A stretch of 64,000 bases of DNA from Actinomycetota bacterium. Its GTDB lineage: Bacteria; Actinomycetota; Acidimicrobiia; Acidimicrobiales; MedAcidi-G1. The position numbers and the translations under genes were made by a program. The notes beneath the pieces were generated by a model. It was not told where the DNA came from and made no database searches. It saw only the letters and a list, made by a program, of their open reading frames with translations. The stretch spans positions 17,375 to 81,374 of the forward strand of contig JAZADN010000047.1 of the NCBI GenBank assembly GCA_036123585.1, in the 5' to 3' direction. The stretch's first letter is position 1. The number at the start of each line of letters is the position of its first letter. Below, one piece after another: positions 1 to 64,000 of the stretch.

Positions 1-657
1 GTCGTCCACACCCACTCCGGGGAGGCCGACTTCGACGCCTACGGCGAGAACGTGGCCATGTACATCTCCGAGGTTCCGTTTTGGACCCACCGGATCCTTT
101 GGCAACTCCTGTTCTCGGGGAAGTTCGACAAGTACCCGAACCTGAGGTACGCAGTCGTGGAGTGTGGCTCGTTCTGGGTGGGCGACCTGCTGTGGAAGGC
201 CGACGTGAACTTCGGTGCCAGCTTCAAGGTCAAGAAGATGGGCTCCCGGATGAAGGGCCTCATCTCCCGGCTGCCGTCGGAGTACTTCGGGGACAACGTC
301 TTCATCGGTGCCTCGACCATGTCGCGCGAGGAGGTGCGGCGGCGCCACGTCAACGGAATCGACGCCCTCATGTGGGGTACCGACTACCCGCACCCCGAGG
401 GATCGTGGCCCAACACCCGGGCCCGCCTCGAGAACGACTTCCAGGACGCCACCGTCGAAGACACCCGGCGTCTCCTCGGCCTCAACGCGGTGGACTGTTA
501 CGACCTCGACGAGGCCGGCCTGCAGGCCGTCGCCGATCGCATCGGCCCTACCCCGGAGGACCTGGGCCAGTCGCTGGACGCCCGCACACCCCCCGACGCC
601 ATGCGAACGGCCCGCTGGTGGCTGGACGAGTACGGCTGCGAGATGCAGTACGCCTGA
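1..657 (+). CDS. amidohydrolase-family metal-dependent hydrolase (5' end cut by window edge)
   Basis: Frame 1 is open from nt 1. C-terminal motif WGTDYPHPEG is typical of amidohydrolase_2 (ACMSD-like) enzymes. Paralogous to the next gene. Confidence 0.7.
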   Translation, partial: VVHTHSGEADFDAYGENVAMYISEVPFWTHRILWQLLFSGKFDKYPNLRYAVVECGSFWVGDLLWKADVNFGASFKVKKMGSRMKGLISRLPSEYFGDNVFIGASTMSREEVRRRHVNGIDALMWGTDYPHPEGSWPNTRARLENDFQDATVEDTRRLLGLNAVDCYDLDEAGLQAVADRIGPTPEDLGQSLDARTPPDAMRTARWWLDEYGCEMQYA

Positions 658-698
658 GCAGGTGCGGGACAAGGAACGCGAGAGGGAAGGAGTGATGA

Positions 699-2006
699 GT
701 GATGAGTGAGCATCATGTGGTGATCTCGGCCGACACGCACTGCGGGGCCGACCTGTGGGACTACAAGGAGTACCTGCCGTCGAGGTACCACGAGGACTTC
801 GACATCTGGGCCAAGGGCATCAAGGAGGGCGAGCGTCGGACGGCCGAGGCGTTCAAGGACGCCGAACGCTCCCCGCTGAACGTCGGTGTCGACGGCGATC
901 CGGCCGTGGACGGCAACCGTAACTACGACTCCGACCGGCGCTTGCGTGAGCAGGCAGCTGATGGCGTGGTCGCCGCGGTGCTGTTTCCCAACACCCAACC
1001 CCCCTTCGCCCCGGCGGCGGCCAGCCAGTTCGAGGCCCCGGCCTACAGCGACGACATGGACCACCGGTGGGCAGGCCTGAAGGCGCACAATCGCTGGCTG
1101 CTCGACTTCGTGTCGCTGGCTCCCGAGCGGCGAGCCGGCATCTGCCAGATCTTCCTCGGGGACGTGGAAGGCTCGGTGGCCGAGATCGAGTGGGCGGCCG
1201 AAAACGGCCTGCGGGGTGGGGTCCTCGTACCCGGTACACCGCCCGACTCGCCCTTCGAGCCGCTGTACGCCAAGGATTACGAGCCCATCTGGGCGGCTGC
1301 AGAGGCCTGCGGAATGCCGCTCAACCACCACTCCGGCGGGGCGACACCCAGTTTCGGCAACCACTTTCCGGCCTCGCTGGCCATGTTCATGCTCGAGGTC
1401 ACCTGGTGGAGTCAGCGGGCCCTTTGGCACCTCATGTTCTCTGGCGTGTTCGAACGGCACCCCAACCTCCAGTGGGTCAACACCGAGAGCGGTACGGCCT
1501 GGGTACCTGAGACGCTGGCCAAACTGGACTCATTCCACGAGCGGATGAAGTACTCGGAGTACGGCTCGGAGGCCATCTTTGGCGGCATGGCAGTGGCCGG
1601 GATGTCGCTGAAGCCCAGCGAGTATTGGCAGCGCCAGTGCCACGTCGGCGCCAGCTTCCTTCGGCCCAGCGAGACCGAAGTAGTGCGCGAGATCGGTGTC
1701 GACAAGGTCATGTGGGGCTCCGACTACCCGCATATCGAGGGCTCGCATCCCTACACCGACGAGCACCTGCGCCTCACCTTCGGACGGATGACCGAAGATG
1801 AGACGACCAGGCTGTTGACCACGAATGCGGCACGGTTGTACCGGTTCGACGTGGCGGCCCTGCAGGCCCTGGCCGACGAGCACTGTCCGACCAAGGCCCA
1901 CGTGGCTTCGGGCATCGACTACGCCGAGGTGCCCGACACCGGCAAGGGCTGCCCGGGTATGGCACCGCAGAACCAGGTGCCCGCGGTACCGATCGCAGTC
2001 GGCTGA
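699..2006 (+). CDS. amidohydrolase-family metal-dependent hydrolase
   Basis: 435-aa ORF with GGAGG-like RBS (gagggaaggag) upstream. Motif WGSDYPHIEGSHPYT. Start is GTG 699 or ATG 702. Confidence 0.8.
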   Translation: MMSEHHVVISADTHCGADLWDYKEYLPSRYHEDFDIWAKGIKEGERRTAEAFKDAERSPLNVGVDGDPAVDGNRNYDSDRRLREQAADGVVAAVLFPNTQPPFAPAAASQFEAPAYSDDMDHRWAGLKAHNRWLLDFVSLAPERRAGICQIFLGDVEGSVAEIEWAAENGLRGGVLVPGTPPDSPFEPLYAKDYEPIWAAAEACGMPLNHHSGGATPSFGNHFPASLAMFMLEVTWWSQRALWHLMFSGVFERHPNLQWVNTESGTAWVPETLAKLDSFHERMKYSEYGSEAIFGGMAVAGMSLKPSEYWQRQCHVGASFLRPSETEVVREIGVDKVMWGSDYPHIEGSHPYTDEHLRLTFGRMTEDETTRLLTTNAARLYRFDVAALQALADEHCPTKAHVASGIDYAEVPDTGKGCPGMAPQNQVPAVPIAVG

Positions 2007-2917
2007 TGGAACCCGCATCGGAGGGCCTGGAGGCCCTGGAGGTGACGGGTTCGGTTGCCGTGGTCACTGGTGGGGCCAACGGCATCGGCCGAGGAATCGT
2101 CCGAGCCCTGCTGGAGGCCGACGCCACCGTCGTGGTTGCCGACGTCGAGCAGGACGTGCTCGACACCACCGTGGCCGCACTGTCGGCCACCTACCCGGGA
2201 CGTATCAGCGGCGTGGTCACCGACGTCTCCGACGAGGCTTCCACCGACGAACTGGCCGCCCACGTCTTTGCTGCACACGGACGTTGCAACCTGCTGTTCA
2301 ACAACGCTGGTGTGGGCTCCGGCGGAGGCGGACGCATGTGGACGCATGAACCCAACGATTGGCGCTGGTGCTACTCAGTGAATGTGTTCGGCGTGGCCAA
2401 TGGGATCATGTCGTTCGTGGGCCGGATGTTGGAGTCCGGAGAGCCCGGCCACGTGGTCAACACCTCGTCGGGCGACGGCGGCTTCGCCCCGGTGCCCAAC
2501 GCTGGCGTGTACGCCTCTTCGAAGGCTGCGGTCAGTTGTCTCACCGAGGCGTTGGCCCACCAGCTGGCCGAGGACTCCGACCGGGTTGGGGCGTCGGTCT
2601 TCTACCCGTCCGGCGGTCTGATGGACACCGGCCTGTTTTCCTCGCACCGGAACCGTCCGGCCGAGCTAGAGCGGGTAAGGGGCGGGACCGGCCGGTCATC
2701 GATGACCTTCCAGCAGATGAAGGACCTGCTGGAGAAGGCCGGCCGCGATGTGAAGGTCGCCGATCTCGACGAGCTGGGCCGCTGGGTGGTCGAGTGCACC
2801 GCCCAGCGGCAGTACATCATCGGCCGCGACCTGGATCACACCGTCGACCTGCTGCACCGCCGGGCCGACGCCATCGGGGCTCTGGACCTGCCGCCCCACC
2901 ACCAGATGGGGCTCTGA
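2006..2917 (+). CDS. SDR-family oxidoreductase
   Basis: TGGANGIGRG Rossmann motif, NNAG, and YASSKAA (Tyr-x3-Lys). Start overlaps the upstream stop (TGATG). Confidence 0.85.
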   Translation: MEPASEGLEALEVTGSVAVVTGGANGIGRGIVRALLEADATVVVADVEQDVLDTTVAALSATYPGRISGVVTDVSDEASTDELAAHVFAAHGRCNLLFNNAGVGSGGGGRMWTHEPNDWRWCYSVNVFGVANGIMSFVGRMLESGEPGHVVNTSSGDGGFAPVPNAGVYASSKAAVSCLTEALAHQLAEDSDRVGASVFYPSGGLMDTGLFSSHRNRPAELERVRGGTGRSSMTFQQMKDLLEKAGRDVKVADLDELGRWVVECTAQRQYIIGRDLDHTVDLLHRRADAIGALDLPPHHQMGL

Positions 2918-2963
2918 GGTCGATCCCTTCGGACGGTCTCCGTCTACCAGCAGGACCGAACCT

Positions 2964-3842
2964 TCACCGGGAATGGGCGCCTGAAAGGCTGGTCGCCAGG
3001 CCTTCGTCGTTGGCCGGACGGCTGCGGGACAAAAACGCTCCAGCGTCGGCCAGGACGAACTGCCCGGTCACGCACCGGGCTAGGTCGCTGGTCAGGAAGA
3101 CGGCCATGCGGGCCAGTTCGTCGTGGTCGACCATGCGCCGTAGCGGTGTCGACGCCACCAGAGCGGCCACGCGGTCCTCGGTGAACGCAGCGGCCACCGT
3201 CTCGGTCAGCGTGGTGCCCGGTGCCATGGCGTTGACCCGTATCCCTTCAGGGCCCAACTCGACGGCCATGGTGGTCACCAGATGGTTGAGGGCTGCCTTG
3301 GCCGCCGCATAGGCGCTGTTGTAGGGCGCCGGACGGGTGGTCTCGCCGGACGTCACGAAGAGGATGACGCCGTCGCCCGATCCGTCGGCGGGGCGACCGT
3401 CCTCGGAGCGGGCCAGCATCGCCTCGGCAGCGGCACGACCGCACAGAGCAGCCTGCACAAGGTTCTGGTCGACGATGTCGCGCCAGTCATCGCCCCAGGT
3501 GTCGGTGAACGGCCGGGGTCGCCGACCTTTCGGGAGCATCCCCACGTTGGCCACGGTCACGTCGAGCCTGCCTAGGCGGTCGACGGTGGTCGCCACCATG
3601 GCCTCCACAGCCTCATCGTCCCGGCAGTCCGCAGGCACGGCCACTGCGGAACCGGTCCCCTTCTCGGCCTCCGCTTCGGCGTTGATCTCCGAGGTGACGG
3701 CCTCGGCTCGCTCGGGGACTAGATCGTTGACGGCCACCGCGGCGCCGGAACGGGCCAGCCAACGGGCGATCTCCCGACCGATGCCGGCGCCCGCACCGGT
3801 GACCAGCGCCCGCCTTCCCGCGTGGTTGATCGAGATGCTCAT
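2964..3842 (-). CDS. SDR-family oxidoreductase (last gene of the UGSC operon)
   Basis: VTGAGAGIGREIA and YAAAKAAL motifs. Its ATG overlaps the UGSC gene stop (ATGA at 3839-3842). Confidence 0.85.
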   Translation of the reverse strand: MSISINHAGRRALVTGAGAGIGREIARWLARSGAAVAVNDLVPERAEAVTSEINAEAEAEKGTGSAVAVPADCRDDEAVEAMVATTVDRLGRLDVTVANVGMLPKGRRPRPFTDTWGDDWRDIVDQNLVQAALCGRAAAEAMLARSEDGRPADGSGDGVILFVTSGETTRPAPYNSAYAAAKAALNHLVTTMAVELGPEGIRVNAMAPGTTLTETVAAAFTEDRVAALVASTPLRRMVDHDELARMAVFLTSDLARCVTGQFVLADAGAFLSRSRPANDEGLATSLSGAHSR

Positions 3843-4381
3843 CGTGCCCTCCCTTCCGCCGTATGGCCCCCGGTCAGCAGGGCCAGCACCTCATCGACCA
3901 CGCCGTCGGCGCGACGTCGGATTTCGTCGGGATCGACGCCGCCGATGGGGTGGGCCACCGACACCATCCGCAGGTCGGGAAGGCCGAAGTCGGCAGCTGT
4001 CCGGGTAGCCAGGTCGCTCAGGGCGCTGGTGGCCACCAGCACGGTGGGTCGACCGGCCTGCTCGAGGTGGATTGAGTCGTGGACACTCCACGACGTGCAA
4101 CTCCCTCAATCGGCAGTGCCGGTGAGGATGACGTCGACCTCCTCGGCCAATAGGCCGAGGACTTGGTCCTCACAGGCGGTGGCCGCGTTCTTGGTCTCGG
4201 TGCGGACCACGGTTGCTCCGGTGCGGTCTGCCAGCCTTTCGGCGAGTTGCCCCAGGAGCACGTCGGCGTTGGGCTTTCGGTTGTCGAGGATGCCGATACG
4301 CCGTCCGGCTAGGACCGTTGGCGAGGGGGCCAACTCGGCCGGTGGCTGGGCGAAGCCTCCATCAGGTCGGTAGATCAGCAC
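3839..4381 (-). CDS. UGSC-motif selenoprotein (180 aa, in-frame TGA = Sec at codon 92)
   Basis: ORF fragments 4106..4381 and 3839..4042 are in the same frame (339 nt apart). They are joined by TGA (4106-4108) plus 21 sense codons. Read-through gives ...VILTGTAD-U-GSCTSWSVHDSIHLEQAGRPTVLVATSAL... The downstream fragment has no ATG or RBS of its own. selA, selB and selC are present in the window. Confidence 0.8.
4076..4094 (-). promoter_or_regulatory. candidate bacterial SECIS hairpin
   Basis: On the mRNA: UGA + 11 nt (GGGAGUUGCAC), then GUCGUGG-AGUGU-CCACGAC. This is a perfect 7-bp stem with a 5-nt loop containing GU. Confidence 0.55.
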
Positions 4382-5439
4382 GGTCGGCCTTCCGGTTCTT
4401 GAATGGGAAGGGTGACGCTGCGAGTCATACCCCAGCTGGGGACCACAGAGCTGTGTTTCCCTGGCCCGCCGACGACCATGGTCCGCACGTTGTCGGGGTG
4501 CTCCGTCATGGGCACCAGTTCATCGTCGGCCAACTGATCCATCCACGAAGCCCAGGCCCGTAGGCCGAAGGCCCGCTTCAACTCGCCGGCCGGCAGCCGG
4601 GCCCTCTGGAACAGGTAGGACGACACGTCGCGGCGCGACCAGCCGGCGGCCGCGCAGGTGGCGGCGTGCTCGGGGCACAGCAGCACGAAGAACTCGCCCT
4701 GGCTGATGCAGGCGTTGTTCTGGGCGGTGGTGGCCATGGCTGACGCCACCTTGTCGAGGATGCGGGCTGGGTCGTCGGACTCCATGTCGTGCACGTTGTG
4801 GGGAGCCTCACCGCAGTGGACGGTCACCGCCGAGGGGGCCTCCATGCCGATGGCGGATGGGTAGAGAGGCCACGGCGAGGCGTCGGCGTTCTCGGCCACG
4901 CAGAGTCCATACTTGGCCGGGCCTCCCTGGGTTGAGGCATCGCCGTCACCTGGGATGGCTCCGGCCACGTGGAGGAGCACCAGCCGCAGGGCCCGACCGG
5001 TGGTGGCGTTGGCCCGGTTGCCGGGTCCGAGGGCACCGCGGCCGCCGTTGTAGCCGCCGCTGCGGGCCACCTCGCCGTGGACCACCACCAGGGGCGCCAC
5101 GTTGTGGGTGGTGGCGTTGACACCCCGCAGGTTCACCTCAGGGCGGGCCAGGGCCCGCACGGCGGCGACCAGGACCGGCAGGTGTTCGGGACGACAGCCA
5201 GCCATCACCGCGTTGACGGCCAGGGTCCGTCGGGTGGCTTCGCCAAAACGGGGAGGGAGGACGGCCACCACCTCGTCGGGGTCGGTTCTCGGACACCCGA
5301 GGAGCATGGCGTCGACTCGTTCGGTGGTGGGGGCGACCACCGGCAGTCCGTCGCCCCAGCCGTGCTCAGCCATGGCATCGATGAGGTCGGCGTCATCGTC
5401 TACTTGGAGCAGGTCCTCTGAAAAGATGTCTACAGTCAT
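4375..5439 (-). CDS. conserved hypothetical protein, first gene of the UGSC operon
   Basis: 354-aa ORF with high-GC3 coding look. I recognised no family motif (N-terminus ...HGWGDGLPVVAPT...). Its TGA stop overlaps the GTG start of the UGSC gene by 7 nt. Confidence 0.7.
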   Translation of the reverse strand: MTVDIFSEDLLQVDDDADLIDAMAEHGWGDGLPVVAPTTERVDAMLLGCPRTDPDEVVAVLPPRFGEATRRTLAVNAVMAGCRPEHLPVLVAAVRALARPEVNLRGVNATTHNVAPLVVVHGEVARSGGYNGGRGALGPGNRANATTGRALRLVLLHVAGAIPGDGDASTQGGPAKYGLCVAENADASPWPLYPSAIGMEAPSAVTVHCGEAPHNVHDMESDDPARILDKVASAMATTAQNNACISQGEFFVLLCPEHAATCAAAGWSRRDVSSYLFQRARLPAGELKRAFGLRAWASWMDQLADDELVPMTEHPDNVRTMVVGGPGKHSSVVPSWGMTRSVTLPIQEPEGRPC

Positions 5440-5491
5440 CAGTCATAAGTCTGACAGGTGTTGACACCCGGGGCAAGGCCCGCTTGAATCG

Positions 5492-6103
5492 ATGGGCATG
5501 GCGGCACGTCGCGGGGTCACGGCTGAACAGGTGGTCGAGGCCGCGCTTTCCCTGTTGGACGAGGCCGGGCGACTCGATGCAGTGCGTCCCGCGTCGGTGG
5601 CCGGACGGCTCGGCATCCGCAGCCAGTCGCTTTATGCCCATGTGGACGGCGTTGACGGCCTGCGGCGCCTGCTCGCTCTGCGGTGTCTCAGCGACTTGTC
5701 CGAGGTGGTCACGATGGCTGCCGTCGGCCGGTCGGGGCGTGACGCCGTGGAGGCCATCGTCCGGGCTCAACTCGATTTCGCGCTCGTCCATCCAGGTCGG
5801 TCCGAGGCCGCCCTCCACCCGCCGGGTGACGACCCTGATCTGGCGGTGGCCATCGACAGGGCCGGCGGTCCACTTCGCACCGTTCTGGCCAGCCTCGGTC
5901 TCGATGACGAAGCCCGGGTCCACTGGGTCCGGCTTCAGCTGGCCCTGACTGCGGGCTATTCGTCCCTGGTTCGAGACGGTCGCCTCACCCTGTCCCCGGA
6001 ACCGTCGACCACCGTCGACCACCTGGTGGCGGCGATGCTCGATCAGCTGCCCGACTTGTCATCCGGCCAGCCTCCTATCGGACAAGAGATCGCTCGCATA
6101 TAG
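5492..6103 (+). CDS. TetR/AcrR-family transcriptional regulator
   Basis: N-terminal HTH region (VTAEQVVEAALSLLDEAG...VAGRLGIRSQSLYAHV). Divergent from the UGSC operon. The start may be the second ATG at 5498. Confidence 0.8.
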   Translation: MGMAARRGVTAEQVVEAALSLLDEAGRLDAVRPASVAGRLGIRSQSLYAHVDGVDGLRRLLALRCLSDLSEVVTMAAVGRSGRDAVEAIVRAQLDFALVHPGRSEAALHPPGDDPDLAVAIDRAGGPLRTVLASLGLDDEARVHWVRLQLALTAGYSSLVRDGRLTLSPEPSTTVDHLVAAMLDQLPDLSSGQPPIGQEIARI

Positions 6104-6223
6104 CCGAGGACCAACTGCTCGTCTTGCCCTGCCCGCCGACTCTCCTGGCCGTCCCGTGATGGACCGTCGGGAGGTCTGCGTCTACCGTCGCGTGGGAACG
6201 GTGAACTCGAGGAGGCAGACGCC

Positions 6224-7636
6224 ATGCGACGACTGATGAGCATTCGGATCGGTGCGCTGCTGGCGATCGCTCTGGTGGCCGCGGCCTGCGGTGGAGGGGA
6301 GTCGGCCGACCCGGCGCCGACCACCGCAGTCCCTACAACGGCTGCTCCGACCACGACGGCTGCTCCGACCACCACTGAGCCGCCCGACGAGCCGCTGGTC
6401 ACCACAACCACCGCACCGGTCGAGACCACGACGACCACGACCATCGTCCTCACCGACTCGTTCCGCGGTGTCACGGCTGAGACCATCAAGCTCGGGTTCG
6501 CTTCGATCGACTTCGAGTACTTCAACGAGACCTTTGGCTTCAACCTCACCTATGCGAACTACGACGACACGGTCGACGTGTATGTCGAGTACATCAACGC
6601 GACGGGAGGGATCGTCGGACGGATGGTCGAAGTTGTCCACGCCCACTTCCTGCCCGTCGGCCCGGTGACTGCCGAGGCGGCCTGCATCGAACTCACCCAG
6701 GACCACCAGGTGTTCGCCGTAATGAACGGATTCGCCGGGCCCGGCGCCGAAAACGTCAACGCCTGCTTCAGTGCCACCTACGACACAATTCTGGTGGGTG
6801 GTAAGCCGACCCCAGAGCAACTCGAGCAGTCGACCGCTCCATGGATCTCCTACGACATCAGCCTCGGACGCCGTGGTCGGGCCTTCGTGAATCTGCTGGA
6901 GGAGACAGGAGAACTCGGTGGCCTTGGACCGGTCATGGTGTTGGGCGCCAATGTCGAGTACGAGCCGATGATGGCCGATGTCAAGGATGCATTGTCCTCT
7001 GCGGGAGCCGAGGTGCCGATCTCCGTGGCTAACCCCGACACGGGCGACGAGACGGCGACGATCGCTTACCTCGAGGTGCTCCTCGAGCGAGCCCGTGGGG
7101 AGGGCGTGTCGACGATCTTCGTGGTGGGCGAGGCCGAATACGCCCTGCAGTACCTGTTCAGTATGGGCGACGAGTTCACCGTGCTCATCCTCAATGGCGA
7201 CTCGGCGAACAGTTGGGCCACCGCGCCCCCCGAGGGCATCGAGCGGTCGGGTCGCCTGCTAACCAACAAGTCCTTCGAATCGCGTGGGGACGCTGACGTG
7301 GCCGACTGCCTGGCCATCGTTGAGGCCGGACTCGGCCACGAGGTTCTGTCCCCCGACCTGCTGCAGGAAGGTGAGAAGAACTACTGGGCTGCCCTGCAGA
7401 ACACTTGCAAGTCGTTCGAGTTGTTCCGCCATATCGCCACGGCCGCCGGGCCTGACCTCACCAACGACTCGTTCCGGACCGCAGCCGAGGCGTTGGGTGC
7501 GTTTTCGTTCACCGGCGTGCCCTATGCCTCGTTGGGGCCGGGCAAGGCAGATGCCCGCGACACCCTGAGCCTCGCCGAGTGGGACCACGAGGCCGGAGTC
7601 TGGATGGCGCTTTCGCCTCCGGTCAACGTCCGCTGA
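6224..7636 (+). CDS. ABC-transporter substrate-binding lipoprotein (branched-chain amino acid type periplasmic binding fold)
   Basis: Signal peptide plus lipobox (LVAAACGGG) and a Thr/Pro-rich linker. The family assignment rests on overall resemblance only. Confidence 0.6.
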   Translation: MRRLMSIRIGALLAIALVAAACGGGESADPAPTTAVPTTAAPTTTAAPTTTEPPDEPLVTTTTAPVETTTTTTIVLTDSFRGVTAETIKLGFASIDFEYFNETFGFNLTYANYDDTVDVYVEYINATGGIVGRMVEVVHAHFLPVGPVTAEAACIELTQDHQVFAVMNGFAGPGAENVNACFSATYDTILVGGKPTPEQLEQSTAPWISYDISLGRRGRAFVNLLEETGELGGLGPVMVLGANVEYEPMMADVKDALSSAGAEVPISVANPDTGDETATIAYLEVLLERARGEGVSTIFVVGEAEYALQYLFSMGDEFTVLILNGDSANSWATAPPEGIERSGRLLTNKSFESRGDADVADCLAIVEAGLGHEVLSPDLLQEGEKNYWAALQNTCKSFELFRHIATAAGPDLTNDSFRTAAEALGAFSFTGVPYASLGPGKADARDTLSLAEWDHEAGVWMALSPPVNVR

Positions 7637-7731
7637 TCTCGGGGCTCTGGGCACCAAGCCCGGTTGTTTCCAGGCGCTGGTGGTCAGGAACGCGACGATG
7701 CCCAGACCCTGGGGTCCGGACATCGTCGGGG

Positions 7732-7821
7732 TGGCGGAAGGTGTGGGATTCGAACCCACGGTGACCCGGAGGCCACAACGGCTTTCGAGGCCGCCCCATT
7801 CGTCCGCTCTGGCAACCTTCC
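7732..7821 (-). tRNA. tRNA-Ser (anticodon CGA)
   Basis: Reverse complement reads GGAAGGT...CGGC-CUCGAAA-GCCG..., with a long variable arm, GTGGGTTCGAATCCCAC T-arm, ACCTTCC-G-CCA end. 90 nt. Confidence 0.9.
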
Positions 7822-7890
7822 ACCGACGAGGCTACTGAGGCCCCCCGGACCGCCCAACCGGAACGAGCCGTGGCTGCAAGGGTACGTGGG

Positions 7891-8370
7891 TCAGCGGCGG
7901 TCATTGAAGAAGTCGGTGAGTAGGGCAGCGCACTCGTCGGCCCGAACGCCGAAGACGGTGGGGACCTCGTGGTTGAGGCGGGGGTCAGCTCCCAGGTGGT
8001 AAAGGCTTCCCATTGCTCCAGCATCGTCGTTGGTCGCTCCCCAGACGACCCGACCGAGTCGTGAGGCCCATGCCGCACCGGCGCACATCGGGCAGGGCTC
8101 CAGCGTCACCAACAGCGTGGCGGCTTCGAGGCGCCAGGAGCCGAGGGCCTCCGCGGCATCGCGCAGGGCAAGGACCTCGGCGTGGGCGGTGGGGTCGCCG
8201 GTGGCCTCGCGTTCGTTGTGGCGACGAGACACCACCACGCCGTCGACCACCACCACGGCGCCAACCGGGACGTCGCCAGCCTCGCGGGCCGCCGTGGCCT
8301 CCTCCAGGGCCACGCCCATCCAGGCGTCTAGATCGTCCCGGCTTCCTGAGTGGTGCTCGACATCGTCCAC
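7891..8370 (-). CDS. tadA: tRNA-specific adenosine deaminase
   Basis: HAEVLALRDAA and PCPMCAGA zinc motifs. N-terminus DAWMGVALEEA...VPVGAVVV aligns with E. coli TadA. I chose the GTG at 8370. The track ORF extending to 8658 runs through a tandem repeat and the SRP RNA. Confidence 0.8.
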   Translation of the reverse strand: MDDVEHHSGSRDDLDAWMGVALEEATAAREAGDVPVGAVVVVDGVVVSRRHNEREATGDPTAHAEVLALRDAAEALGSWRLEAATLLVTLEPCPMCAGAAWASRLGRVVWGATNDDAGAMGSLYHLGADPRLNHEVPTVFGVRADECAALLTDFFNDRR

Positions 8371-8396
8371 GGGTCGACGATACGCGGGACCGCGGG

Positions 8397-8546
8397 GCGC
8401 GACCGCACCCGTCCCATGTCCGAGGCCGGGCGCGACCGCACCCGTCCCATGTCCGAGGCCGGGCGCGAAGGCACCCGTCCCATGTCCGAGGCCGGGCGCG
8501 AAGGCACCCGTCCCATGTCCGAGGCCGGGCGCGAAGGCACCCGTCC
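8397..8546. repeat. 33-bp tandem repeat, about 4.5 copies (two sequence variants)
   Basis: The unit gcgcga(cc/ag)gcacccgtcccatgtccgaggccgg repeats head-to-tail at 8397, 8430, 8463 and 8496, with a partial copy at 8529. Confidence 0.9.
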
Positions 8547-8552
8547 TCGAGC

Positions 8553-8660
8553 GTGGCGGCCAGGTGATCTGCGGCACTCCGGGGATTCCGCTGAGAGCTG
8601 CTGCCTTCCGGCCCTGACTCGGTTCACGGGTCCCGGTCGCACAGGACCCGACCGCCACAC
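8553..8660 (-). ncRNA. ffs: signal recognition particle RNA (small/4.5S type)
   Basis: The minus strand contains GAGUCAGGGCC-GGAA-GGCAGCAGCUC, the conserved helix-8 motif with a GNRA tetraloop. The 5' GUGGCGG pairs with the 3' CCGCCAC. The ends are approximate. Confidence 0.75.
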
Positions 8661-8722
8661 TCCAGAACGGGTGCTCCGCAACGATACCCTTGGCGCCCGG
8701 ATCTGGGCTCCGGCCGGGTCCT

Positions 8723-8812
8723 GGAGGGATGCGAGAGCGGACGATTCGGCACGCCTGGAACGCGTGTGTGGCTTTACGGTCACCGTGGGTTCGAATCCCA
8801 CTCCCTCCGCCA
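8723..8812 (+). tRNA. tRNA-Ser (anticodon GGA)
   Basis: GGAGGGA...CACGC-CUGGAAC-GCGUG..., with a long variable arm, GTGGGTTCGAATCCCAC T-arm, TCCCTCC-G-CCA end. 90 nt. Confidence 0.9.
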
Positions 8813-8860
8813 AAGCTCCGGCCAGCGGCTGCCGTCCGACCCCCGCTGTAGGGTCGGCCC

Positions 8861-10672
8861 GTGGCCTACACGTCGCTCTACCGCCGGTACCGGCCCCGCC
8901 GATTCGCCGAGGTGCGGGGCCAGGAGCATGTGGTGGCCGCCCTGCGCAACGCGGTGGCCGGCGACCGCGTCCTCCACGCCTACCTGCTGAGTGGGCCTCG
9001 GGGCACCGGCAAAACCACGGCGGCCCGGATCCTCGCCAAGGCGCTGAATTGCACGACTCCCGAGGGTGGCGAGCCGTGTTGTGCTTGCCCTTCGTGCGAG
9101 GCCGTAGACGACGGCACATCGTTCGACCTACACGAGCTTGACGCGGCGTCCAACAACAAGGTCGACGACATGCGAGACCTGTTGGCCAAGGTGGCTCTGG
9201 GCACCCCAGGTAGGACCAAGGTGTACCTCCTAGACGAGGTCCACATGCTCACCTCGGGGGCCGAGAACGCCCTGCTCAAGACTCTGGAGGAGCCGCCCGA
9301 CCACGTGGTCTTCGTGCTGGCCACCACTGAACCCCACAAGGTCGTCGAGACCATCCGCAGCCGGTCCCAGCACCTCGAACTGAACCTCCTGCCCGCCGAC
9401 CAGTTGGAGTCGCTGGCTCGCGACGTGGTGGCCGACGCCGGCCTGGACGTCGACGACGCCGGCATCGCCCATGCGGTGCGGGCTGGCCGGGGCTCGGCCC
9501 GCGACACTCTGTCGGCACTGGACCGGGTGGTGGCCGGCGGGGTGGGCGATGACGACGGCGTCGTCCGCGGCCTGCTGGAGGCCCTGGTCGCCGGTGATAC
9601 CGGGGCTGCCATGGCCGCGCTGGCTGCCGGCATCGGCCGCGGACGCGAGCCCCGGGTGACCGGGGAGGCGTTACTCGCCGCTCTGCGGGAGGCCTTTCTG
9701 GTGGCCATGGGCGTGCCGCCGACGCAGTTGGCGGAGGCCGACCGGGAACGGGCCGAGTGGTTCGCTGCCGAGGTCACGCCGGCCGTCATCACCCGGGCCC
9801 TCGAGGTGCTGGGCGCCGCCCTAGTCGACATGCGCCGATCGCCGGACCCCCGTGTCGACCTGGAGGTGGCTCTGGTCCGGCTCACCGCCGGTGTCTCGTC
9901 GACCGGTGGGTCGGCGTCAGGTGGGAGCCCGGCCGAAGCAGCGGAGATCGCCGAACTGACCCGCCGCGTCGAACAGCTGGAGGCCGCGGTCGCGTCGGGT
10001 GTCTCCGGGGGTGCTGCCGCAACCGGGTCCGGAGGGACGCTGACGCCTCCGCCCCGTTCCCCGAGCGGTCCTGCCGCCGCGGGCCGGGCCCGCCTGGCCG
10101 AGGCGAAGGCCACCCCACCGCCGCCTCCACCAGCGCCGGAGCCTTCGGCGGCCACGCCGACCCCCGTTCCTGAGGCCCCCGCGCCTCTCGCTGATAACAC
10201 ACCGGCCGCCGTTGCGGAACCGGCGACAGCGGCGTCCGCCGGCGGTTCCGTGCCGACCCGAGACGAGTTGGTTCTGGCCTGGGCCGACGACCTCCTCGAC
10301 CAGATGAGCCGAAAGTGCCGGGCACGGTTCGCCGCCGGCCGGTTCACCGCTGTGGAGGACGGCACGGCGGTCATGGCCTTGCCCAACGAACCGCACCGCA
10401 GGCGGTGCGAGGACATCCGTGACGAGTTGGAAGCCGTGCTGGCTTCCCACTTCGGTGCGGCGGTCCCAGTCCGCTTGGTGGTCGACGACGGGTCGACCCC
10501 GGCGAGCGCCGCACCGGCCTCTGTGGCGCCGGCTGCGCCAGTCGCGTCCGAGCCGCAGGCCGATGATGAAGTGGACCTGTCGGACCTCGTCGACGCGGAC
10601 GCCGCTGAGGGTTCAGCGGTCGACGCCGTGACCCGAGCTTTCCCTGGCGCCACCCTCGTCGATCCGGACTGA
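8861..10672 (+). CDS. dnaX: DNA polymerase III subunit gamma/tau
   Basis: N-terminus [18 protein letters not shown]...[12 protein letters not shown]..., a zinc module CxxCxxC, and a low-complexity Ala/Pro linker. Confidence 0.95.
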
Positions 10673-10682
10673 GGACGGGCCG

Positions 10683-11285
10683 GTGTACGCGGACGCAGTC
10701 CAGGCGGTGATCGATGAGCTGGGGCGCCTTCCGGGCATCGGCCCCAAGTCAGCTCAGAGGCTGGCTTTCCACCTCATGAAGCTCCCGACCGAGGACACGG
10801 CGCGCCTGACAGCGGCTATCGACGAGATGAAAGCCCGGGTCCGGTTTTGCTCCCGCTGCTTCAACGTGGCCGAGGCCGAACTGTGCCCGGTGTGCGTTGA
10901 CGACCGCCGGGACGCTTCGGTGCTTTGCGTGGTTGAGGAGCCCCGTGACGTGGTGGCCGTGGAGCGCACCGGCGAGTTCGGGGGCCGCTACCACGTGCTG
11001 GGTGGGGCCATCAGCCCCATCGAGGGAATCGGTCCCGACCAACTGCGGGTCCGGGAGTTACTGGCCCGTCTCGACGACGAGGGGGTGGGTGAGGTGATCC
11101 TGGCCACCAACCCGAACATCGAGGGCGAAGCGACCGCCATGTACTTGGCCCGCCTGCTCGATCCGCTCGGGGTCGAGGTGACCAAGATCGCCAGCGGCTT
11201 GCCGGTGGGGGGCGACCTGGAGTACGCCGACGAGCTGACGCTGGGTCGGGCGCTGGAGGGTCGGCGGAAGCTGGACGGCGGCTGA
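10683..11285 (+). CDS. recR: recombination protein RecR
   Basis: [16 protein letters not shown] helix-hairpin-helix, [16 protein letters not shown] zinc finger, and a Toprim region. Confidence 0.95.
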
Positions 11286-11333
11286 TGGGCCTGGTGATCA
11301 CTTTGGAGCCTGTGGACGACCGGCCTGAAACGT

Positions 11334-11378
11334 GGAAACGCCCCTTGGGGGCTTCCATCTCCCCAAGGGGCCGTTTCC
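11334..11378 (+). terminator. long hairpin downstream of recR (possible intrinsic terminator without U-tract)
   Basis: GGAAACGCCCCTTGGGG-(10 nt)-CCCCAAGGGGCCGTTTCC. Confidence 0.4.
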
Positions 11379-11486
11379 GAGTTGGGTGGAGGGGTGGTTC
11401 CCAACTGTTGCGATCACATTACGACAGTGACGACCTCATTACAAGTCAGGCCCTGATAGAGGGTGGATCGACATCTAAGCCGGCTC

Positions 11487-11555
11487 TTATCCACAGCTTT
11501 GTCTACTGCTTCGTCCACAGAGCAGTCCCGAGGTCTACCCACAACCTTGTCCACA
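11487..11555 (+). promoter_or_regulatory. array of four DnaA-box-like 9-mers
   Basis: TTATCCACA (11487-95, perfect E. coli consensus), TCGTCCACA (11511-19), CTACCCACA (11535-43), TTGTCCACA (11547-55, actinobacterial consensus). All are in the same orientation. The CCACA cores are spaced 24, 24 and 12 nt apart, in a visibly lower-GC intergenic region. Confidence 0.5.
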
Positions 11556-11628
11556 ACCTTGCCAACCCGACGGGGCGACAGACCGAAGCTGTCAACGAAC
11601 GACCCGTGGACCGGCCGGAGGGAGACCC

Positions 11629-12030
11629 ATGCTGCTGACCCAGATCGACCACGTGGCCATCGCCGTCCACGACCTCGAAGCCGCCATCGACTATCACCGG
11701 CGGGCCTTCGGCGCCGAGGTCTGCCACCGGGAGGTCGTCGAACGCGACGGTGTCGACGAGGCGTTGATCCGGGTCGGGGAGTCGTATCTCCAACTCACCA
11801 CCGGTACCAGGCCCGACTCGGCCATCACGACCTTCCTCGCCAAGCGCGGTGAAGGTATCCACCACGTCGGGTACAGGGTCGATGACTGCGCTGAGGCCCT
11901 GGCCGCCATTGTGGCCGCCGGCGGCCGTGCCATCGACCCCGAACCCCGCCCGGGATCGCGGGGGACCACCGTGGCCTTCGTCCACCCCAAGGGTTCGTTC
12001 GGCACCCTCATCGAGTTGGTCCAGGAGTGA
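11629..12030 (+). CDS. mce: methylmalonyl-CoA epimerase (VOC/glyoxalase fold)
   Basis: IDHVAIAVHDLEAAIDYHRRAFG...GEGIHHVGYRVDD...HPKGSFGTLIELVQ. RBS GGAGGGAG. Confidence 0.8.
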   Translation: MLLTQIDHVAIAVHDLEAAIDYHRRAFGAEVCHREVVERDGVDEALIRVGESYLQLTTGTRPDSAITTFLAKRGEGIHHVGYRVDDCAEALAAIVAAGGRAIDPEPRPGSRGTTVAFVHPKGSFGTLIELVQE

Positions 12031-12935
12031 CCGGACCCGCCAACCCGATCCCTGTCGTCCACCTAGTCGACGGAACCTACGAGCTGTTCCGGCACCACTT
12101 CGCGGTGCCGTCGCATGTCACAGCGGAGGGTGTTGAGGTGGCGGCCACCCGGGCCGTCCTCGGTTCGATGCTCCGCCTCCTGGGCGAGGGCGCCACCCAC
12201 GTGGGCGTGGCCACCGACCGGGTCGTCGAGTCCTTCCGCAACGAGTTGTTCGACGGCTACAAGACCGGCGAGGGCACCCCGCCCGAGTTGTTCGCCCAGT
12301 TCCCCCTGCTCGAGGCGGCTCTCGAGGCGTTCGGCCTCACCGTGTTCGCAATGGTCGAGCACGAGGCAGACGATGCCCTGGCTGCCGCCGCCGTGAGGGC
12401 CGCCGCCGACCCGCGGGTGGATGCCGTTCACGTCTGCACCCCCGACAAGGACCTAGCCCAGGTCGTCGACGATGCGGCGGGCATCGCGCAGGTGGACCGT
12501 CGGAAGGAGGTTCGCTACGACCGGGCCGGTGTGGTCGAAAAGTTCGGAGTCGAACCGTCGTCAATTCCCGACTGGCTGGCCCTGGTCGGCGACACGGCCG
12601 ACGGCATCCCCGGCCTCCCGGGCTGGGGGGCCAAATCAGCCTCGACGGTGCTGGCCTGCTATGGCCACCTCGAGAACATCCCCGACGACCCCGAGGCTTG
12701 GGACGTCACTGTCCGCGGCGGCCCTCGCCTCGCCGCCACTCTGGCCGAGCAGCGAACCGATGCCGAGTTGTACCGGCGCCTGGCCACTCTCGACCTCGAC
12801 GCCCCCGTCATGGACGACGTGGAAGACCTCCGTTGGACTGGGCCCGCCGAGCACCTCGACGCGGTGTGTGCCCACCTGGATGCCCAGAGGGTGGCTGAGA
12901 GGGCCCGCCGCCTGGCCGCGGAGCGAACCGGCTGA
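12027..12935 (+). CDS. 5'-3' exonuclease / flap endonuclease-like protein
   Basis: PIN-like N-terminus (HLVDGTYELFR, EADDALAA) and H3TH motif (GDTADGIPGLPGWGAKSAS). Confidence 0.8.
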   Translation: MTGPANPIPVVHLVDGTYELFRHHFAVPSHVTAEGVEVAATRAVLGSMLRLLGEGATHVGVATDRVVESFRNELFDGYKTGEGTPPELFAQFPLLEAALEAFGLTVFAMVEHEADDALAAAAVRAAADPRVDAVHVCTPDKDLAQVVDDAAGIAQVDRRKEVRYDRAGVVEKFGVEPSSIPDWLALVGDTADGIPGLPGWGAKSASTVLACYGHLENIPDDPEAWDVTVRGGPRLAATLAEQRTDAELYRRLATLDLDAPVMDDVEDLRWTGPAEHLDAVCAHLDAQRVAERARRLAAERTG

Positions 12936-12951
12936 GGCGACGGCTGCCCGG

Positions 12952-13548
12952 TCAGCCGGCGAGTGCCACTGCCTCGGTCACCGACCCGACCCGGTAGACG
13001 ATCGACCGGTTCTCCGGCTTAACGAAACCGTCGGCCACCGCCCGGTCCAGGAACGCCTCCAGCCCCGACCAGAAGCCGACAGTGCCGTCACACCCCGTTC
13101 CATGGGTGGGTCCTCCATCCAACAGGGCAACCGGCTTGGGGCGGTCGTGGAGTCCGAGCTGGGTCCATGTGGCCGCTTCGAATACCTCCTCGAGGGTGCC
13201 GTAGCCGCCGGGCAGGGCGCAGAAGGCGTCAGACCGTTCGTACATGAGCCTCTTGCGCTCGTGCATGCTGGCCACCTCGATCCGCTCGGTCAGGCCCTCG
13301 TGGGGGACCTCCTGGCTGAAGAGCCCCAAGGGGATTACTCCCACTGCACGGCCACCGGCCTCGAGCACCGCGTCGGCCAGGGTGCCCATCACTCCGACGC
13401 CGGCCCCGCCGTAGACGAGGTCCACACCTGCGGCGGCCAGTGCCTCACCCAGATCACGGGCCAAGGCGTGGACGGTGTCGTCGGTGCCTGGCCGTGATCC
13501 GCAGAACACGCCCAGGGCAGCGGTGGGGCTGGCGGCGTCATCGGCCAT
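12952..13548 (-). CDS. LOG-family protein (cytokinin riboside 5'-monophosphate phosphoribohydrolase-like, TIGR00730 type)
   Basis: [11 protein letters not shown] and PGGYGTLEE motifs. Only the C-terminal 198 codons of the 733-aa track ORF are credible. Confidence 0.85.
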
Positions 13549-13614
13549 CACCGAACGGTACCGTCGGGGCCGACGCCGGGGGGGCACGATGCCTACCGGT
13601 ACGCTCAGGCCACC

Positions 13615-15171
13615 ATGGTCGATCACACGATGAGCGAACGTCTGGCCGAGCTTAACGAGCGACGGGAGGCGGCCATCCACGCCGGTCCTGAGCGGGCCGT
13701 CCAACGCCAGCACGACAAGGGCAAGATGTTGGCCCGCGAGCGGATCGACTACCTGCTCGACCCCGGCTCTTTCCACGAACTGGACATGCTGGCCCGCCAC
13801 CGGGCGCACGAGAGCGGAATCGCCGAGCGGCCCTACACCGACGGTGTCATCACCGGCTGGGGCACCATCGATGGTCGCAAGGTCTTCCTGTTCTCCCAAG
13901 ACTTCACCGTGTTCGGCGGCGCCCTCGGCGAGGTGTTCGCCGAGAAGATCCACAAGGTCATGGACTTGGCCCTCAGCGTCGGTGCGCCCATGATCGGCCT
14001 CAATGACGGTGCTGGCGCCCGGATTCAGGAGGGTGTGGTCAGCCTCGACGGCTACGGCGGCATCTTCTGGCGCAACGTCCAGTCGTCCGGCGTCATACCT
14101 CAGATCAGTGTCATCCTCGGTCCGTGCGCGGGCGGCGCCGTCTACAGCCCCGCTATGACGGACTTCATCTTCATGGTCCGCGAGAAGTCGCACATGTTCA
14201 TCACGGGTCCCGACGTGGTCAAGACAGTCACCGGCGAGGAGGTCACCCTCGAGGAACTGGGCGGTGCCGGCAGCCACTCCACGAAGTCGGGCGTGGCAAC
14301 CTTCGTCTTTGAGGACGAGCAGGAGGTCCTCGACGAGGTGAAGGCGCTTTTGTCCCAGCTGCCGTCCAACAACCTCGAGCAGGCCCCCATCGTCGAGACC
14401 GATGATCCGCCCGACCGGTCGTGCCCAGAGCTCAACGAGTTGATGCCGGACAGCCCCAACATGCCGTACGACATGCGGACCGTCATAGAGACGGTGCTCG
14501 ATGACGGCGATTTCCTCGAGTACCACGCTGCGTGGGCCGGCAACATCGTGTGCGGTTTCGGTCGCCTTGAAGGCCGCAGTGTGGGGGTAGTCGGCAACCA
14601 GCCCATGCACTTCGCCGGGGTGCTCGATATCGAGGCCTCGGAGAAAGCGGCCCGCTTCGTCCGGACCTGCGACGCCTTCAACGTTCCCATCGTCACCTTC
14701 GTGGACGTGCCAGGGTTCCTGCCCGGTATCGACCAGGAGTACGGAGGCATCATCCGCCACGGTGCCAAGCTGTTGTACGCCTACTGCGAGGCCACAGTGC
14801 CCCGTATCCAGGTCATCACTCGCAAGGCCTACGGCGGCGCCTATGTGGTCATGGACTCCAAGTCGGTCGGCTCCGACCTGTCGCTGGCTTGGCCGACGGC
14901 CGAGTTGGCGGTGATGGGCCCCCAGGGCGCCGTGGAGATCGTCTACCGCCGCGAACTGCAGGAGGCCACCGACCCGGATGCGCGGCGTCTTGAGTTGGTC
15001 GACGAGTACATGGAGAAGTTCGCAAACCCTTCCGTGGCTGCCGAGCGAGGCTATGTGGATGACGTCATCGACCCGGCTGACACGCGGACCAAGTTGGTGG
15101 CCGGCTTGCGGATGTTGGTAAGCAAGGACGAGGAGTCGCCCAGTCGCAAGCACGGAAACGTGCCGCTGTAG
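13615..15171 (+). CDS. pccB: acyl-CoA (propionyl-CoA) carboxylase, carboxyltransferase beta subunit
   Basis: Typical carboxyltransferase sequence throughout ([18 protein letters not shown]..., [29 protein letters not shown]). An alternative ATG lies at 13630. Confidence 0.9.
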
Positions 15172-15185
15172 GCGGCCTGCTGACG

Positions 15186-15437
15186 GTGACCGAGCAGGTA
15201 GAAGCCGAGTCGGTGGAGGCCCGGTTGGACGATGGTAGGACGCCGCCCATCCGGGTCGAGGCGCCCGGGGCGACCGAGGCGGAACTAGCGGCCATCATCG
15301 TGGCCGTCGAGGCGCTCTGGCCAGCTCCGCAGGTCGAGGTGGTGGCGCCAACTCCTCCGCCCCCGTGGCGATTCTCCGGCCGCTGGTGGCACAACGGCGA
15401 CCGCGCGCGGCGCCGCCCCTCGGTGGAGGGTCGCTAA
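15186..15437 (+). CDS. acyl-CoA carboxylase epsilon subunit
   Basis: Small ORF directly after the beta subunit. The ...AAIIVAVEALW...PPPPWRFSGRWW pattern is characteristic of actinobacterial AccE. Confidence 0.65.
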   Translation: MTEQVEAESVEARLDDGRTPPIRVEAPGATEAELAAIIVAVEALWPAPQVEVVAPTPPPPWRFSGRWWHNGDRARRRPSVEGR

Positions 15438-15450
15438 CCGAAGTGGCCGC

Positions 15451-16134
15451 TCAGCCGACCGGGCCGAAAGGCCAATCGGGCTGGTTGACGCGGAGGAGGT
15501 CGCGTAGTCGCGCCAGGTAGACAGCCCGCGATATCTCTTCAGCCCCGAGACGAGCCAGATGTGGGGTGCACCACTGGATGTCCACCAGGCTGTCGCCTCC
15601 AAAGCGCTGGAGGACCCCAACCAGGCCGCAGAGGGCGACCTTGGAGGCGTCGGTTCGGCGGTGAAACATTGACTCGCCGGCGAACAGGCCGCCGACCGAC
15701 ACTCCGTAAAGGCCCCCGGCTAGGCCGTCGTCGTCCCACGTCTCCACCGAGTGAGCCCAGCCCAACTCGTGGAGACCGGCGTACGCGGCGGCGATCCGGT
15801 CGTCGATCCAACCCCGGTCCCGCGCCGGGTCGGCGCAAGCGTCGACCACCTCGTCGAAGGCGGTGTCCACCCGGACCTCGTAACGGGCCAGGGAACGTCG
15901 CAGCGACCGACTGACCTTCAGTCCAGTGGGTTCCAGCACCCCCCGGGGATCGGGCGACCACCAGGCCATTGGGCCACCGATATCGACCGGCATGGGGAAC
16001 AAGCCGGATCGGTAAGCCGCCAGCAGGGTCCCGGGTTCGACGTCGGCTCCCACCCCGACCACGCCGTTCTGGTCGGCGGTGTCGGGCGACGGGAAGGCCC
16101 AGGGGCTGGGTGGGGGCTCGACGGATGGGGCCAC
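15451..16134 (-). CDS. aat: leucyl/phenylalanyl-tRNA--protein transferase
   Basis: GLFPMP, WWSPDPRGVL, GWAHSVE, GGLYGVSVGGLFAGESMF motifs. Confidence 0.9.
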   Translation of the reverse strand: MAPSVEPPPSPWAFPSPDTADQNGVVGVGADVEPGTLLAAYRSGLFPMPVDIGGPMAWWSPDPRGVLEPTGLKVSRSLRRSLARYEVRVDTAFDEVVDACADPARDRGWIDDRIAAAYAGLHELGWAHSVETWDDDGLAGGLYGVSVGGLFAGESMFHRRTDASKVALCGLVGVLQRFGGDSLVDIQWCTPHLARLGAEEISRAVYLARLRDLLRVNQPDWPFGPVG

Positions 16135-16167
16135 GGGGAAAGGATCGGCGTCGGTCGGTCCTGGTAC

Positions 16168-17013
16168 TCAGTCCTCTTCGATAGTGACCGAGCGGACGAA
16201 AACGTCACGGCTCGGCCCGCCGCCGTAAGGAGAAGTCTCGTCCACCTCGTAGAGGTCCATCATCCTGGCGAGCACCGCCCGGCCAGCCTCGTCGGCCTGA
16301 CCGAAGCGCAGGTAGGAGCCCTGGCTGTCTAGCAGTGACACTTTGGGTCCGGTGCCGAAGAAGAATTGGGCGCCGGAGCTATCCGGTCCGGCCGATCGGG
16401 CCATCACCAGGTTGCCTGCCTCGTAGTTGAATGGGCCGATCAGGCTGCCGCTGGTCAGTCGGAGGAACTCGCCGCCCTCGTCGGGGATGGTGTAGCCGGG
16501 GCCCGGGTCGGACCAGCTGTTGGTGTGAGGGGCGCCGCCCTGGATGATGTCGATCGACGGGTCGAAGCGAAACAGGATGGTGCCGTCGTAGTACCCGAAC
16601 CTGGTCAGGACGACGAAGTTGTTGACAGTCTCCGGGGTGGAGTGGCGGTCGAGTGCGACCCGGATCTCGCCCTCGGTGGTGTCGAACACCGCCGTGTACT
16701 CCACGCCGTTGGCCAGGCACCACGTGGGCCGGTGGGGAAACGTGAGGCGGGGACCGTCGGACTTGTCCGCAGCGGGGCATGGATCCGGGGCCGTCGGGAC
16801 GGTGGGGATGGGTGCCGCGGGTCCGTCGGAGCCGCCACCGCCCACCACGGCGATGGCCAGACTGCCCACCATCATCAGGGCTACGACGCCGGCGACGACG
16901 CGGATAGTCGTCGACCGGCTCGACCTCTGGGCCGCCCGGCCAGCACCGGTCTGGTGACTGATGGGACGTCCGCCAGTTCGACCGGCCACGGGACGACGCT
17001 TCTTGTAGGCCAT
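16168..17013 (-). CDS. membrane-anchored cyclophilin-type peptidyl-prolyl isomerase
   Basis: N-terminal TM segment followed by a cyclophilin core (TVNNFVVLTRFGYYDG..., LVMARSAGPDSSGAQFFF). Confidence 0.85.
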   Translation of the reverse strand: MAYKKRRPVAGRTGGRPISHQTGAGRAAQRSSRSTTIRVVAGVVALMMVGSLAIAVVGGGGSDGPAAPIPTVPTAPDPCPAADKSDGPRLTFPHRPTWCLANGVEYTAVFDTTEGEIRVALDRHSTPETVNNFVVLTRFGYYDGTILFRFDPSIDIIQGGAPHTNSWSDPGPGYTIPDEGGEFLRLTSGSLIGPFNYEAGNLVMARSAGPDSSGAQFFFGTGPKVSLLDSQGSYLRFGQADEAGRAVLARMMDLYEVDETSPYGGGPSRDVFVRSVTIEED

Positions 17014-17122
17014 GGGGCGGCACCCTACCGACGGTGCCCCGGGTCGGATCTATTTCGTAAGGTCAGACGGGAGGAGAATTCCGCGTCAGCCCGTCTAGGG
17101 GGCGCCGGTAGCGTGGACCCTC

Positions 17123-18340
17123 GTGGCACTCGTCGTCCAGAAGTTCGGTGGCACCTCGGTTGCGGATGCGGAACGCATGCGCGAGGTGGCCGACCACGTG
17201 GCTCGCACCGTTCGGCGTGGCGACCAGGTGGTTCTGGTCGTCTCGGCCATGGGCAAGGAGACCGACGAGTTGCTGCGCCTCGCCGTCGAGGTCTCGTCGG
17301 TCCACCCGGGCCGCGAGATGGACATGTTGATCACGGCCGGCGAACGCAAGGCCATGGCGCTGGTCTGCCTTGCCCTGCACGACATCGGCATCGACTCGGA
17401 GTCCTTCACCGGGAGCCAGGCCGGATTCCTGACCGACACCAACCACCAGAATGCCAGGATCATCGAGGTCCGTCCCGACCGGATCCGGGCCTCGCTGGCC
17501 GCCGGTCGGGTCGCCGTGTTGGGCGGCTCCCAGGGCGTCTCGACCGACAACGAGGTGACGTTCCTGGGCCGGGGAGGTTCGGACACCACGGCGGTGGCCA
17601 TCGCCCACGCACTGGGCGCCGAGTGCTGCGAGCTGTATACGGACGTGACCGGCGTCTACACCACGGATCCTCGAGTCGTCCCCACGGCCCGACGGATGTC
17701 CGCGATCTCGTTCGACGAGCTGCTGGAGATGACGGCCACCGGCTGTCCCAAGCCCTCCATGCGCTCTGTTGAATACGCCCGCACCCACGGGGTGCGCCTC
17801 CACGTCCGCTCCGCCTTCACCTGGCAGGAGGGGACCTGGGTCGACGAGGAGGAACCCAACATGGAACAGGCAATCGTCTCGGCGGTCACTCACGACACGT
17901 CAGAGGCCAAGATGACGCTCGCCGGCGTGCCCGACCGTCCCGGTGTGGCGGCCACCGTCTTCCGGGCGTTGGCTGACCAGGAGGTCAACGTGGACATGAT
18001 CGTGCAGAACGTGTCCGACCATGGGGTGACCGACATTTCGTTCACCGTCCCGCACGCCGACTTGTCGCGTGCCGTGCAACACGCCGAGCGCCTTGCCTCC
18101 GAGGTCGGCGCCACCGGTGTGACGTCGGATGACACCATTGCCCGGGTGAGTGTGGTGGGCGCCGGCATGCGGTCCAATCCTGGCGTGGCTGCAACAATGT
18201 TCGAGACGTTGTCTGCCTGCGGCGTGAACATCCAGATGATCTCGACGTCGGCCATTCGGGTCAGTTGCGTGGTTGACGGCGGACAGGTGGAGGGTGCGGT
18301 CCGGGCTCTTCACGAAGCGTTCGGGCTACACGAGGCCTGA
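17123..18340 (+). CDS. lysC: aspartate kinase (alpha subunit reading frame)
   Basis: MALVVQKFGGTSVADAERM, amino-acid kinase domain plus two ACT domains. Confidence 0.95.
   Translation: MALVVQKFGGTSVADAERMREVADHVARTVRRGDQVVLVVSAMGKETDELLRLAVEVSSVHPGREMDMLITAGERKAMALVCLALHDIGIDSESFTGSQAGFLTDTNHQNARIIEVRPDRIRASLAAGRVAVLGGSQGVSTDNEVTFLGRGGSDTTAVAIAHALGAECCELYTDVTGVYTTDPRVVPTARRMSAISFDELLEMTATGCPKPSMRSVEYARTHGVRLHVRSAFTWQEGTWVDEEEPNMEQAIVSAVTHDTSEAKMTLAGVPDRPGVAATVFRALADQEVNVDMIVQNVSDHGVTDISFTVPHADLSRAVQHAERLASEVGATGVTSDDTIARVSVVGAGMRSNPGVAATMFETLSACGVNIQMISTSAIRVSCVVDGGQVEGAVRALHEAFGLHEA
17861..18340 (+). CDS. lysC: aspartate kinase beta subunit (in-frame internal start)
   Basis: In-frame ATG at 17861 preceded by GAGGAGGAACCCAAC. 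It coincides with the start of the ACT-domain region (MEQAIVSAVTHD), as in Corynebacterium and Mycobacterium lysC alpha/beta. Confidence 0.55.
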   Translation: MEQAIVSAVTHDTSEAKMTLAGVPDRPGVAATVFRALADQEVNVDMIVQNVSDHGVTDISFTVPHADLSRAVQHAERLASEVGATGVTSDDTIARVSVVGAGMRSNPGVAATMFETLSACGVNIQMISTSAIRVSCVVDGGQVEGAVRALHEAFGLHEA

Positions 18341-18408
18341 GCGCCGTTCCGCTCGATACCCGCCCAGCGGTTTCCCCGCCCCATTCCGCCGACGAAGGCG
18401 ATCCGACC

Positions 18409-19497
18409 ATGACCACGCCGCGCACGGCCACCCTCCGCAGGACCTTCCATCGGGTCGTCCCGACGTTCCTGCTGGTTGTGCTGGGGCCCGCGGCCTGCGG
18501 ATCGTTGGGGGGCGACGCTGTCCCGGGGCCGGCCGTCGAGGTCCCGACCACCATGGCGCTCGTGGTCTCGACCACCACGGTCACCGTTGATGAGGCTCGG
18601 AGTGGCTTCGTGGCCGACGTGGCCGCCGCCACCCCGATCCTCGACGGCCTCACCGACGCTGACTTGGGATGCGTAGCCGACCGGGTGCTGGTCGACCTAG
18701 AGCCGGCCGAGGTGGTGGCTTTGACCCAGAACGGGCCCCGACCCGATCAGGCTGTCCTGGCCGTCGGTGCTCTCCAGGACTGCAACCTGGTGGTCCGCCT
18801 GGTGGCCCTAGGCATGGCGCAGACCATTGCCGAGGATCCCGACGCACAGCCCATGGACGTCGACTGCCTGCTCGAGGGGGTCGATGACGACGACCTCGTC
18901 CCGGTGCTCGAAGCCCGCTTCGCTTCGGGGTCGCTGGTCCTGGACGACCCCAAGGTCGACGACCTACTGGCCGACACCCCGATGATGGCCAACGCGGTGC
19001 GCTGCATGACCTACGCCATGCTGGACGCTGGCGTCGGTACCCCGGCGGTGTGCGCCGGCCTGGCCGACCGCCTCGGCGACATGATGGCCATCCTGCTGGC
19101 CATGGAACCCGGGCCCGGCGAGGAACCGGATCCGTTCGACCTGGTCGCCGTATTCCGGGTGACCGATGAGGTGTTCGACTGGCTGGCCGACGAGGTCCCC
19201 AGCGACCTGCTTGCCGATGCGGCGCTGGTGCGCGACACCAACCGTCGGATTGGGGACCTGATGGCCGAGGCCTTCCAGTACCTCAGGGGCGAGGACGCCG
19301 GGTCCCATCAGGAGGACCACGACGCACGGACGACGGCCTTCCTCGGGGCCATGGCCCGGATCGAGGCCGAGCTCTCGGAGAACCGGGTGGAAGTAAACGC
19401 GGCCAGCGCCCGCCTGCGTGGATGGACGGTGTCGACCTGCGGCGAGAAGTCGTCGATGCTCTTCGACCTGTTGGCCGGCGCGGGGGTTTCCGCCTGA
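18409..19497 (+). CDS. hypothetical lipoprotein
   Basis: Signal peptide with lipobox (VVLGPAACGS). Acidic mature part with no recognised domain. Confidence 0.6.
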   Translation: MTTPRTATLRRTFHRVVPTFLLVVLGPAACGSLGGDAVPGPAVEVPTTMALVVSTTTVTVDEARSGFVADVAAATPILDGLTDADLGCVADRVLVDLEPAEVVALTQNGPRPDQAVLAVGALQDCNLVVRLVALGMAQTIAEDPDAQPMDVDCLLEGVDDDDLVPVLEARFASGSLVLDDPKVDDLLADTPMMANAVRCMTYAMLDAGVGTPAVCAGLADRLGDMMAILLAMEPGPGEEPDPFDLVAVFRVTDEVFDWLADEVPSDLLADAALVRDTNRRIGDLMAEAFQYLRGEDAGSHQEDHDARTTAFLGAMARIEAELSENRVEVNAASARLRGWTVSTCGEKSSMLFDLLAGAGVSA

Positions 19498-20219
19498 TGG
19501 CTGCGGGCCGTCGAGCCGTCAGCGGCTTGTCAGCCGGCTTGATCGTCATGGCGACGGTCGGCGCGGCCTGTGGTGGCGCCGACGGGGACTTGGCCGTCCC
19601 GGCGTCGAACATCTCTGCCGCCGGAAAGGTCGCCACGTCCGTGGTCTCACCGTCGACGACGATGCCGCCCTCCACGACGGTGGTCGCGTCGGCGGAGTCG
19701 GCTGCTTCGAACGACGAACCGGTGGGGTCGACCAGTACGTCTCTGCCACCGTCTACCACGTTGGCGGGCGGGCCCATCCCCGAGGCACCCGACTGGTTCT
19801 GCGCGGAGCTGGCCGTCGAGTCGGGTGAGCTGGTCCTCGAAGTGGAGGCGGTGCTGCCGGTCGACGGCACCATCGACCCTCGGAGCCAGCACGCCCTCCT
19901 GCTGGCAACCCGGAACCTGCTGGCCTGGACCAATAATCGGGTACCCGACGAACTGCGTCCCGACGTGGGCCTGCTCAACCGTGTCTATGCCGACCTGGGT
20001 ATTGAACTGGATCGCTTGGATCCGGGTACGGTGACCATGCCGCGCCTTCAGGCCCTGGTTTTCGCCTACGTACTCGAATCGCCGGTCGTCGCCGCCGACG
20101 AGTTGGACCTGTCAGCCCGGCGGCTGGCGGCCTACGTGGACCGGTCGTGTGGTCACGGCTATCCGATCATGGAGGCCATGGGCGATCTGTTCGCCCCCAC
20201 CGGGGTCGAGAGCGACTGA
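19497..20219 (+). CDS. hypothetical lipoprotein
   Basis: The ATG at 19497 overlaps the upstream TGA (TGATG). Signal peptide with lipobox (MATVGAACGG). Confidence 0.55.
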   Translation: MAAGRRAVSGLSAGLIVMATVGAACGGADGDLAVPASNISAAGKVATSVVSPSTTMPPSTTVVASAESAASNDEPVGSTSTSLPPSTTLAGGPIPEAPDWFCAELAVESGELVLEVEAVLPVDGTIDPRSQHALLLATRNLLAWTNNRVPDELRPDVGLLNRVYADLGIELDRLDPGTVTMPRLQALVFAYVLESPVVAADELDLSARRLAAYVDRSCGHGYPIMEAMGDLFAPTGVESD

Positions 20220-21317
<1,098 letters not shown>

Positions 21318-21329
21318 TCCGCAGCGCCG

Positions 21330-21581
21330 CTACGGCGGGTCGGTGACGTAGCGAGACATCGCCTCGTCGAGGGTGAGATCCAGCTGGTTTGCGAGGCTGG
21401 CCAGCCACGCCAGCACGTCGCCCAGTTCGTGGAGCTGCTGTTCGGGAGTCCCCTTGCGGGTGGCCTGGGCCAGTTCGCCGAGCTCCTCGCAGAGCCAGGC
21501 CACGGTGGCCGGGATCCCGCGGGACCGGTCGGCCTCCCCGTACAGGTCCTCCATCAGCGACTGCACCTCGGCGAGTTCCAT
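21330..21581 (-). CDS. MazG-like nucleotide pyrophosphohydrolase domain protein
   Basis: LCEELGELAQA...ELGDVLAWLASLAN (EExxE / ExxD-type helices). The start is uncertain; the track ORF extends to 21740. Confidence 0.6.
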   Translation of the reverse strand: MELAEVQSLMEDLYGEADRSRGIPATVAWLCEELGELAQATRKGTPEQQLHELGDVLAWLASLANQLDLTLDEAMSRYVTDPP

Positions 21582-21716
21582 CGCGGCGACGGTATCGGTC
21601 GAACTGCAGGTCAGGGGGCATCCACCTGTCGCGCGTACGTTCGATCCACACTCAATGGCGTGTCCGGCGAGTCCCCGCACCAACCCCCGCGCGACCGCGC
21701 GGGCGACGACGACCTG

Positions 21717-22010
21717 ATGACCGACGAGCAGGCCACCCATGTCCTGCGCGCTCTGGACGCCCTCGACGAGCTGGAGGCCGCCGCGCTCAAGCTGGTTCGG
21801 GCCGAACTGTCCTGCGGGCCGGTGCTGGACGGTCTGATTGCCGATCCGCTCACCGAGGGCACTCGCCTCGATCTGCTGTGCCTGACCGACACGGTGGCTG
21901 TCGACCTGCTTGACGTCCTAGGGCGATATGACGCGGTCAGACGGCTGGTCGAGGACGCCCCGCCGGGCAGTGCCCGGGACGCGCTGGCTGAACATCTGAC
22001 CCGTCGCTGA
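21717..22010 (+). CDS. hypothetical protein
   Basis: 97 codons from ATG 21717 with a coding-like composition. No recognised motif. Confidence 0.4.
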   Translation: MTDEQATHVLRALDALDELEAAALKLVRAELSCGPVLDGLIADPLTEGTRLDLLCLTDTVAVDLLDVLGRYDAVRRLVEDAPPGSARDALAEHLTRR

Positions 22011-22039
22011 ACTGCGTCCCCACCGAGGGGCATAGCGGT

Positions 22040-22573
22040 TCAGCCGTCCGGTGGCGGGATGGGCCGAGCGAGGTCCTCGACCGTCTCAGCGCCCGGCAGG
22101 GCTAGAAGCCCCTCCGGGGGCAACAGGAGTTTTCGGTTCCGAGAGCCGCCGCCGACCACGACGCGTTCGCGGGCCATCACCGCGCCGTCGATCCAGATTG
22201 GGACGTCGGATCCGGCGGGGAGGCCAAACGGGGTGATGCCGCCGATCTGCATGCCGGTCAGCTCAGCGGTCTCCTCCGCACCGGCGAACGACGCCTTGCG
22301 GCTACCGAGGCGCTTTCGGACCGCTCCGTTGACGTCAAGTCGGTGGGTGGCCAGCACCAGGCACAGGGCGAACGGCCGGGGCTCGCCGTCGCGGGCCTTT
22401 CCGGCCACGAGGATGGCGTTGGCCGAGTCGGCGGGGTCGATTCCATAGGCGGCGCAGAAATCAGCGGTGTCGGCCAGCGCCGGATCACACGGCATCACCT
22501 CGTGTTCGATGCTTAGGGCGGTCAGCTGCTCGAGGACTGGATCCAGTGGGGGATCGTAGGGGGCGTCGGTCAT
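22040..22573 (-). CDS. YbaK/EbsC-type aminoacyl-tRNA deacylase domain protein
   Basis: ...ILVAGKA...LCLVLATHRLDVNG...GMQIGGITPFGLP... Confidence 0.7.
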   Translation of the reverse strand: MTDAPYDPPLDPVLEQLTALSIEHEVMPCDPALADTADFCAAYGIDPADSANAILVAGKARDGEPRPFALCLVLATHRLDVNGAVRKRLGSRKASFAGAEETAELTGMQIGGITPFGLPAGSDVPIWIDGAVMARERVVVGGGSRNRKLLLPPEGLLALPGAETVEDLARPIPPPDG

Positions 22574-22586
22574 GGCTACCTCCTGG

Positions 22587-23504
22587 TCACGTCTGCCGGG
22601 GGGGCTGAGGATGGACCTCGCGGGCTGGGCCCGTCAGGCCGTAGAAGACGGCCGCCACCACGATGGCGCCGCCGATGAATGTCGCGGTAGCCGGGACCTC
22701 TTCGAACCACAGCCACACCCATAGTGAAGCGGCCACCGTCTCGACCGGGGTGAACAGGCTCACCTCAGCCGGCGGGGCATGCCGGGTGGCAGTCGACATG
22801 CAGAGGCGTGCCACCGGCCCGAAAAAGCCGCCCATGGCCAGCGTGGCCACTAGCGCCCGCCTGTCCAGGAGCGTCGTGTCGGCGAAGGCCAGCGTGACCA
22901 GCACGACGAATGTGGAGGTCGCGGCCACCACGAGAGTGCGGGGTAGATCCGGGTGACGGCGCCAGATGATCAGATTGACGCAGAAGACCATGATGGCCAA
23001 CAAGGCCACGAGGTCGCCGGCGATCCCGCCTCCGGCCAGCGAACCGCTGACGATGACGACGATGCCTCCCAGCACAAGGCCGATTGCCCGCCAGGTCCGT
23101 GCCGAAGTTCGCTCGCGCAGGGCGAAACGCGCTAGCGCGGCGGCGAAGATCGGGCCCGAGGCGATGATGGCCACCACGTTGGACGCCGCGGTCAAAGTCA
23201 CGGCGGTGAGGAAGGACGTGGTGCCGATCCCGCCGAGCAAGCCGGTCAGCAAGAGGGTCCGTCGCCAGCGGATCACCTCTGCGACTGTGCTCCGGCCGAG
23301 TGATCGCAGTGCGAGGCCCCACGAGATCGGCATCGAGAACAGGCCGGCCATGAAGGCGATGGTCCAGCCATCCACCTCGGAGTGTTCCTCGGCAACGCGG
23401 ACGAACAGCGCGTCGGTGGACACCAGAAACATTCCGGTGAAGGCCAGCAGGAGTCCCAGGGGCCGACCGTCGCGGGGAATCCGGAGGCGGACGGCGGCGA
23501 CCAT
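22587..23504 (-). CDS. DMT-superfamily (EamA-like) transporter
   Basis: About ten hydrophobic segments arranged as two EamA-like halves. Confidence 0.7.
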   Translation of the reverse strand: MVAAVRLRIPRDGRPLGLLLAFTGMFLVSTDALFVRVAEEHSEVDGWTIAFMAGLFSMPISWGLALRSLGRSTVAEVIRWRRTLLLTGLLGGIGTTSFLTAVTLTAASNVVAIIASGPIFAAALARFALRERTSARTWRAIGLVLGGIVVIVSGSLAGGGIAGDLVALLAIMVFCVNLIIWRRHPDLPRTLVVAATSTFVVLVTLAFADTTLLDRRALVATLAMGGFFGPVARLCMSTATRHAPPAEVSLFTPVETVAASLWVWLWFEEVPATATFIGGAIVVAAVFYGLTGPAREVHPQPPRQT

Positions 23505-23564
23505 CGTCGGACGTTAGTGGTGGGGCCCGTCCCGGCCCTGTCCCGGCTGACAGGATCGGGGTCT

Positions 23565-25058
23565 ATGCGGCGTCCAAACCTCCTTCTCGTCACGTTGGAC
23601 CAATGGCGGGGAGACCATTTGTCGTCGGCCGGTCATCCGACGGTGTCGACGCCGAACCTTGACCGTCTCGCCTCTGAAGGGGTGCGTTTCACTCGCCACT
23701 TCGCCCAGGCTGCGCCGTGCGGTCCTAGCCGGGCCAGTCTGCTGACCGGCACCTACCAGCATGTCCACCGTTCCGTCGCCAACGGCACACCGCTCGACGC
23801 CCGGTTCACCAACGTGGCCCTCGAGGCCCGGGAGGCCGGATACGAACCGGTCCTATTCGGCCACACCGACACCACCGTCGACCCGCGCACGGTGTCCGTC
23901 GGCGACCCCCGACTCGAGGACTACGAGGGTTTCCTGCCCGGTTTCCGGGTCGGCCTGGAACTGCCGGAACACCGCGACGCCTGGTACCGATGGCTGGAGG
24001 CACGGGGCCACGACGTGTCGGACCGGGAACGGTTCCTCCGACCCCGGGATGACGTGCCGGTCCCTGATGGCCGTGGGCCGTCGTGGCCGCCATCGCCTTT
24101 CGGCAGCGAGGAGACCGAGACGGCGTTCGTGGTCGGCGAGGTGCTCGACGAGTTGACCCGCCTCGAGGCGGCAGGCGATCCGTGGTTCGTCCACGCATCG
24201 ATCTACCGGCCGCATCCACCCTGGGTGGTTCCCGCTCCCTACAACGACCTGGTTGACCCCGCCGACGTGCCGGCGCCGGTCGTCGACCATCCGGGCACCG
24301 ACCTGCCGTTCGTGGAGGCTGCCCGCGGCTTCGGTCCCTACCGGCCGCCGGACGACGACCTAGAGCTCCGACAGGTACGGGCCACGTACCACGGGATGAT
24401 GGCCGAGGTCGACGCTCAGGTGGGTCGCCTCCTGGCCGGACTCGACGACCTTGGGGCGGCTGACGACACGGTCGTGGTGGTTACTTCCGACCACGGCGAA
24501 ATGCTGGGTGACCACGGGCTCATGTCGAAGCTCGGCTTCTTCGACCAGGCCTTCCACATCCCCTTGATCGTGCGGTACCCGGCGCTTGCCGACGACGGGA
24601 CCCCGGGGCGGGTGGTGGACCAATTCACCGAGAACGTGGACATCATGCCGACCCTGCTGGACCTGGCCAGAGCCGAGGTCCCTCGGCAGTGCCAGGGGGC
24701 GTCGCTACGGCCCTTCCTCGACGGGTCCACGGCCAGTGGTGCCGCGCCGGACGGCTGGCGGACAGCGGTGCACTGGGAGTTTGATTTCCGGACTTGGTCC
24801 GGGGCAGTCGGCTTGCCCGGCCATCGGTGCAATCTCGCGGTCCACCGCGACGAGCACGGCAAGTACGTGCACTTCGCTGGCTGGCCGGCCGTGTTCTATG
24901 ACCTCAGGGACGATCCCGACGAGCGGCGGCCACTTGCCGGCCATTCGGAGATGGCGGGGTACGCAGCGGCGCTGCTCGACTGGCGGATGGCGACCGACGA
25001 ACAGGTGCTGTCGGACCACCTGGCCCTGCCCGGTGGGATGGTGGTGCTGGGTCCCTGA
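23565..25058 (+). CDS. Cys-type sulfatase (formylglycine-dependent)
   Basis: NLLLVTLDQWRGDH N-terminus and the sulfatase signature C-G-P-S-R (FAQAAPCGPSRASLLTG). Start taken at ATG 23565 (MRRPNLL). Confidence 0.85.
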   Translation: MRRPNLLLVTLDQWRGDHLSSAGHPTVSTPNLDRLASEGVRFTRHFAQAAPCGPSRASLLTGTYQHVHRSVANGTPLDARFTNVALEAREAGYEPVLFGHTDTTVDPRTVSVGDPRLEDYEGFLPGFRVGLELPEHRDAWYRWLEARGHDVSDRERFLRPRDDVPVPDGRGPSWPPSPFGSEETETAFVVGEVLDELTRLEAAGDPWFVHASIYRPHPPWVVPAPYNDLVDPADVPAPVVDHPGTDLPFVEAARGFGPYRPPDDDLELRQVRATYHGMMAEVDAQVGRLLAGLDDLGAADDTVVVVTSDHGEMLGDHGLMSKLGFFDQAFHIPLIVRYPALADDGTPGRVVDQFTENVDIMPTLLDLARAEVPRQCQGASLRPFLDGSTASGAAPDGWRTAVHWEFDFRTWSGAVGLPGHRCNLAVHRDEHGKYVHFAGWPAVFYDLRDDPDERRPLAGHSEMAGYAAALLDWRMATDEQVLSDHLALPGGMVVLGP

Positions 25059-25281
25059 ACGGTCCTTGGAACATGCGACCGGGATCACCTGTGACCAGAG
25101 TCGCCTTGGGTTTGCGTGCCCCAGCCTCCACACTCAGACCGTCGACCTAACCGGTGGGTGACCTTCTCCCTCCGACTCCCATCAGCACAGGTTGGACAGA
25201 CAGAAGCACCCACCGAACGGGTCTCGGCTAAGGCCGGATCAAGGCCCTCGGACCGCACCGAAGAGAAAGATTCCAGAAGAG

Positions 25282-25527
25282 ATGACGATGCGTACGAGGA
25301 ATCGTTCCCTCCACAACCTGAGGCACCCGCAGCAGGACATGTTCCTGGCACTCAACCAGGCTGCCGCATACGGCCACCTGGCAGGCTCCACCGAGCGGTC
25401 GATTCAGGTCGTGATGGACCTGGGTCGCCAGATCGTGGCCGACCGCACTAGGCCGGTCCCCCCGGTCCACCGGGTGGCTGACAACGACGCCACGTGCTCG
25501 GCCGAGGATCTCGACATCGCCGCTTGA
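25282..25527 (+). CDS. hypothetical small protein (81 aa)
   Basis: ORF with a high proportion of G/C-ending codons (judged by eye) inside an otherwise lower-GC intergenic stretch. Purine-rich region upstream. No recognised motif. Confidence 0.35.
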   Translation: MTMRTRNRSLHNLRHPQQDMFLALNQAAAYGHLAGSTERSIQVVMDLGRQIVADRTRPVPPVHRVADNDATCSAEDLDIAA

Positions 25528-25708
25528 AACGGAGGTCGGCGTTCACGGCGACAACAGCTGGCGATCGGAGTCGGGCAATGCGACTCGGCTCCGTCGCGTC
25601 AGGTCCCGGCCCTTGTGGCCGACCGCTCGGCTGGGGTAGACCACAGCCCGCCCGGACCAAACTGGACCCGCCCGGCTAGGCGGCCTGCTAGCGCGAAGGA
25701 GGGGTGAG

Positions 25709-26362
25709 ATGGGCGATGACTTCGACCTGGCGGACGCTTACGCAGTAAAGACGCCGGACGACAATCGCGACCTCTACGCCCGATGGGCCGCTACCTACGA
25801 GTCGGGCTTCATCACCGACAACGGCTACCGCTACCACCTCGGCGTGGCCGGGGCGTTTCTCGACGCCGTCACCCCTGACGACGGACCCGTCCTCGACGTG
25901 GGGTGCGGCACCGGTCTGGTCGGCGCGGCGCTTTGTGCCGACCCGCGGTTCCCCGATGCTCTCGATGGCCTCGACATCTCGCCCGAGATGCTTGACCGTG
26001 CACGTGACAAGGCGACCTTCGACGGGTCACCGGTCTACGCCGCACTCCACGTGGGCGACTTGACCTCCACGCTCTATCTGCCCGACGCCGCCTACGGCGG
26101 TATCACGAGTTGCGGCACCTTCACCCACGGCCACGTCGGACCGGGCGCCTTCGACGAGCTCTATCGGATCGCCCGGCCGGGGGCCCTGTTCGCCATCGGG
26201 ATCAACCCCGACCACTATGAGGCTCGGGGATTCGCCGACCGTTTCGCCTCCGACGTTTCGGCCGGAACGATCACTGAGCCGACCGTGCACCGGGTCCCCA
26301 CCTACGGGGCCGGCCCCAATCTTGACCTGCTGTCGCCGGTTGTGGTCTTTCGTCGCCGCTGA
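25709..26362 (+). CDS. class I SAM-dependent methyltransferase
   Basis: VLDVGCGTGLVG motif I. RBS GAAGGAGGGG. Confidence 0.85.
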   Translation: MGDDFDLADAYAVKTPDDNRDLYARWAATYESGFITDNGYRYHLGVAGAFLDAVTPDDGPVLDVGCGTGLVGAALCADPRFPDALDGLDISPEMLDRARDKATFDGSPVYAALHVGDLTSTLYLPDAAYGGITSCGTFTHGHVGPGAFDELYRIARPGALFAIGINPDHYEARGFADRFASDVSAGTITEPTVHRVPTYGAGPNLDLLSPVVVFRRR

Positions 26363-26473
26363 AGCCGGTCTTCGGAACCGCGCACCACCGTGACCATCTC
26401 GATCGCCACCCGTCTGCGCATCGGCGAAGTTCAGGTGGCTATCGACAGCCGATGGAGCCTGTAGGTCCGCGCC

Positions 26474-26650
26474 CACTTTGACACGGCGATCCACGAGTAC
26501 GAGATGGACGCCATCTTCTCCCAGCGCTGGTAGTACTTCGCCCCCGCCAGTCGCTGGTCGAGCCCGGCTCGGTGGTAATCGGGTGACCTCGGAGCCCTGT
26601 CCGTGGTCGTCAGGAACGGGAGGGCCAGGTGCTCTTCCTCAAGCGCCTGA
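26474..26650 (+). pseudogene. possible remnant of a Rieske-type oxygenase alpha-subunit N-terminus
   Basis: HFDTAIHEYEMDAIFSQRW-stop, followed in shifted frames by ...LVEPGSVVIG... and ...LSVVVRNG... This matches the pattern E-x-E-x3-IF-x3-W...PGxYVT...VVxR of ring-hydroxylating oxygenases. It is interrupted by stops and frameshifts and truncated by the metB 3' end. Confidence 0.3.
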
Positions 26651-26703
26651 TCTGGAAGGCGTACCGCGAGGCGCTGGGCGTCTGGGGCCCGGCTGCCCGG
26701 CCG

Positions 26704-27900
26704 TCAGGCAGTGGCCAGCGCCCGGTCTAGGTCGGCCAGCAGGTCGCCGACCGATTCGATGCCCACCGAGATGCGAATTAGGTCATCGGGTACCTCGAGG
26801 GCCGAGCCGGCCGCCGAGGCGTGGGTCATGACCCCCGGATGCTCGATGAGCGACTCCACGGCGCCTAGGGACTCGGCCAGGGTGAACACCGCGGTGCTGA
26901 CAGCGACCTTCTCGGCCGCTTCGCGTCCGCCTGCCAGCCGGAACGACACCATGCCGCCGAAGCCGGACATCTGCCGAGCTGCCACCTCGTGGCCGGGATG
27001 ACCCTCTAGGCCCGGGTACAGGACTGTGGAGACCCGTGGGTGATCGAGGAGTTGTGCCACGACGGCCTCGGCGTTGGAGCAGTGCCGGTCCATGCGGACG
27101 GCCAACGTCTTGAGGCCACGCAACAGCAGGTAGCAGTCGAACGGGCTTGGCACCGCGCCCACCGCGTTCTGGACGAACTGGAGGTGCTCGGCCAGCGATT
27201 CGTCGGAGGTGGCCACGAACCCTCCGACCACGTCGCTGTGCCCGCCCAGGTACTTGGTGGCCGAGTGGACCACCGCGTCGGCTCCCAGCGAGAGGGGCTG
27301 CTGCAGGTAAGGGGTGGCGAAGGTGTTGTCGACGACGACGAGCCCGCCCATTTCGTGGGCTACAGCGGCGACCCGTTCGATGTCGATGACAGTCAGCAGT
27401 GGGTTGGTGGGGGTCTCGAGCCAGACCATCCGGGTTTCGGGCGTCCAGATGGCACGGACGGCGTCGGGGTCTGTCAGGTCGACGGCAGCGTGGTCGACGC
27501 CGATCCCACCGTGGACTCTCGAGATGAGGCGGTAGGTGCCGCCGTAGGCGTCGTCGCCGAGGATGATGCGCTCGCCGGGCTCAACCATGCGAAGCAGGGC
27601 GTCCTCGGCGGCCAGACCGCTGGCGAAGGCGAAGCCGTGGGCCGCCCCTTCCAGGCTCGCCATGCACTCCTGATAGGCGTGGCGGGTCGGGTTGCCCGTC
27701 CGGGCGTACTCGTATCCGAGTTTCGGCTCGCCGACCGCTTCCTGGGCGAAGGTGGTGGACAGGTTGATTGGGGTGATCACGCCCCCGGTCCGTGGATCAT
27801 GGGGCTGGCCGGCCCGGATGGCCCGGGTTTCGAACCCGTAGTCGTCCGGGTCCTCGAAGCCCGATTGGGGTGGGTCGCCTCCTATGGCGTGTCCAGCCAC
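26704..27900 (-). CDS. metB: cystathionine gamma-synthase/gamma-lyase (Cys/Met-metabolism PLP enzyme)
   Basis: HSATKYLGGHSDVVGG PLP-lysine motif. The GTG at 27900 lies one nucleotide after the cbs stop codon. Confidence 0.85.
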   Translation of the reverse strand: MAGHAIGGDPPQSGFEDPDDYGFETRAIRAGQPHDPRTGGVITPINLSTTFAQEAVGEPKLGYEYARTGNPTRHAYQECMASLEGAAHGFAFASGLAAEDALLRMVEPGERIILGDDAYGGTYRLISRVHGGIGVDHAAVDLTDPDAVRAIWTPETRMVWLETPTNPLLTVIDIERVAAVAHEMGGLVVVDNTFATPYLQQPLSLGADAVVHSATKYLGGHSDVVGGFVATSDESLAEHLQFVQNAVGAVPSPFDCYLLLRGLKTLAVRMDRHCSNAEAVVAQLLDHPRVSTVLYPGLEGHPGHEVAARQMSGFGGMVSFRLAGGREAAEKVAVSTAVFTLAESLGAVESLIEHPGVMTHASAAGSALEVPDDLIRISVGIESVGDLLADLDRALATA

Positions 27901-27901
27901 C

Positions 27902-29293
27902 TCAGACCCCGCCGTCGGCGTCAGGAGACAGGAAGCCCAGCAGGTCGGTCCTTGACACGATGGTCCGGGGCCGCCCACCGTCCAGCACCAAGAGGGCCGG
28001 GGCGTGTTCCAGGAGGGCCACTGCCCGGTCGATTGGCTCGCCGGCGCCGATGGTGGGGAGGGGATCTTGGACCACCTCCTCGATGGGGCGGTCCAAGACC
28101 TCGTCAGAGCGGTGGGTTTGGCTCATGAGCCACAGTTCGGAGACCGAGCCCATCACTTCGGCGGCCGACAGCGGCATCTCGCCCTTGGCCACCGCGATCT
28201 GTGACACCCCGTACTTGCGCATCAGGAGTGCCGCGTCGCGCACGGTGTCGTTGGGACCGACGTAGATCAGTTCCGGGAGGTCGTCGTCCTGAGCGTTCAG
28301 CAGGTCGGCGATAACCGGGCCGTCGGCTCTCGAAAAGCCCATGGTGGCCATCCAACTTTCGTCGAAGACCTTGGTGAGGTAGCCCCTGCCGGAGTCGGGG
28401 ACCACCACGACAACCAGGTTGTCGGGGGCTAGGCCCTCGGCCACTTGGAGCGCTGCGGCGATCGCGGTCCCACCGGAACCGCCGATCAGTAGGCCCTCCT
28501 CGCGGGTCACCTGGTGGGCCATCGCGAACGAGTCGGCGTCGCTCACTGCGACGGTTTTGTCGATGACGTCAGGGTGGTACGTGTCGGGCCAGAAGTCCTC
28601 GCCGACCCCCTCCACTAGATAGGGGCGTCCCGAGCCGCCGGAGTAGACGGACCCCTCAGGATCGGCGACCACGATGGTCACGTCGGGATCCTGTTCCTTG
28701 AGGTAGCGGCCCACGCCGCTGATCGTTCCACCGGTGCCGGCGCCAGCCACGAAATGGGTGATCCGTCCCTTCGTCTGCTCCCAGATCTCCGGTCCCGTGG
28801 TTTCATAGTGAGCCTGCGGGTTGGCGGGGTTGTGGTACTGGTTCGGCCGGAAGGCGCCGGGCGTCTCGTTCATGAGGCGCTCGGCGGTCGAGTAGTAGGA
28901 CTGCGGGTCGTCTGGTGGCACGGCAACCGGACAGACCACGACCTCCGAGCCGTAGGCCCGCAGCAGTGAGATCTTCTCCTCGCTGACCTTGTCGGTCATG
29001 ACGAAGACGCAGCGGTAGCCGCGTTGGGCAGCGACGATGGCCAGGCCCACGCCGGTGTTGCCTGAAGTGGGCTCCACGATGGTGCCGCCGGGCTTCAGCA
29101 GGCCCTCGCGCTCGGCGGCATCGATCATGGCGATGGCCGCCCGGTCCTTGATGCTCCCTCCGGGGTTGGTGGTCTCGAGTTTGACGAGTACCGGGCACGG
29201 CAGGTCGGCCCCGAGGCGCGAAAGGCGGACGAGTGGGGTGCCCCCGACGAGGCCGAGGACGTCGTCGGCTACATCTAGGTCGGAGAGGTCCAC
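27902..29293 (-). CDS. cbs: cystathionine beta-synthase (PLP domain plus tandem CBS domains)
   Basis: NPGGSIKDRAA PLP motif, GTGGTISG, and C-terminal CBS pair. Confidence 0.9.
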   Translation of the reverse strand: MDLSDLDVADDVLGLVGGTPLVRLSRLGADLPCPVLVKLETTNPGGSIKDRAAIAMIDAAEREGLLKPGGTIVEPTSGNTGVGLAIVAAQRGYRCVFVMTDKVSEEKISLLRAYGSEVVVCPVAVPPDDPQSYYSTAERLMNETPGAFRPNQYHNPANPQAHYETTGPEIWEQTKGRITHFVAGAGTGGTISGVGRYLKEQDPDVTIVVADPEGSVYSGGSGRPYLVEGVGEDFWPDTYHPDVIDKTVAVSDADSFAMAHQVTREEGLLIGGSGGTAIAAALQVAEGLAPDNLVVVVVPDSGRGYLTKVFDESWMATMGFSRADGPVIADLLNAQDDDLPELIYVGPNDTVRDAALLMRKYGVSQIAVAKGEMPLSAAEVMGSVSELWLMSQTHRSDEVLDRPIEEVVQDPLPTIGAGEPIDRAVALLEHAPALLVLDGGRPRTIVSRTDLLGFLSPDADGGV

Positions 29294-29322
29294 AATTCGG
29301 TCCGTTCCCCGGAGGGCGTGGT

Positions 29323-29514
29323 TCAGACGGCGCAGGACATGTCAGCCCCGCAGCACAGGGGCGACTTGATCTTGCCGTGGCCGTTCGGGCACTCGGAGAT
29401 CTGCACCGTCGAGCCGTCGTCCTTTGTCAGGCTGGCGTCGGAGAGGGCCTCGTCGCAGTGTCCACAGGTGGCGTTGACGGACATGCCGCAGTTGCCGCAG
29501 GTATAGGTGGCCAT
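29323..29514 (-). CDS. small Cys/His-rich protein (63 aa, 8 Cys)
   Basis: MATYTCGNCGMSVNATCGHCDE...ECPNGHG...LCCGADMSCAV. Strong RBS GAGGAGGAcccATG. Ends 29 nt upstream of cbs on the same strand. Confidence 0.65.
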   Translation of the reverse strand: MATYTCGNCGMSVNATCGHCDEALSDASLTKDDGSTVQISECPNGHGKIKSPLCCGADMSCAV

Positions 29515-29689
29515 GGGTCCTCCTCGGTCCGGCCAGACCGCGCTCCAGACGAACGCGTACGATGATCTTCTCACAGGCCCTGAGTGTCCGACTGGTCGGA
29601 CGCGATCGTGCCCACCGAAGGGACGACTGCTAGGAACAGTTGCTTCCCGTCTGTCGTCCATCCGCCCCGCTGCCGAGGGGAGCGCGCCT

Positions 29690-31429
29690 GTGGTCCATCA
29701 TCACGTTCCGGCAAGTTTCGGTCCCGACGAGTCTGTAGTGGCTACCGGAGAGCAGGGCCAGCGGGCCCACCGTCGCCAGTTCGAGCATCGGGAGCGGCTG
29801 GAACGTCGCCTCTACGAGGTTGCCGACGGGGTCTGGTGCATGGTCGGGAACGGCTTGTCCAACCAGACCTTCGTGCAGGGACCCGAGGGCTTGGTGGTCG
29901 TTGACACCGGCGAGTCGGTGGAGGAGATGGCCGCCGCCCTGCAGGAGGTTCGGGTCCATACGTCGGCACCGGTGGTCGCCGTGCTCTACACCCACTTCCA
30001 CTACTGCAACGGCACGCAGGCTGTATTCGACGAGGCTGGCGGGCCGGTCCCGGTCTGGGCGCACGTCGGCGTCGAAGCCAACTTGCGGGTCCGGGCGTTG
30101 GAGCAGGGGCCGACGGCAGCCCGGGGGATGGTGCACCAGTTCTCGATGCTGCTCCCCGAGGACGGTCCGGACGGCCGGATCCAGGTCGGCTTGGGCCTTG
30201 AGTACCGAATGCCCGAGCACGCCCCGTACACCCATGGGTTCGTGGCCCCGTCCGACGTGATTGACTCGCCGACCACCACCACGTTGGCCGGCTTGCGGGT
30301 TGAGCTGGTGCCGGCGCCGTCGGACGCTGACGACAACCTGAACGTCTTCTTTCCTGACCTGGACCTGTGCGTCAACAACTTGGCTTGGCCGGCGTTGTTC
30401 AACGTGTTCCCCATCAGGGGAGAGTCGTACCGGGACCCGCAGGTCCTGTTGGCCGGCTTCGACGGGATCCTCGCCGCTTCACCCGAGTACCTGGTCTGCG
30501 CCCACGGCCCACCACTGAGCGGCCGGGCTGCGGTGACCGAAGCGGTGACCGGAGCGCGAGACGCCATCCAGTACTTGTGGGACCAGACGGTGCGTGGTGT
30601 CAACCGCGGCCTGACCCACGGTGAGCTGGTCGAGTTCGTGCAGCTACCTGACCATTTCGACGATTCCTATCTGACCCAGCAGAACTATGGACTGGTGGAG
30701 CACCACGTCCGACAGATCCACACCGGCTTGGTGGGCTGGTTTGACGGCTTCGAGGCGACTTTGTTCCCGCTGCCCACCGCCGAACGGTGCCGTCGCCTGA
30801 TCGAGGGCTTCGGTGGCCGGGACGAGGTAGCCGCCCGGGTGCGCGCTGCGTTGGAAGATGACGACCTGAGATGGGCCCTCGAGCTGGCTACCTGGCCGGT
30901 ACGCGCCGGCGTTGGAAACAACCCTGGCGGAGCGGAGTCCGACCGTTCCTTGCTAGCCGAGGTGCTGCGGACCGTGGGGCAGCGCACCACCTCGGCCAAT
31001 GTGCGCGGCTGGTGCTTGACACGGGCCCGTGACTTGGAGGGCCTTGTCGAGCTGGACCGGTACCGGGTGCACCGGTTCGGTCGGGGTCAGGTTTTGGCCA
31101 CCGAACCGGCTGCCACCATCGCCGCACTGAGGGTCCTCCTCGATCCTGAGCGAGCCGCAGGCGTGGACGACCATCTCCGCTGGCGGGTTGATACCGGGAG
31201 CGGCGAGGCGGTGTGTGGCCTCTGGGTTCGCAACCGGGTGGCCGTGCCAACCGACGGTTCCGGCGCCGAGTTGGAGTTGGCCCTGGCCCACGACGTTCTG
31301 GCCGACATGCTGTCCGGGCGTCGCTCCATGGCTGACGCCGTCGACGACGGTTCGGTAGTGGCGACTGGCGACTCGAACCGGATCGCCACCATCTTGGCCT
31401 GCTTCGAGGTCGATTCCTTTTCGAAGTAG
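29690..31429 (+). CDS. alkyl/aryl-sulfatase-like MBL-fold protein with C-terminal SCP2-like region
   Basis: Overall resemblance to SdsA1/BDS1-type alkylsulfatases (MBL core, dimerisation region, C-terminal sterol-carrier-like tail). The metal motif reads THFHYCNG rather than HxHxDH. Start GTG 29690 follows GAGGGGAG; the start is uncertain. Confidence 0.65.
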   Translation: MVHHHVPASFGPDESVVATGEQGQRAHRRQFEHRERLERRLYEVADGVWCMVGNGLSNQTFVQGPEGLVVVDTGESVEEMAAALQEVRVHTSAPVVAVLYTHFHYCNGTQAVFDEAGGPVPVWAHVGVEANLRVRALEQGPTAARGMVHQFSMLLPEDGPDGRIQVGLGLEYRMPEHAPYTHGFVAPSDVIDSPTTTTLAGLRVELVPAPSDADDNLNVFFPDLDLCVNNLAWPALFNVFPIRGESYRDPQVLLAGFDGILAASPEYLVCAHGPPLSGRAAVTEAVTGARDAIQYLWDQTVRGVNRGLTHGELVEFVQLPDHFDDSYLTQQNYGLVEHHVRQIHTGLVGWFDGFEATLFPLPTAERCRRLIEGFGGRDEVAARVRAALEDDDLRWALELATWPVRAGVGNNPGGAESDRSLLAEVLRTVGQRTTSANVRGWCLTRARDLEGLVELDRYRVHRFGRGQVLATEPAATIAALRVLLDPERAAGVDDHLRWRVDTGSGEAVCGLWVRNRVAVPTDGSGAELELALAHDVLADMLSGRRSMADAVDDGSVVATGDSNRIATILACFEVDSFSK

Positions 31430-31495
31430 GCCTCTTCGGTCACTCTTCGTGGTCGAAACCTGCCGAGCCGATTTCAATAACCTGCCGAGACCCCT

Positions 31496-31572
31496 TGGTC
31501 GGGTAGGCGGGATTTGAACCCACGACCTCCTCGTCCCGAACGAGGCGCGCTACCAACCTGCGCCACTACCCG
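31496..31572 (-). tRNA. tRNA-Pro (anticodon CGG)
   Basis: Reverse complement reads CGGGTAG-TG-GCGC...CCTCG-TTCGGGA-CGAGG...GTGGGTTCAAATCCCGC-CTACCCG-A-CCA. 77 nt. Confidence 0.9.
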
Positions 31573-31633
31573 TGTGGCGGGAAGGGTACCGGTGACCCGC
31601 TCCTACCGGTCGGGCCGTGGGCTCCGGATCGGG

Positions 31634-32017
31634 TCAGACCGGGGTGGACTCGTCGAGGATGGAGCGAGCCGTTCGGCGGAGAACCAGAGCGTCGACCGGC
31701 TTCACTACCCAGGCGTCGGCCTCGGCCCGGCGGGCCAGGAAGTCGTCGGCGTCGCGGTCCAGGAGCATGACGATCCGCTGCGGGCCGATGCGTCCGGCAC
31801 GTTCCTCCAACCGGAGGTCCAGGCAGGCGGCCATGCCACCCATGTTCCCGATCTGCAGGTCGAGGACGACCAGTACCGGTTCGTGGGTGGCCACGGCTTC
31901 CAGAACCTGGGCCCCAGCGTGAACCCGCACCACCGCGTGGTCTCCGCCCAGGGCAGCCTCCACCTCGTCGTGGACGTGGTCGGCATCGGTGGCCACCAGT
32001 GCGGTCGTCTCGCTCAC
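31634..32017 (-). CDS. single-domain response regulator (receiver only)
   Basis: LVATDAD acidic pocket, VLVVLDLQIGNMGG phospho-acceptor Asp, WVVKP Lys. Start assumed at GTG 32017; the track ORF extends to 32176. Confidence 0.7.
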   Translation of the reverse strand: MSETTALVATDADHVHDEVEAALGGDHAVVRVHAGAQVLEAVATHEPVLVVLDLQIGNMGGMAACLDLRLEERAGRIGPQRIVMLLDRDADDFLARRAEADAWVVKPVDALVLRRTARSILDESTPV

Positions 32018-32149
32018 GGCGGGGATCGTACCGACGTGGCCGTCTCCGACCTGCGGTCGGGTAGGCAGCAAGACGGTGGGCGGTGACCGAGTTCGGCCGG
32101 ATGCGTCTACCCTCCGGGGGAGGGACGGATCCGACGAACGGGGGCCCAG

Positions 32150-32494
32150 ATGCTGGAGATCACGGTCGAACGACACGACGGCTACGTGCTGTGCCGCCCG
32201 GCCGGCGAGTTGGACGCCTATACGGTGGCCCAGTTCCGCGAAGCGCTCACCGATCTGGCCGACGATTCGTACGTGCTGGTCGATCTTTCAGACGTGCCTT
32301 TCATGGACTCGGCCGGTCTGGGCGCCCTGATCGGCGGCATCCGTCGGGCCCGTGACAACGACGGCGACGTGGCCGTGGCCTGTAACCGGCCCGCCCTAAT
32401 CCGCTTGCTGCACACCACGGGCTTCGACCGGATCGTGCCCGTCCGCGAGACCGTCGAGGAGGCCGTCCTCGCCCTCGGCGAGTCCGCCGGCTGA
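32150..32494 (+). CDS. STAS-domain anti-sigma-factor antagonist
   Basis: ...LVDLSDVPFMDSAGLGALIGG... with the conserved phosphorylatable Ser in the DSAGLG motif. Confidence 0.85.
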   Translation: MLEITVERHDGYVLCRPAGELDAYTVAQFREALTDLADDSYVLVDLSDVPFMDSAGLGALIGGIRRARDNDGDVAVACNRPALIRLLHTTGFDRIVPVRETVEEAVLALGESAG

Positions 32495-32526
32495 TTTCCC
32501 TCCCGGACGTTCCCGCCAGTTCGACG

Positions 32527-33813
32527 ATGCGCGCCCGCTCCCTCGTCCGACGCCGCCTTCGGGTGTCGATCCTCGCCTTGGCCCTTGGGGCCGTGCTGCT
32601 CGGTACGACAGGCGGCGTCGCTGCGGGCCAGGAGGGCCACGAGACGGTGCCCGTGGTCGACGTCGTGGAAATCCATGGCCTCCTCGACCCGGTGCTCGTC
32701 GACATGTTGGCCGAGACCCTCGGAAGTCTCGACCCTGCCGAGACGGTGGCCCTGGTCCTCCAGGTCGACAGCACGGCCGCGGTGGTCGACGACACTGAAC
32801 TGATCCGGCTCGCAGAGTTGGTCGATGGCGCCCCCATCCCGGTCTCTTTCTGGGTCGGACCGTCTGGGGCGAAGGCCATCGGACCCATTGCCCGGCTGGC
32901 CGCCCTCGGTGACGATGTCGGCATCGCCCCCGGCGCTCACTTGGGTGCGTTCGGCGACCCGGTCCTCGGCGACCGGTACGGCACGCCGTTCGGCCTCCCC
33001 GTGGACACCGACCTTGTGGACCGGACCGTCGGCTACGACGAGGCGGTCGAGCTCGGGCTGGCTCGACCCTCGCCGGTTCTGCTTGAGCACCTGGTGGGGC
33101 TCCCTGGCTTCGAGGTTCACACAGTCACCGATGACGAGGGGACCAGTGTCCAACCGGTCACCCCGACCCGCTTTCGCCAGCTCGACGTGGTCGACCAGTT
33201 CTTCCACACCGTGGCCAGCCCGGCCGTGGCCTACCTCCTGCTGCTCGTCGGGATGGGCCTGCTCGTCTTCGAACTGTTTACGGCCGGCGTGGGCATTGCC
33301 GGGATGATCGGTGCTGGCTCGTTCCTCCTAGCCACCTACGGGCTGGGGGTTCTGCCGGCCAGGGCATGGGCGGTAGGCGTGCTGGTCTTCGCCTTCCTCG
33401 GCTTTGCCATCGACGTGCAGGCCGGGGTGCCTCGCCTGTGGTCGGTCATCGGTTCGATCGCCCTGGTCGTCGGATCGGTGTACCTATTCGAGGGCAGCTC
33501 GTTCTCGTGGATCACCCTGGTGGTCGGCGTTGTCGGCACCATCACTGGTGTGGTGGGCGGCATGCCGGCCATGCTCCGCACCCGGTTCTCGACACCGACC
33601 ATCGGTCGGGAGTGGATGGTCGGCGAGGTGGGCACGGTTGAGGGGCGCCTCGGCCCCAACGGAACGGTGCGGGTACGCGACGCCGTCTGGCGGGCCACGA
33701 CCAATCGGGCCACCCCGGTCGAGCCGGGGGGCGACATCCGGGTGGTGGCTGTAGACGGCCTGTGGCTGGAGGTCGAGCCCACCGAGGGCGCCGCCCGCGA
33801 CTACCGCCGGTAG
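32527..33813 (+). CDS. NfeD-family membrane protein (ClpP-like N-domain, TM block, C-terminal OB fold)
   Basis: Signal peptide, hydrophobic central block, and C-terminal GTVRVRDAVWRAT...GGDIRVVAVDGLWLEVEP. Confidence 0.75.
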   Translation: MRARSLVRRRLRVSILALALGAVLLGTTGGVAAGQEGHETVPVVDVVEIHGLLDPVLVDMLAETLGSLDPAETVALVLQVDSTAAVVDDTELIRLAELVDGAPIPVSFWVGPSGAKAIGPIARLAALGDDVGIAPGAHLGAFGDPVLGDRYGTPFGLPVDTDLVDRTVGYDEAVELGLARPSPVLLEHLVGLPGFEVHTVTDDEGTSVQPVTPTRFRQLDVVDQFFHTVASPAVAYLLLLVGMGLLVFELFTAGVGIAGMIGAGSFLLATYGLGVLPARAWAVGVLVFAFLGFAIDVQAGVPRLWSVIGSIALVVGSVYLFEGSSFSWITLVVGVVGTITGVVGGMPAMLRTRFSTPTIGREWMVGEVGTVEGRLGPNGTVRVRDAVWRATTNRATPVEPGGDIRVVAVDGLWLEVEPTEGAARDYRR

Positions 33814-33933
33814 CGCCTCCCCCCGACTACACCTGCAGGCCTCTTGTCCGGGTTCCGTCGCGCGTCGTAGGTTCGACCGCGCGGCCTGGTAAAGGGTCGG
33901 CAGAACCGAGTGGGACTAACGGGAGGCTTGCAG

Positions 33934-34188
33934 ATGCCGGGCGACGGTGACTTCCGGGAATGGCAGGCGAAGGCCGCCTGCCGGGGTCCACAAGCGGCGG
34001 CCTTCTATCCGCCGGCCAGTGGCGAATGTCGCGATGAAAAGCGTTTGCGGGAGCGAGAGGCCAAGGAGATCTGCGACCACTGCGCGGTGGTCGGACGCTG
34101 CCTAGAGGTGGCCCTTGCCGGCCGCGAGGCCTATGGCATCTGGGGCGGGACCAACGAGTCCGAGCGTCGTGTCCTGCACGACGCCTGA
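33934..34188 (+). CDS. WhiB-family transcriptional regulator
   Basis: WQAKAACRG...C-x2-C-x5-C (ICDHCAVVGRC) and GIWGG turn. RBS GGGAGG lies 7 nt before ATG 33934. Confidence 0.9.
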   Translation: MPGDGDFREWQAKAACRGPQAAAFYPPASGECRDEKRLREREAKEICDHCAVVGRCLEVALAGREAYGIWGGTNESERRVLHDA

Positions 34189-34231
34189 GCCGACCCCGCC
34201 TGAGGGCCTGAACCCACCAGCAGGAGGTCGG

Positions 34232-35950
34232 TCAGGCCTCGGGTAGCCGCGGTCCGGCGATTCGGACGTCGCCGCGTCGCCGGGTCACTCCCGTGCCGTC
34301 TAAGTGGGCCAGGAGCGGCATGGCGTGCTTGCGCGTGTTGCCCGCCGCCTCCCGGAAGGCCGACACGGTGAACCCGTCCGGGGTCTCTGCCAGAAGTCGT
34401 GCCGCCAGGTGGCCTGCGGCCTCGATCGCTTCGGCGGCGTAGAAGATCCCCTCGGCCTCCACCACTTCACCCCGCCGGACCAACTCGCGCAGCTCACCCC
34501 GGTTCACTCCGTCTGGCTCCGGGGGGACGAAGGGTGAGGCGGCCAGCGCAGCCATGAACGGGTGGTCGGCTAGCGGGTCCACGGCATCGGCAGGTAGTAG
34601 ACGCCCGGCATCGATCACCGCATCGGCCAGCAGTTCCGAGCAGGCCCGTCGGAACGGGTCCAGGGCCGCCAGGTCCAGGCCCATCGGTCCGGCTTCGTCA
34701 ATCTCGGTTCGCAGGTCCTGGAGCGTGCAGTGCAGAACCTCGGGGTCGACCACCCATCGGCCGACATCCGGGTCGCGACGCTCGCCGGTCAGGCGTACCA
34801 AGTCGTTGACGGGGATCCAGCCCCGCTCCCGGACCACCCGGTCCACCGATCGGTCCGGTGCTGCACGAGAGGCTCGTTCCACTGGGTCGACGTCGAGGAC
34901 CTCACCGCCGCCTACCGTCTCGGCTCGGCCGGACTCCCGAAGCACGAACCTGTCACCGGGCAGCAGGGGCAGCGGCCGCGGCAGGTGGAGGCGGACCAGG
35001 CCCTCGGCGCCCGGCTCGAGGACGTCGGGTCCGAGGATTCGCATCCGGACCGGGTACTCGCCAGACCCTAGGTAGAGGACGTGCGCGCCACGCCGCGAGA
35101 CCGGATGGTCGAGCCGATCGAGGACCTTCAGCGAGGCGTCGACCACGGTGGCGTGGTGCCACTGGTCGGACTGGACCAGGACATCGCCTCGCTCCGCCCT
35201 GTCGTGGGCCACGCCGACCAGGTTCACAGCGCACCGGCTGCCTGGCGGCAGACGGTCGTGACCGGAGTGGTGGTTCTCTAGTGACCGGATTCGCACCGCT
35301 GTCCCCGCCGGATGGATGGCCAGTTCGTCGTCAACGGCCAGGACGCCGCCGGTCAGCGTGCCGGTGACCACCGTGCCCGCCCCCCGGGCCGAGAACGAAC
35401 GGTCGATCCACAGGCGTGGTCGGCCGTGGTCGGCGGCGGTGGGTGCTGTAGCCAGCAGGTCGTCGAGGGCGGCACGCAGGTCGTCGAGGCCCAAGCCGGT
35501 CGGAGCGTCGGTGCACACGAGAGGGGCGTCAGCCAGGAACGTGTCGGCCACCCGTTCCTCTACCTCGAGGCGGGCCAGCTCCACGAGGTCGTCATCGGCT
35601 GGACCGACCTTGGTGAGGGCGATTACCCCGTGCCGGATGCCCAGCAATTCAAGGATCCTGAGGTGCTCCTCGGACTGGGGCTTCCAGCCTTCGGTGGCAG
35701 CCACCACGAACAGGCAGGCGTCCACCGCGCCGACGCCGGCCAGCATGTTCTTGAGGAACCGGACGTGGCCGGGGACGTCGACCAGGGAGAGGGAGGCACC
35801 AGAGGCGAGGGTGGTCGTAGCAAACCCGAGGTCGATGGTCAGGCCGCGGGCCTTCTCCTCGGCGAAGCGGTCCGGGTCGGTGCCGGTGGGGGCCTCGACG
35901 AGGGTCGACTTGCCATGGTCGACGTGCCCGGCAGTAGCTACGACGTGCAC
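34232..35950 (-). CDS. selB: selenocysteine-specific translation elongation factor
   Basis: ATAGHVDHGKSTL G1 motif three residues after the proposed GTG start, DVPGH, EF-Tu-like domains, and a long C-terminal winged-helix extension. The track start (TTG 35983) is less likely. Confidence 0.9.
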   Translation of the reverse strand: MHVVATAGHVDHGKSTLVEAPTGTDPDRFAEEKARGLTIDLGFATTTLASGASLSLVDVPGHVRFLKNMLAGVGAVDACLFVVAATEGWKPQSEEHLRILELLGIRHGVIALTKVGPADDDLVELARLEVEERVADTFLADAPLVCTDAPTGLGLDDLRAALDDLLATAPTAADHGRPRLWIDRSFSARGAGTVVTGTLTGGVLAVDDELAIHPAGTAVRIRSLENHHSGHDRLPPGSRCAVNLVGVAHDRAERGDVLVQSDQWHHATVVDASLKVLDRLDHPVSRRGAHVLYLGSGEYPVRMRILGPDVLEPGAEGLVRLHLPRPLPLLPGDRFVLRESGRAETVGGGEVLDVDPVERASRAAPDRSVDRVVRERGWIPVNDLVRLTGERRDPDVGRWVVDPEVLHCTLQDLRTEIDEAGPMGLDLAALDPFRRACSELLADAVIDAGRLLPADAVDPLADHPFMAALAASPFVPPEPDGVNRGELRELVRRGEVVEAEGIFYAAEAIEAAGHLAARLLAETPDGFTVSAFREAAGNTRKHAMPLLAHLDGTGVTRRRGDVRIAGPRLPEA

Positions 35951-35954
35951 GTGC

Positions 35955-37313
35955 TCAGGAGACGGGGGTGGGAGCCGGGTCAAGGGCGGCCAGTGCCGCG
36001 GCGACCATGCAGTCGTCGTCCGGATGGACGGTCCTCAGGTCGACCACTGTGGCGTCGTCGGCTACCCGGGCGATGATCGGGGGCGAGCCGGCCCGGAACT
36101 CCGCCACCCGGTTACCGGCCATGACAAGGCCGGCCGATGGGATCTCCACACCGGGCAGGGTGCCGCCACCGGGGACGGCCACCGTGTCGGCGACCAGTTC
36201 TGGGTCGATTTGCTCAGCCCGGGCCCGGAGGTCGTCGACGGCGACGGTGGCCATTCGCCAGAACGGGATGGCTGACCCGTCCCGAGACAGATAGGCCAGT
36301 GCCAGGTCCTGCAGGGCGTGGAGTACCAGCGATCCGGGCCGCAGCGCCCGGGCCAGTGGGTGGGCGGCACAGGCGGCGATCAGGTCGGCTCGACCTGCGA
36401 CCACGCCAGCCTGTGGGCCACCGAGGAGCTTGTCGCCCGAGAAGGTGACCAGTCCGGCACCGGCTTCGAGGACCTGGCGGGCTGCCGGCTCGCCATCCAG
36501 CCAGCGGGGCGGTCCGTCGTCCAGCCAAGGACAGGTTGCGTCGAGCAGGCCGGATCCGATGTCGGCCACGACGGGTACACCGAGGCCCGCCAACTCGGCG
36601 GTTGTCGGTGACTCGGTGAAGCCCTCGATGCGGTAGTTGGACCGGTGGACCGACAGCGCGAGGGCGACGTCGGTGGACGGGTCGTTCACCGCGGCGGTGA
36701 AGTCGCCCACCCGGGTCCGGTTGGTGGTACCCACTTCCACCAGTTGGGCGCCGGACTGGGCCATAACCTCAGGGATTCGAAAGCCTCCGCCAATCTCCAC
36801 CAGCTCACCGCGGGACACGGCAACGCCCCGCCCGCGGGCCAGGGTGGCTAGCACCAGCAGCACGGCCGAGGCGCAGTTGTTGACCACCATCGCCGCTTCG
36901 GCCCCGCAGGCCCGGGCCAGCAGGGCTGGCGCCCGGTCCTGGCGGGAGCCGCGGGCACCGGTATCGAGGTCAAACTCGACAGTGGCGTAGCGACGCCCCG
37001 CGGCAGACCCGTCTTCTCTGGTGGGTCGGCCCCACGGGGCTCGGCCCAGGTTGGTGTGAAGTAGCACGCCGGTGCCGTTCACCACCTCTGTGAGCAGCGC
37101 CCGGCCAGTGGCGTTGGCTAGTGAGCGGGCCCGATCGGCCGTAGAGGCCGGGTCACCGGCCGCCACGGCGTCGGACACCGCGGTCCGGGCCGCGTCAACC
37201 AACAGGGGATGGGGGAGGCCGATGTCGGCCAGCGAGCGAGCCAGGCGATCGACGCTGGGCGGCCGGTCGTCGGTTCGGTCGGGGAACTCCTCAGGGGACG
37301 CGTCGGGGAACAT
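35955..37313 (-). CDS. selA: L-seryl-tRNA(Sec) selenium transferase
   Basis: 452 aa. N-terminal LPHPLLVD..., PLP-fold core with ...VTFSGDKLLGGPQAG (PLP lysine). Immediately upstream of selB. Confidence 0.9.
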   Translation of the reverse strand: MFPDASPEEFPDRTDDRPPSVDRLARSLADIGLPHPLLVDAARTAVSDAVAAGDPASTADRARSLANATGRALLTEVVNGTGVLLHTNLGRAPWGRPTREDGSAAGRRYATVEFDLDTGARGSRQDRAPALLARACGAEAAMVVNNCASAVLLVLATLARGRGVAVSRGELVEIGGGFRIPEVMAQSGAQLVEVGTTNRTRVGDFTAAVNDPSTDVALALSVHRSNYRIEGFTESPTTAELAGLGVPVVADIGSGLLDATCPWLDDGPPRWLDGEPAARQVLEAGAGLVTFSGDKLLGGPQAGVVAGRADLIAACAAHPLARALRPGSLVLHALQDLALAYLSRDGSAIPFWRMATVAVDDLRARAEQIDPELVADTVAVPGGGTLPGVEIPSAGLVMAGNRVAEFRAGSPPIIARVADDATVVDLRTVHPDDDCMVAAALAALDPAPTPVS

Positions 37314-37395
37314 GCGATCGCGAGGATAGGCGTGCCGGGCTCCGGGGGATCCCGCCCGGGGAAGGCCGGGTCCGGTGCCGACCTAGCATGCGGCC

Positions 37396-37917
37396 ATGCT
37401 CCTCGTCCTGTTCTTGGTCTTCCTCGTCACGCCCGTCGTGGAGTTGTGGGTCATCGTCCAGGTGGCTTCGTCGACCGGGGTACTGAACGCCATCGGCCTG
37501 CTGGTGCTGGTCAGCGTTGTCGGCGCCTGGCTGGTCAAGCGGGAAGGTCTGGGCATTCTGCGGCGCATTGGCGAAGAGACGGCAGCCGGACGGATCCCGG
37601 GGAAGGAGATCGTGGACGGCCTGCTGGTGCTGTTCGCCGGCGCCCTCATGCTCACCCCGGGATTCGTGACCGACGCCCTCGGGATGTCGTTGCTCTTTCC
37701 GCCCACCCGGGCTCTGGTTCGCGCTGTGGCCACCCGCCGCTTCGCCCGGTCGGTGGCTGACGGGAGGACCAGCTTCCGCTACAACTGGCGGGTCGGCGGT
37801 ACCCGTCACGTGGGCGGGCACTGCGGCCCGGTAGTGGGACGGCATGCAAGCGAAGTGCTCGACGCTGACTCCTGGGAGGACGGCGGGCCCGGCGGGCCGC
37901 CGAGTCTGGGCGGCTGA
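37396..37917 (+). CDS. fxsA: FxsA-family membrane protein
   Basis: N-terminal TM helices, PVVELWVI..., and LMLTPGFVTDALG motif. Confidence 0.8.
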   Translation: MLLVLFLVFLVTPVVELWVIVQVASSTGVLNAIGLLVLVSVVGAWLVKREGLGILRRIGEETAAGRIPGKEIVDGLLVLFAGALMLTPGFVTDALGMSLLFPPTRALVRAVATRRFARSVADGRTSFRYNWRVGGTRHVGGHCGPVVGRHASEVLDADSWEDGGPGGPPSLGG

Positions 37918-37930
37918 CCACCGACTGGGC

Positions 37931-39151
37931 TCAGGCCTCAGCAGCGACTCCGCCGGCGGCGGACTGCTCCTCGAGATCCAGTGCCTCCTCGGCGGCGGCC
38001 AGCAGGCGGGCCGAGCAGCCGGCCATGTCGACCGGTGGCGCTGCCTCGTTCACGATGCGATCCACCACGACCCGGTAGGCGTCGGCCGCTGGGCCGTCGC
38101 CGAGGGCTACCGGACGGCCCACGTCGCCACCGGCGGCCACCGCGCCGTCCAGTGGGATGCTGCCCAGCAGCGGCGCCCCGACCTGATCGGCCAGCGATTC
38201 CCCGCCGCCCGTACCGAACAACTCGTGCCGGCTGCCATCGGGCGCCACGTAGGTGCTCATGTTTTCGACTACGCCGACGATCCGCAGGTAGTTGGACCGC
38301 CCCATGTTGGCTACCCGGACTGCCACCTTCTGGGCGGCCAGCGCCGGAGTGGTCACTACCAGCATCTCGGCCTGGGGGAGCATCTTGGCCAGTCCCATCT
38401 GCACGTCGCCGGTACCCGGCGGCATGTCGATCAGCAGGTAGTCCATTTGGCCCCATGCCACGTCTTCGCAGAAGTGCTGGACGGCCCGGTTCAGGATCAG
38501 ACCCCGCCACATCAGTGCCGATTCCTCATCCTCGACCAGAAAGCCCATCGATACGACCTTCAGGAGGCCGTCGCCGACCGGCACCTCGATGGGCTGGATC
38601 TTGCCCACTTCCGGTGAGCCGCCCAGGCGACCCTCCACGCCCAGCATCCGGGGCACGGAGAAGCCCCAGATGTCCGCGTCCATGACCCCAACGGTGAAGC
38701 CCTTTGTGGCCAAGGCGGCTGCCAGGTTCACGGTCACCGACGACTTACCGACCCCGCCCTTGCCGGAGGCCACCATGAGGATGCGGGTGGTGGCCGACAC
38801 TTCGGTCTCCGGGGCGTTGCGGCTTACGTTGAAGCGGGCCTTGGCCATGGCCGTGGCCTTCTCCTCGGCCGTCAACTCGTCCCACTTGAGGTGGACTGAC
38901 GACACGCCGGGTAGCCCACCCACCCGGGCTCGGACTTCGCGCTGGATCTGGGCGCGTAGCGGACAGCCAGAGGTGGTCAGGGCGATGGTGACGTCGATCC
39001 GGCCGTGGTCGGCGATCGAGACCGACCTGGCCATGCCCAGTTCGACGATGTCGGTGCCCAGCTCGGGGTCGATGACCCCGCGGAGCACGCCCATCACGTC
39101 GTCTTCACTGGGGAGAGATGCGGAGAACGTCGCGTGATCGTCCATGGTCAC
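37931..39151 (-). CDS. Mrp/NBP35 (ApbC) family Fe-S cluster carrier ATPase
   Basis: DUF59-like N-domain (VIDPELGTDIVELGM), deviant Walker A (SGKGGVGKSS), and a ParA-like core. Confidence 0.9.
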   Translation of the reverse strand: MTMDDHATFSASLPSEDDVMGVLRGVIDPELGTDIVELGMARSVSIADHGRIDVTIALTTSGCPLRAQIQREVRARVGGLPGVSSVHLKWDELTAEEKATAMAKARFNVSRNAPETEVSATTRILMVASGKGGVGKSSVTVNLAAALATKGFTVGVMDADIWGFSVPRMLGVEGRLGGSPEVGKIQPIEVPVGDGLLKVVSMGFLVEDEESALMWRGLILNRAVQHFCEDVAWGQMDYLLIDMPPGTGDVQMGLAKMLPQAEMLVVTTPALAAQKVAVRVANMGRSNYLRIVGVVENMSTYVAPDGSRHELFGTGGGESLADQVGAPLLGSIPLDGAVAAGGDVGRPVALGDGPAADAYRVVVDRIVNEAAPPVDMAGCSARLLAAAEEALDLEEQSAAGGVAAEA

Positions 39152-39240
39152 AGCGTACGGCCGCCGGTCCGTTAGGCCTGATCGGCCCGCAGTCTGTACA
39201 CTTGATCAGACCAAAACACCGGGGATCTGGGAGGACTTCG

Positions 39241-39561
39241 ATGATCACCCTGACCGACGAGGCCACCAACAAGGTGGGCCAGTTGATCGCAGCCGAGGAC
39301 GAAGACGACCTGGCCTTGAGGGTCGCCGTCCGGCCGGGCGGCTGTTCGGGCTTCAGCTACGAGATGTACTTCGACACCGACAGGTCCGACGATGACCTAG
39401 AGGAGGCGTTCGGCGATGTCCGTGTCGTGGTCGACCCGTCCAGCGCCCAGTTGCTCGAGGGTGCCACGCTCGACTACAAGGACGGCCTGAACGAAGCCGG
39501 GTTCTCGATCGACAACCCGAACGCCCAGCGCACCTGCGGCTGTGGCCAGTCGTTTAGCTGA
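39241..39561 (+). CDS. HesB/IscA/ErpA-type iron-sulfur cluster insertion protein
   Basis: GGCSGFSY and C-terminal CGCGQSF motifs. RBS GGGAGG. Confidence 0.9.
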   Translation: MITLTDEATNKVGQLIAAEDEDDLALRVAVRPGGCSGFSYEMYFDTDRSDDDLEEAFGDVRVVVDPSSAQLLEGATLDYKDGLNEAGFSIDNPNAQRTCGCGQSFS

Positions 39562-39667
39562 TCCATCCTTGACCGCTCGCCAAGGCCCATCTGCGGGGCC
39601 GGAGCGGCCACTTGGCCGGCACCTCGGCTCCGGATCTCCTGGTTTTCGGTAGTCCCGGGACGGCTGC

Positions 39668-40651
39668 TCAGATCGCGCTTCCGAGTGCGTCGGCCACCTC
39701 GGTGGCGTCCATGGTGAAGTGGAGCGCGGCGGTCACCTTGCCGTCGGCGTCGGCTGCTACCAGGCTGGGCTCGAAGGCCATCCCGAGGGCGCCCACCACC
39801 GGCGTCGGGGTGAAGTCCCCGGCATCGGGAGCCATGTAGACCTCGGCGTGGACCGCCCTCCAGTTCTCGCCGGCCGGCCGGGCGGCCAGGGCGTTGGCCA
39901 GCAGTCCGACGGTGGGTCCGCATACGTCCTGCTGGCAGAACCGCGGCGTTGATATCAGCAACGCAGTGGGTCCGCGTTGCTCGCGGGCATCTACCAGCGA
40001 CGAGGCGTGGAAGCGACAAGGTCCGGTGGCCAAGGTGCAGATCGGGTCCACACCGCGGGGGTCATCGATTGTCGGGGTTGCGACCGCGGGCAGCGGGTCG
40101 CCCAACTGGACGAGTGCCAGGTCGGCGGGATCGGCAAGGCGGAGGTGGTGGACGTCGGGCAGCGTGGTGCCTTCGACGGTGGCTTCCACCACGAAGTCGC
40201 CGGGATCGGGCGCTTGGAATCGGAAAGGGTAGTAGGGGGTGGCCTGACCATCCCCGTGGCGGGCCACCGAGGCCGAGGCGATGTCCGGTCCCGGGGCGCC
40301 GTTGGGGCCCACGGCGCGGAGCACCAGGCCGACGGCGTCGGGAGCATCGTCGATCATCGGCCAGCCGTCGTCGCCGAGAAGAACGTAGGGCGCGCGCTGG
40401 GGTGGTCCGGCGGCCAGGGCGGTGGATGCCACGTAGCCGTCGGCGAAGCGGGCTCCCAGTCGGCGAGATCCCATGGTGGAAGCGGGCGCCGTGGCCGAGG
40501 CTGCCGTGTCGGTCCCCACCGCGCCACCGCACCCAACCAGCAGGCCTGTCCCGGTGGCCGCAGCCAGCATGCCGAGGCCGGTGAGCACGTGGCGGCGGGT
40601 CGGGTCGGCCGGTGGTCGGGTCCCAGAGGAACGGGGAGAGCGGGGAGCCAT
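39668..40651 (-). CDS. Tat-signal lipoprotein of unknown function
   Basis: Twin-arginine motif (TRRHVLTGLG) followed by lipobox (LLVGCGG). Contains a C-x4-C pair (FCQQDVCGP). Confidence 0.6.
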   Translation of the reverse strand: MAPRSPRSSGTRPPADPTRRHVLTGLGMLAAATGTGLLVGCGGAVGTDTAASATAPASTMGSRRLGARFADGYVASTALAAGPPQRAPYVLLGDDGWPMIDDAPDAVGLVLRAVGPNGAPGPDIASASVARHGDGQATPYYPFRFQAPDPGDFVVEATVEGTTLPDVHHLRLADPADLALVQLGDPLPAVATPTIDDPRGVDPICTLATGPCRFHASSLVDAREQRGPTALLISTPRFCQQDVCGPTVGLLANALAARPAGENWRAVHAEVYMAPDAGDFTPTPVVGALGMAFEPSLVAADADGKVTAALHFTMDATEVADALGSAI

Positions 40652-40689
40652 CGACGACGACCGTACCGGTGACGGGGCACACTCAACGG

Positions 40690-42294
40690 GTGGAGGCCGA
40701 CTGCACCGTCGAATTCGTCGTAAACGGTGACGCGGTCGAGGTCTCCGACGACGGAGCTACTCTGCTTGACGCTTTGCGGGTCTCTCTGGGCCACCGGTCG
40801 GTCAAGGACGGGTGCAGCCCGCAGGGCCAGTGTGGGTGCTGCACGGTGCTGGTCGACGGGCAGCCCCGGGTGTCGTGCGTGACCCCGGTGCGGCGGGTGG
40901 CCGGCAGGACCGTCACCACCTTCGACGGCCTGCCCGCTGACGAGGTGGCCCGGTGGGAAAGTGCTTTCTGCACCACCGGCGGGAGCCAGTGCGGCTTCTG
41001 CACGCCCGGCATCGCCGTGCGCTTCGCCGGACTGCTGGCCGCCTCGCCCGATGACCCGCCGGTCCGCGACCGGGCAGCCCGGGCCCTCTACGCCCACCTA
41101 TGCCGCTGCACTGGCTGGCAGACCGTCCTAGATGCCTGGGATCGAGGGGTGGGTGCAGAGGTCCAGGTCGACCTGCCCAGACCCGCGACCGATCTGGGGG
41201 CTGCGGCTCGACGCGCGACAATCGAAGGCCGGAGCCCACAGGTAGTGGGCCCGGACGTGGTCCGGGGTCGGGGTGGATTTGCTGCTGACACGGCCCCCGA
41301 TGGCCACCTGGTGGCCGTGCCCCGAGACGGAATCCCCGACGGAAGATGGGACGACCCGGAGGCCTGGGTGGTCGCCGACGCTCTGGTTGAGGCGCGGCGT
41401 CTTTCGGGCAAGGTGCAGGGCCGCCGGACCACCGCCGAGGTGGTGCCTCCGCTGGAGGCCCCGACCGGTGACTGGGATGCCGTGTTGCGGACTTGCTGGG
41501 TGGAGCCGGCGCCTCTGGAGACCGACTCCGTCTGGTGTGAGCCCGGCGGTGAACCAGTCGGACCGCTGGCCAACGGTGGCGCATTCGGTGCCAAGGCGGC
41601 CTCGCCGTTGTCCGCCGTGGCGCGTGCCCTTGCTGATCGGCACGGCCGCCCGGTGCTGTTGGCTCCGTCCCGGGAGGACACCGTCCGATACGGCGCCAAG
41701 CGGCCGCCAGTGGGCGGTGGGGCACGGGCAGACGGTACGGGCGTGCTGCGCGTGGCCCGCACTCCGGGGATCGCCGAGGCGGTGGCCACCGTGGCCCCTG
41801 GTCTCGAGGTCATCGAGGTCGACGTGGCCGGCCCGCCCACGTCGGCGACCATTCGTGCCGCCGGGTGGGCCGAGGCGATCGTGCTGTTGGTGGGTGCCGG
41901 GGCGATGGAGCCAGGCTCGTCGATCTGGTCGCCGGATGGTGCTGAGGCCACGGCGATTGTCGAGACCGTTGGCGACCGGACTGGCATCCGGGTCGTCGTT
42001 CGGTGTGGCGAGGTCCTCGACGAAGTCGTCCTGAGGTCCTACTGCGTGGGCGCTGCTCACATGGCGTGGAGCTGGATCACCTCGGAGGGACTCTCGGTCG
42101 ACGGCGACGGCACGGTCCACGACTTGACCATCCGGTCTTTCGGGATTGTGCGGGCCGCCGAGACGCCGACCATCACCGTCGAGATGGTGTCCGACGGCGG
42201 TGGGCCGGTCAACGGCTCGGATGCCGTGTTCGCCGCAGTGGCCGCGGCGACCTGGCGACACCTCGGCTGTCCGTCGGACCTGCCCGGGGGTTGA
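40690..42294 (+). CDS. xanthine-dehydrogenase-family protein: [2Fe-2S] small-subunit domains fused to a short molybdopterin-subunit-like region
   Basis: GCSPQGQCGCCTV and GGSQCGFCTPG...LCRCTGW [2Fe-2S] motifs. The C-terminal part has GGAFGAK...GRPVLLAPSRED resembling the MoCo subunit. The start is uncertain (GTG 40690 or 40669). Confidence 0.7.
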   Translation: MEADCTVEFVVNGDAVEVSDDGATLLDALRVSLGHRSVKDGCSPQGQCGCCTVLVDGQPRVSCVTPVRRVAGRTVTTFDGLPADEVARWESAFCTTGGSQCGFCTPGIAVRFAGLLAASPDDPPVRDRAARALYAHLCRCTGWQTVLDAWDRGVGAEVQVDLPRPATDLGAAARRATIEGRSPQVVGPDVVRGRGGFAADTAPDGHLVAVPRDGIPDGRWDDPEAWVVADALVEARRLSGKVQGRRTTAEVVPPLEAPTGDWDAVLRTCWVEPAPLETDSVWCEPGGEPVGPLANGGAFGAKAASPLSAVARALADRHGRPVLLAPSREDTVRYGAKRPPVGGGARADGTGVLRVARTPGIAEAVATVAPGLEVIEVDVAGPPTSATIRAAGWAEAIVLLVGAGAMEPGSSIWSPDGAEATAIVETVGDRTGIRVVVRCGEVLDEVVLRSYCVGAAHMAWSWITSEGLSVDGDGTVHDLTIRSFGIVRAAETPTITVEMVSDGGGPVNGSDAVFAAVAAATWRHLGCPSDLPGG

Positions 42295-42376
42295 CCGACG
42301 GCTGGTCGGGCAGAAAACGCCGTGGCAGGCTGCGTCCAGGCGCGGCGCGGGTCGTGCCCTGAGCATCGGAGTCCCC

Positions 42377-42724
42377 ATGACCAAGCCTGTCGGTCCCTAC
42401 ACCCCTGTCGTCCGTGCCGGCGACCTCCTTTTCGTCAGCGGGCAGGTTGGTTTGGTCGACGGCGCTCTGGCCGAGGGCGGCTTCGATGCCCAGGCAGTCC
42501 AAGGTCTTGCCAACCTGCGGTCTCAACTCGAGGCCAACGGGGCCTGCCTTGACAACGTGGTCAAAACCACCGTCTTTTTGACAGACATTGGGGATTATTC
42601 GGCCATGAACGAGCTCTACTGCGAGGCGTTTGGCGACCACCGCCCAGCCAGGTCATGTGTGGCGGTGGCCGCTTTGCCCATCGGCGCCGTCTTCGAGGTC
42701 GAGGCGATCGCCCACGTCGGCTGA
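42377..42724 (+). CDS. RidA/YjgF-family reactive-intermediate deaminase
   Basis: PVGPYTPVV...LFVSGQ...VKTTVFLTD...RPARSCVAVAALP...VEVEAIA. Confidence 0.9.
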   Translation: MTKPVGPYTPVVRAGDLLFVSGQVGLVDGALAEGGFDAQAVQGLANLRSQLEANGACLDNVVKTTVFLTDIGDYSAMNELYCEAFGDHRPARSCVAVAALPIGAVFEVEAIAHVG

Positions 42725-42794
42725 TCTTCGTGGTGGCCGGATCCGCTCGGCTCGCGGAGTGCACCGGCCCGGCATGGGATGGCAGACTGCATCC

Positions 42795-42980
42795 ATGCTC
42801 GGTGCGGTGCTGATGATCTTGCTGCTCGTCATAGTGATGCCCATCGGGATTCTGGTCAGCGGGGCGGTCGCCGCTTCGCTGCTCGGCGGACTCCTGAAGA
42901 AGGACGCGGATGCCAGCCACGAGGGTTCGGAGCTGCTCGAACTCTCCGAGGCGAACCCCTACGCGGGTCCCGCCGACTGA
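42795..42980 (+). CDS. small single-pass membrane protein (hypothetical)
   Basis: MLGAVLMILLLVIVMPIGILVSGAVAASLLGGLL followed by an acidic tail. The start could be 42774. Confidence 0.35.
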   Translation: MLGAVLMILLLVIVMPIGILVSGAVAASLLGGLLKKDADASHEGSELLELSEANPYAGPAD

Positions 42981-42996
42981 CGAACCCCTCCGTCGG

Positions 42997-43674
42997 TCAG
43001 GCGCCCCAGCGGCTCTGTCCGAAGCGATAGCCCACCGACCGGACGGTGTGGATCAGGCCTGCGTGCTCTTCGCCGAGTTTGGCCCGCAAACGTCGGATGT
43101 GGACGTCCACGGTGCGGGCCCCGCCGTAGTAGTCGTAGCCCCAAACCCGGCTGAGCAGTGTCTCCCGGGTAAAGACCTTGCCCGGGTGGGCGGCCAGGAA
43201 GCGGAGCAGCTCGTACTCCATGTAGGTCAGGTCGAGCGGATCGCCGTCGATGGTCGCCTGGTAGGTCTCCAGGTTCAACGCCAGCGGCCCGTACCCGATG
43301 AGCTCGGGCCGGGTACCCCGGCCCGTCCTCGCGAAGAGGTGTTCGATGCGGGCCCGCAATTCGGCAGGGCGGAGTGGCGTCAGGCAGAAGTCGTCGAACA
43401 GGTCTTCGCGAAGTTCCAGATCGGCTAGTTGGCCGCCCCCGACTAGTAGCAGCAGCGGCTGGAGTGGCGTCTCCACCTTGCGGAGCCGTCGACATAGGGC
43501 GAAGGCTCCCTCGGGATCAGCGTCAGCCACCACCACGGCGCCGGCCCATTCTTCGCGGGGCTCCTCGGCGGCGGTCTCCGCGTTCGCCACGGCCTTCCAA
43601 GTCCAGCCGTCCAGGTCCAGACACTGGGCCAGTTCCGGTGGCGGTGGGTCGGGGTAAACGAGGAGGGGTTCCAT
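42997..43674 (-). CDS. glnR: GlnR-like OmpR-family orphan response regulator (degenerate receiver)
   Basis: C-terminal winged helix (LTYMEYELLRFL...RTVDVHIRRLRAKLG...TVRSVGYRF). The receiver lacks the DD acidic pocket and the conserved Lys. Adjacent to glnA and glnII. Confidence 0.7.
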   Translation of the reverse strand: MEPLLVYPDPPPPELAQCLDLDGWTWKAVANAETAAEEPREEWAGAVVVADADPEGAFALCRRLRKVETPLQPLLLLVGGGQLADLELREDLFDDFCLTPLRPAELRARIEHLFARTGRGTRPELIGYGPLALNLETYQATIDGDPLDLTYMEYELLRFLAAHPGKVFTRETLLSRVWGYDYYGGARTVDVHIRRLRAKLGEEHAGLIHTVRSVGYRFGQSRWGA

Positions 43675-43813
43675 GGCGACTCCGCGGGTCACCGAGGGTG
43701 CCCCGAGCCCCCATTCTGCCGGAATCCACCGCATGTTGACTCGGGGGGTTTCGGGTCCCTTCCTGTCCGCCCTCCCGGGTGACCGGCCAGATCCCCCGGT
43801 TGGGAGTGGCTGC

Positions 43814-45208
43814 TCACCAGTTCGGGAGGTACGTCTCGAGTTCGAACGGGGTGACCTGCCGCTGGTATTCGGACCACTCAGCCCTCTTGTTACGGAGGAA
43901 CCACTCGAAGATGTGGTCGCCAAGGGTGTCGCGGACCAGCGTCGACGCCTCCATCTCGTCGAGTGCTTCCGACAAGTCGACCGGGAGGTTGGCCACGCCT
44001 AGGTCTCGCTGCTCGTTGCGGCTCAGGTCGTAAAGGTTCATCCGGGCCTCGGCAGGTAGAGGCATCCCCTCGTCGACACCCCGCAGGCCGGCAGCCAACA
44101 GGACTGAGAAGGCAAGGTATGGATTACAGGCCGGGTCCAGGGCCCGGTACTCGATCCGGGTCGAGTCCACCTTCCCGGGCTTGGGAATGGGCACCCGGAC
44201 CAGGGCCGACCGGTTGTTGCGCGCCCATGAGACGTAGCGGGGCGCTTCGTACCCTTCGTTGATCCGCTTGTAGGAGTTGACAAGTTGGTTGGTCACCGCG
44301 GTGATCTCCCGGGCGTGGTGGAGCAGTCCGGCGATGAACGACCGGGCCACGTCCGAAAGGCCGTCTTCGGAGTCCACATCATGGAAGGCGTTCTCCCCGC
44401 CGCGGAACAGCGACAGGTGGGTGTGCATGCCCGAGCCTTGAACGCCGTTGAGCGGCTTGGGCATGAACGTGGCGTACACGCCTCGGTCCATGGCGATCTT
44501 CTTGACGGCCAGTCGCAACGTCATGATCGAGTCGGCCATGGTCAGCGCGTCGGTGTACTGCAGATCGATCTCGTGCTGGCTGGGGCTGTCCTCGTGGAAC
44601 GAGTACTCCACCGGGATGGACAGTGCTTCGAGCATGTGCAGGGTCTGCTTGCGCAGGTCGGATGCCACGTCGGTGGTAGTTAGGTCGAAGTACGAGGCCC
44701 GGTCCAGGAGCGCCGGTTCCGGCCCGCCATCGGCGAAGTAGAAGAATTCGACCTCCGGGGCGCAGAACATTTCGAAGCCGGCCACCCGGGCTCGCTCCAG
44801 GTTGCGGCGTAGCACCTGACGGGGGTCGCCCTCGAACGGCGTGCCGTCCAACCCGGTGATGTCGCAGAAGATGGTGCCCGATGGCTCGTCCGGGTCGGCC
44901 CACGGCAGCAACTCGAACGTCGACGCGTCAGGACGGGCCAATACGTCGCTCTCCTGGACGCGACTGAAACCGTCGATGGCCGACCCGTCGAACTGAAGAC
45001 CCTCGAGGAACACTGCCTCGAGCTCAGCCGGCGAGATGGCCACCGACTTGTGGCGTCCCAGCACGTCGGTGAACCACAAGCGGATCAGGCGGACGCCGCG
45101 CTCCTCGACCGTCCGCAGGACGTAGTCCTGCTGGTCGCGACGTCGGGCCTCTGGGTCCGGGCGACCGGCCGCGGCCGGATCGGATGTCGAATCGACCTCG
45201 GTGAACAT
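43814..45208 (-). CDS. glnA: glutamine synthetase type I (GlnA2-like)
   Basis: FVLRTVEERGVRLIRLWFTDVLG..., FDGSAIDGF, and GSGMHTHLS motifs. ATG 45208 preferred; ATG 45256 is possible. Confidence 0.9.
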   Translation of the reverse strand: MFTEVDSTSDPAAAGRPDPEARRRDQQDYVLRTVEERGVRLIRLWFTDVLGRHKSVAISPAELEAVFLEGLQFDGSAIDGFSRVQESDVLARPDASTFELLPWADPDEPSGTIFCDITGLDGTPFEGDPRQVLRRNLERARVAGFEMFCAPEVEFFYFADGGPEPALLDRASYFDLTTTDVASDLRKQTLHMLEALSIPVEYSFHEDSPSQHEIDLQYTDALTMADSIMTLRLAVKKIAMDRGVYATFMPKPLNGVQGSGMHTHLSLFRGGENAFHDVDSEDGLSDVARSFIAGLLHHAREITAVTNQLVNSYKRINEGYEAPRYVSWARNNRSALVRVPIPKPGKVDSTRIEYRALDPACNPYLAFSVLLAAGLRGVDEGMPLPAEARMNLYDLSRNEQRDLGVANLPVDLSEALDEMEASTLVRDTLGDHIFEWFLRNKRAEWSEYQRQVTPFELETYLPNW

Positions 45209-45259
45209 GGTTCCAGCATGCGGGCCATGTCGTTCGATCACCAGTGCGGGTGGCATACG

Positions 45260-45297
45260 TTCACACGGCGTTCACAGACAGGGAACAGTTGCGAAAC
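45260..45297. promoter_or_regulatory. GlnR-box-like operator in the glnA/glnII divergent region
   Basis: TTCAC-n6-TTCAC-n6-GGAAC-n6-GAAAC (pentamers at 45260, 45271, 45282, 45293; 11-nt phasing). This matches the actinobacterial gTnAc-n6-GaAAc architecture. Confidence 0.55.
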
Positions 45298-45384
45298 TGT
45301 GTCTCCCCTAGTTTTGTGGGCGTCCGGCAATGAGGCCGATCGACCCTGCCGACCCGACGACGATTCCACGAAAGCGAGACCGAC

Positions 45385-46398
45385 ATGGCTATCAGGGCTG
45401 AGTACATCTGGATCGACGGCACCGTGCCATTGCCCTACGTCCGTTCCAAGACCAAGATTCTTGACGACGACTCGAACCTGCCCATTTGGGGCTTCGACGG
45501 GTCGAGCACCAACCAGGCCCCTGGCGACAATTCGGACTGCGTGCTGCGTCCGGTGTTCTCCTGTCCCGACCCGATCCGTGGTGGCGACGACATTCTCGTG
45601 CTGTGCGATGTGTGCCTGCCCGATGGGAACATGACCCCACACCCCACCAACACCCGAGCGGCCTGCGTGGAGACGTTCGAGAAGTACGCCGACCAGGAGC
45701 CGATCTTCGGCATCGAGCAGGAGTACACCTTCTTCCTGGAGGGCCGCCCACTGGGTTGGCCAGTCGAGGGTTACCCGGCCCCGCAGGGCCCGTACTACTG
45801 CGGCGTGGGCGCAATCGAGATAGCTGGCCGCGACATCGTCGAGGCGCACACCAAGGCCTGTATAGACGCCGGCTTGGCCCTCTCGGGCACCAACGCCGAG
45901 GTGATGCTCGGCCAGTGGGAGTTCCAGATCGGCCCGGTCGACACGGTGGCAGTGGCCGACCAGGTCTGGATGGCCCGATACCTGCTTTACCGCGTCGCTG
46001 AGAACTTCGGCGTGGACGCCTCGGTGGCCGCCAAGCCCATTAAGGGGGACTGGAACGGCGCCGGCGCCCACACCAACTTCTCCACCAACGCCATGCGTGA
46101 GGGCTATGACGCCATCATCAAGGCCTGCGAGGCGCTGGGCGCCGAGGGCAAGCCGCAGGAGCACATCGCCGGGTACGGCCTCGGTTCGGAGGAGCGCCTG
46201 ACTGGTGCCCATGAGACCCAGCGCTTTGACCAGTTCAGCTATGGCGTGTCCGACCGCGGAGCCTCGATCCGCATCCCGTGGCAGGTCCACCTGGACCAGA
46301 AGGGCTACATCGAGGACCGTCGCCCCAACGCCAACATGGACCCTTACGTGGTCACCCGACTGATCACAAACACGTGCTGTGAGGCTCTCGCGTCGTGA
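45385..46398 (+). CDS. glnII: glutamine synthetase type II (eukaryote-like)
   Basis: AEYIWIDG..., WGFDGSSTNQA, and a 337-aa length typical of Streptomyces/Frankia GlnII. Confidence 0.9.
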   Translation: MAIRAEYIWIDGTVPLPYVRSKTKILDDDSNLPIWGFDGSSTNQAPGDNSDCVLRPVFSCPDPIRGGDDILVLCDVCLPDGNMTPHPTNTRAACVETFEKYADQEPIFGIEQEYTFFLEGRPLGWPVEGYPAPQGPYYCGVGAIEIAGRDIVEAHTKACIDAGLALSGTNAEVMLGQWEFQIGPVDTVAVADQVWMARYLLYRVAENFGVDASVAAKPIKGDWNGAGAHTNFSTNAMREGYDAIIKACEALGAEGKPQEHIAGYGLGSEERLTGAHETQRFDQFSYGVSDRGASIRIPWQVHLDQKGYIEDRRPNANMDPYVVTRLITNTCCEALAS

Positions 46399-46483
46399 CC
46401 ACAGGAGCGGGAGACCGGTCCTACTGACGGTCTCTCGGCTGGGTGTGATCTTCCATCTGGCTGACTGGTTCGAGTCCGAGACT

Positions 46484-46522
46484 GAGTCCCCCCGGTTCCG
46501 ACCCGGGGGGACTCGTCGTTTT
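46484..46522 (+). terminator. rho-independent terminator downstream of glnII
   Basis: GAGTCCCCCCGG-(7 nt)-CCGGGGGGACTC followed by GTCGTTTT. An additional hairpin GAGACCG...CGGTCTC lies at 46411-46434. Confidence 0.7.
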
Positions 46523-46698
46523 CGAAGGTCGGGAAGTCGCTTTCCCGAGTCTCAGCCGGCGCAAGTTCGAGCGGGTCGCTTTCGTCTGGCTTTCATGGCC
46601 GGGCCCTTTGCCCGTCATCATCAGACCCTCACACGGGGCCTGCATTGTGGGCATTGCCCGACAGATCTGCCGGGCCTGTCGAATCTGAGGAGAGCCCG

Positions 46699-47256
46699 AT
46701 GAGTGAGATGAACGACCGAACAAAGAACAGGTGGCGGCCGGTCAGGATCGCCGCGGCAACCGGGTCGGTGGTGGCCGGCTCATTGCTGGTGGCCGGCTTG
46801 GCCACGACCGGGCCGGCCGGCGCCCACCCGGTGGAGACTCGCCAGGTGGAGGCCTCCCAGGTGGAGAAGGGTGACCGACCTGTCCACCGCCCGGGCAGCC
46901 ACCGCTCCCACTTCGTGAGCAGGCTGGCCGACTTTCTTGACCTGGACCGCCGTGTTCTCGGTGAGGCCCTGCGTAGCGGCGCCACTCTGGCCGATCTAGC
47001 CGGTGACCGGACCGACGAACTGGTGGCCGAACTAGTGGCGGCGTCGACCGACCGGATCGAGCGAGCCGTCGCCGGCTGGCGCCTCGACCAGGACCGGGCT
47101 GACGAGATCCTGGGGCGCGTCGAGGCGAGGGTCGAGGCCCGTGTCCGCGGTGAACGCCCGAACCATCTCCATGCTCCGACCCGCCGGGATCGAGGGCGCG
47201 GCCTGAAACTAGCGCCCCCGGGGCCGAAGGCCGGTCGGGGGGCGTCGGTACGATGA
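46699..47256 (+). CDS. secreted hypothetical protein
   Basis: RBS GAGGAG. Signal peptide ...LLVAGLATTGPAGAHP. No recognised domain. Confidence 0.5.
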   Translation: MSEMNDRTKNRWRPVRIAAATGSVVAGSLLVAGLATTGPAGAHPVETRQVEASQVEKGDRPVHRPGSHRSHFVSRLADFLDLDRRVLGEALRSGATLADLAGDRTDELVAELVAASTDRIERAVAGWRLDQDRADEILGRVEARVEARVRGERPNHLHAPTRRDRGRGLKLAPPGPKAGRGASVR

Positions 47257-47260
47257 CCCT

Positions 47261-48958
47261 ATGGTCGGAGTCCGTCTGGCACTCGTGCAACTCGACACCG
47301 TGGTCGGCGACCTCGACGGCAACGTCCAGCGGGTGGTCGACGTCCTCGGCGAGGTCACCGACTGCGACCTAGCCCTCTTCCCGGAGATGACGGTCACCGG
47401 CTATCCCCTCGAGGACCTGGTCCACAAGCCCGGATTCGTGGCCCGCAGTCGGGCTGCGGTGGAGGAGGTGGCGGCAGCCAGTGAGTCCTGCGCCCTCGTG
47501 GTGGGCTTCGCCGATTTCGGGCCCGACGGATCCGCACACAACTCGGTGGCTGTCTGCCATAGAGGCCAGATCGTCGGCACCTACGCCAAGGAATGCCTGC
47601 CCACCTACGACGTGTTTGACGAAGGCCGTGACTACGTCCCGGGCAACGGCCCGTTACGCCTCTACGAGATTGGCGGCGTTCGGGTCGGTGTCGCCATCTG
47701 TGAGGATCTCTGGGTTCCCGACGGTCCGGTCGAGCGCCTGATCGACGGCGGCGCTGACCTGGTGGCCACCGTCAACGGCTCCCCATACCACCGTGGGAAG
47801 CAGGCGGCCCGTGAGGCGGTGGTGACCGCCACCGCCACCTCGTCGGGACGACCAGTCGCCTACCTGAATTTGGTCGGAGGCCAGGACCAACTTGTGTTCG
47901 ACGGCGGGTCGATGGTCGTCGACCCGTCAGGTCGGGTCGTGGCCCGGGGACCCCGCTTCGACGAGGCGGTGGTGACCGTGGACGTGGATGTCCCGGTCCA
48001 CGAAGGTCCCGACCCGGCGTCGGCCCTAGAGGTGGTGCATGTTTCGGGATCGGTGGACCGGACCGATCACGCCGTACCTGCGGTGCTCGCCTCCCTCGAC
48101 GAGGATGCCGAGCTCTACCGCGCGCTGGTGACGGCTACTCGTGACTACGTGACCAAGAGCGGGTTCACCGACGTCTGTCTTGGCCTGTCGGGTGGCGTCG
48201 ACTCGGCGCTGGTGGCGACCATTGCTGCCGACGCCCTCGGACCCGACCGGGTCCACGCGGTCCTCATGCCGTCGAGATACTCCAGTGACCACTCGTTGAG
48301 CGACGCCGCGGCGCTGGTGGCAGCCCAGGGGATCGACGCCCACACCCTGCCCATCGAGGCGGCCCACGTGGCGCTCGCCGACGTGCTCTCGGTGGCCGTC
48401 GATGACGGCCCAACTGGTCTGGTCGACGAAAACCTCCAGTCGCGCATTCGCGGCGTGCTGCTCATGGCGCTGTCAAACGCGATGGGCTGGATGGTGTTGA
48501 CCACCGGCAACAAGAGCGAGTCGGCCGTCGGATACTCCACGCTCTACGGCGACACGGCGGGTGCCTATGCGGTGATCAAGGACGTCTACAAGACCCGGGT
48601 CTACGACCTGTGCCGGTGGCGGAACGCACACCGGCTTGGGGCCGACGGGAACCCGGTGGTGCCTGTGTCGATCATTGCCAAGGCGCCGTCGGCCGAGCTC
48701 CGGCCCGACCAGCGCGACGACCAGAGCCTTCCTCCCTACGAAGTGCTCGACCCGGTGCTCGAGGCCTACGTCGAGGGTGACCGGACCCGCGCCGAACTGG
48801 TGGCCGACGGCCACGACCCAGACCTGGTCGACCGGGTGGTCCGACTGGTCGACGCGGCAGAGTTCAAGCGCCGGCAGACCCCGCTGGGTCCGAAGGTCAC
48901 CACCAAGGGCTTCGGCCGCGACCGCCGAATGCCCATCGTCAACCATTTCCGTGGGTGA
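47261..48958 (+). CDS. nadE: glutamine-dependent NAD+ synthetase
   Basis: N-terminal nitrilase-like domain (ICEDLW) plus C-terminal NAD synthetase (GLSGGVDSA PP-loop). Confidence 0.95.
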   Translation: MVGVRLALVQLDTVVGDLDGNVQRVVDVLGEVTDCDLALFPEMTVTGYPLEDLVHKPGFVARSRAAVEEVAAASESCALVVGFADFGPDGSAHNSVAVCHRGQIVGTYAKECLPTYDVFDEGRDYVPGNGPLRLYEIGGVRVGVAICEDLWVPDGPVERLIDGGADLVATVNGSPYHRGKQAAREAVVTATATSSGRPVAYLNLVGGQDQLVFDGGSMVVDPSGRVVARGPRFDEAVVTVDVDVPVHEGPDPASALEVVHVSGSVDRTDHAVPAVLASLDEDAELYRALVTATRDYVTKSGFTDVCLGLSGGVDSALVATIAADALGPDRVHAVLMPSRYSSDHSLSDAAALVAAQGIDAHTLPIEAAHVALADVLSVAVDDGPTGLVDENLQSRIRGVLLMALSNAMGWMVLTTGNKSESAVGYSTLYGDTAGAYAVIKDVYKTRVYDLCRWRNAHRLGADGNPVVPVSIIAKAPSAELRPDQRDDQSLPPYEVLDPVLEAYVEGDRTRAELVADGHDPDLVDRVVRLVDAAEFKRRQTPLGPKVTTKGFGRDRRMPIVNHFRG

Positions 48959-49413
48959 CCCTGGTGCCCGCCGACCAGCCGATCCAGACCACCGCGAGTC
49001 TCACCACCGAGGCTGGTGTCCACGAGTTCACCCAGTTGGCCGAACTGTCCGAGGCTCTGGCCGGCTATCTGGCGGCCTGGTCGACCGACGGGGCCGATCC
49101 GGCCTCTGCCGGGATGATGGCGTCGTTGGCCGCCCGCCTCGCCGAGCACGCCGGTTGGTGGCGGGACCGGATCCCCGAGTCGGTCCTGCTCGATGACGCC
49201 CGTACCGAGGCCTCCGGCTCGCCGCGTCTGGTTGAAGTGCTGGCCCGCCTCGACGTCGATCCTGCTGACAGGTCGGTGGCCATCGTGCCCATCCTCGATG
49301 GGTTGATGGCCCATCTGGCGGGTCTCGCCGGGCGGTTGTCGCCGGTTGGCGACGCCCCGGCCCGACGAGTGGTCCGCCTGGTCCTGGCCGACCTCGAGGA
49401 CCGTCCCCGCTGA
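48955..49413 (+). CDS. hypothetical protein
   Basis: 152 codons. The GTG start overlaps the nadE stop (GTGA). No recognised motif. Confidence 0.45.
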   Translation: MTLVPADQPIQTTASLTTEAGVHEFTQLAELSEALAGYLAAWSTDGADPASAGMMASLAARLAEHAGWWRDRIPESVLLDDARTEASGSPRLVEVLARLDVDPADRSVAIVPILDGLMAHLAGLAGRLSPVGDAPARRVVRLVLADLEDRPR

Positions 49414-49656
49414 TCAGTTCCGTCGACCGGTCCGGCGCCACCCACAACATCCTGGACAGGCGGCACCGCCGCCTTCATAGTTCGTGACGATGGTCACGTT
49501 TTCGCGTTGTGGTCCGAACGGCCGTCGATAAGGTGACCGACGTACGGCGGAAGAGGCGGCAAAGGCACCAACCCGATCCGCCGGCTGGGTTGACAAAGGA
49601 AAGATTCGGCGAGTGTCCGCCCCGGTTCGGGGTCGACGCTCTCACGGCTGGAGGAG

Positions 49657-50601
49657 ATGAGGGTGGCCAAGGAGCGGGTCGAACGAGACGAGGAGGACCT
49701 CGTCAGGCTGTACCTCACCGACATCGGTCAGTACCCACTGTTGACCAAGGAGGGCGAGGTCCGACTCGCCCAGCAGATCGAGGCCGGCACCGAGGCCCGG
49801 GACGAACTGGCCGCCAAGGGCGACGACTTGGCCCCGGCCCGCCGCCGCGAGCTGAAGCGCAACCTGAAGCGGGGCGAAGAAGCCGAGCGGACCTTCGTCC
49901 AGTCGAACCTCCGCCTCGTAGTCTCGATCGCCAAGAAGTATCAGGCGTCCGGGCTTCCCCTGCTCGACCTAATCCAGGAGGGCAACCTCGGCCTGATGCA
50001 CGCAGTCGAGAAGTTCGACTGGCGCAAGGGCTTCAAGTTCTCGACCTACGCCACTTGGTGGATCCGTCAGGCCATCACCCGCGGCATCGCCAACACGGGT
50101 CGCACCATCCGGCTCCCGGTGCACGCTGGCGACACCCTGGCACGTCTGCAGAAGGCCCGCTCGCGCCTGGAGTTGAAGTTGGGCCGTCAGGCCACGCTGG
50201 CCGAACTTTCGGTCGAGGTCGAGATGCCGGAGGAGAAGGTCACCGAGGCGCTGCGCTTCGCGTCGGAGCCCCTGTCGCTGAGCGAGCCGCTGCGCGAGGA
50301 CGGCGATGCCGAACTGGGCGACGTGGTCGAGGACCGTGCCGCCGAGTCACCCTTCGAGGTTGCGGCCACCGCGCTGCTCCCCGAGGAGATCAGCCGCCTC
50401 CTGGCCCCTCTGGACTCCCGGGAGCGCGAGATCCTCAAACTACGGTTCGGTCTGGACCGCGGTGAACCGCGCACCCTCGAGGAAGTCGGGGAGCACTTCA
50501 ACCTGACCCGGGAGCGCATTCGCCAGATCGAGGCCCGGGCCATGTCGAAGTTGCGGCACCCGAGCAGCGACACCGGAGCCCGCGACCTGTTGGCCGTCTG
50601 A
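49657..50601 (+). CDS. RNA polymerase sigma-70 family factor, group 1/2-like (lacks a long region 1.1)
   Basis: Regions 1.2 to 4.2 are present: YLTDIGQYPLLT, NLRLVVSIAKKY, LIQEGNLGLMHAVEKFD, TYATWWIRQAITR, and LTRERIRQIEARAMSKLR. Confidence 0.9.
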   Translation: MRVAKERVERDEEDLVRLYLTDIGQYPLLTKEGEVRLAQQIEAGTEARDELAAKGDDLAPARRRELKRNLKRGEEAERTFVQSNLRLVVSIAKKYQASGLPLLDLIQEGNLGLMHAVEKFDWRKGFKFSTYATWWIRQAITRGIANTGRTIRLPVHAGDTLARLQKARSRLELKLGRQATLAELSVEVEMPEEKVTEALRFASEPLSLSEPLREDGDAELGDVVEDRAAESPFEVAATALLPEEISRLLAPLDSREREILKLRFGLDRGEPRTLEEVGEHFNLTRERIRQIEARAMSKLRHPSSDTGARDLLAV

Positions 50602-50661
50602 GTCGACCTGTCCCGGCATCCGGCCTGCCACCGGATCCTCCGCTTGTGAACAGTTGGAGAC

Positions 50662-50757
50662 TGGCGGAGGTGGACGGGAATCGAACCCGCCGGACGGGGA
50701 TCGCCCGTCCCACCCGCTTTGAAGGCGGGGGAGCCCACCAGGTACTCAGACACCTCC
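50662..50757 (-). tRNA. selC: tRNA-Sec (anticodon UCA)
   Basis: 96 nt. GGAGGTGT acceptor, 6-bp D-stem (GAGTAC/GGGCTC with one mismatch), anticodon arm CCCGC-CUUCAAA-GCGGG, 7-bp variable stem (GGACGGG/CCCGTCC), T-arm GCGGG-TTCGATT-CCCGT, and ...CCACCTCC-G-CCA end. Confidence 0.85.
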
Positions 50758-50821
50758 ACCATTGACGGTACGGGCCGCGTCGACGTGCGCCCAACCCGCG
50801 GCCGGACGTAGCATGACGGCT

Positions 50822-50896
50822 ATGAAGAAGTTGCTGATGTTGGCCGTGCTCGGAACCCTCGTGGCCGTGGCCGTCAAGAAGGTTCGTTCGATCTAG
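50822..50896 (+). CDS. tiny membrane peptide (24 aa; resembles N-terminus of actinobacterial DLW-39-type small proteins)
   Basis: MKKLLMLAVLGTLVAVAVKKVRSI. ATG start, single hydrophobic helix flanked by Lys. Confidence 0.35.
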   Translation: MKKLLMLAVLGTLVAVAVKKVRSI

Positions 50897-51726
50897 CCCG
50901 GCCCGGCGCCCGGTGCGTCACCGGCGTTCCGCCTGAGCCTTCGGACACCGAGGAACAGGCCTGCCAGTACCAGCGCGGTCACGCCCGTGGCCACCACCCA
51001 GTTCCTGTCGATGGGTACCCGGTCGCCCAGCGGGACGGGATTCTCGAACTCCCGGATTGGCCAGCCCCGGACCTCCGAGGCCCGTCGAAGTTCCCGGTCC
51101 GGGTTGACGGCCACCGGGTGCCCTACGGCCTCAAGCATCGGGACGTCGGTCCCCGAGTCCGAGTAGGCCCAAGATCCAACCAGGTCGAGGTCGAGCCGGT
51201 CGGCCATCTCGCGGACGGCGTCTGCCTTCGCCGGCCCCTGCGCGTAAAACTCCACCTCGCCCGTGTAGCGGCCCTCGTCGTCGACCTCCGGGCGGGTGGC
51301 GATGAAGTGGTCGACGCCGAGGTGCTCGGCCATTGGGGCCACGATCTCCGCCGGCGAGGCGGAAACCAGCACGAGTAGCCGACCTTCCGACCTGTGATGG
51401 GCCAGCAGGTCGATTGCCTCGTCGTAGACAAAAGGCTCGATGACCTCGGCTAGGTGGTCGCGGGCGAGACGTCCAAGGCCCTCCTGTTCCCAGCCGGCGG
51501 CGAGCCGGAGAGCGGTGCGGCGGGCTCGGTCCATGCTCGCCTCGTCAGCCCCAAAGAACCGGAACAGCAGTTGGCCCCAGGCGGCCCGAACGGCCATGGG
51601 AGCACTCAGGTAACCGGCTCGGTGAAGGGCGGGGCCGTAGGCGGCCATCGACGCCCGGGCGATGACCGTCTTGTCGAGGTCGAAGAAGGCCGCCGCCGCT
51701 CCCACTTCCGGCTGTTCCGATTCCAC
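50893..51726 (-). CDS. HAD-IB family hydrolase with C-terminal membrane anchor
   Basis: FFDLDKTVI motif I, SASP motif II, YSDSGTD motif IV, and a C-terminal hydrophobic helix. Confidence 0.8.
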   Translation of the reverse strand: MESEQPEVGAAAAFFDLDKTVIARASMAAYGPALHRAGYLSAPMAVRAAWGQLLFRFFGADEASMDRARRTALRLAAGWEQEGLGRLARDHLAEVIEPFVYDEAIDLLAHHRSEGRLLVLVSASPAEIVAPMAEHLGVDHFIATRPEVDDEGRYTGEVEFYAQGPAKADAVREMADRLDLDLVGSWAYSDSGTDVPMLEAVGHPVAVNPDRELRRASEVRGWPIREFENPVPLGDRVPIDRNWVVATGVTALVLAGLFLGVRRLRRNAGDAPGAGPG

Positions 51727-52114
51727 GGTCTAATTGTCGCAGGCCTCCGATGCCTCGCGCCCGTCGCTGTGGTCGGGCCCTTCGCGGGCCCATGGAGGCA
51801 GCACCGCAACTCTCACGATCGAGTCGTGGAGGCTTCGGATCGAGAAGGAAGAGCGGCCATGAAGGTGTTCTGGTTCCTGAAGCGGACTCGGGGACGACCG
51901 TCGTGGAGGCAGCTGTTGCAATGACCTTGATGGGGGAGTCATCCCCGCGCGTGGTGGTCCCCGGCGTGGGCCAGGTGGGCGGCACCAGCGAGGTTCCTTG
52001 AGCGGCGCGCTTCATTGCGAGGGATCGAGGGCTGCGGATCGGACAGGTGGTCTAGCGTCGGGGCCGAGGGGCCCGACCGGCGGGCCGGACCGTGGACACG
52101 GGGGCGACGGCCAG

Positions 52115-52474
52115 GTGCAGTTCGACGTTCACCGGTCATCGCTGGAACCCGCCTTCCCGGCGGGTGTGGTGCTTCGTGCCCTTGGTGACCTGGACATGGC
52201 GGGCGTCCCCCGGCTCCGCAGCGCCGTGGTGTCGGAGGTGGACGGCGGCACGCGCCTGCTGGTCCTCGACCTGACCGGTGTCGACCACCTCGACTCGGCC
52301 GGTTTGGGCGCAGTCATTGGCGCACTCCGTCGCTTGCGGACCCACAACGGAGATCTGAGGCTCGTCTGTCCAGAACCCCGGCTTCGGCGGGTATTTGAGG
52401 CTTGCGATCTGGACCGAGTGCTCGAACTCCACGACGACGTCGACGCGGCAGTGGGGCAGGCGACCATCCGATGA
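52115..52474 (+). CDS. STAS-domain anti-sigma-factor antagonist
   Basis: LLVLDLTGVDHLDSAGLGAVIGAL. Start assumed at GTG 52115. Confidence 0.75.
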   Translation: MQFDVHRSSLEPAFPAGVVLRALGDLDMAGVPRLRSAVVSEVDGGTRLLVLDLTGVDHLDSAGLGAVIGALRRLRTHNGDLRLVCPEPRLRRVFEACDLDRVLELHDDVDAAVGQATIR

Positions 52475-52926
52475 GTCGTGGCAGCGGCCGGTCGTCGGCG
52501 GGTATCGAACTGGTCATACCGCCCCGCCCCGAGTACTTGCAGCTGGTTCGAGCCATCGTCGGCGCGGCAACTGGGACGGGACAGGTAGGGGCGCCTCTTC
52601 TCGATCCGGGCCGGGTGGCCGACCTCCGCCTCGTCGTCTCCGAAGCGGTCACCAATGCCATAGAGGCCCAAGTCGCGGTCGGCGCCCCGGAGCGGATCGT
52701 GGTGCGGTGTCGACCCGAGAAAGACCGGATCGTCGTCGAGGTCGTGGACCGGGGGCCCGGCTTCGATCCCGGGGCCGTCCCGGACCTTCCCCCCGTGACC
52801 GATGCCGAACGGTTGGATCACGAGTCCGGGCTGGGCCTCTCGCTCATGGACCGTCTGGCCGATGGAGCGGTCGTCGAGACCGGTCCTGACGGCACCTTGG
52901 TGCGCCTCACCGTCGAATACTCCTAA
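52471..52926 (+). CDS. anti-sigma factor / serine protein kinase (RsbW/SpoIIAB-like HATPase)
   Basis: The ATG overlaps the upstream stop (ATGA). SEAVTNAIEA N-box and DRGPGFDP...GLGLSLMDRLAD G-boxes. Confidence 0.8.
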   Translation: MSRGSGRSSAGIELVIPPRPEYLQLVRAIVGAATGTGQVGAPLLDPGRVADLRLVVSEAVTNAIEAQVAVGAPERIVVRCRPEKDRIVVEVVDRGPGFDPGAVPDLPPVTDAERLDHESGLGLSLMDRLADGAVVETGPDGTLVRLTVEYS

Positions 52927-53098
52927 CCGGGCCAGAGACTCGCGGTCGGCTGATACCGAAAAGGGGTTATCACCGGTTGTCACGGCACGACCGTTACGGT
53001 TCTCACGGGCCGGTGGCCTGTCACGGACGGAACGGAGACACCGAGACACCTCACAGAACCGATGGATGGGCCGCGGGGAGCGAACACGAGGGAGGACA

Positions 53099-54496
53099 AT
53101 GACAATGGCCGATGGTGCGCCGACGGGCAAGACTTGGCTGGGGAGTGACACGGCGCTGGCCCGCGCCGTCGGCCGACCCGTCAGGCACTTCCTCGGCATC
53201 GAGGCGGCCGGTGGCATCCTCCTCATGGTGGCCACCGCAGTAGCCCTCGTGTGGGCCAACTCGCCGTGGTCGGGCTCCTACCACGACCTGTGGCACACCG
53301 AGGTCCATCTGGCCGTCGGCGGCGTGGCCCTGGAACACCACGGCCACGCCCTGACCCTCCACCAACTGGTGAACGACGCCCTCATGGCCGTCTTTTTCTT
53401 CGTGGTCGGCCTGGAGATCAAGCGCGAACTGGTGGCCGGCCACCTCCGCGACCGTCGGGCCGCCATGCTGCCGGCTGCCGCCGCCATGGGCGGGATGGTC
53501 GTCCCGGCCCTCCTCTTCTTCGCCCTCAACCCGTCCGGAGACGCCTCGGCCGGGTGGGGGATCCCCATGGCCACCGACATCGCCTTCGCAGTCGGAGTGG
53601 TATCCATCCTCGGGCCACGGGTCTCCACGCCGCTCAAGGTCTTCCTGTTGTCGTTGGCCATCGTCGACGACATCGGGGCCATCCTGGTGATCGCCGTCTT
53701 CTACACCAGCGAGTTGGCCACCGAGTGGCTGGTCCTGGCCGTGGCCACCGTGTTGGCTGTCGTCATCCTGACCCGGGCCAAGGTCTGGTACACGCCGTTC
53801 TACCTACTGCTGGGCACCCTCCTCTGGTACGCAACGTTCCGCTCGGGGATCCACGCCACCATCGCCGGCGTGGCCATGGGTCTCCTCGCCCCTGCCAAGG
53901 CTCTCTTGGAGCCTGGCGAGGAGCCGCCCATCGAAGTGGGCCGGATGGACGCCCATAACCTCCGGGCGGCCAAGTTCCGTCTCAATGAGTCGGTGTCGGT
54001 GGCTGCCCGACTCGAGCACCAGCTCCACCCCGTCACGAGTTTCGTCATCATCCCGGTATTCGCTCTGGCCAACGCGGGGATCGAACTGAGTGGAGAGGCT
54101 CTGTCCGATGCCCTCACTTCTCCGATCACCCTGGGTGTGGTCCTCGGACTGGTGGTCGGCAAGGTGGTCGGCATCAGTCTGTTCACCCTTGGCGCCGTCC
54201 GTTTCGGACTCTCGGCGTTGCCTCGGGGGGCGACCGTTCGACACGTGGTCGGACTCTCAGCCATTGCCGGCATCGGCTTCACCGTGTCGCTCTTCGTGAC
54301 GGGCCTCGCCTACGACGACCTTGTTCTTCAGGACGAGGCCAAGGTGGGCATCCTGTTTGCTTCGGTGGTGGCCGCCCTGGTGGGGCTAGCCGTGCTGTCG
54401 GGTGCACACTCCGATGGGACCGAGGATCAGGAGATTGTTCCCGAGGTGGCAGCGGATCACCGTACGGACGGATCGGTCGAGGAGGCCGCCACTTGA
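53099..54496 (+). CDS. nhaA: Na+/H+ antiporter NhaA
   Basis: RBS GAGGGAGGA. FLGIEAAGGILLM, NDALMAVFFFVVGLEIKRE, and IVDDIGAI motifs. Confidence 0.9.
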   Translation: MTMADGAPTGKTWLGSDTALARAVGRPVRHFLGIEAAGGILLMVATAVALVWANSPWSGSYHDLWHTEVHLAVGGVALEHHGHALTLHQLVNDALMAVFFFVVGLEIKRELVAGHLRDRRAAMLPAAAAMGGMVVPALLFFALNPSGDASAGWGIPMATDIAFAVGVVSILGPRVSTPLKVFLLSLAIVDDIGAILVIAVFYTSELATEWLVLAVATVLAVVILTRAKVWYTPFYLLLGTLLWYATFRSGIHATIAGVAMGLLAPAKALLEPGEEPPIEVGRMDAHNLRAAKFRLNESVSVAARLEHQLHPVTSFVIIPVFALANAGIELSGEALSDALTSPITLGVVLGLVVGKVVGISLFTLGAVRFGLSALPRGATVRHVVGLSAIAGIGFTVSLFVTGLAYDDLVLQDEAKVGILFASVVAALVGLAVLSGAHSDGTEDQEIVPEVAADHRTDGSVEEAAT

Positions 54497-54566
54497 GGTC
54501 GATCGGGGTCCGGACGACGTTCCGGTGCTTGACACGGACACCCGACTTCTGCCAATGGTGGAATTT

Positions 54567-57500
54567 ATGAGCAGGGCATTGGTCATCGTTGAGTCGCCGG
54601 CCAAGGCGAAGACGATCTCGGGGTATCTCGGCGCCGGTTTCGTCGTGGAGTCGTCGATCGGGCACATCCGCGACCTCCCAATGCGGGCGTCGGACGTCCC
54701 GGCCGCCTACAAGGACCTCGACTGGGCCAAGACAGGTGTCGACGTGGACAACGGCTTCAAGCCGCTATACGTGGTCAATGCCGACAAGAAGTCCCAGATC
54801 TCGCAGTTGAAGCGCCTACTCAAGGACGCCGACGAGTTGTATCTGGCGACCGATGAGGACCGGGAGGGCGAGGCCATTGCCTGGCACCTGCTGGAGGTCC
54901 TGAACCCCAAGGTGCCGGTCCACCGGATGGTCTTCCACGAGATCACGAAGTCGGCCATCACCGAGGCCTTGGCCAACACCCGGGAGTTGGACACCCGCCT
55001 GGTCGACGCCCAAGAGACCCGACGCATCCTCGACCGCCTATACGGCTACGAACTCTCGCCGGTGCTGTGGCGGATGATCGGTGGTGGCCTCTCGGCTGGC
55101 CGGGTGCAGAGCGTGGCCACCCGCATGGTGGTTGAACGCGAGCGGGAGCGGATGGCCTTCGCCTCGGCCGACTACTGGGACCTGACCTGTCGCCTCGTTA
55201 CGGCGAGCGGCGAGGGGTTCACGGCCCGCCTCATCGAGGTGGATGGTCGGAAGGTGGCCACCGGACGCGACTTCGACGACGCGGGGCGGGCGACCGGAGA
55301 CGTCCTGGTGCTCGACGAATCGGCAGCTGGCGCGGTGCGCAGAGGCTTCGAGGGGCGTCCGGTGGTCGTCGACTCGGTGGAGCCCAAGCCATACCGGCGT
55401 CGTCCGGCGGCCCCATTCACCACGTCGACCTTCCAGCAAGAGGCAGGGCGCCGATTGCGCTTGTCGGCGTCAAGGGCCATGCACGCCGCCCAGGGTCTTT
55501 ACCAGAAGGGCTACATCACCTACATGCGGACCGACAGCACCACGCTGTCCGACACCGCGGTGCGGGCCGCTCGGGCCGAAGCAAAGCAGCGGTTCGGCGC
55601 TGACCACGTTCCCGACGCACCACGGACCTACGCCAACAAGGTGCGCAACGCCCAGGAGGCGCACGAGGCCATCCGACCGGCCGGCGACCGGTTCCGCCAC
55701 CCTGACGAGGTGCGTGGCGAGCTACCGAAGTCGGAGGCCGACGTCTACGAGATGGTGTGGCGACGAACGGTGGCCTCACAGATGAGCGATACCACCGGCG
55801 AGACGGTGGGCCTCCGCCTCTCCGGCGACCTTGCGGCCGACGCCGCGTCGGTGGGCGTTCGGGCCACGGTGGCCGCCAGTGGCACGGTGATTCACCACCA
55901 GGGCTTCCGCCGGGTCTACGAGGAGGCGACCGCCGAGGCGGCCCGAGGCGGTGGTGGGGGTACAAAGACCGACTCTGTCGCTGCAGACGACGAGGCCGAG
56001 GAGCGGGTGCTGCCAGCAGTGTCGGTCGGCGAGGCCATCGACGTAGCCGAGGTCGAGGTCGACGGGCACAGGACGAAGCCGCCCTCCCGGTACACGGAGG
56101 CCTCGTTGGTCAAGGGCCTCGAGGAGCACGGCGTGGGCCGGCCCTCCACCTACGCCTCGATCATGGAGACCATCCAGCGGAAGTACGTCTTCAAGAAGGG
56201 CAACGCCCTGGTGCCCACGCTGAGCGCCTTCGCGGTGACCACCCTGCTGGAGCGGCACTTCCCGAGGATGGTCGACTACGGCTTCACCGCCTCGATGGAG
56301 GAGGACCTGGACGAGATCGCTGCCGGCCGGGCCGAGAGCGTCCCATGGCTCGACGCCTTCTACTTCGGCTCCGACGACGACATCGGGCTGAAGGCCAAGG
56401 TCACCACCCGCCTCGGTGACATCGACCCGAAGGGCGTGAGCACTGTGGATCTCGGGGCCACCACGGACGGAGAGCCGGTGGTGGCCCGGTTCGGCAAGTT
56501 TGGGCCTTACGTGCAGGTCGGCGAACACACCCAGTCCATCCCCGACGACCTGCCCCCGGACGAGCTGTCGGTCGAGCGGGCGCTCGAATATCTGAATGCA
56601 CCGGCCGATCGGGAACTCGGTACCGACCCTGAGACGGGTTTGGTGGTCGTGGCACGGTCTGGGCGCTTCGGGCCCTACGTGTCCCTCGGCCGACCTCCGG
56701 ACCGTCCGGCCCCGTCGTCGCCGGAGGGCCGTCTCATGGCCCTGCCCCGGAACAAGAAGGAACTGAAGGTGGCGTTGGCATACCTGCGTCTGGCCGCCGG
56801 GCGCCTCGACCTGGCCGCCGCCACGGCGATCCTGAACGTGCCCAAGCGGGGGATCGGCAAGGGCGCGGTCGACGCCGTGAAGGACGCCGTGTCGACGGGC
56901 CGTTCCGTCGTCGAGGCGCTGAGGGATGCCGAGGGGCTCGGGATCAAGGGCAAGCCGTTGGCCGGCATCGGAGCGTTCCTGGCCCTCGGCGAAGAGTTGC
57001 ACGGCCTGCGCGACGAGGGCCCGGCCGCCGTGCTGGAGGCGGCGATCGAGCGCTCGGGCTACGGCGACGAACTGCGGGCCGACGAGACGGGTGCCGCCCG
57101 GTTCGAAAACCTAGAGAAACTGTCGGAGGTCGTCGGTGCCTTCGAGGATCTCGAGTCGGTGCTCGACGAGTTGGACAGCCAGGCCGGCCTCGACGAACTG
57201 CCCCGCCCCAAGACGGCGTCGCTGTTCGAGACGATGACACTGGAGCGGATCACCTTCGACGATGCCATGCAACTGCTGAGCCTTCCCCGCACCGTCGGCG
57301 TCGACCCGGCTGACGGCGCAGAGGTCACGGTGCACAACGGCCCGTACGGCCCGTACCTGAAGAAGGGGTCGGACAGCCGGAACATCGAGAAGGAGGAGCA
57401 GCTCCTCACCATCACCCTTGACGAGTGCCTGTCTCTGCTGTCCCAGCCCAAGCGCCGGGGTCGTAACACCCCGAAGCCGCCGCTGAAGGAGCTGGGGAAG

Positions 57501-57686
57501 GACCCGGAGACGGGGAAGGTGATGTTGCTAAAGGACGGTAATTGGGGCCCGTATGTGACCGATGGCGAGTACAACGCGTCGTTGCAGCGGGGCGACGCCG
57601 TCGAGGAGTTGACCGACGAGCGGGCCGCTGAACTACTGGCCGAGCGCCGTATGAAGGGCCCGGCAAAGAAGAAAGGCCGGCGCTAA
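54567..57686 (+). CDS. topA: DNA topoisomerase I with an inserted UvrD-2B-like module in the C-terminal domain
   Basis: ALVIVESPAKAKTISGYLG Toprim start, YITYMRTDS active-site Tyr, and four GxxGPY C-terminal repeats (GKFGPYV, GRFGPYV, GPYGPYL, GNWGPYV). About 157 extra residues lie between repeats 2 and 3. Confidence 0.95.
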   Translation: MSRALVIVESPAKAKTISGYLGAGFVVESSIGHIRDLPMRASDVPAAYKDLDWAKTGVDVDNGFKPLYVVNADKKSQISQLKRLLKDADELYLATDEDREGEAIAWHLLEVLNPKVPVHRMVFHEITKSAITEALANTRELDTRLVDAQETRRILDRLYGYELSPVLWRMIGGGLSAGRVQSVATRMVVERERERMAFASADYWDLTCRLVTASGEGFTARLIEVDGRKVATGRDFDDAGRATGDVLVLDESAAGAVRRGFEGRPVVVDSVEPKPYRRRPAAPFTTSTFQQEAGRRLRLSASRAMHAAQGLYQKGYITYMRTDSTTLSDTAVRAARAEAKQRFGADHVPDAPRTYANKVRNAQEAHEAIRPAGDRFRHPDEVRGELPKSEADVYEMVWRRTVASQMSDTTGETVGLRLSGDLAADAASVGVRATVAASGTVIHHQGFRRVYEEATAEAARGGGGGTKTDSVAADDEAEERVLPAVSVGEAIDVAEVEVDGHRTKPPSRYTEASLVKGLEEHGVGRPSTYASIMETIQRKYVFKKGNALVPTLSAFAVTTLLERHFPRMVDYGFTASMEEDLDEIAAGRAESVPWLDAFYFGSDDDIGLKAKVTTRLGDIDPKGVSTVDLGATTDGEPVVARFGKFGPYVQVGEHTQSIPDDLPPDELSVERALEYLNAPADRELGTDPETGLVVVARSGRFGPYVSLGRPPDRPAPSSPEGRLMALPRNKKELKVALAYLRLAAGRLDLAAATAILNVPKRGIGKGAVDAVKDAVSTGRSVVEALRDAEGLGIKGKPLAGIGAFLALGEELHGLRDEGPAAVLEAAIERSGYGDELRADETGAARFENLEKLSEVVGAFEDLESVLDELDSQAGLDELPRPKTASLFETMTLERITFDDAMQLLSLPRTVGVDPADGAEVTVHNGPYGPYLKKGSDSRNIEKEEQLLTITLDECLSLLSQPKRRGRNTPKPPLKELGKDPETGKVMLLKDGNWGPYVTDGEYNASLQRGDAVEELTDERAAELLAERRMKGPAKKKGRR

Positions 57687-57766
57687 CTGGAGTCCCGCCC
57701 GAGGCTCGGTGTCACGAGGTGTCCTACGCCCCCAAGCAGGGGGGAAGGCTCCCGTAGAATGGCCGG

Positions 57767-59233
57767 GTGACCGAGGTGAACGGACCGGCGGGCGGGCTGC
57801 CCGGGGAGGGTCCCGGCGAGGCGACCGGTGGTCGGCCAGTCCCCGGTGACGAGTTCACGCCCTTTCTTCCAGTTGAGGGGCGGCCATCGCTGAGGGTTCG
57901 GCTGTTCGGGACGCCCGCTTTCTTCCGGTTGTGGATGGCTCAGGTGGTGTCGGCCACCGGCGACTGGCTAGGCCTGCTCGCCATCTCGATCCTGGCCATC
58001 CGGGTGGGCTCGGGCAACGAGGGTGCGGCTCTCAGCCTGGTCCTGGCCGCCCGCATTGTCCCCGGCTTCTTCTTCGGCCCAGTGGCCGGCGTGCTGGTCG
58101 ACCGGTGGGACCGCAAGCGCACCATGGTCACCTGCGACGTTGGGCGGGCCGCGGTGATGGTCGTTCTGCCGTTCGTGGACACGCTCATCGGTCTGTTCAT
58201 CGCTTCGCTGGTGCTCGAGGCACTAACCATGCTGTGGGGTCCGGCCAAGGAGGCTTCGGTCCCCCACGTGGTGCCGGAGGACCAGCTGGCTACAGCCAAC
58301 TCGCTGTCGCTTGTCGCCGCCTATGGGACGTTCCCCTTGGGAGCTGGCCTGATGGCCCTATTCGGACGGCTGTCCACGGCGCTGTTTGACTCGGCGTGGG
58401 CCGACAACATCCGGCTCGACGACATGGGCCTGGCGTTTTACGCCAACGCCCTCTCGTTTCTGGTCACCGGTTGGTTGATTCTCACCCTGAACCTGCCAAA
58501 GCGCCCCCGGGCCGAGAAGGACGAGGCACGTGGCCGGCGCCTTTCGCTCGACAACCCAATGGCTGAACTCCGTGAAGGTTGGCGGTTCGCCTTCGGGAAC
58601 CCAGTGGCCCGCACCGTCAATCTCGGCCTGGCCACCGGACTGATCGGCGGCGGAATGCTGGTGCCGCTGGGCGCCATCTATGCCGACGAAGTGCTGGGTG
58701 CCGGCAAGTCGGGCTTAGGTGTGCTCATCACCGCCCTAGGCCTCGGCGTGGCGTCCGGGGTGGGCTTGATCACCTGGCGGCAGAAGCACCTCGACAAAGC
58801 CCGCATGTTCACCGTGGCGCTGACCGGCGCGGGGATCTTCCTTGCCATGGCGGCGTCGATCAGCCAGGTCCACGCCTCGACGTCGATGGTCTTCTGTATC
58901 GGGATCTGTGCCGGCGGGGTTTACGTGCTCGGCTTCACTCTCCTGCATGAGACGGTCGACGACGAGCTCCGGGGTCGGATCTTTTCCACGCTGTACCTGC
59001 TGGTCCGGGGGTGCGTCCTGCTGGCCCTGGTGGTAGGGCCGCTCATGGAGGACCTGCTGGACCGCCTGTCCAGCGTGCTGTGGGACCGCCACGTGGAGGT
59101 GTTCGGCCTGGGCGTGAATGTGCCCGGGGTTCGCCTCACCCTTTGGCTGGCCGCCCTCATCATCTTGGCCTCCGGGGCGGTGGCTGCCGGCTCGCTGCGG
59201 GCCGGACTCCGTGATCGGGAGGAGGCTTCGTGA
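57767..59233 (+). CDS. MFS transporter
   Basis: 12 to 14 hydrophobic segments. The GVLVDRWDRKR loop motif is typical of enterobactin-exporter-like MFS proteins. Confidence 0.8.
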   Translation: MTEVNGPAGGLPGEGPGEATGGRPVPGDEFTPFLPVEGRPSLRVRLFGTPAFFRLWMAQVVSATGDWLGLLAISILAIRVGSGNEGAALSLVLAARIVPGFFFGPVAGVLVDRWDRKRTMVTCDVGRAAVMVVLPFVDTLIGLFIASLVLEALTMLWGPAKEASVPHVVPEDQLATANSLSLVAAYGTFPLGAGLMALFGRLSTALFDSAWADNIRLDDMGLAFYANALSFLVTGWLILTLNLPKRPRAEKDEARGRRLSLDNPMAELREGWRFAFGNPVARTVNLGLATGLIGGGMLVPLGAIYADEVLGAGKSGLGVLITALGLGVASGVGLITWRQKHLDKARMFTVALTGAGIFLAMAASISQVHASTSMVFCIGICAGGVYVLGFTLLHETVDDELRGRIFSTLYLLVRGCVLLALVVGPLMEDLLDRLSSVLWDRHVEVFGLGVNVPGVRLTLWLAALIILASGAVAAGSLRAGLRDREEAS

Positions 59234-59838
59234 CCGGACGGTTCATTGCCGTGGAGGGGGCCGACGGGACCGGAAAGTCCACCCAGGCCCGCCTGCTTGC
59301 CGAGCACCTCGATGCGGTCTTCACCCGGGAACCGGGGGGTACGCCGCTGGGTGAGCGCATACGCGCCCTGGTGCTGGACCCCGACGGCGACGGTCCGGTG
59401 GACCGGGCCGAGGCGCTGCTCATGGCGGCGGCCCGGGCCCAGCACGTGGAGCAGGTCGTGGCTCCGGCGCTGGCTGCTGGGCGTGATGTCGTATCGGATC
59501 GATTTGTGGCGTCGTCCATCGCTTACCAGGGACACGGAAGGGGCTTAGGCGCCAAGGAGGTGACCGAGGTCAACCGGTTCGCCACCGATGGCCTACGGCC
59601 CGACCTGGTGGTACTCGTGGTGCTGGAAGCTCCCCTGGCCGCCGATCGGCTGGGCGACGATGGGGACCGTGACCGGATCGAGCGGGCCGGCGATGATCTC
59701 CAGGCAGTGGTCGTGGACGCCTACCGGGGTATGGCTGTTGCCGACCCGGACCGCTGGGTGGTGGTCGATGGTTCGGGCTCTATCGAGGAGGTGGCGGCAC
59801 GGGTGGCCGCTGCCGTAGATGCCCGACTGGGAGCCTGA
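59230..59838 (+). CDS. tmk: dTMP (thymidylate) kinase
   Basis: FIAVEGADGTGKST P-loop. Confidence 0.9.
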   Translation: MTGRFIAVEGADGTGKSTQARLLAEHLDAVFTREPGGTPLGERIRALVLDPDGDGPVDRAEALLMAAARAQHVEQVVAPALAAGRDVVSDRFVASSIAYQGHGRGLGAKEVTEVNRFATDGLRPDLVVLVVLEAPLAADRLGDDGDRDRIERAGDDLQAVVVDAYRGMAVADPDRWVVVDGSGSIEEVAARVAAAVDARLGA

Positions 59839-60971
59839 TGGATGGGACCGGGTCCAGCCCAGCCTGCGTGGCCACCGAGGGTGCCCTCCTCGACGAGGAG
59901 GGACTATGGGCGGGTGTCGCCGGTCAGCCGGAGGCCGTAGCCCTGCTGCGTGCCGCGGTCGATGATCCGGTTCACGCCTACCTTCTGGTCGGTCCGACTG
60001 GAGCCGGTCGGGAACAGGTGGCCCGAGCGTTCGCCGGTTCGCTCTTCGCCGACGGCGTCGAAGATCCCCTAGCGGCCGGCCGCCATCGCTCCCTGGCCGC
60101 CGCGGGCCGCCATCCGGACCTGATGGTGGTCGAGCCGGAGGGACGCGCCCTGCTGGTCGCCGACGCCGAACGCATCACCGTGGCCGCTTGGCGCTCGCCG
60201 GTGGAGGTCAACCGGAAAGTCATCGTGGTCGATCGGTTCAACACCGCCGAGCCTGCCGCCGCGGCCAGCCTGCTCAAGACCATCGAGGAGCCGCCGGCCA
60301 GCGCGGTGTTCCTGCTCCTGACCGACGAGGTGCCGGAGGAGCACGTGACGGTGGCGTCGCGCTGCGTCCGGGTCGACGTCGGGCCCATTCCCGCCGGAGT
60401 GCTGGCCGACCTGCTGGAGGCCGAAGGGGTGGACGCCGGTCGGGCAGTCGACGTGGCCGAGGCGGCCGCGGGCAGTCTGGACCGGGCCCGCCTGCTGGCT
60501 AACGACCCGGCCGTGGTGGCTCGGCGAGACGCCTGGCGTTCGGTGCCCGACCGGCTCGATGGGTCCGGTGCGGCGGTGGCTGTCCTGGTCGGTGAACTGC
60601 GGGGCCTGATCGACGACGCCCAGATGCCGCTGGAGGCCCACCACCAGCGCGAGCTCGAGGAGCTGGCCGAGCGGGAGGAAGTGGTCGGGACCCGGGGGTC
60701 TGGCCGCCGCGAGCTGGCAGAGCGCCAACGCCGAGAGGTGCGTCGCCACCGCGACGATGAGCTCCGATTCGGCCTGGCCACCCTCAGCCGGGCCTATCTG
60801 GCCCGTGCCCAGCAGGGTGGTGGTAACGGAGATGCCGAGGATCCCGAGCGGCTGCTGGCGGCGACGACCCGCATCACCGAGGCCACCGGCGAGCTGGTCC
60901 GCAACCCGAACGAATCCCTGCTGCTCCAGGCTCTGCTCCTGGATCTGCCAGTTGGTACCGACCACAGTTGA
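59838..60971 (+). CDS. holB: DNA polymerase III subunit delta'
   Basis: HAYLLVGPTGAGRE AAA+ P-loop-like motif and LLKTIEEPP. Follows tmk as in many bacteria. Confidence 0.85.
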   Translation: MDGTGSSPACVATEGALLDEEGLWAGVAGQPEAVALLRAAVDDPVHAYLLVGPTGAGREQVARAFAGSLFADGVEDPLAAGRHRSLAAAGRHPDLMVVEPEGRALLVADAERITVAAWRSPVEVNRKVIVVDRFNTAEPAAAASLLKTIEEPPASAVFLLLTDEVPEEHVTVASRCVRVDVGPIPAGVLADLLEAEGVDAGRAVDVAEAAAGSLDRARLLANDPAVVARRDAWRSVPDRLDGSGAAVAVLVGELRGLIDDAQMPLEAHHQRELEELAEREEVVGTRGSGRRELAERQRREVRRHRDDELRFGLATLSRAYLARAQQGGGNGDAEDPERLLAATTRITEATGELVRNPNESLLLQALLLDLPVGTDHS

Positions 60972-61069
60972 GCACCTACTGGGCGTCTACGCACCCGGCG
61001 AGCCGCAGTTGGCCGTGGACACGGAGCTGATATGAACCTCATGGTGCAGGGCCATGACGGAGCATCCCG

Positions 61070-61834
61070 GTGATCGACCGGGACCGCCACCCGATCGAGG
61101 ACTCCGGCCACCGGAGGCGGTGCCGGGAGTCTCTCGACGCGGATGGGGCCCTGGTACTAGACGGCTTCTTCACCGCTGAGGCCGTCGCCCGGGTGGTGGC
61201 CGACTCCGCTTCCCGCCAGGACGAAGCCTTCTACGCCGACTCCACCCACAACGTGTATCTGACCGCCCCCGACCCGGACCTCGCCCACGGCCACCCGTTC
61301 AACCGGCAGGTGGCGTCCAGCAAGGGTCTGCTGGCCGACGACCAGGTGCCGGCCGACTCGCCACTTCGGACCGTCTACGACGACCCCGCCTTCCGGGACT
61401 TCCTTTGCGCTGTGCTGGGCATCGACGCCATCCACCCCTACGCCGACGACCTGTCGTCGATCAACGTGCACTTCGCCCCGGCGGGACGGGAGTTGGGCTG
61501 GCACTTCGACAACTCGTCATTCGCCGTCACCATGCTGCTTCAGGCCCCGGAGGGCGGTGGTCGTTTCGAGTACGTCCCCGCAGCCCGCCAATTGGAAACC
61601 GGTGACATGGGCTACGAGGTGGTCGATGCCGTCCTCGACGGTGCGCACCCCGTCAAAACTCTGGAGTTCGAGCCCGGGTCGCTGGTCCTCTTCCGGGGTC
61701 GTGACGCTCTGCACCGTGTGACACCCACCGAAGGGTCGGTGACCCGCCTGCTGGTGGTGTTCGCCTTCAACGACCAGCCTGGCGTAGGCCTGTCAGACTC
61801 AGCACTGCGAACCTTCTACGGCCGCACGGACTGA
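61070..61834 (+). CDS. Fe(II)/2-oxoglutarate-dependent oxygenase-like protein
   Basis: Candidate facial triad H-x-D (GWHFDN) plus distal His (DALHRV). Double-stranded beta-helix-like length. Confidence 0.5.
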   Translation: MIDRDRHPIEDSGHRRRCRESLDADGALVLDGFFTAEAVARVVADSASRQDEAFYADSTHNVYLTAPDPDLAHGHPFNRQVASSKGLLADDQVPADSPLRTVYDDPAFRDFLCAVLGIDAIHPYADDLSSINVHFAPAGRELGWHFDNSSFAVTMLLQAPEGGGRFEYVPAARQLETGDMGYEVVDAVLDGAHPVKTLEFEPGSLVLFRGRDALHRVTPTEGSVTRLLVVFAFNDQPGVGLSDSALRTFYGRTD

Positions 61835-61870
61835 ACCCTCCACGGGGGTGGTCAGGCGTCGAACCGACGC

Positions 61871-62701
61871 CTATTCGGGAGTCACGTAAGCAGCGGTCAG
61901 GCCGCCGTCGACGCTGAAGTCGGTTCCGGTCACGTAAGACGACTCGTCCGAGGCCAGAAACAGAGCGGCGGCGGCCATCTCGGCTGCCTCGCCGAACCGG
62001 CCCATGGGTACGTGCACCAGGCGTCGCTGCCGTTTCTCCTCAGTGTCGAGGTACGACATCAGAAGTTCGGTGCGCAGCGGTCCCGGGCACAGGGCGTTGA
62101 CCCGTATGCCCTCCCGGGCGTGCACGACCGCCAACTCACGGGTCATGGCCAGGACCGCACCCTTGGATGCCGTGTAGGCCAACTGAGGCGTGGCGGCTCC
62201 CACGAGGGCCACGAAGCTCGCTGTGTTCACCACCGACCCACCACCGGCTCGCCGCAGAGCCGGGATGCCGTGCCGGCAGCCGAACCAGACGCCCTTCAGG
62301 TTGACGTCCATGGTCCGGTCCCAGATGTCCTCCTCGGTGGACTGGGCGTCGCCGTCGTCAGCCAACATGATCCCGGCGTTGTTGAAGACCACGTCGAGGC
62401 GACCGAACGCCTCCTCGGCAGCGACCACAGCGGCTTCTACGTCGGCCTCTACGGCGACGTTCGCCGTGAACGCCACAGCCTCGCCTCCGGCCGCCGTGAC
62501 CTCGTGGGCCACCGCGGCCGCACCGTCGCCGTCAACGTCGACGGCGGCCACCATGGCTCCCTCAGCGGCGAACAGCAGCGCCGTCTCTCGACCGATCCCC
62601 GCGGCCGCACCTGTGATGAACGCCGCCTTCCCGGCCAGACGTCCAGAACCACTCGCTTCTGAAGTCCTGTTCACTAGTGGAGAGTTCCCTGCTGAAGACA
62701 T
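61871..62701 (-). CDS. SDR-family oxidoreductase
   Basis: ITGAAAGIGRE, NNAG, and YTASKGAV motifs. Confidence 0.85.
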   Translation of the reverse strand: MSSAGNSPLVNRTSEASGSGRLAGKAAFITGAAAGIGRETALLFAAEGAMVAAVDVDGDGAAAVAHEVTAAGGEAVAFTANVAVEADVEAAVVAAEEAFGRLDVVFNNAGIMLADDGDAQSTEEDIWDRTMDVNLKGVWFGCRHGIPALRRAGGGSVVNTASFVALVGAATPQLAYTASKGAVLAMTRELAVVHAREGIRVNALCPGPLRTELLMSYLDTEEKRQRRLVHVPMGRFGEAAEMAAAALFLASDESSYVTGTDFSVDGGLTAAYVTPE

Positions 62702-62873
62702 GCGACGAGCCTCCCACAGCCACGGTCCCTAGCGTCCGTGGACCGTCGTCCAGGGCCCCCTCGTCTCGAGCCACTCGGTTCTGGCAGGCTCGCGACGTGA
62801 TCCTGCCCGCGGTCCATCACCCACCGGGTGAGAAGCAGGTCGAACGCCTAGTGGAGGAAGGACAGGAGGACGG

Positions 62874-63740
62874 GTGACCACGAGGGTGACCATCACCGGG
62901 ACCGGCACACCGATCCCCACCCCCGACCGGGCAGGCCCTGGCGTCCTGGTTGAGGTGGAGCCGCAGACCGGCGAGACGGTCCGGGTCCAGTTCGACGCGG
63001 GAAGGAACACCGTCATGCGCCTGCAAGGCGCCGGCACCTCGCCGGGCGGGCTGGACGCGCTGTTCCTCACCCACCATCACTCCGACCACCTGGTCGGCGT
63101 CGACGACCTGCTTCTCACCCGGTGGGTGATGGACCGCGGGCAGGATCTCCCCGCCATCCGCGTGGTGATGCCCGCCGGACCGTGCGTCCGGTTCGTCGAC
63201 GGCCTCGCTGACCGTTGGTCCGAGGACCTCGCGGTGCGGGCCGAGCACGCCAAGTGGCGAAGCGGTCCCCAGGTCGACGTGCTGGCCTTCGGCTACCCGA
63301 CGTCACCGACCGAGGTGTGGCGGTCCGGCGACGTCCGGGTGCTGGCCGGCCAGGTCCGCCACGAGCCGGTGCACCCGGCAGTCGGCTACCGGATTGAGAC
63401 TCCTGACGGAGTGGTCGTGGTCTCCGGCGACACCTTGGTGTGCGAGGAGATGGCCGACCTGTCGGTAGGCGCCGACGTGCTGGTCTACGAGGCCATGCGC
63501 TTCTCGGAGATCCTGCGACTGCCCGAGCACCGACGGTTTATCGCCGACTACCACGCCGACACCGTCGAGATCGGGCGGCAGGCGGGGGAACTGCGGGTGC
63601 CCACTCTGGTGCTCACCCACCTCATCCCGCCGCCGGCGTCCGATGCAGAGGAGGAGGCCTTCGTGGCCGACGTCCGGTCGGGGGGCTACACCGGCGAGGT
63701 CGTGGTGGCCCGAGACCTCACGGCGGTGACGCTGGGCTGA
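62874..63740 (+). CDS. MBL-fold metallo-hydrolase (RNase Z/BN-like)
   Basis: Canonical LTHHHSDH motif. Confidence 0.75.
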   Translation: MTTRVTITGTGTPIPTPDRAGPGVLVEVEPQTGETVRVQFDAGRNTVMRLQGAGTSPGGLDALFLTHHHSDHLVGVDDLLLTRWVMDRGQDLPAIRVVMPAGPCVRFVDGLADRWSEDLAVRAEHAKWRSGPQVDVLAFGYPTSPTEVWRSGDVRVLAGQVRHEPVHPAVGYRIETPDGVVVVSGDTLVCEEMADLSVGADVLVYEAMRFSEILRLPEHRRFIADYHADTVEIGRQAGELRVPTLVLTHLIPPPASDAEEEAFVADVRSGGYTGEVVVARDLTAVTLG

Positions 63741-63819
63741 GCACGGCCACCGGCGCCTGCCCGTGGTGGAAGTGGCGCCGTCGGGCCAGCGGTACGGCCC
63801 GGCCGTTGGTGACGCAGGG

Positions 63820-64000
63820 TCACTTGTCGTGAAGGACGAACCGGACCCGCTTGAAGCCCTTCCCCTTCGATTCGGTCTTCACCACCTCGAAGCGGCCCAC
63901 TTGGCCGGTAGACGACACGTGGGTGCCCCCGTCGGCCTGCTTGTCGAGGCCCACGATGTCCACCACCCGGACCTCGGTGACCGACTCAGGGACCAGGTTG
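63820..64000 (-). CDS. AlaX-like Ala/Thr-tRNA editing-domain protein (only the C-terminal 60 codons are in the window)
   Basis: My own translation gives ...DKQADGGTHVSSTGQVGRFEVVKTESKGKGFKRVRFVLHDK-stop. This matches the GGTHV...G...KG tRNA_SAD C-terminal pattern. Confidence 0.5.
   Translation of the reverse strand, partial: NLVPESVTEVRVVDIVGLDKQADGGTHVSSTGQVGRFEVVKTESKGKGFKRVRFVLHDK

Follow-up and report, generated by a model that had tools for sequence, protein, structure and literature searches.

A probable selenocysteine-decoded gene of the UGSC family, its SECIS hairpin and its conserved partner protein

A minus-strand reading frame in the 64-kb stretch of DNA analysed here (the window) is interrupted by a single TGA, and on the evidence of sequence comparison and folding it is very probably a genuine gene in which this codon is decoded as selenocysteine (Sec) with the help of a SECIS hairpin. 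The gene is a member of the already described UGSC family (NF041046/PF24696; named ‘UGSC-containing protein’ in the Sargasso Sea/GOS selenoproteomes) and not a new kind of gene. Knowledge of the family dates back to the Sargasso/GOS surveys, and it comprises both Sec and Cys forms. The window gene shares its length of about 180 aa and its D-U/C-G-S-C-T-S-W signature, and differs from it in nothing essential. Reviews up to 2026 still list UGSC as uncharacterised, in line with a first-pass annotation of this DNA, which had described the family as having no assigned function. To this picture we add a defined SECIS, a 354-aa partner protein together with its fusions, a predicted flavodoxin-like fold and a relationship to the selenoprotein GrdB. 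The UGSC gene is also a clear case of a real gene being split in two by current gene callers. The features discussed below are collected in table 1.

Table 1. Predicted features of the UGSC locus and of the Sec machinery in the window.
Feature	Position	Strand	Basis or remark
Probable UGSC family selenoprotein gene, 180 codons plus stop	3839..4381	minus	frame, translation, HMMs
In-frame UGA, putative Sec codon 92 (U92), motif D-U-G-S-C	4106..4108	minus	Cys column in homologues
SECIS core, 8-bp stem GUCGUGGA/UCCACGAC	4076..4094	minus	folding; conservation in Sec forms
Extended SECIS helix, lower stem pairing the UGA region with 4063-4075	4063..4108	minus	MFE fold
Partner gene, 354 aa, conserved, uncatalogued family	4375..5439	minus	directly upstream of the UGSC gene
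SDR gene, short-chain dehydrogenase/reductase	2964..3842	minus	PF13561, PF00106
TetR-family regulator, divergently transcribed beside the operon	5492..6103	plus	PF13305 TetR_C_33, precomputed hit on an identical public contig
selA, L-seryl-tRNA(Sec) selenium transferase	35955..37313	minus	TIGR00474, 391.2 bits against 267.9
selB, Sec-specific elongation factor	34232..35983	minus	TIGR00475, 277.5 bits against 242.25
tRNA-Sec (selC), anticodon UCA	50662..50757	minus	ARAGORN; Rfam RF01852, 67.5 bits against a gathering threshold of 47

The interrupted reading frame and its homologues

The frame opens with a GTG at 4381-4379 and closes with a TGA at 3841-3839 (both minus strand), and the single interruption between them is the TGA at 4108-4106, codon 92. 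Its translation runs ...EEVDVILTGTAD*GSCTSWSVHDSIHLEQAGRPTVLVATSALSDL..., and reading through the UGA gives ...TGTAD-U-GSCTSWSVHD. Two open reading frames, 4106..4381 (91 aa) and 3839..4042 (67 aa, with a GTG start), lie in this one frame with the TGA and 21 sense codons between them. The coordinates and translation of a single minus-strand frame with a TGA at codon 92, as first proposed, are thereby confirmed. The protein starts with VLIYRPDGG, which lines up with the starts of its homologues. Public gene calls on identical sequence cut the gene into 91 and 65/67 aa, which is the kind of splitting that the first-pass annotation had expected of automated pipelines.

The assignment to the UGSC family is borne out by two profile models, both matched above their curated cut-offs. 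The read-through product scores 141.1 bits against NF041046 (cut-off 125; residues 26-170 on profile positions 2-147 of 147) and 166.9 bits against PF24696 (UGSC; cut-off 25; residues 15-170 on positions 15-171 of 172). These matches span both halves of the product, and each fragment alone also matches PF24696.

Homologous loci were sought in genomes using a profile built from a tight alignment, and the 80 best loci were analysed. A TGA occupies codon 92 in 17 of these 80, mostly annotated as Acidimicrobiia/Acidimicrobiales MAGs, so that the earlier remark that selenoproteins are uncommon in Actinomycetota is overstated for this lineage. Across the retrieved loci, the codon-92 column holds TGC or TGT in 57 cases and TGA in 24. 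The latter represent 21 distinct Sec forms, that is, the window and 20 others. At 46-56% protein identity to the window sequence, these 20 further loci keep the same in-frame TGA, the downstream frame and the peptide that it encodes. In alignments of near homologues D91, C92, G93, S94 and C95 are invariant, with Cys in the Sec column. Full-length homologues carrying Cys or Sec at codon 92, which had been named as support, therefore exist; homologues end at TGTAD solely when they carry the TGA, and what lies downstream is conserved and follows on without a break. Because the HMMs match both halves, and the same TGA and downstream frame are kept in 20 other loci, the UGSC gene goes beyond chance.

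Both the partner gene and the UGSC gene terminate with TGA. UGA thus still acts as a stop in this genome, and there is no global recoding.

Selenocysteine machinery in the window

The first-pass annotation had also placed selA, selB and tRNA-Sec in the same window; all three were located, each above its cut-off (table 1), and selB overlaps the end of selA. A motif scan and NCBIfam scans of the larger open reading frames did not find selD in the 64-kb window. This gap could be taken to mean that Cys or some other standard amino acid is inserted at the UGA, either because tRNA-Sec is mis-acylated or because selenium is limiting, and Cys indeed serves at this position in most homologues. However, selD may be located outside the window, the tRNA has the canonical form of a tRNA-Sec, and selA, whose product turns Ser-tRNA(Sec) into Sec-tRNA(Sec), clearly exceeds its cut-off. 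We consider insertion of a standard amino acid very unlikely, and return to Sec as the probable reading of codon 92.

A predicted SECIS hairpin inside the coding sequence

The predicted SECIS core has a stem that begins 11 nt after the UGA and a loop made up of G23-U24-G25 (4086..4084, minus strand). This spacing and these loop positions agree with the description of the E. coli SECIS (PMC8659212). Like the fdhF-type SECIS of E. coli, the hairpin is part of the coding sequence and follows directly 3' of the UGA; its upper stem likewise begins at nt 15, 11 nt past the UGA, with G23 and U24 in the apical loop. It differs from that element in that the UGSC stem lacks the bulged U17, being fully paired over 8 bp and capped by a loop of 3 nt. 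The MFE fold of the extended helix has a z-score of -2.54 against shuffles, but its lower stem varies among relatives and conservation supports the upper hairpin only. Rfam searches of the window and of 3800-4400 (E <= 10) matched no SECIS family and returned chance matches only.

The hairpin is encoded within the codons for T-S-W-S-V-H-D, and the rare AGU provides U24. The core is identical in the 21 distinct Sec forms apart from one exception at the codon level: codons 96-102 read ACG/TCG-TCG-TGG-AGT-GTC-CAC-GAC, whereas the spacer codons 93-95 vary, with 4, 6 and 2 different codons used. The 12 Cys forms that encode the same TSWSVHD peptide choose otherwise, with AGC at codon 99 in 12/12 and GTG at codon 100 in 8/12; these are raw counts, uncorrected for kinship among the sequences. 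The energy of the core hairpin is -12.2 kcal/mol in Sec forms compared to -7.75 kcal/mol in Cys forms. Synonymous codons are thus frozen in Sec forms and not in Cys forms with the same peptide, a pattern that a SECIS explains and a split gene does not. In practical terms, the signature UGA, 11 nt, GUCGUGGA-GUG-UCCACGAC (codons ACG-UCG-UGG-AGU-GUC-CAC-GAC) could be used for the automatic rescue of such genes.

The same freezing weighs against a split protein, in which translation would stop at UGA-92, resume at the GTG at 4042 and yield two halves that assemble. A start codon is available at 4042, where public gene callers open the downstream fragment, and both fragments match PF24696 individually. 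The earlier claim that the downstream fragment has neither an ATG nor a ribosome-binding site of its own holds for the binding site, none being obvious by eye before this GTG, but the GTG itself offers a start. On the other hand, the 21 codons from the TGA to the GTG at 4042 are the family's most conserved part (GSCTSWSVHD...LE.AG.P) and would go untranslated, and the Cys forms are all contiguous. A split protein, which predicts that the peptide GSCTSWSVHDSIHLEQAGRPT or a full-length product is absent, therefore seems to us a distant prospect. Sec decoding would instead give the predicted peptide TGTAD-U-GSCTSWSVHDSIHLEQAGR across U92.

Least credible of all is a TGA that arose by nonsense mutation or sequencing error, or that marks a pseudogene in decay, without a full-length protein: gene callers do see two open reading frames and the source is a metagenome-assembled genome, but the identical sequence recurs in four more contigs that come from separate samples or assemblies, the TGA stands in the same column of 20 further distinct and divergent loci with the downstream frame and peptide kept, it is followed by a conserved SECIS, and the window encodes Sec machinery.

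Every UGA in the window was scanned for the hairpin geometry combined with open frames on both sides. The scan returned the UGSC site and one other, at 29573 (minus strand), which was rejected as a second read-through because the region downstream lacks coding-type third-position GC. A crude GC3-based filter for further read-through genes missed even the UGSC site, and the window may thus hold other selenoproteins.

Predicted fold and relationship to selenoprotein B

The fold was assessed on an AF2 model of P0001, a Cys homologue that is 58% identical to the window protein (pLDDT 90.5). The model consists of beta-alpha repeats with five parallel strands, forming a flavodoxin-like alpha/beta domain. 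Foldseek searches against the PDB gave flavodoxin-like domains as top matches, and no thioredoxin appeared among the top 50. The fold of UGSC is thus predicted to be flavodoxin-like and not thioredoxin-like, at odds with an earlier description as a ‘likely Trx-like fold’ (PMC2398784). The position of U92 falls in the loop that follows strand 3, and that of C95 in the opening turn of the next helix, a predicted placement of the kind usually seen for U-x-x-C pairs that are redox-active or nucleophilic.

Profile–profile comparison with hhalign, using GrdB sequences rebuilt from grd operons, aligned UGSC with GrdB over 69 columns (92.7% probability, E = 4.4e-7). Sec falls on Sec in this alignment, and D-C-G-S-C-T of UGSC pairs with T-C-G-T-C-T of GrdB. 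Eighteen of 24 UGSC members match the GrdB model, at profile positions of about 301-398. Negative controls gave 0.2% for UGSC against the GrdB N-terminal domain, and 0.1% each for the partner against GrdE and for the partner against the GrdB N-terminal domain. The scores lie far below the GrdB family cut-offs (15-22 bits against 602 for TIGR01917 and 13 against 65.45 for TIGR01918), and PF07355 gave no match. By these tests, the UGSC segment is remotely homologous to the C-terminal, Sec-bearing part of selenoprotein B of the glycine/sarcosine/betaine/proline reductases.

The likeness to GrdB/GrdF/GrdH/PrdB extends over several elements. Sec sits in U-G-[ST]-C-T (U-G-T-C in GrdB) after a hydrophobic strand V-I-L-T, and is followed by an E-R/Q-A-G-x-P-x-V element and then by an H/Y-P-L/I-G element. 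GrdB, too, has a separate partner subunit, whose gene stands just upstream in its operon. There are also differences: only about 70 columns align, UGSC has no GrdB N-terminal domain, and its partner shows no relationship to GrdE, the pyruvoyl subunit (PrdA, PF09338), so the analogy is limited to the Sec segment. Moreover, no trxB or thioredoxin gene occurs within 5 kb of the pair in the 80 loci, and grdA is likewise absent from the neighbourhood. The bacteria with UGSC appear to be for the most part Acidimicrobiia-type organisms from the environment, not Stickland-fermenting anaerobes.

The partner protein

The stop codon of the partner gene overlaps the start of the UGSC gene (GTGCTGA), which suggests translational coupling of the two. 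A partner homologue (57-70% identity) lies directly upstream of UGSC in all 80 best genome loci, and the partner is fused to the UGSC domain in 57 of 150 family representatives, with both domain orders occurring. The partner family itself comprises about 5,000 clusters at 50% identity. Pfam and NCBIfam gave no match to the partner, and no recurrent family emerged from Pfam searches at E <= 10 (window protein) or E <= 1 (50 diverse members). Searched against PDB sequences, the partner profile returned nothing significant, as did that of UGSC; the best match was an Asp/Glu racemase fragment (E = 0.07).

This partnership is central when considering UGSC as a thioredoxin-fold thiol:disulfide oxidoreductase, that is, a general redox protein working alone and not a dedicated subunit. 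The U-x-x-C motif and the published Trx-like assignment would fit such a role. Nevertheless, adjacency in 80/80 loci together with 57 fusions argues for a dedicated partnership, the P0001 model is flavodoxin-like with thioredoxins missing from its closest matches, and the Sec segment is homologous to that of GrdB. We regard a free-standing thioredoxin-like protein as improbable, albeit less so than the alternatives to Sec decoding discussed above, and favour a dedicated subunit.

Several candidate leads on the partner were set aside. Its Foldseek matches to class I fumarate hydratase and to Toblerone-fold cyclic amide hydrolases have TM-scores of only 0.2-0.28 and were not taken as homology. 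Cys82 (A-G-C) was considered as a GrdE-like pyruvoyl self-cleavage site and rejected, as there is no GrdE homology and the residue lies between two helices in the model. P0117 (549 aa) was rejected as a fusion, being a mis-called N-terminal extension. A single fusion of the partner to a TrxR-like protein (P0159) hints at a reductase.

A possible two-subunit enzyme

In the mechanism that we propose, UGA-92 is very probably read through rather than terminating translation, and the hairpin would recruit SelB carrying Sec-tRNA(Sec); the window encodes selB, selA and selC. The UGSC protein would be one of two subunits of an enzyme, contributing the selenol/thiol group for catalysis or redox chemistry. 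The 354-aa partner would be the other subunit, binding the substrate via the conserved residues Cys82, Cys180, His258, Glu183 and Arg149. After each turnover, U92 and C95 would be left joined as a selenenyl-sulfide, which a disulfide reductase or thioredoxin system of the cell would reduce again, and the frequently adjacent SDR may act in the same pathway. We infer this two-subunit model with roughly even chances of being right. The C-x-x-C pair is absent from 14 of 24 full UGSC–partner fusions; in some lineages the UGSC domain can thus do without this pair, and the case for the U/C pair as a universal catalytic centre is weaker for it.

A broader proposal is more speculative, and we hold it to be rather unlikely as a whole. 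UGSC and its partner might form a widespread, previously unrecognised two-subunit selenoenzyme, sometimes made as one chain, whose Sec site shares an ancestor with GrdB/PrdB. It might cleave a bond reductively in the manner of GrdB/PrdB, or catalyse a related reaction that depends on the selenol, with the substrate bound by a partner of novel fold. In any case, the constant pairing or fusion, the predicted flavodoxin-like fold and the relation to the Sec segment of GrdB/PrdB turn an orphan motif into an approachable two-component enzyme with residues to mutate.

The SDR gene is the apparent third gene of the UGSC operon, its ATG overlapping the UGSC stop (ATGA). An SDR homologue lies directly downstream of UGSC in 30 of the 80 loci and within 5 kb in 15 more, and homologues of the TetR-family regulator are found near the partner–UGSC pair in about 9/80.

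Selenocysteine codon and family membership

The UGSC gene lies second in a series of three overlapping minus-strand genes (see table). By translation, the sole interruption of its frame is TGA at codon 92 (4108-4106). The mechanical ORF list gives the two sides as separate fragments, which lie in a common frame with 21 sense codons between this TGA and the second start, exactly as the first-pass annotation had claimed; the read-through peptide is ...EEVDVILTGTAD-U-GSCTSWSVHDSIHLEQAGRPTVLVATSALSDL... Automated annotation had been predicted to break the gene, and it does: the window sequence is also found in the public MAG GCA_036251625.1 and four other contigs, whose gene calls cut it into 91 and 65/67 aa, both pieces matching PF24696. 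Both the partner gene and the UGSC gene terminate with TGA, so UGA has kept its ordinary role as a stop codon in this genome.

Coordinates of features in the window
Feature	Position	Strand	Remarks
UGSC gene	3839..4381	-	GTG start 4381, 180 sense codons, stop TGA 3841-3839
Upstream ORF fragment	4106..4381	-	91 aa, mechanical ORF list
Downstream ORF fragment	3839..4042	-	67 aa, GTG start, mechanical ORF list
SECIS apical hairpin	4094..4076	-	loop 4086..4084; folding
Partner gene	4375..5439	-	354 aa; stop overlaps UGSC start (GTGCTGA)
SDR gene	2964..3842	-	ATG overlaps UGSC stop (ATGA)
Amidohydro_2 (PF04909) and second SDR genes	699..2917	+	flank operon
TetR regulator gene	5492..6103	+	divergent from operon
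selA	35955..37313	-	391 bits, cut-off 268
selB	34232..35983	-	277 bits, cut-off 242
tRNA-Sec	50662..50757	-	canonical; RNA-gene searches
Group-1/2 sigma-70-type gene	49657..50601	+
Bacterial small SRP RNA	8555..8653	-	72.9 bits
tRNA-Ser	7732..7821	-
tRNA-Ser	8723..8812	+
tRNA-Pro	31496..31572	-
560-aa ORF	40612..42294	+
470-aa ORF	6224..7636	+	coding-type GC3
362-aa ORF	18409..19497	+	coding-type GC3
640-aa ORF	29507..31429	+	coding-type GC3
428-aa ORF	32527..33813	+	coding-type GC3

When Cys is substituted for U, the 180-aa read-through protein scores 141.1 bits against NCBIfam NF041046, 'UGSC family (seleno)protein' (curated cut-off 125), and 166.9 bits against Pfam PF24696 (UGSC). Both matches cover the two halves of the read-through protein, which bears out the proposed family identity. 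A search of 5.8 billion proteins retrieved 31 relatives, all with PF24696. The full-length ones are contiguous and align D-C-G-S-C with the window's D-U-G-S-C, placing the expected Cys at codon 92. Homologues ending at ...TGTAD had been named as possible counter-evidence. Two of the three fragmentary matches (P0021 and P0025) do end there and the third (P0030) begins just past the motif, but in each of their contigs the frame runs through a TGA and continues as GSCTSWSVHD... A genome scan (one genome per species) gave 246 loci; among the best 80, the motif column holds TGA in 17 and TGC or TGT in the others. Most of the TGA loci come from MAGs whose annotation is Acidimicrobiia/Acidimicrobiales or unclassified Actinomycetota, the exceptions being L032 (Spirochaetales) and L030 (labelled 'bacterium' only). 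The Cys form occurs in cultured Streptomycetales (Yinghuangia, Embleya and Streptodolium).

The family itself has been described: when about 5,200 genomes were surveyed in 2016, it turned up in 26 organisms, and a 2026 review lists it with NF041046 as functionally uncharacterised. The gene is thus a correctly identified new member of a known family. What is modestly new is the context, namely a defined SECIS, an obligate uncatalogued partner, a flavodoxin-like predicted fold and a relationship to GrdB.

SECIS hairpin and selenocysteine machinery

The RNA 3' of the UGA folds into a helix with the apical part GUCGUGGA-GUG-UCCACGAC. If the U of the UGA is numbered nt 1, the stem starts at nt 15, 11 nt past the UGA, and the loop is G23-U24-G25. 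In the E. coli SECIS, as a review of selenocysteine incorporation in bacteria describes it, the upper stem-loop spans nt 15-31 and lies 11 nt from the UGA, and its apical loop contains G23 and U24 (PMC8659212). The geometry is the same, since stem start, spacing and G23/U24 all agree with that description, whereas the bulged U17 of the E. coli element is missing. The lower stem differs among relatives and has no conservation support, and an Rfam scan returned no family matching the hairpin. Among all UGAs in the window, scanned for hairpin geometry and open frames on both sides, only the UGSC site and 29573 (minus strand) were recovered, the latter without coding-type GC3 downstream.

The hairpin overlaps the codons of a conserved peptide, T-S-W-S-V-H-D, and we therefore asked whether protein constraint alone accounts for it. 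We compared synonymous sites in 21 distinct Sec-form sequences (the Sec-form genome loci being 46-56% identical to the window in protein) with those in 12 Cys-form genes encoding the same peptide. Codons 96-102 of the Sec forms are almost frozen: ACG (19) or TCG (2), TCG, TGG, AGT, GTC, CAC and GAC (20) or GAT (1). The spacer codons 93-95 of these genes show 4, 6 and 2 different codons. Codon 99 is AGT in 21/21 Sec forms versus AGC in 12/12 Cys forms, and codon 100 is GTC in all 21 versus GTG in 8 of the 12; codon 96 is ACC in five Cys forms. AGT is rare in the window's genome (6 AGT versus 36 AGC in eight sampled genes), and its T at codon 99 is exactly U24 of the loop. Mean core hairpin energy is -12.2 kcal/mol in the Sec forms versus -7.75 kcal/mol in those 12 Cys forms. 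The contrast has nominal P values, uncorrected for shared ancestry, of 3e-9 (Fisher) and 0.001 (Mann-Whitney). Even so, a contrast of frozen with free synonymous positions inside one and the same set of genes is hard to account for in another way.

As the first-pass annotation stated, selA, selB and tRNA-Sec all lie in the window, both genes scoring over their profile cut-offs, so that by gene content the recoding machinery is present. No selD was found anywhere in the 64 kb; it may be located elsewhere in the genome. Judged from sequence, the UGSC gene is a single reading frame with a Sec codon and a SECIS of E. coli-like geometry, and we regard recoding of UGA-92 as very likely.

There is a 29-nt overlap between selA and selB (35955..35983). 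Roughly 13 kb separates them from the tRNA-Sec gene, which sits just downstream of the sigma-70-type gene and on the opposite strand.

Partner protein and fusions

The partner has no Pfam or NCBIfam match, even at permissive thresholds, but its family is very large: over 7,500 close relatives were retrieved, and clustering at 50% identity leaves 4,971 representatives. A homologue lies just upstream of UGSC in all of the best 80 of 246 loci. It is better conserved than UGSC there (57-70% versus 42-56% identity), and its best HSP ends on the same strand within 150 nt upstream of UGSC in 76/80. An SDR directly follows UGSC in 30 of these loci, and in another 15 it is found within 5 kb.

The two domains also occur in one polypeptide, in 57 of the 150 best partner representatives (of 4,971). 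These include 24 complete UGSC-then-partner fusions and two partner-then-UGSC proteins ending one column before Sec. A further 31 start at UGSC profile positions of about 103-141, immediately beyond the Sec column, as expected of gene calls that resume after a UGA. Adjacency and fusion in both orders are strong evidence, at the level of gene organization, that partner and UGSC work as one unit.

The C-x-x-C pair is lost in 14 of the 24 complete fusions (P0162, P0163, P0190, P0207, P0214, P0217, P0218, P0241, P0242, P0251, P0254, P0257, P0258 and P0296; for example ALCDSGVT and ADIGAAMSW). The redox motif is thus dispensable for retention of the UGSC domain, which is not always redox-active.

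The AF2 model of the partner is reasonably confident (pLDDT 81.7, pTM 0.84). In a Foldseek search of the PDB, class I fumarate hydratases and Toblerone-fold hydrolases came up at TM values of only 0.2-0.28, and none of the neighbours is convincing. Residues conserved down to 36% identity are D30-G-L-P, N76-A-V-M-A-G-C82-x-P84, T111, G148-R149, C180, E183, P189-W190, P256-x-H258 and G324-G325; they include two cysteines (C82 and C180) together with H258, E183 and R149.

In some Cys-form UGSC proteins (P0013, P0014, P0017, P0019, P0020 and P0024) the C-terminus is extended by about 90 aa, including a conserved C-A-E-C-V-M-P-R motif; one member shows a weak NifU match (E = 0.005). The 'Unknown_1' domain that the 2008 GOS study (PMC2398784) reported as fused to UGSC may correspond to either this extension or the partner.

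Predicted fold and relationship to GrdB

The AlphaFold model of P0001, a Cys homologue 58% identical to the window protein, is confident (pLDDT 90.5, pTM 0.86). Strands and helices alternate, with five parallel strands, and residue 92 sits between strand 84-88 and helix 93-108. Foldseek against the PDB returned flavodoxin-like domains (TM about 0.4-0.5) and no thioredoxin. This predicted fold contradicts the 'likely Trx-like fold' suggested in 2008 (PMC2398784).

The GrdB model TIGR01917 (NCBIfam) weakly matches 18 of 24 UGSC family members, at profile positions of about 301-398 among the matches listed, and TIGR01918 is matched by 12 of the 24. As references, we used an N-terminal GrdB motif only as bait to recover PF07355 proteins, then fetched three grd operons (GrdE, GrdA, GrdB) and rebuilt the Sec-containing GrdB C-termini, ...DAVILTST-U-GTCTRCGATMVKEIERAGIPVVH...IPYPLGNP. 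Profile-profile comparison of UGSC with these C-termini gave 92.7% probability (E = 4.4e-7, 69 columns) and aligned the Sec/Cys column on the GrdB Sec column. Control comparisons of partner with GrdE, of partner with the GrdB N-terminal domain and of UGSC with that domain each gave about 0.1%. By profile comparison, UGSC is thus distantly related to the Sec-bearing segment of selenoprotein B without belonging to the family, and the partner is no GrdE.

The clostridial-type grdB genes at the three reference loci (L088, L089 and L090) each have one frame change between codons ~146 and ~204, separate from the Sec UGA near codon 350. It is probably a selection artefact of picking short N-terminal fragments from the match list, and the comparison used the C-terminal frame only.

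A possible two-subunit redox enzyme

We infer that the U92/C95 selenol-thiol pair would attack or reduce a substrate held by the partner subunit and would then be regenerated by a general disulfide-reducing system. Locally none is encoded: a search of the 80 loci for trxB or trx within 5 kb of the pair came up empty. In a single one of the 150 best partner representatives, P0159 (695 aa), a partner domain (residues 13-353) is joined to a thioredoxin-reductase-like Pyr_redox_2 domain that bears a C-A-V-C motif; this may hint at the electron donor. The often-adjoining SDR probably acts in the same pathway. We give this two-subunit model about an even chance of being right.

Other features in and beside the window

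The 560-aa ORF matches, at residues 33-177, the [2Fe-2S] small-subunit region of xanthine dehydrogenase-type molybdenum hydroxylases. Against the N-terminus of the 'selenium-dependent xanthine dehydrogenase' model it reaches 115 bits, with a cut-off of 830, which rules out membership; its other ~380 residues have no match listed at E <= 1e-10. For the 470-, 362-, 640- and 428-aa ORFs, the NCBIfam scan gave nothing at its thresholds. A 941-aa molybdopterin oxidoreductase (L084, 12916..13065, contig JAZAJE010000060.1) lies immediately outside position 1 of the window and is called as one intact product with Molybdop_Fe4S4, Molybdopterin and Molydop_binding domains. Another Amidohydro_2 gene and another TetR gene lie on the source contig just beyond. 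The Amidohydro_2/SDR/TetR surroundings resemble a small catabolic cluster, although other loci preserve it only loosely.

Follow-up and report, generated by a model that had tools for sequence, protein, structure and literature searches.

The window, the whole 64,000-nucleotide stretch of DNA that was analyzed, carries a compact cluster of three genes on its minus strand. The first (4375-5439) is an open reading frame for a 354-residue protein of an unannotated family, called the partner below, and its 3' end reads ...CCG TGC TGA. The second (3839-4381; 180 codons, with a GTG start at 4381) encodes a UGSC family selenoprotein, identified by profile matches. The third (2964-3842) encodes a classical SDR of 292 residues that scores 174 and 150 bits against Pfam adh_short_C2 and adh_short (PF13561 and PF00106), both above threshold, and whose translation contains a TGAGAGIG cofactor motif and a Y-A-A-A-K catalytic motif. 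The GTG start point of the UGSC gene is common to homologues (N-terminus, alignment A1). With this start, the stop codon of the partner gene and the start codon of the UGSC gene share 7 nt (GTGCTGA), while the UGSC stop (TGA, 3841-3839) shares 4 nt (ATGA) with the SDR start codon at 3842. We infer that the partner, UGSC and SDR genes are co-transcribed and that complexes form between the operon products.

A probable TetR-family regulator gene (5492-6103, plus strand) diverges from the operon. Its C-terminal domain matches PF13305 (TetR_C_33) at 45 bits against a threshold of 26.8 (E 1.7e-11); at the N-terminal HTH there is a weak match to NF010319 (E 8e-5), and PF00440 is unreported. The 52-nt divergent intergenic region (5440-5491) is the presumed site of the promoters and of a TetR operator, and a search of it found neither a sigma-70-like promoter nor an inverted repeat of at least 10 nt. 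The sole terminator-like site found lies inside the SDR gene. On the other side, three plus-strand genes converge on the operon: an edge-cut ORF (52-657) whose full-length counterpart on public contigs is an Amidohydro_2 protein, a second Amidohydro_2 gene (699-2006) and a second SDR gene (2006-2917). The layout described in the first-pass annotation, with its two gene overlaps, a divergent TetR 52 nt away, and two amidohydrolase genes and another SDR converging from the other side, is confirmed in the sequence. Conservation with the module was seen neither for these convergent genes nor for a solute-binding protein gene in the loci compared.

The assignment of the second gene is secure by profile score, with 141.1 bits against NCBIfam NF041046 (cut-off 125) and 166.9 bits against Pfam PF24696 (cut-off 25; E 6e-49). 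Its frame (3839-4381, minus strand) contains one in-frame TGA, at 4108-4106, which is codon 92 and the first residue of the U-G-S-C motif (T-A-D-U-G-S-C-T-S-W in the window). The HMM match is unbroken across this UGA, the position is occupied by Cys in 27 aligned Cys-type homologues, and the D, C, G, S and C of D-(U/C)-G-S-C are invariant in alignment A1. Among the partner-adjacent UGSC copies in genome loci that have a readable motif, the motif codon is TGA in 63 and TGY in 10. A SECIS-type hairpin, GUCGUGGA-GUG-UCCACGAC (4076-4094, minus strand), begins 14 nt past the UGA and forms 8 bp from +15 to +33 around an apical GUG loop, with a fold z-score of -4.1. This hairpin recurs in 65 distinct Sec-type homologues, where the stem shows compensatory changes: 48 sequences have G-C and 15 have C-G at pair 21-27, and pair 18-30 varies among G-C, A-U and G-U. 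In 63 of the 65 the loop reads GUN. The window also carries a tRNA-Sec gene with anticodon UCA (50662-50757, minus strand; found by ARAGORN, and scoring 67.5 bits against a gathering score of 47 for Rfam RF01852), which argues that the organism decodes UGA as selenocysteine; no selA, selB or selD was found among the ORFs examined near it in the window. HMM continuity, the Cys homologues, the covarying hairpin and the tRNA-Sec together argue that the UGA at 4108-4106 is a selenocysteine codon. That it is instead a true stop separating two small unrelated ORFs (91 and 67 residues), as the JGI and ENA gene calls that break the gene there would have it, is scarcely credible when one HMM match spans the UGA, full-length homologues have Cys at the same position, the hairpin covaries and a tRNA-Sec lies in the same window. 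The Sec gene is likewise broken into two ORFs in the public contigs examined and Sec-type fusion proteins look N-terminally truncated in the protein library, which together amount to systematic mis-annotation.

The partner was described at first pass as lacking any characterized domain, and this description held. No Pfam or NCBIfam match was obtained with the single protein, with 63 close homologues or with 66 diverse homologues (E up to 5), and no PDB entry was matched in profile searches; a match to an unrelated housekeeping family, which would have counted against the first-pass proposal, did not appear. The family is nevertheless large, with more than 7,500 clusters at 90% identity and 4,971 representatives at 50% identity. 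Residues kept across the broad family are D30, G31, P33, P37, A80-G81-C82, G122, N144, G148-R149, E183, P189-W190 and G324. In 231 diverse homologues C82 is conserved in 96% and C180 in 87%, while C209 and C255 are not conserved, so that the family offers one nearly invariant Cys (C82) along with invariant or nearly invariant Asp, Arg and Glu. The idea of an Fe-S cluster enzyme, which needs three or four invariant Cys, was rejected because only one or two are conserved in these 231 homologues. There is no sign of a Sec variant at Cys82, where 149 of 153 copies have Cys and none has TGA. The AlphaFold model (pLDDT 83.7) gave only insignificant matches in a fold search against the PDB (E >= 1e-3, TM <= 0.3); class I fumarate hydratase, the Toblerone-fold cyclic amide hydrolases and PrpD fall among these matches, and no relationship to them is claimed. 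An apparent 549-residue fusion, P0086, proved to be an ORF that extends too far and crosses the TetR gene in antisense.

Start-stop overlaps are by themselves ordinary in operons. Comparative counts of partner and UGSC loci show that the adjacency of the two genes is far beyond chance. Across 80 genomes from many phyla, a same-strand UGSC gene lies within 400 bp of 84 of 96 partner copies, in the order partner-then-UGSC in 35 and UGSC-then-partner in 49. The reverse test began from 80 UGSC-centred metagenome loci: the partner is adjacent in 67 and lies 1.3-1.9 kb upstream, across a gap, in 4 more (the gap in locus L109 holds a GCV_T gene), and the 9 loci whose flanks were too short were left out. 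The partner is therefore within 2 kb in 71 of 71 testable UGSC loci, which answers in the affirmative the question, raised at first pass, of whether UGSC homologues have conserved neighbours. In 56 of 150 partner-family representatives (37%), a UGSC domain is found in the same ORF, and a natural partner-UGSC fusion is modelled as a single compact unit (pLDDT 92.5, pTM 0.93). Several loci carry two or three paralogous partner-UGSC pairs. The conserved core is thus two genes, not three, often fused, and partner and UGSC are inherited together in bacteria and archaea, whichever gene comes first. Because the partner is almost always beside or fused to UGSC, the two probably form one redox enzyme. 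Cys is missing from the U/C positions in about 11 of the 23 full-length fusions, which implies that some relatives work without this redox centre.

The UGSC half models as a flavodoxin-like domain, in which the Sec/Cys-x-x-Cys is predicted to sit between a beta-strand and a helix N-terminus. Foldseek matches of the UGSC domain from the fusion model are to the flavorubredoxin FMN domain, NQO1, MsuE, MdaB and PTS IIB, at a weak E of ~1e-3, and no Trx fold occurs among the top 50. Weak HMM matches to selenoprotein B families recur among 27 UGSC proteins, namely GrdB in 22, GrdF in 19, TIGR01918 in 16 and PrdB in 6. The GrdB/PrdB-type matches always cover model positions ~300-400 of ~431, the stretch in which, we presume, the GrdB Sec falls. 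Against the selenoprotein B models of the glycine/betaine/sarcosine/D-proline reductases (TIGR01918, TIGR01917 and TIGR04483), the window's UGSC protein scores 12-21 bits, far below all of the cut-offs (65-800). Such sub-cut-off matches, recurring in 22 of 27 proteins, suggest remote homology only. The one other recurrent family in this set is NifU_proper, in 2 members; NifU-like CxxC domains are carried by 6 of the 27.

Several lineages connect the pair to the thioredoxin system. In the protein P0159 a thioredoxin reductase carrying a CAVC motif is joined to a partner, and the gene order is trxB-trxA-partner-UGSC in Arthrobacter, partner-UGSC-trxB in Roseovarius and trxB-TctC-SDR-partner-UGSC-like in Variovorax. 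Such connections are infrequent: of 85 genome loci only 3 have a thioredoxin-reductase gene close to the module, and no such gene lies within 3 kb of it in the 80 loci of the window's clade. Other neighbours of the module, which place it in a small-molecule context, include CoA transferases, CoA-ester lyases, enoyl-CoA hydratases, acyl-CoA dehydrogenases, TctC/TRAP transporters, amidohydrolases, DUF6282, luciferase-like oxidoreductases and aconitase X; Grd and Prd families were absent among the neighbours examined.

With moderate confidence, we favor a model in which UGSC and its partner are the two subunits of a very widespread, thioredoxin-dependent selenoenzyme whose substrate is a small organic acid. 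The partner would bind the substrate, the UGSC selenolate would attack or reduce it, and the neighbouring Cys would resolve the adduct to give a selenenyl-sulfide. This chemistry would be that of selenoprotein B in the glycine and D-proline reductases, which use a dithiol/thioredoxin-type reductant. A thioredoxin/thioredoxin-reductase relay, presumably the housekeeping one in the window organism, would then re-reduce the selenenyl-sulfide. In the window's clade the co-translated SDR may catalyze the neighbouring NAD(P)-dependent reaction, a hydroxyl/keto interconversion of the same substrate, with TetR as the putative local regulator. The uncharacterized selenium-dependent system proposed at first pass stands. 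The SDR is an unlikely electron donor to the U-x-x-C centre; in its place, other lineages carry trxB, trxA or a fused thioredoxin reductase with the module. A more specific version of the model is possible but tentative. It holds that the two-subunit class is remotely derived from the Sec domain of a Stickland-type selenoprotein B, with a new-fold partner replacing the pyruvoyl subunit, and that, in the aerobic breakdown of small di-/tricarboxylic acids or methylated osmolytes, it carries out a reductive step (C-X cleavage or ene reduction).

The pair might instead be a non-redox enzyme that uses Sec/Cys as a nucleophile or general base, the thioredoxin system merely keeping the selenol reduced. 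The weak UGSC profile match to Asp/Glu racemase (E 0.04), the hydro-lyase and isomerase-type neighbours (aconitase X, MmgE/PrpD, enolase-like), the absence of the Cys pair from some fusions and the lack of a reductase gene in the window's clade are all consistent with this idea. Nonetheless it appears unlikely. The racemase match does not cover a catalytic Cys, and the strict U/C-x-x-C spacing at a helix N-terminus is a hallmark of redox couples; furthermore, the occurrence of trxB and trxA within an operon and of one partner-thioredoxin reductase fusion suggests stoichiometric electron input. Non-redox activities of this kind could include a Michael-addition isomerase, a racemase or a lyase acting on unsaturated or substituted dicarboxylates.

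It is quite improbable that UGSC is a thioredoxin-like antioxidant or protein-disulfide oxidoreductase, for which the 354-residue protein would be a protein substrate or scaffold. This reading would account for the UxxC motif and the association with the thioredoxin system, and it accords with the Trx-like fold and redox role proposed for UGSC by Zhang and Gladyshev (PMC2398784). However, the matches of the UGSC domain in the fusion model are to alpha/beta domains of flavodoxin-like type and not to thioredoxin folds, and the gene contexts are catabolic operons with transporters and CoA enzymes. The presence of several paralogous pairs per locus also fits substrate-diversified enzymes better than housekeeping redox proteins.

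The three-gene unit proposed at first pass survives only in part: the partner-UGSC pair is conserved, and the SDR is a clade-specific third gene that does not always co-occur. Of 70 loci in the broad genome sample only 12 have an SDR downstream, most UGSC-then-partner lineages have none, and an orthologous TetR gene is beside the module in only three other loci (L005, L007 and L019). On these grounds the SDR and TetR genes could be adjacent merely through operon packing, with no share in the function of the pair. That is very unlikely for the SDR and TetR here: an SDR orthologue (46-68% identity) is the immediate neighbour of UGSC in 10 related genomes, and the same holds for 53 of the 73 metagenome loci from the window's UGSC subfamily that could be tested, whether the UGSC is of the Sec or the Cys form. 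SDRs also accompany the module in independent arrangements elsewhere, namely in Variovorax SRS16 and at the P0159 locus.

UGSC was still listed as having no function in a 2026 review (PMC13188914; see also PMC2398784). Its obligate pairing with a "hypothetical protein" family of ~5,000 clusters at 50% identity, the wiring of the pair to thioredoxin reductase in cultured strains, and the faint yet recurrent similarity to GrdB/PrdB make this catalogued protein an enzyme system open to experiment. If true, the Stickland-derived version of the model would explain what one of the most abundant selenoproteins in aquatic microbial communities does. Cultured hosts with Cys-type or annotated copies offer experimental entry points, among them Arthrobacter sp. 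ERGS1:01, Roseovarius sp. THAF8, Variovorax sp. SRS16 and several haloarchaea.

Among known systems, selenoprotein B (GrdB/GrdF/GrdH with GrdE, and PrdB with PrdA) resembles UGSC in having a U-x-x-C motif, which is the active-site motif of PrdB (PMC2398784, Table 2), and, on the favored model, in the dependence of the Sec subunit on a substrate-binding partner subunit. The differences are substantial. UGSC has 180 residues whereas PrdB has ~240 and GrdB ~435, and no resemblance of the partner to the pyruvoyl proproteins GrdE and PrdA could be detected, nor is a pyruvoyl-forming site evident in it. Unlike the Stickland systems, the UGSC module is accompanied by no GrdA, GrdC or GrdD genes, and it occurs mainly in aerobic Actinomycetota, Chloroflexota, Proteobacteria and haloarchaea instead of amino-acid-fermenting clostridia.

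The Trx-fold UxxC/CxxC selenoproteins (Trx-like, Prx-like and DsbA-like) share with UGSC the two-residue-spaced redox couple at a helix N-terminus and, in some UGSC lineages, gene association with thioredoxin reductase; UGSC differs from them in its predicted parallel alpha/beta, flavodoxin-like fold and its obligate large partner subunit. Reports from 2007-2008 already describe the UGSC family and one fusion of UGSC to an unknown domain (PMC1976440, PMC2398784), which Zhang and Gladyshev termed "Unknown_1" in 2008 (PMC2398784). In that literature UGSC is a stand-alone protein with a probable Trx-like fold, whereas here it is one half of an obligate pair and is modelled as a flavodoxin-like domain.

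The 354-aa protein (the partner), the UGSC selenoprotein and an SDR are encoded by three consecutive minus-strand ORFs within 2964-5439. The partner ORF (4375-5439) comes first, and its stop codon overlaps the GTG start of the 180-codon UGSC ORF (3839-4381) in GTGCTGA; the UGSC stop overlaps in turn the ATG of the 292-aa SDR (2964-3842) in ATGA. In the window sequence, each of the two internal starts follows a Shine-Dalgarno-like purine run: GGAAGG, six nt upstream, for the GTG, and GGGAGGG for the ATG. A TetR-family gene (5492-6103, plus strand) is divergent from the operon across a 52-nt gap. The UGSC ORF contains a single in-frame TGA at 4108-4106, within T-A-D-U-G-S-C; with this codon read through, the product scores 141 bits against the NCBIfam NF041046 cut-off of 125 and also exceeds the curated Pfam PF24696 cut-off. 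The layout and the profile scores therefore bear out every coordinate and feature of the first-pass annotation, which had described these ORFs, both overlaps and the divergent TetR gene. The locus recurs almost unchanged on public metagenome contigs (JGI Ga0117902_1001382, Ga0117928_1000257 and Ga0105020_1000815; ENA ERZ23498931; our loci L085-L088), where the partner differs from that of the window by 1 residue. Past the window's left edge, these contigs carry genes for a second TetR and for a molybdopterin oxidoreductase. Elsewhere in the window, a 33-bp tandem repeat (8395-8546; 4.6 copies, 98% identity) directly adjoins the SRP RNA gene (8555-8653, minus strand), is flanked by two tRNA-Ser genes (7732-7821 and 8723-8812), and on both strands generates spurious long ORFs that would encode repeat peptides.

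The partner and UGSC are an obligate pair, and the obligation runs both ways. The evidence comes from two scans, each limited to its best 80 loci, and the counts are therefore those of samples: a partner-centred scan of one genome per GTDB species, and a UGSC-centred scan of metagenome contigs, dominated by the window's UGSC subfamily. Neighbouring ORFs were called by a simple rule. The partner-centred loci come from Actinomycetota, Chloroflexota, Rokubacteria/Methylomirabilota, Acidobacteriota, Nitrospinota, Bacillota, Alpha-, Beta-, Gamma- and Deltaproteobacteria, and Archaea (Natrialba, Nitrosocosmicus and a Methanobacteriaceae MAG). Among these and earlier loci, 84 of 96 partner copies have a same-strand UGSC within 400 bp, in the window's order (partner then UGSC) in 35 cases and in the reverse order in 49; where the motif of these adjacent copies is readable, it has Sec in 63 and Cys in 10. 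Several of the 12 copies with no adjacent UGSC are at contig ends or are extra paralogues. The first-pass annotation had proposed checking whether the neighbourhood of UGSC homologues is conserved, and it is: the partner adjoins UGSC in 67 of the 80 UGSC-centred loci, 9 have flanks that are too short, and in 4 (L108-L110 and L114) the partner lies 1.3-1.9 kb upstream on the same strand, with room for one gene, so that all 71 testable loci have it in one of these two positions. In L109, the one gapped locus examined, a GCV_T-family gene (1738-2910) lies between the two; this locus also has a BLUF photoreceptor gene 3' of the SDR. Two or three paralogous pairs per locus are found in L003, L004, L034, L044, L057, L058, L066 and L083. 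We consider it very probable that the partner and UGSC form one functional unit.

Searches of Pfam, NCBIfam and the PDB at permissive thresholds find no match to the partner, whether as a single sequence or with 63 close or 66 diverse homologues, and it is annotated "hypothetical protein" in RefSeq replicons of cultured strains. Its family has more than 7,500 clusters at 90% identity in a word-indexed search, and 4,971 representatives at 50% identity in an exhaustive search, 1,040 of them with E <1e-30. The AlphaFold model (pLDDT 83.7, pTM 0.86) has no significant structural neighbour in the PDB (best E 1e-3, TM <=0.3). Conservation over 231 diverse homologues, whose median identity is 40%, picks out D30-G31-x-P33, P37, A80-G81-C82, G122, N144, G148-R149, E183, P189-W190 and G324; position 82 is Cys in 96%, C180 is conserved in 87% and H258 in 91%. 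With just one or two conserved cysteines, a classical Fe-S site is ruled out, and Sec never replaces Cys82 in 153 copies. Tandem double partner domains that lack a UGSC domain occur in three proteins of 713-741 aa (P0181, P0228 and P0267).

Fusion of the two proteins is common, with a UGSC domain in the same ORF as the partner for 56 of the 150 best family representatives. A full UGSC domain is present in 23 of these; 30 begin just after the Sec codon, so Sec-type fusions have been shortened by gene callers; 2 are partner-then-UGSC fusions cut at the Sec codon; and 1 has just an N-terminal UGSC part ahead of the partner. The natural fusion P0167 (560 aa), modelled with 83 sequences (pLDDT 92.5, pTM 0.93), is predicted to be one compact two-domain body. 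In the model, a beta-strand (99-105) leads into D106-C107, where C107 is the U position, and a helix begins at residue 108, with C110, the second Cys of the motif, in its first turn. A second invariant UGSC motif, L-D-N-x-K-x-N-A, follows the first long strand. The PDB neighbours of the modelled UGSC domain are flavodoxin-like alpha/beta structures (the flavorubredoxin FMN domain, NQO1, MsuE, MdaB and PTS IIB), matched with weak Foldseek E values (~1e-3), a probability of ~1.0 and TM of 0.4-0.57 relative to small targets. Among 27 Cys-type UGSC proteins, 6 (P0133, P0134, P0137, P0139, P0140 and P0144) carry a C-terminal extension of ~90 aa that contains CxxC and matches the NifU-like domain (PF01106). 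About 11 of the 23 full-length fusions have no Cys at either U/C-x-x-C position (P0162, P0163, P0190, P0217, P0218, P0241, P0242, P0251, P0254, P0257, P0258 and others), and therefore a sub-branch retains the domain but not the redox couple. These fusions favour an isomerase or lyase in which Sec would be a non-redox nucleophile, a reading that we consider unlikely for the module.

A thioredoxin fold was suggested for UGSC in 2008 (PMC2398784); it is absent from the top 50 PDB matches of the UGSC domain in the P0167 model. A thioredoxin-like role, in protein-disulfide chemistry or as an antioxidant, is decidedly doubtful, and the gene context does not suggest housekeeping redox defence. Elsewhere, the module's neighbours include family III CoA transferases, CoA-ester/HMG-CoA lyases, enoyl-CoA hydratases and acyl-CoA dehydrogenases; TctC, TRAP and TAXI carboxylate transporters; Amidohydro_2, DUF6282 and luciferase-like oxidoreductases; the isocitrate lyase/PEP mutase family, RraA, MmgE/PrpD, and aconitase X with DUF126; and GCV_T and phosphosulfolactate synthase. 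These neighbours, though heterogeneous, share one flavour and point to the breakdown of small organic acids, mostly di- or tricarboxylic.

Aconitase X and its DUF126 small subunit adjoin a UGSC-partner fusion of ~560-575 aa, annotated as hypothetical, in two unrelated bacteria (Vibrio europaeus pVEu, L172, and Sporomusa termitida pSPTER, L173). A phosphosulfolactate synthase (ComA-like) gene lies a few genes from the module in the archaeon Natrinema zhouii (L174) and the actinobacterium Arthrobacter sp. ERGS1:01 (L175). GCV_T, a folate-dependent aminomethyltransferase/demethylase family, also occurs upstream at 2 genome loci and may connect the module with the metabolism of methylated amines or osmolytes.

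In some other lineages the module is linked to a thioredoxin system, a possible source of its electrons. P0159 is a fusion of the partner domain with a low-molecular-weight thioredoxin reductase that carries a CAVC motif; a Sec-type UGSC lies upstream and two SDR-superfamily genes downstream. The gene order is trxB-trxA-partner-UGSC in Arthrobacter sp. ERGS1:01 (L175), partner-UGSC-trxB in Roseovarius sp. THAF8 (L171) and trxB-TctC-SDR-partner-UGSC-like in Variovorax sp. SRS16 (L176); V. boronicumulans (L181) has a TrxR-sized 305-aa NAD(P)/FAD oxidoreductase, TctC and a fusion protein. The association is not general, since a TrxR-like gene is nearby in only 3 of 85 genome loci and in none of the 80 loci of the window's clade. 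The cultured strains (L171, L175, L176 and L181) are ready-made experimental systems.

In a broad genome sample, an SDR is downstream of the module in just 12 of 70 cases. Eleven of these loci, the window included, are Actinomycetota-type with the partner-then-UGSC order; the SDRs of the remaining ten are orthologous to that of the window (46-68% identity), and 9 of them lie within 30 nt of the UGSC match end or, in L018, which lacks UGSC, of the partner match end. The twelfth locus, L054 (Binatia), has a distant SDR of 26% identity. Among the best 80 UGSC-centred loci, an SDR orthologue is directly downstream in 53 of 73 that are testable (41 of 47 Sec forms and 12 of 26 Cys forms). The gene arrangement of the three-gene operon proposed in the first-pass annotation is therefore real and conserved in the window's clade, but not in the family. 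In L018 (6001-7890), a Ca. Aldehydirespiratoraceae MAG, the SDR orthologue, 68% identical to the window's, lies 22 nt after the partner, and UGSC was not detected anywhere across the 13-kb locus; the selenoprotein gene looks to have been lost or relocated. Of the other loci, only L005, L007 and L019 have an orthologous TetR beside the module; the amidohydrolase/SDR genes convergent with the operon and the gene for the solute-binding protein are specific to the window's organism. That the SDR and TetR reflect mere operon packing, which would be compatible with the other readings, has little more than a one-in-ten look to it.

Four independent lines agree that the in-frame UGA of the UGSC gene is selenocysteine. 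One continuous profile match crosses the UGA, and full-length homologues have Cys at its position, with D-C-G-S-C invariant in 27. A hairpin, GUCGUGGA-GUG-UCCACGAC, lies 14 nt 3' of the UGA (fold z-score -4.1); comparison with the same stretch of 68 Sec-type homologues, of which 65 are distinct, puts it at the same place in nearly all. Among the 65, pair 21-27 is a G-C in 48 and the reverse, C-G, in 15; pair 18-30 is a G-C in 56, an A-U in 3 and a G-U in 4; and the loop is GUN in 63. The window also encodes tRNA-Sec (anticodon UCA; 50662-50757, minus strand; Rfam RF01852, 67.5 bits), 46 kb from the UGSC gene; selA, selB and selD are not among the ORFs around it (NAD+ synthase, a sigma-70 factor, a HAD hydrolase, NhaA and topoisomerase I). 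That the UGA is a true stop is hardly credible. On the near-identical public contigs the gene is called as two ORFs of 91 and 67 aa, and is thus mis-annotated in those records.

The pair is co-inherited and often fused, with Sec-x-x-Cys at a strand-to-helix junction, and the partner has a set of polar residues that are invariant or almost so, together with a single Cys that nearly always is. In the protein B of glycine and D-proline reductases, an adduct is resolved to a selenenyl-sulfide. By the mechanism that we infer, the partner would bind the substrate, and the selenolate would attack or reduce it, with Cys95 resolving the adduct to a selenenyl-sulfide as in protein B. Thioredoxin and thioredoxin reductase would then regenerate the selenol; in the window's organism, the housekeeping thioredoxin system would have to serve. 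The clade's SDR would carry out a neighbouring hydroxyl/keto step, perhaps making a carbonyl that activates the alpha position, and the TetR would sense the substrate. Taken as a whole, this scheme is slightly favoured.

The name UGSC dates from 2007 (PMC1976440). A 2008 study placed it among the most abundant Global Ocean Sampling selenoprotein families, commoner in non-marine samples, and recorded one fusion, to "Unknown_1" (PMC2398784); reviews of 2022 and 2026 still give no function for it (PMC9312934, PMC13188914). The family to which the locus belongs, as an ordinary member, is thus catalogued but uncharacterised. Additions not found in the searchable literature are the obligate pairing in both directions, the extent of the partner family and its "dark" status, a flavodoxin-like model for UGSC, the trx-linked operons in cultured strains, the clade-specific SDR, and a recurrent GrdB/PrdB signal.

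This signal appeared when 27 UGSC proteins were scanned one by one against NCBIfam with E up to 1. Besides UGSC's own model, only models of the selenoprotein B of Stickland reductases match more than 2 of the 27: GrdB (TIGR01917) matches 22, GrdF 19, TIGR01918 16, GrdH 9 and PrdB 6, every single score being far under the cut-off. The matches always fall over model positions ~300-400 of ~431 (134-182 of 238 for PrdB), a region that presumably contains the Sec of GrdB and PrdB. PrdB shares the UxxC motif with UGSC (PMC2398784, Table 2). The similarity may be taken as a remote-homology lead, not as membership, and the partner shows no comparable similarity to GrdE/PrdA, the pyruvoyl proproteins that accompany selenoprotein B. 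Compared with the characterised systems, we rate the locus as a variant of the selenoprotein-B enzymes whose partner is non-homologous.

Follow-up and report, generated by a model that had tools for sequence, protein, structure and literature searches.

A UvrD/PcrA-type 2B-subdomain module within a C-terminal repeat of topoisomerase I in Acidimicrobiia

RESULTS

The topA gene and its domain layout

The topA gene in the 64,000-nucleotide stretch of DNA from an uncultured Acidimicrobiales bacterium analyzed here (the window) near-certainly encodes a housekeeping topoisomerase in which the entire 2B subdomain of a PcrA/UvrD-type SF1A helicase, devoid of its motor, has been grafted into the β3-β4 loop of the second C-terminal repeat (D6). 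TopA is encoded by a single open reading frame (54402-57686 on the plus strand, open from 54402), for which MSRALVIVESPAK at position 54567 is the likely start, with an alternative ATG at 54555; the database protein P0001 is identical to the window TopA, and its start lies 4 codons further upstream. The full-length protein served as the query for a 5.8-billion-protein collection. The features of the gene are as follows.

54567..57686, +, topA CDS: 1039 aa plus stop; TIGR01051 and Pfam Toprim, Topoisom_bac, and Toprim_C_rpt matches
54567..56366, +, catalytic N-terminal domains D1-D4: PF01751 at aa 5-126, PF01131 at aa 141-592
56442..56594, +, Topo_C_Rpt repeat 1 (D5), GKFGPY: AF2 strands 9-40, helix 52-59 (model residues); PF13368
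56610..56690, +, N-terminal part of repeat 2 (D6), β1-β3: AF2 model strands 65-69, 76-82, 85-90
56691..56750, +, N-linker RPPDRPAPSSPEGRLMALPR: 20 residues, proline-rich, net basic, restricted to insert-bearing TopAs
56751..57200, +, 2B-subdomain module: aa 729-878; profile matches, AF2 fold, Foldseek, dN/dS
56841..56864, +, GIG helix-loop-helix loop P-K-R-G-I-G-K-G: insert residues 51-58
57201..57290, +, C-terminal part of repeat 2 (D6): PRPK, β4 (TASL), closing helix ITFDDAMQLLSLPR
57291..57443, +, Topo_C_Rpt repeat 3 (D7), GPYGPY: AF2 strands 291-322, helices 328-342; PF13368
57486..57683, +, Topo_C_Rpt repeat 4 (D8), GNWGPY, with a short Lys/Arg tail: AF2 strands 357-388, helix 400-413

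The protein is an equivalog-level match to TIGR01051 topA_bact (742 bits against a cut-off of 456), and its Toprim and Topoisom_bac domains were recovered at E=2.3e-21 (PF01751) and E=3.5e-104 (PF01131), respectively. Across 23 aligned homologues, both the acidic metal-binding cluster DEDREGE of Toprim (D96/E97/D98-R-E-G-E) and the catalytic tyrosine Y319, which lies inside TYMRTDS, were invariant. With its catalytic motifs intact and its gene at a conserved housekeeping locus, the window TopA would be expected to relax negative supercoils. Reverse gyrase was rejected as an identity for the protein: TIGR01054 matched the topoisomerase part only (model positions 867-1166), with 262 bits against a cut-off of 472.

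An earlier note on this DNA had counted four GxxGPY repeats in TopA, and all four were located in the reading frame: GKFGPY at 56493, GRFGPY at 56661, GPYGPY at 57336, and GNWGPY at 57537. PF13368 scored 206.6 bits over five stretches, five for four repeats because repeat 2 is split by the insert; for repeat 4, the best stretch was aa 979-1034. In the AF2 model of the C-terminal domains (CTD), all four Topo_C_Rpt domains fold normally as a four-stranded sheet plus a helix, as exemplified by the four β-strands and helix of repeat 1, and the best structural match of the model is 6PCM.

The insert occupies the β3-β4 hairpin loop of repeat 2

A stretch of 170 residues (aa 709-878, nt 56691-57200) separates GRFGPYVSLG from PRPKTASLF. 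Insert-less relatives have a loop of about 6 to 10 residues at this site, the closest ones about 6 (…SLGEVT-DDGPRPKTASLF…), which amounts to a net gain of about 164 aa relative to the latter. The earlier note had placed the module at 56730-57200 with about 157 residues; its 3' end holds, and its 5' side was slightly short. It had also put the module between repeats, with the PKTASLF…LSLPR segment preceding repeat 3, whereas in the AF2 CTD model this segment makes up β4 and the helix that closes repeat 2 (strand 265-268, helix 280-287). The site of the insert is thus the β3-β4 hairpin loop of D6, and the D6 fold closes around it. Downstream, S885, L886, F887, and L903 to R908 are invariant in TopAs with and without the insert, and upstream FGPYVSLGR, which overlaps the G-R-F-G-P-Y turn and strand of D6, a putative single-stranded DNA (ssDNA)-binding element, is invariant across the insert-bearing homologues. 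The first 20 residues of the insert form the N-linker, which is covered by no helicase alignment, all of which start from insert residue 21. Among inserts, its R1, P3, L15, and P19 are at least 90% conserved, its mean charge is +2.3, and its dN/dS ranges from 0 to 0.32.

The module is homologous to helicase 2B subdomains and carries no motor

As a single sequence, the window insert matched NCBIfam PcrA model positions 381-525 (E=1.7e-17), NCBIfam UvrD (E=5.6e-12), and NCBIfam Rep (E=1.2e-6), as well as PcrA residues 388-528 in the PDB (E=4e-14). A profile built from 32 inserts matched PDB sequences of PcrA (388-527, E=7.5e-29), Deinococcus radiodurans UvrD (8e-26), Mtb UvrD1 (410-548, E=6e-25), E. 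coli UvrD (384-520, E=3e-22), and Rep (379-512, E=1e-12); the module corresponds to PcrA 388 to ~540 and UvrD 384 to ~530. The Pfam UvrD_C match of the window protein was confined to profile positions 109-153 and scored 20.4 bits, under the curated cut-off of 25.6; E values of ≤0.01 were obtained with this model in 23 of the 32 inserts. The AF2 model of the module (pLDDT 93.3) is all-helical, with ten helices, and its best 36 Foldseek matches in the PDB are SF1A helicases without exception (TMq 0.72 with 3LFU and 0.74 with 2PJR). Sequence profiles and predicted fold, the two checks that the earlier note had proposed, therefore agree with its proposal of a UvrD/PcrA/Rep 2B-like module: the 2B match is highly significant and the fold matches SF1A helicases only, Pfam UvrD_C itself remaining below its cut-off in the window protein.

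The window TopA is not a helicase, since the RecA-like 1A and 2A motor domains are absent. A Pfam search of TopA returned no PF00580, AAA_19, or UvrD_C_2 match, and the TopA flanks of the insert, compared alone with helicases, showed no significant similarity (E>0.4); the same note had likewise seen no ATPase motifs accompanying the module. We considered whether pieces of 2A had been carried along, as tblastn alignments of helicases continued beyond the insert by 100 aa, reaching into repeat 3, and by 35 aa on its upstream side. These extensions are alignment over-extension, because the flanks alone give E>0.4 against helicases. An intein or other mobile in-frame insertion was also rejected, given that TopA has no Hint or intein match and that the insert has a clade-wide distribution at a syntenic locus. 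Related helicases do give Hint/intein matches.

Distribution, origin, and selection

Of the 120 closest TopA clusters, 82 carry the insert, always at the same site. To scan genomes, we used an alignment of the inserts extended by the invariant FGPYVSLGR of repeat 2, the insert alone being too variable; the insert was found in 36 species-representative GTDB genomes, all of them Acidimicrobiia metagenome-assembled genomes (MAGs) or single-amplified genomes (SAGs). Its junctions are in frame in hundreds of contigs from NCBI, JGI, ENA, Logan, and Tara, whose sources include SAGs and one long-read MAG. Among the insert-bearing long-read assemblies is LRMED-036 (JBJLAO01), with a contig of 760 kb. 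The survey of orthologues suggested by the earlier note thus reveals a widely shared feature, and the recurrence of the same junctions in independent projects removes the suspicion of an assembly artifact. At insert-bearing loci, the gene order nhaA-topA-MFS-tmk-holB is conserved. No PcrA/UvrD gene was found within the 64-kb window or the ±4-kb loci.

In the TopA tree, the split between insert-bearing proteins and the outgroup received 100% bootstrap support, and among 146 2B sequences, the inserts were monophyletic. Mean identity was 39% between inserts and 37% between inserts and the nearest helicases; the closest relatives are actinobacterial PcrA/UvrD1-type 2B domains, at 37 to 47% identity. 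The dN/dS of the insert (0.09 to 0.41, versus 0.02 to 0.18 for the rest of TopA) was far below 1 in all 12 pairs compared, and the insert has kept its whole length, with few indels, in lineages whose TopA cores are as little as 57 to 58% identical. The history looks like one ancient gain, probably from an actinobacterial PcrA/UvrD1-like gene, followed by vertical inheritance under purifying selection, and the module is an old lineage trait of mostly marine Acidimicrobiia rather than an oddity of this genome.

The module was probably lost in one lineage (P0062/L037), in which P0062 has the loop EVTDDG instead. In an initial TopA tree, the P0062 clade, which lacks the insert, grouped with the insert-bearing P0045 as its sister at 100% support, a placement that we discarded because P0045 is a database protein chimeric (or recombinant) between two TopA lineages; with P0045 removed, the position of P0062 is unsupported (bootstrap <30). 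We therefore grade the loss as probable, with support from the neighboring MFS gene, and do not claim it from the tree alone.

Residues kept, gained, and dropped in the module

Among TopA inserts and helicases alike, P51, R53, and G54 are at least 96% conserved, and the whole putative DNA-contact loop (P51, R53, G54, and G56) belongs to the positions conserved in both. The first glycine of the GIG loop is kept in 81 of the 82 insert clusters. Variation is seen at the third position only, which is Gly in 40 of 82 clusters and otherwise Ser or Ala; the window protein has the canonical PKRGIGKG. One insert clade lacks the loop Arg (GSGIAKG). After the loop, K57 is Lys in 83% of TopA inserts, versus mostly Asp in helicases. 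Conserved positions specific to TopA inserts are V27, K57, E142, E160, and D162, while the helicase-only positions D27, N37-P38, E139, and E143 have been dropped: D27 of the helicase EIKD is Val in 87% of inserts, and N37-P38 and E143, which are 84 to 98% conserved in 123 helicases, are variable. Net charge was rejected as a discriminator of DNA binding from protein binding, as the means of inserts (−7.6) and helicase 2B subdomains (−7.7) are nearly the same.

DISCUSSION

The host of the module is otherwise an ordinary actinobacterial Topo_C_Rpt TopA of the 6PCM kind, with the same Toprim and Topoisom_bac core, four GxxGPY repeats, a short basic tail, the same R, F/Y, and Y ssDNA-stacking residues, and the same topA-tmk-holB neighborhood; it differs in that D6 is split by a 170-residue β3-β4 insertion. 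The insert, for its part, is homologous to helicase 2B (PDB 2IS6, 3LFU, 1PJR, 1UAA, and 9DCI) over nearly its full extent, shares its all-helical fold, and has a similar net charge and the common motifs E..A(Y)L, PxRG(I/V)G (the final Gly in 40 of 82 insert clusters), SGY, and R.xNLxxL. In helicases, 2B is embedded in RecA-like 2A via two hinge segments, whereas here the host is the Topo_C_Rpt β3-β4 loop, and the insert adds the post-loop Lys, the proline-rich N-linker of 20 residues, and, at its C terminus, an acidic helix that finishes with PxPK.

Reverse gyrase and the RecQ/Sgs1/BLM-Top3 systems combine a type IA topoisomerase with complete ATP-binding SF2 motor domains. The window TopA likewise joins helicase-derived material to a type IA topoisomerase, but the material is a noncatalytic SF1A subdomain only, and because there is no motor, no ATP-driven activity can be deduced. 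The chlamydial TopA-SWIB fusion (NCBIfam NF004966) shows that a bacterial TopA can gain, toward its C terminus, an additional domain related to DNA or chromatin that is peculiar to one lineage; however, that is an end-to-end C-terminal fusion with an unrelated domain, whereas the present module is helicase derived and lies inside a repeat.

What might the module do? We tentatively favor the reading that the grafted 2B makes an extra duplex or junction contact beside the ssDNA-binding D6/D7. As in mycobacterial TopA, D6 with its G-R-F-G-P-Y would hold the passing (T) strand; the ssDNA-binding roles of the R, F/Y, and Y residues are described in PMC7192597, and since D6 keeps them, T-strand holding is expected to persist. 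The tethered 2B, in the manner of UvrD/PcrA monomers beside a single-stranded/double-stranded (ss/ds) junction, would use its GIG loop (P-x-R-G-[IV]-[GSA]-K) to contact the backbone of duplex DNA alongside the unwound bubble. The outcome would be an additional swiveling anchor on duplex DNA, which could help the enzyme to recognize underwound DNA at its ss/ds junction or to keep hold of that junction, and may tune substrate capture or processivity.

Several observations argue for DNA contact. The helix-loop-helix GIG loop of UvrD-type 2B contacts DNA (PMC11912403, PMC3797037), and duplex DNA is contacted by 2B in monomeric UvrD, PcrA, and UvrD1 complexes (PMC11912403). In D. radiodurans UvrD, G424T, at the first glycine, weakened DNA binding 3- to 4-fold, and G426T, at the third, left it unaffected (PMC3797037); the inserts, with their first glycine kept and their third position free to vary, parallel these effects. 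The Lys in place of the helicase Asp points the same way, and loss of the helicase-only residues is expected if these serve contacts with the missing motor domains. Counting against a duplex contact, the module is acidic and no more basic than helicase 2B, about half of the clusters no longer have the canonical G-x-G, and the Arg is replaced in one clade. In helicases, moreover, the 2B-duplex contact is now seen as regulatory or inhibitory and nonessential, and it competes with 2B-2B dimerization (PMC11912403, PMC6412110). The P0062/L037 lineage apparently manages without the module, and the AF2 CTD model, at a pTM of 0.57, leaves the orientation of 2B relative to the repeats undefined, both of which weigh against an anchor on the duplex.

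A somewhat unlikely alternative is that the module docks a protein through the conserved 2B-2B interface at which UvrD-family helicases dimerize, the partner being either the 2B of host PcrA/UvrD or a second TopA in a homodimer; with a host helicase as the partner, a type IA topoisomerase would be coupled to an SF1A helicase, whose autoinhibition would possibly be relieved. The Mtb UvrD1 dimer is held through 2B-2B contacts, with the same interface in E. coli UvrD (PMC11912403), and Rep without 2B fails to dimerize (PMC6412110). The nearest relatives of the insert are of just this PcrA/UvrD1 type, the loop matching UvrD1 K474-N479 (consensus ELGVTG) is moderately conserved in inserts and nearest helicases, and an acidic module is equally suited to protein and DNA contacts. 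However, the helix after the GIG loop (insert residues 62-69), whose UvrD1 counterpart C451-T459 lies at the heart of the interface, is poorly conserved among inserts, the interface cysteine is replaced by Ala in the window insert, and surface conservation is highest in the DNA-contact loop with its gained Lys. The more specific idea of a helicase-recruitment handle, in which a heterodimer with host PcrA/UvrD would activate the helicase by sequestering its autoinhibitory 2B, strikes us as quite unlikely; if true, the only type IA topoisomerase of the cell would be physically tied to one of its SF1A helicases, and the pair, assembled via a domain "decoy," would be an SF1-based bacterial equivalent of RecQ-Top3 or reverse gyrase.

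It is unlikely that the module is an intramolecular regulator, folding onto the C-terminal repeats and tail or onto D1-D4 and gating T-strand binding, or a largely passive passenger. Such roles would fit a net charge of about −8 beside basic repeats and a Lys/Arg tail, the primarily autoinhibitory switch function of helicase 2B (PMC6412110, PMC11912403), selection that is 2 to 3 times more relaxed on the insert than on the remaining TopA, and the existence of one probably nested lineage without the insert. A passenger should have decayed or shrunk, yet the insert retains its full length with few indels at core identities of 57 to 58%, its dN/dS is far under 1 in 12 of 12 pairs, and both the family hallmark motifs and the TopA-specific V27, K57, E142, E160, and D162 are conserved. 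Finally, although the source is a metagenome-type assembly and the related P0045 is truly chimeric, the chance of a chimeric topA/helicase assembly or of a helical linker resembling 2B by accident is negligible, given in-frame junctions that are identical in 36 species-level genomes and hundreds of independent contigs (SAGs and a long-read MAG among them), a D6 that closes around the insert, purifying selection, E values down to 1e-28, and TM-scores of 0.72 to 0.74.

We searched the literature for topoisomerase I in combination with 2B, UvrD, or insertions, for signatures of Acidimicrobiia, and for C-terminal motifs of TopA, and did not find this architecture described, matching the earlier note's impression of a 2B graft not reported before in a type IA topoisomerase. 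A survey of microbial TopA C-terminal motifs (PMC9369019) makes no mention of "UvrD," "helicase," or "Acidimicrobi." When the full-insert profile was run against 1.84 billion representative proteins, the checkable full-profile matches (N-linker included) among the best 150 of 10,902 were TopA or fragments of it from this clade; the other matches among these 150 covered the 2B-homologous part only, in the PcrA/UvrD pattern, and a sample was confirmed as such by Pfam. As far as could be seen, this is the first 2B outside helicases.

Regulation of UvrD-family helicases centers on the 2B subdomain. Here, evolution has separated it from its motor and long retained it, a natural isolation experiment in which the residues kept (the DNA-contact loop) and dropped (the helicase-only positions) bear on the debate over whether 2B acts via DNA contact, dimerization, or autoinhibition. 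The insertion also shows that Topo_C_Rpt domains tolerate a whole domain in the β3-β4 loop. Two TopA constructs, one carrying the module and one lacking it as P0062 does naturally, would offer an easy pair for studying C-terminal control of substrate capture and processivity. For the abundant marine Acidimicrobiia, the module is a clean phylogenetic marker of the clade and a new accessory element in an essential enzyme, one that may provide TopA with an extra grip on duplex DNA or with a docking site for a helicase.

The window TopA carries a 170-residue module within its second C-terminal repeat

The topA ORF and the four GxxGPY motifs quoted by the earlier note lie in the window as follows.

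topA and its repeat motifs
54402-57686, + strand: topA, type I DNA topoisomerase, from the ORF reading
56493, 56661, 57336 and 57537, + strand: four GxxGPY motifs

Translation from the conserved start MSRALVIVESPAK at nt 54567 yields a protein of 1039 aa; an identical protein in public data (P0001) has its annotated start at an ATG four codons further upstream. Toprim, Topoisom_bac, and Toprim_C_rpt were all found in this protein with Pfam, and the topA_bact equivalog of NCBIfam scored 742 bits against a cut-off of 456. The C-terminal aa 618-1039, as modelled (pLDDT, 86.8), form four Topo_C_Rpt domains, D5 to D8, each made of four strands and one helix; the closest fold is M. smegmatis TopA (6PCM), with UvrD, PcrA, and Rep next. 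With every feature tested present, the window protein is a bacterial TopA of the actinobacterial Topo_C_Rpt class. Insert-bearing TopAs and the insert-less P0062 clade end in a short Lys/Arg tail only (window 57600-57683; columns 1090-1164 of alignment A1), and the tails of insert-less outgroup TopAs are lysine rich and long, up to ~60 residues, in the same columns.

The insert comprises 170 residues (aa 709-878, nt 56691-57200) that separate GRFGPYVSLG from PRPKTASLF. Eight of 23 aligned homologues are without it and have a short acidic loop instead, e.g., SLGEVT-DDGPRPKTASLF. In the C-terminal model, the second repeat runs through β1-β3 ending in PYVSLG, ten helices of the 2B type, β4 (TASL), and the closing helix ITFDDAMQLLSL. 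Because β4 and the closing helix come only after these ten helices, the model places the module within the β3-β4 hairpin loop of D6, and not between repeats 2 and 3 as the earlier note had it. In the mycobacterial TopA structure, D6 and D7 bind T-strand single-stranded DNA (ssDNA) through R and F/Y of the β2-β3 turn and an aromatic residue of β3 (PMC7192597). The ssDNA-contact residues G-R-F-G-P-Y are invariant in insert-bearing TopAs; thus, an intact ssDNA-binding site lies immediately next to the module. The 2B subdomain of Rep can be replaced by three glycines (PMC6412110), so the two ends of 2B are adjacent, which makes it well suited to insertion into a hairpin loop. The first 20 insert residues, RPPDRPAPSSPEGRLMALPR, form an N-linker that is well conserved and net basic and has no helicase counterpart.

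The G+C content of the insert-coding DNA (window 56650-57100) is 0.72-0.74, versus 0.60-0.70 elsewhere in topA, and probably reflects an Ala/Gly/Leu/Arg-rich composition. The P0081 clade has 12 extra residues, STTKDGVLSGQG, inside the grafted 2B (A1 columns ~835-846), between the ELG(I/V) loop and the next helix. A more divergent insert-bearing lineage, the P0144 cluster (TopAs of 1089-1092 aa from Acidimicrobiaceae MAGs, e.g., MBB32324.1), has an insert with 33-35% identity in a TopA that exceeds the window protein by ~50 residues.

Sequence and fold identify the insert as a homologue of the SF1A helicase 2B subdomain

The likeness to UvrD/PcrA 2B proposed in the earlier note was borne out by profile matches and by the predicted fold. 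Against NCBIfam, a 174-aa stretch matched PcrA (model positions 381-525; E = 1.7e-17), UvrD (5.6e-12), and Rep (1.2e-6), and against the PDB it matched residues 388-528 of the PcrA chain 1PJR (E of about 5e-14). Profile A2, built from 32 non-redundant inserts, matched PcrA 388-527 (E = 7.5e-29), D. radiodurans UvrD (8e-26), M. tuberculosis UvrD1 410-548 (6e-25), E. coli UvrD 384-520 (3e-22), and Rep (1e-12). The two checks that the note had proposed agreed: Pfam UvrD_C matched 23 of the 32 inserts at E ≤ 0.01, the window protein falling just below the curated cut-off, and the AlphaFold2 model of the insert was all-helical and confident (pLDDT, 93.3), its best 36 PDB matches all being SF1A helicases (UvrD, PcrA, Rep, AddA, and AdnB; query-normalised TM-scores, 0.72-0.74). 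The window protein is not a helicase, since the motor domains sought with Pfam (PF00580, AAA_19, and UvrD_C_2) were unmatched in it, in line with the note's reading that no ATPase motifs accompany the module. Long tblastn alignments that carried helicase similarity into the adjoining TopA repeats were rejected as over-extensions, because the flanks alone gave E > 0.4 against the same helicases. Although homologous to the 2B subdomain, the insert departs from it in two contextual features: it is not embedded in 2A, and the helicase-invariant positions outside the GIG loop are not kept.

The module recurs in Acidimicrobiia and is under purifying selection

A survey of orthologues, which the earlier note had advised, showed that 82 of the 120 closest TopA clusters have the insert, with 36-100% identity to that in the window. 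When GTDB was scanned with one genome for each species, 36 species representatives had it, every one an Acidimicrobiales/Acidimicrobiia MAG or single-cell genome. Many are marine by record titles (MedAcidi-G1, ALOHA "Microtrichales," ETNP), and Tara is one source of the matching protein clusters. Single sequences recur on up to 258 contigs (NCBI, JGI, ENA, Logan, and Tara), all annotated as plain type I topoisomerase; automated annotation flagged a weak UvrD_C match in a few insert-bearing TopAs. The order nhaA-topA-MFS-tmk-holB is common to the window (53102-60968) and all 36 insert-bearing loci (L001-L036); therefore, the window topA is the orthologous housekeeping gene. This clade distribution, the recurrence on many contigs, and the shared gene order exclude an assembly chimera. 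An artefact or chance resemblance is, for practical purposes, excluded. Upstream in the window are an NAD synthase and a HAD hydrolase, and just downstream of holB is the following ORF.

61070-61831, + strand: ORF with HalD/WelO5-type halogenase family matches (E = 2e-17)

Nei-Gojobori dN/dS for 12 genome pairs indicates that the insert is under purifying selection, albeit relaxed about 2-3-fold relative to other parts of TopA.

Range of dN/dS by region of TopA
Insert: 0.09-0.41
Catalytic core: 0.03-0.18
C-terminal repeats: 0.02-0.13

In a neighbor-joining tree of the TopA core, insert-bearing proteins and 13 insert-less outgroup TopAs were split with 100% bootstrap. All inserts have one insertion site and one unique linker in common, and when 146 2B domains were placed in a tree, the inserts formed one group in 27 of 50 bootstraps. 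The most parsimonious history is a single gain. Since the inserts are as far from each other (mean identity, 39%; minimum, 18%) as from the nearest helicases (about 37%), the gain is ancient. Among helicases, the nearest 2B domains are those of PcrA/UvrD proteins (37-47% identity), two of which have a C-terminal Tudor domain; identity to B. stearothermophilus PcrA and M. tuberculosis UvrD1 is about 30%. A donor among Actinobacteria is suggested by a single feature, the sequence of helicase P0125, which reads as high-GC and actinobacterial-like, the nearest helicases carrying no taxonomy record. In the nearest helicases P0136, P0192, P0175, P0143, P0127, and P0125, Hint/intein insertions separate the N-terminal helicase domain from UvrD_C, and the C terminus of P0125 looks frameshifted.

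The P0062 clade (864 aa; locus L037) is insert-less, yet the 100% split groups it with the insert-bearing TopAs, where its placement has bootstraps of <30. Its locus retains the nhaA-topA-MFS context.

Features of L037
1-2496: insert-less TopA
2552-2992: MFS fragment, adjoining the insert-less topA

This MFS is 80-82% identical to the window's own subclade versus 66-75% to other insert-bearing subclades. Because of this affinity and the tree position, secondary loss of the module in the P0062/L037 lineage is probable. A first tree made P0062 the sister of insert-bearing P0045 with 100% bootstrap, which was spurious: P0045 (ENA contig, 4.7 kb) is a chimeric or recombinant TopA, with ~500 N-terminal aa 92-98% identical to the P0062 clade and a C-terminal half 93-97% identical to insert-bearing P0023/P0044.

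Conserved positions suggest a possible DNA contact through the GIG loop

Comparison of 23 TopA inserts with 123 helicase 2B domains gave the following positions.

Conserved positions (insert numbering)
TopA inserts and helicases, helical core: E24, A30, Y31, L32, D40, A66, A76, F96, G123, Y124, R137, N140, L141, L144
TopA inserts and helicases, whole GIG loop: P51, R53, G54, G56
Helicases only: D27 (D of EIKD, 98%), N37-P38, E139, E143
TopA inserts only: V27, K57, L97, V114, E142, E160, D162, terminal P171 and P173

It is plausible that the positions conserved in helicases alone contact motor domains missing from TopA. Directly after the GIG loop, K57 is Lys in 83% of inserts and mostly Asp in helicases. 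Of the 82 clusters, 81 keep the first glycine of the loop, and the third position is Gly in 40 and Ser or Ala in the others. In D. radiodurans UvrD, mutation of the first glycine (G424T) made DNA binding 3-4 fold weaker, while mutation of the third (G426T) did not weaken it (PMC3797037); the pattern in TopA inserts matches these mutant data.

The GIG loop touches duplex DNA beside the ss/ds junction in complexes of UvrD, PcrA, and UvrD1 monomers (PMC11912403). Given which positions were kept and which were dropped, we tentatively favor duplex or junction contact by the module, at somewhat less than an even chance. The module would still apply its helix-loop-helix loop to the DNA backbone and, tethered to D6, would contact the duplex flanking an unwound region whose single strand is held by D6 and D7. 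It would thereby act as a swivelling junction or duplex anchor, with possible benefits for substrate recognition or for processivity. The face that touches the duplex in monomers serves as the 2B-2B interface in the active UvrD1 dimer, where it is centred on C451 and the next helix; E. coli UvrD has this interface too (PMC11912403). Docking of the module through it onto the cell's PcrA/UvrD or a second TopA would suit the repeated partnering of type IA topoisomerases with helicases; however, the interface helix is poorly conserved among inserts, C451 is Ala62 in the window protein, and we regard such docking as rather doubtful. That the module is an intramolecular regulator or a largely passive passenger is unlikely. 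Mean charge is -7.6 for TopA inserts versus -7.7 for helicase 2B; the module being as acidic as its counterpart, charge cannot separate these hypotheses.

The architecture appears confined to TopA among the closest matches

Searching 1.84 billion representative proteins exhaustively with the insert profile gave 10,902 matches; of the 150 best, six extend over the TopA-specific part of that profile. Five of these (P0121, P0122, P0081, P0123, and P0144) match the full profile including the N-linker, whereas in P0176 the match is to the C-terminal two-thirds. Of the six, P0081 is a full-length TopA, TopA domains were found with Pfam in P0122, P0123, and P0144, and the flanks match TopA repeats in P0121 and P0176. 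The remaining best-150 matches cover the 2B-homologous part only; all seven of those scanned with Pfam are PcrA/UvrD helicases, six with inteins. In a survey of microbial type IA C-terminal motifs (PMC9369019), the words UvrD, helicase, and Acidimicrobi are absent, as is the phrase "topoisomerase I" in a paper on Acidimicrobiia molecular signatures (PMC5962788). Combined searches for a 2B-in-TopA architecture returned unrelated papers only, and we found no description of it in the literature searched. This domain transplant, in an enzyme essential to abundant bacteria, is robust as well as surprising, and the mechanism that we infer for the module is clearly testable.
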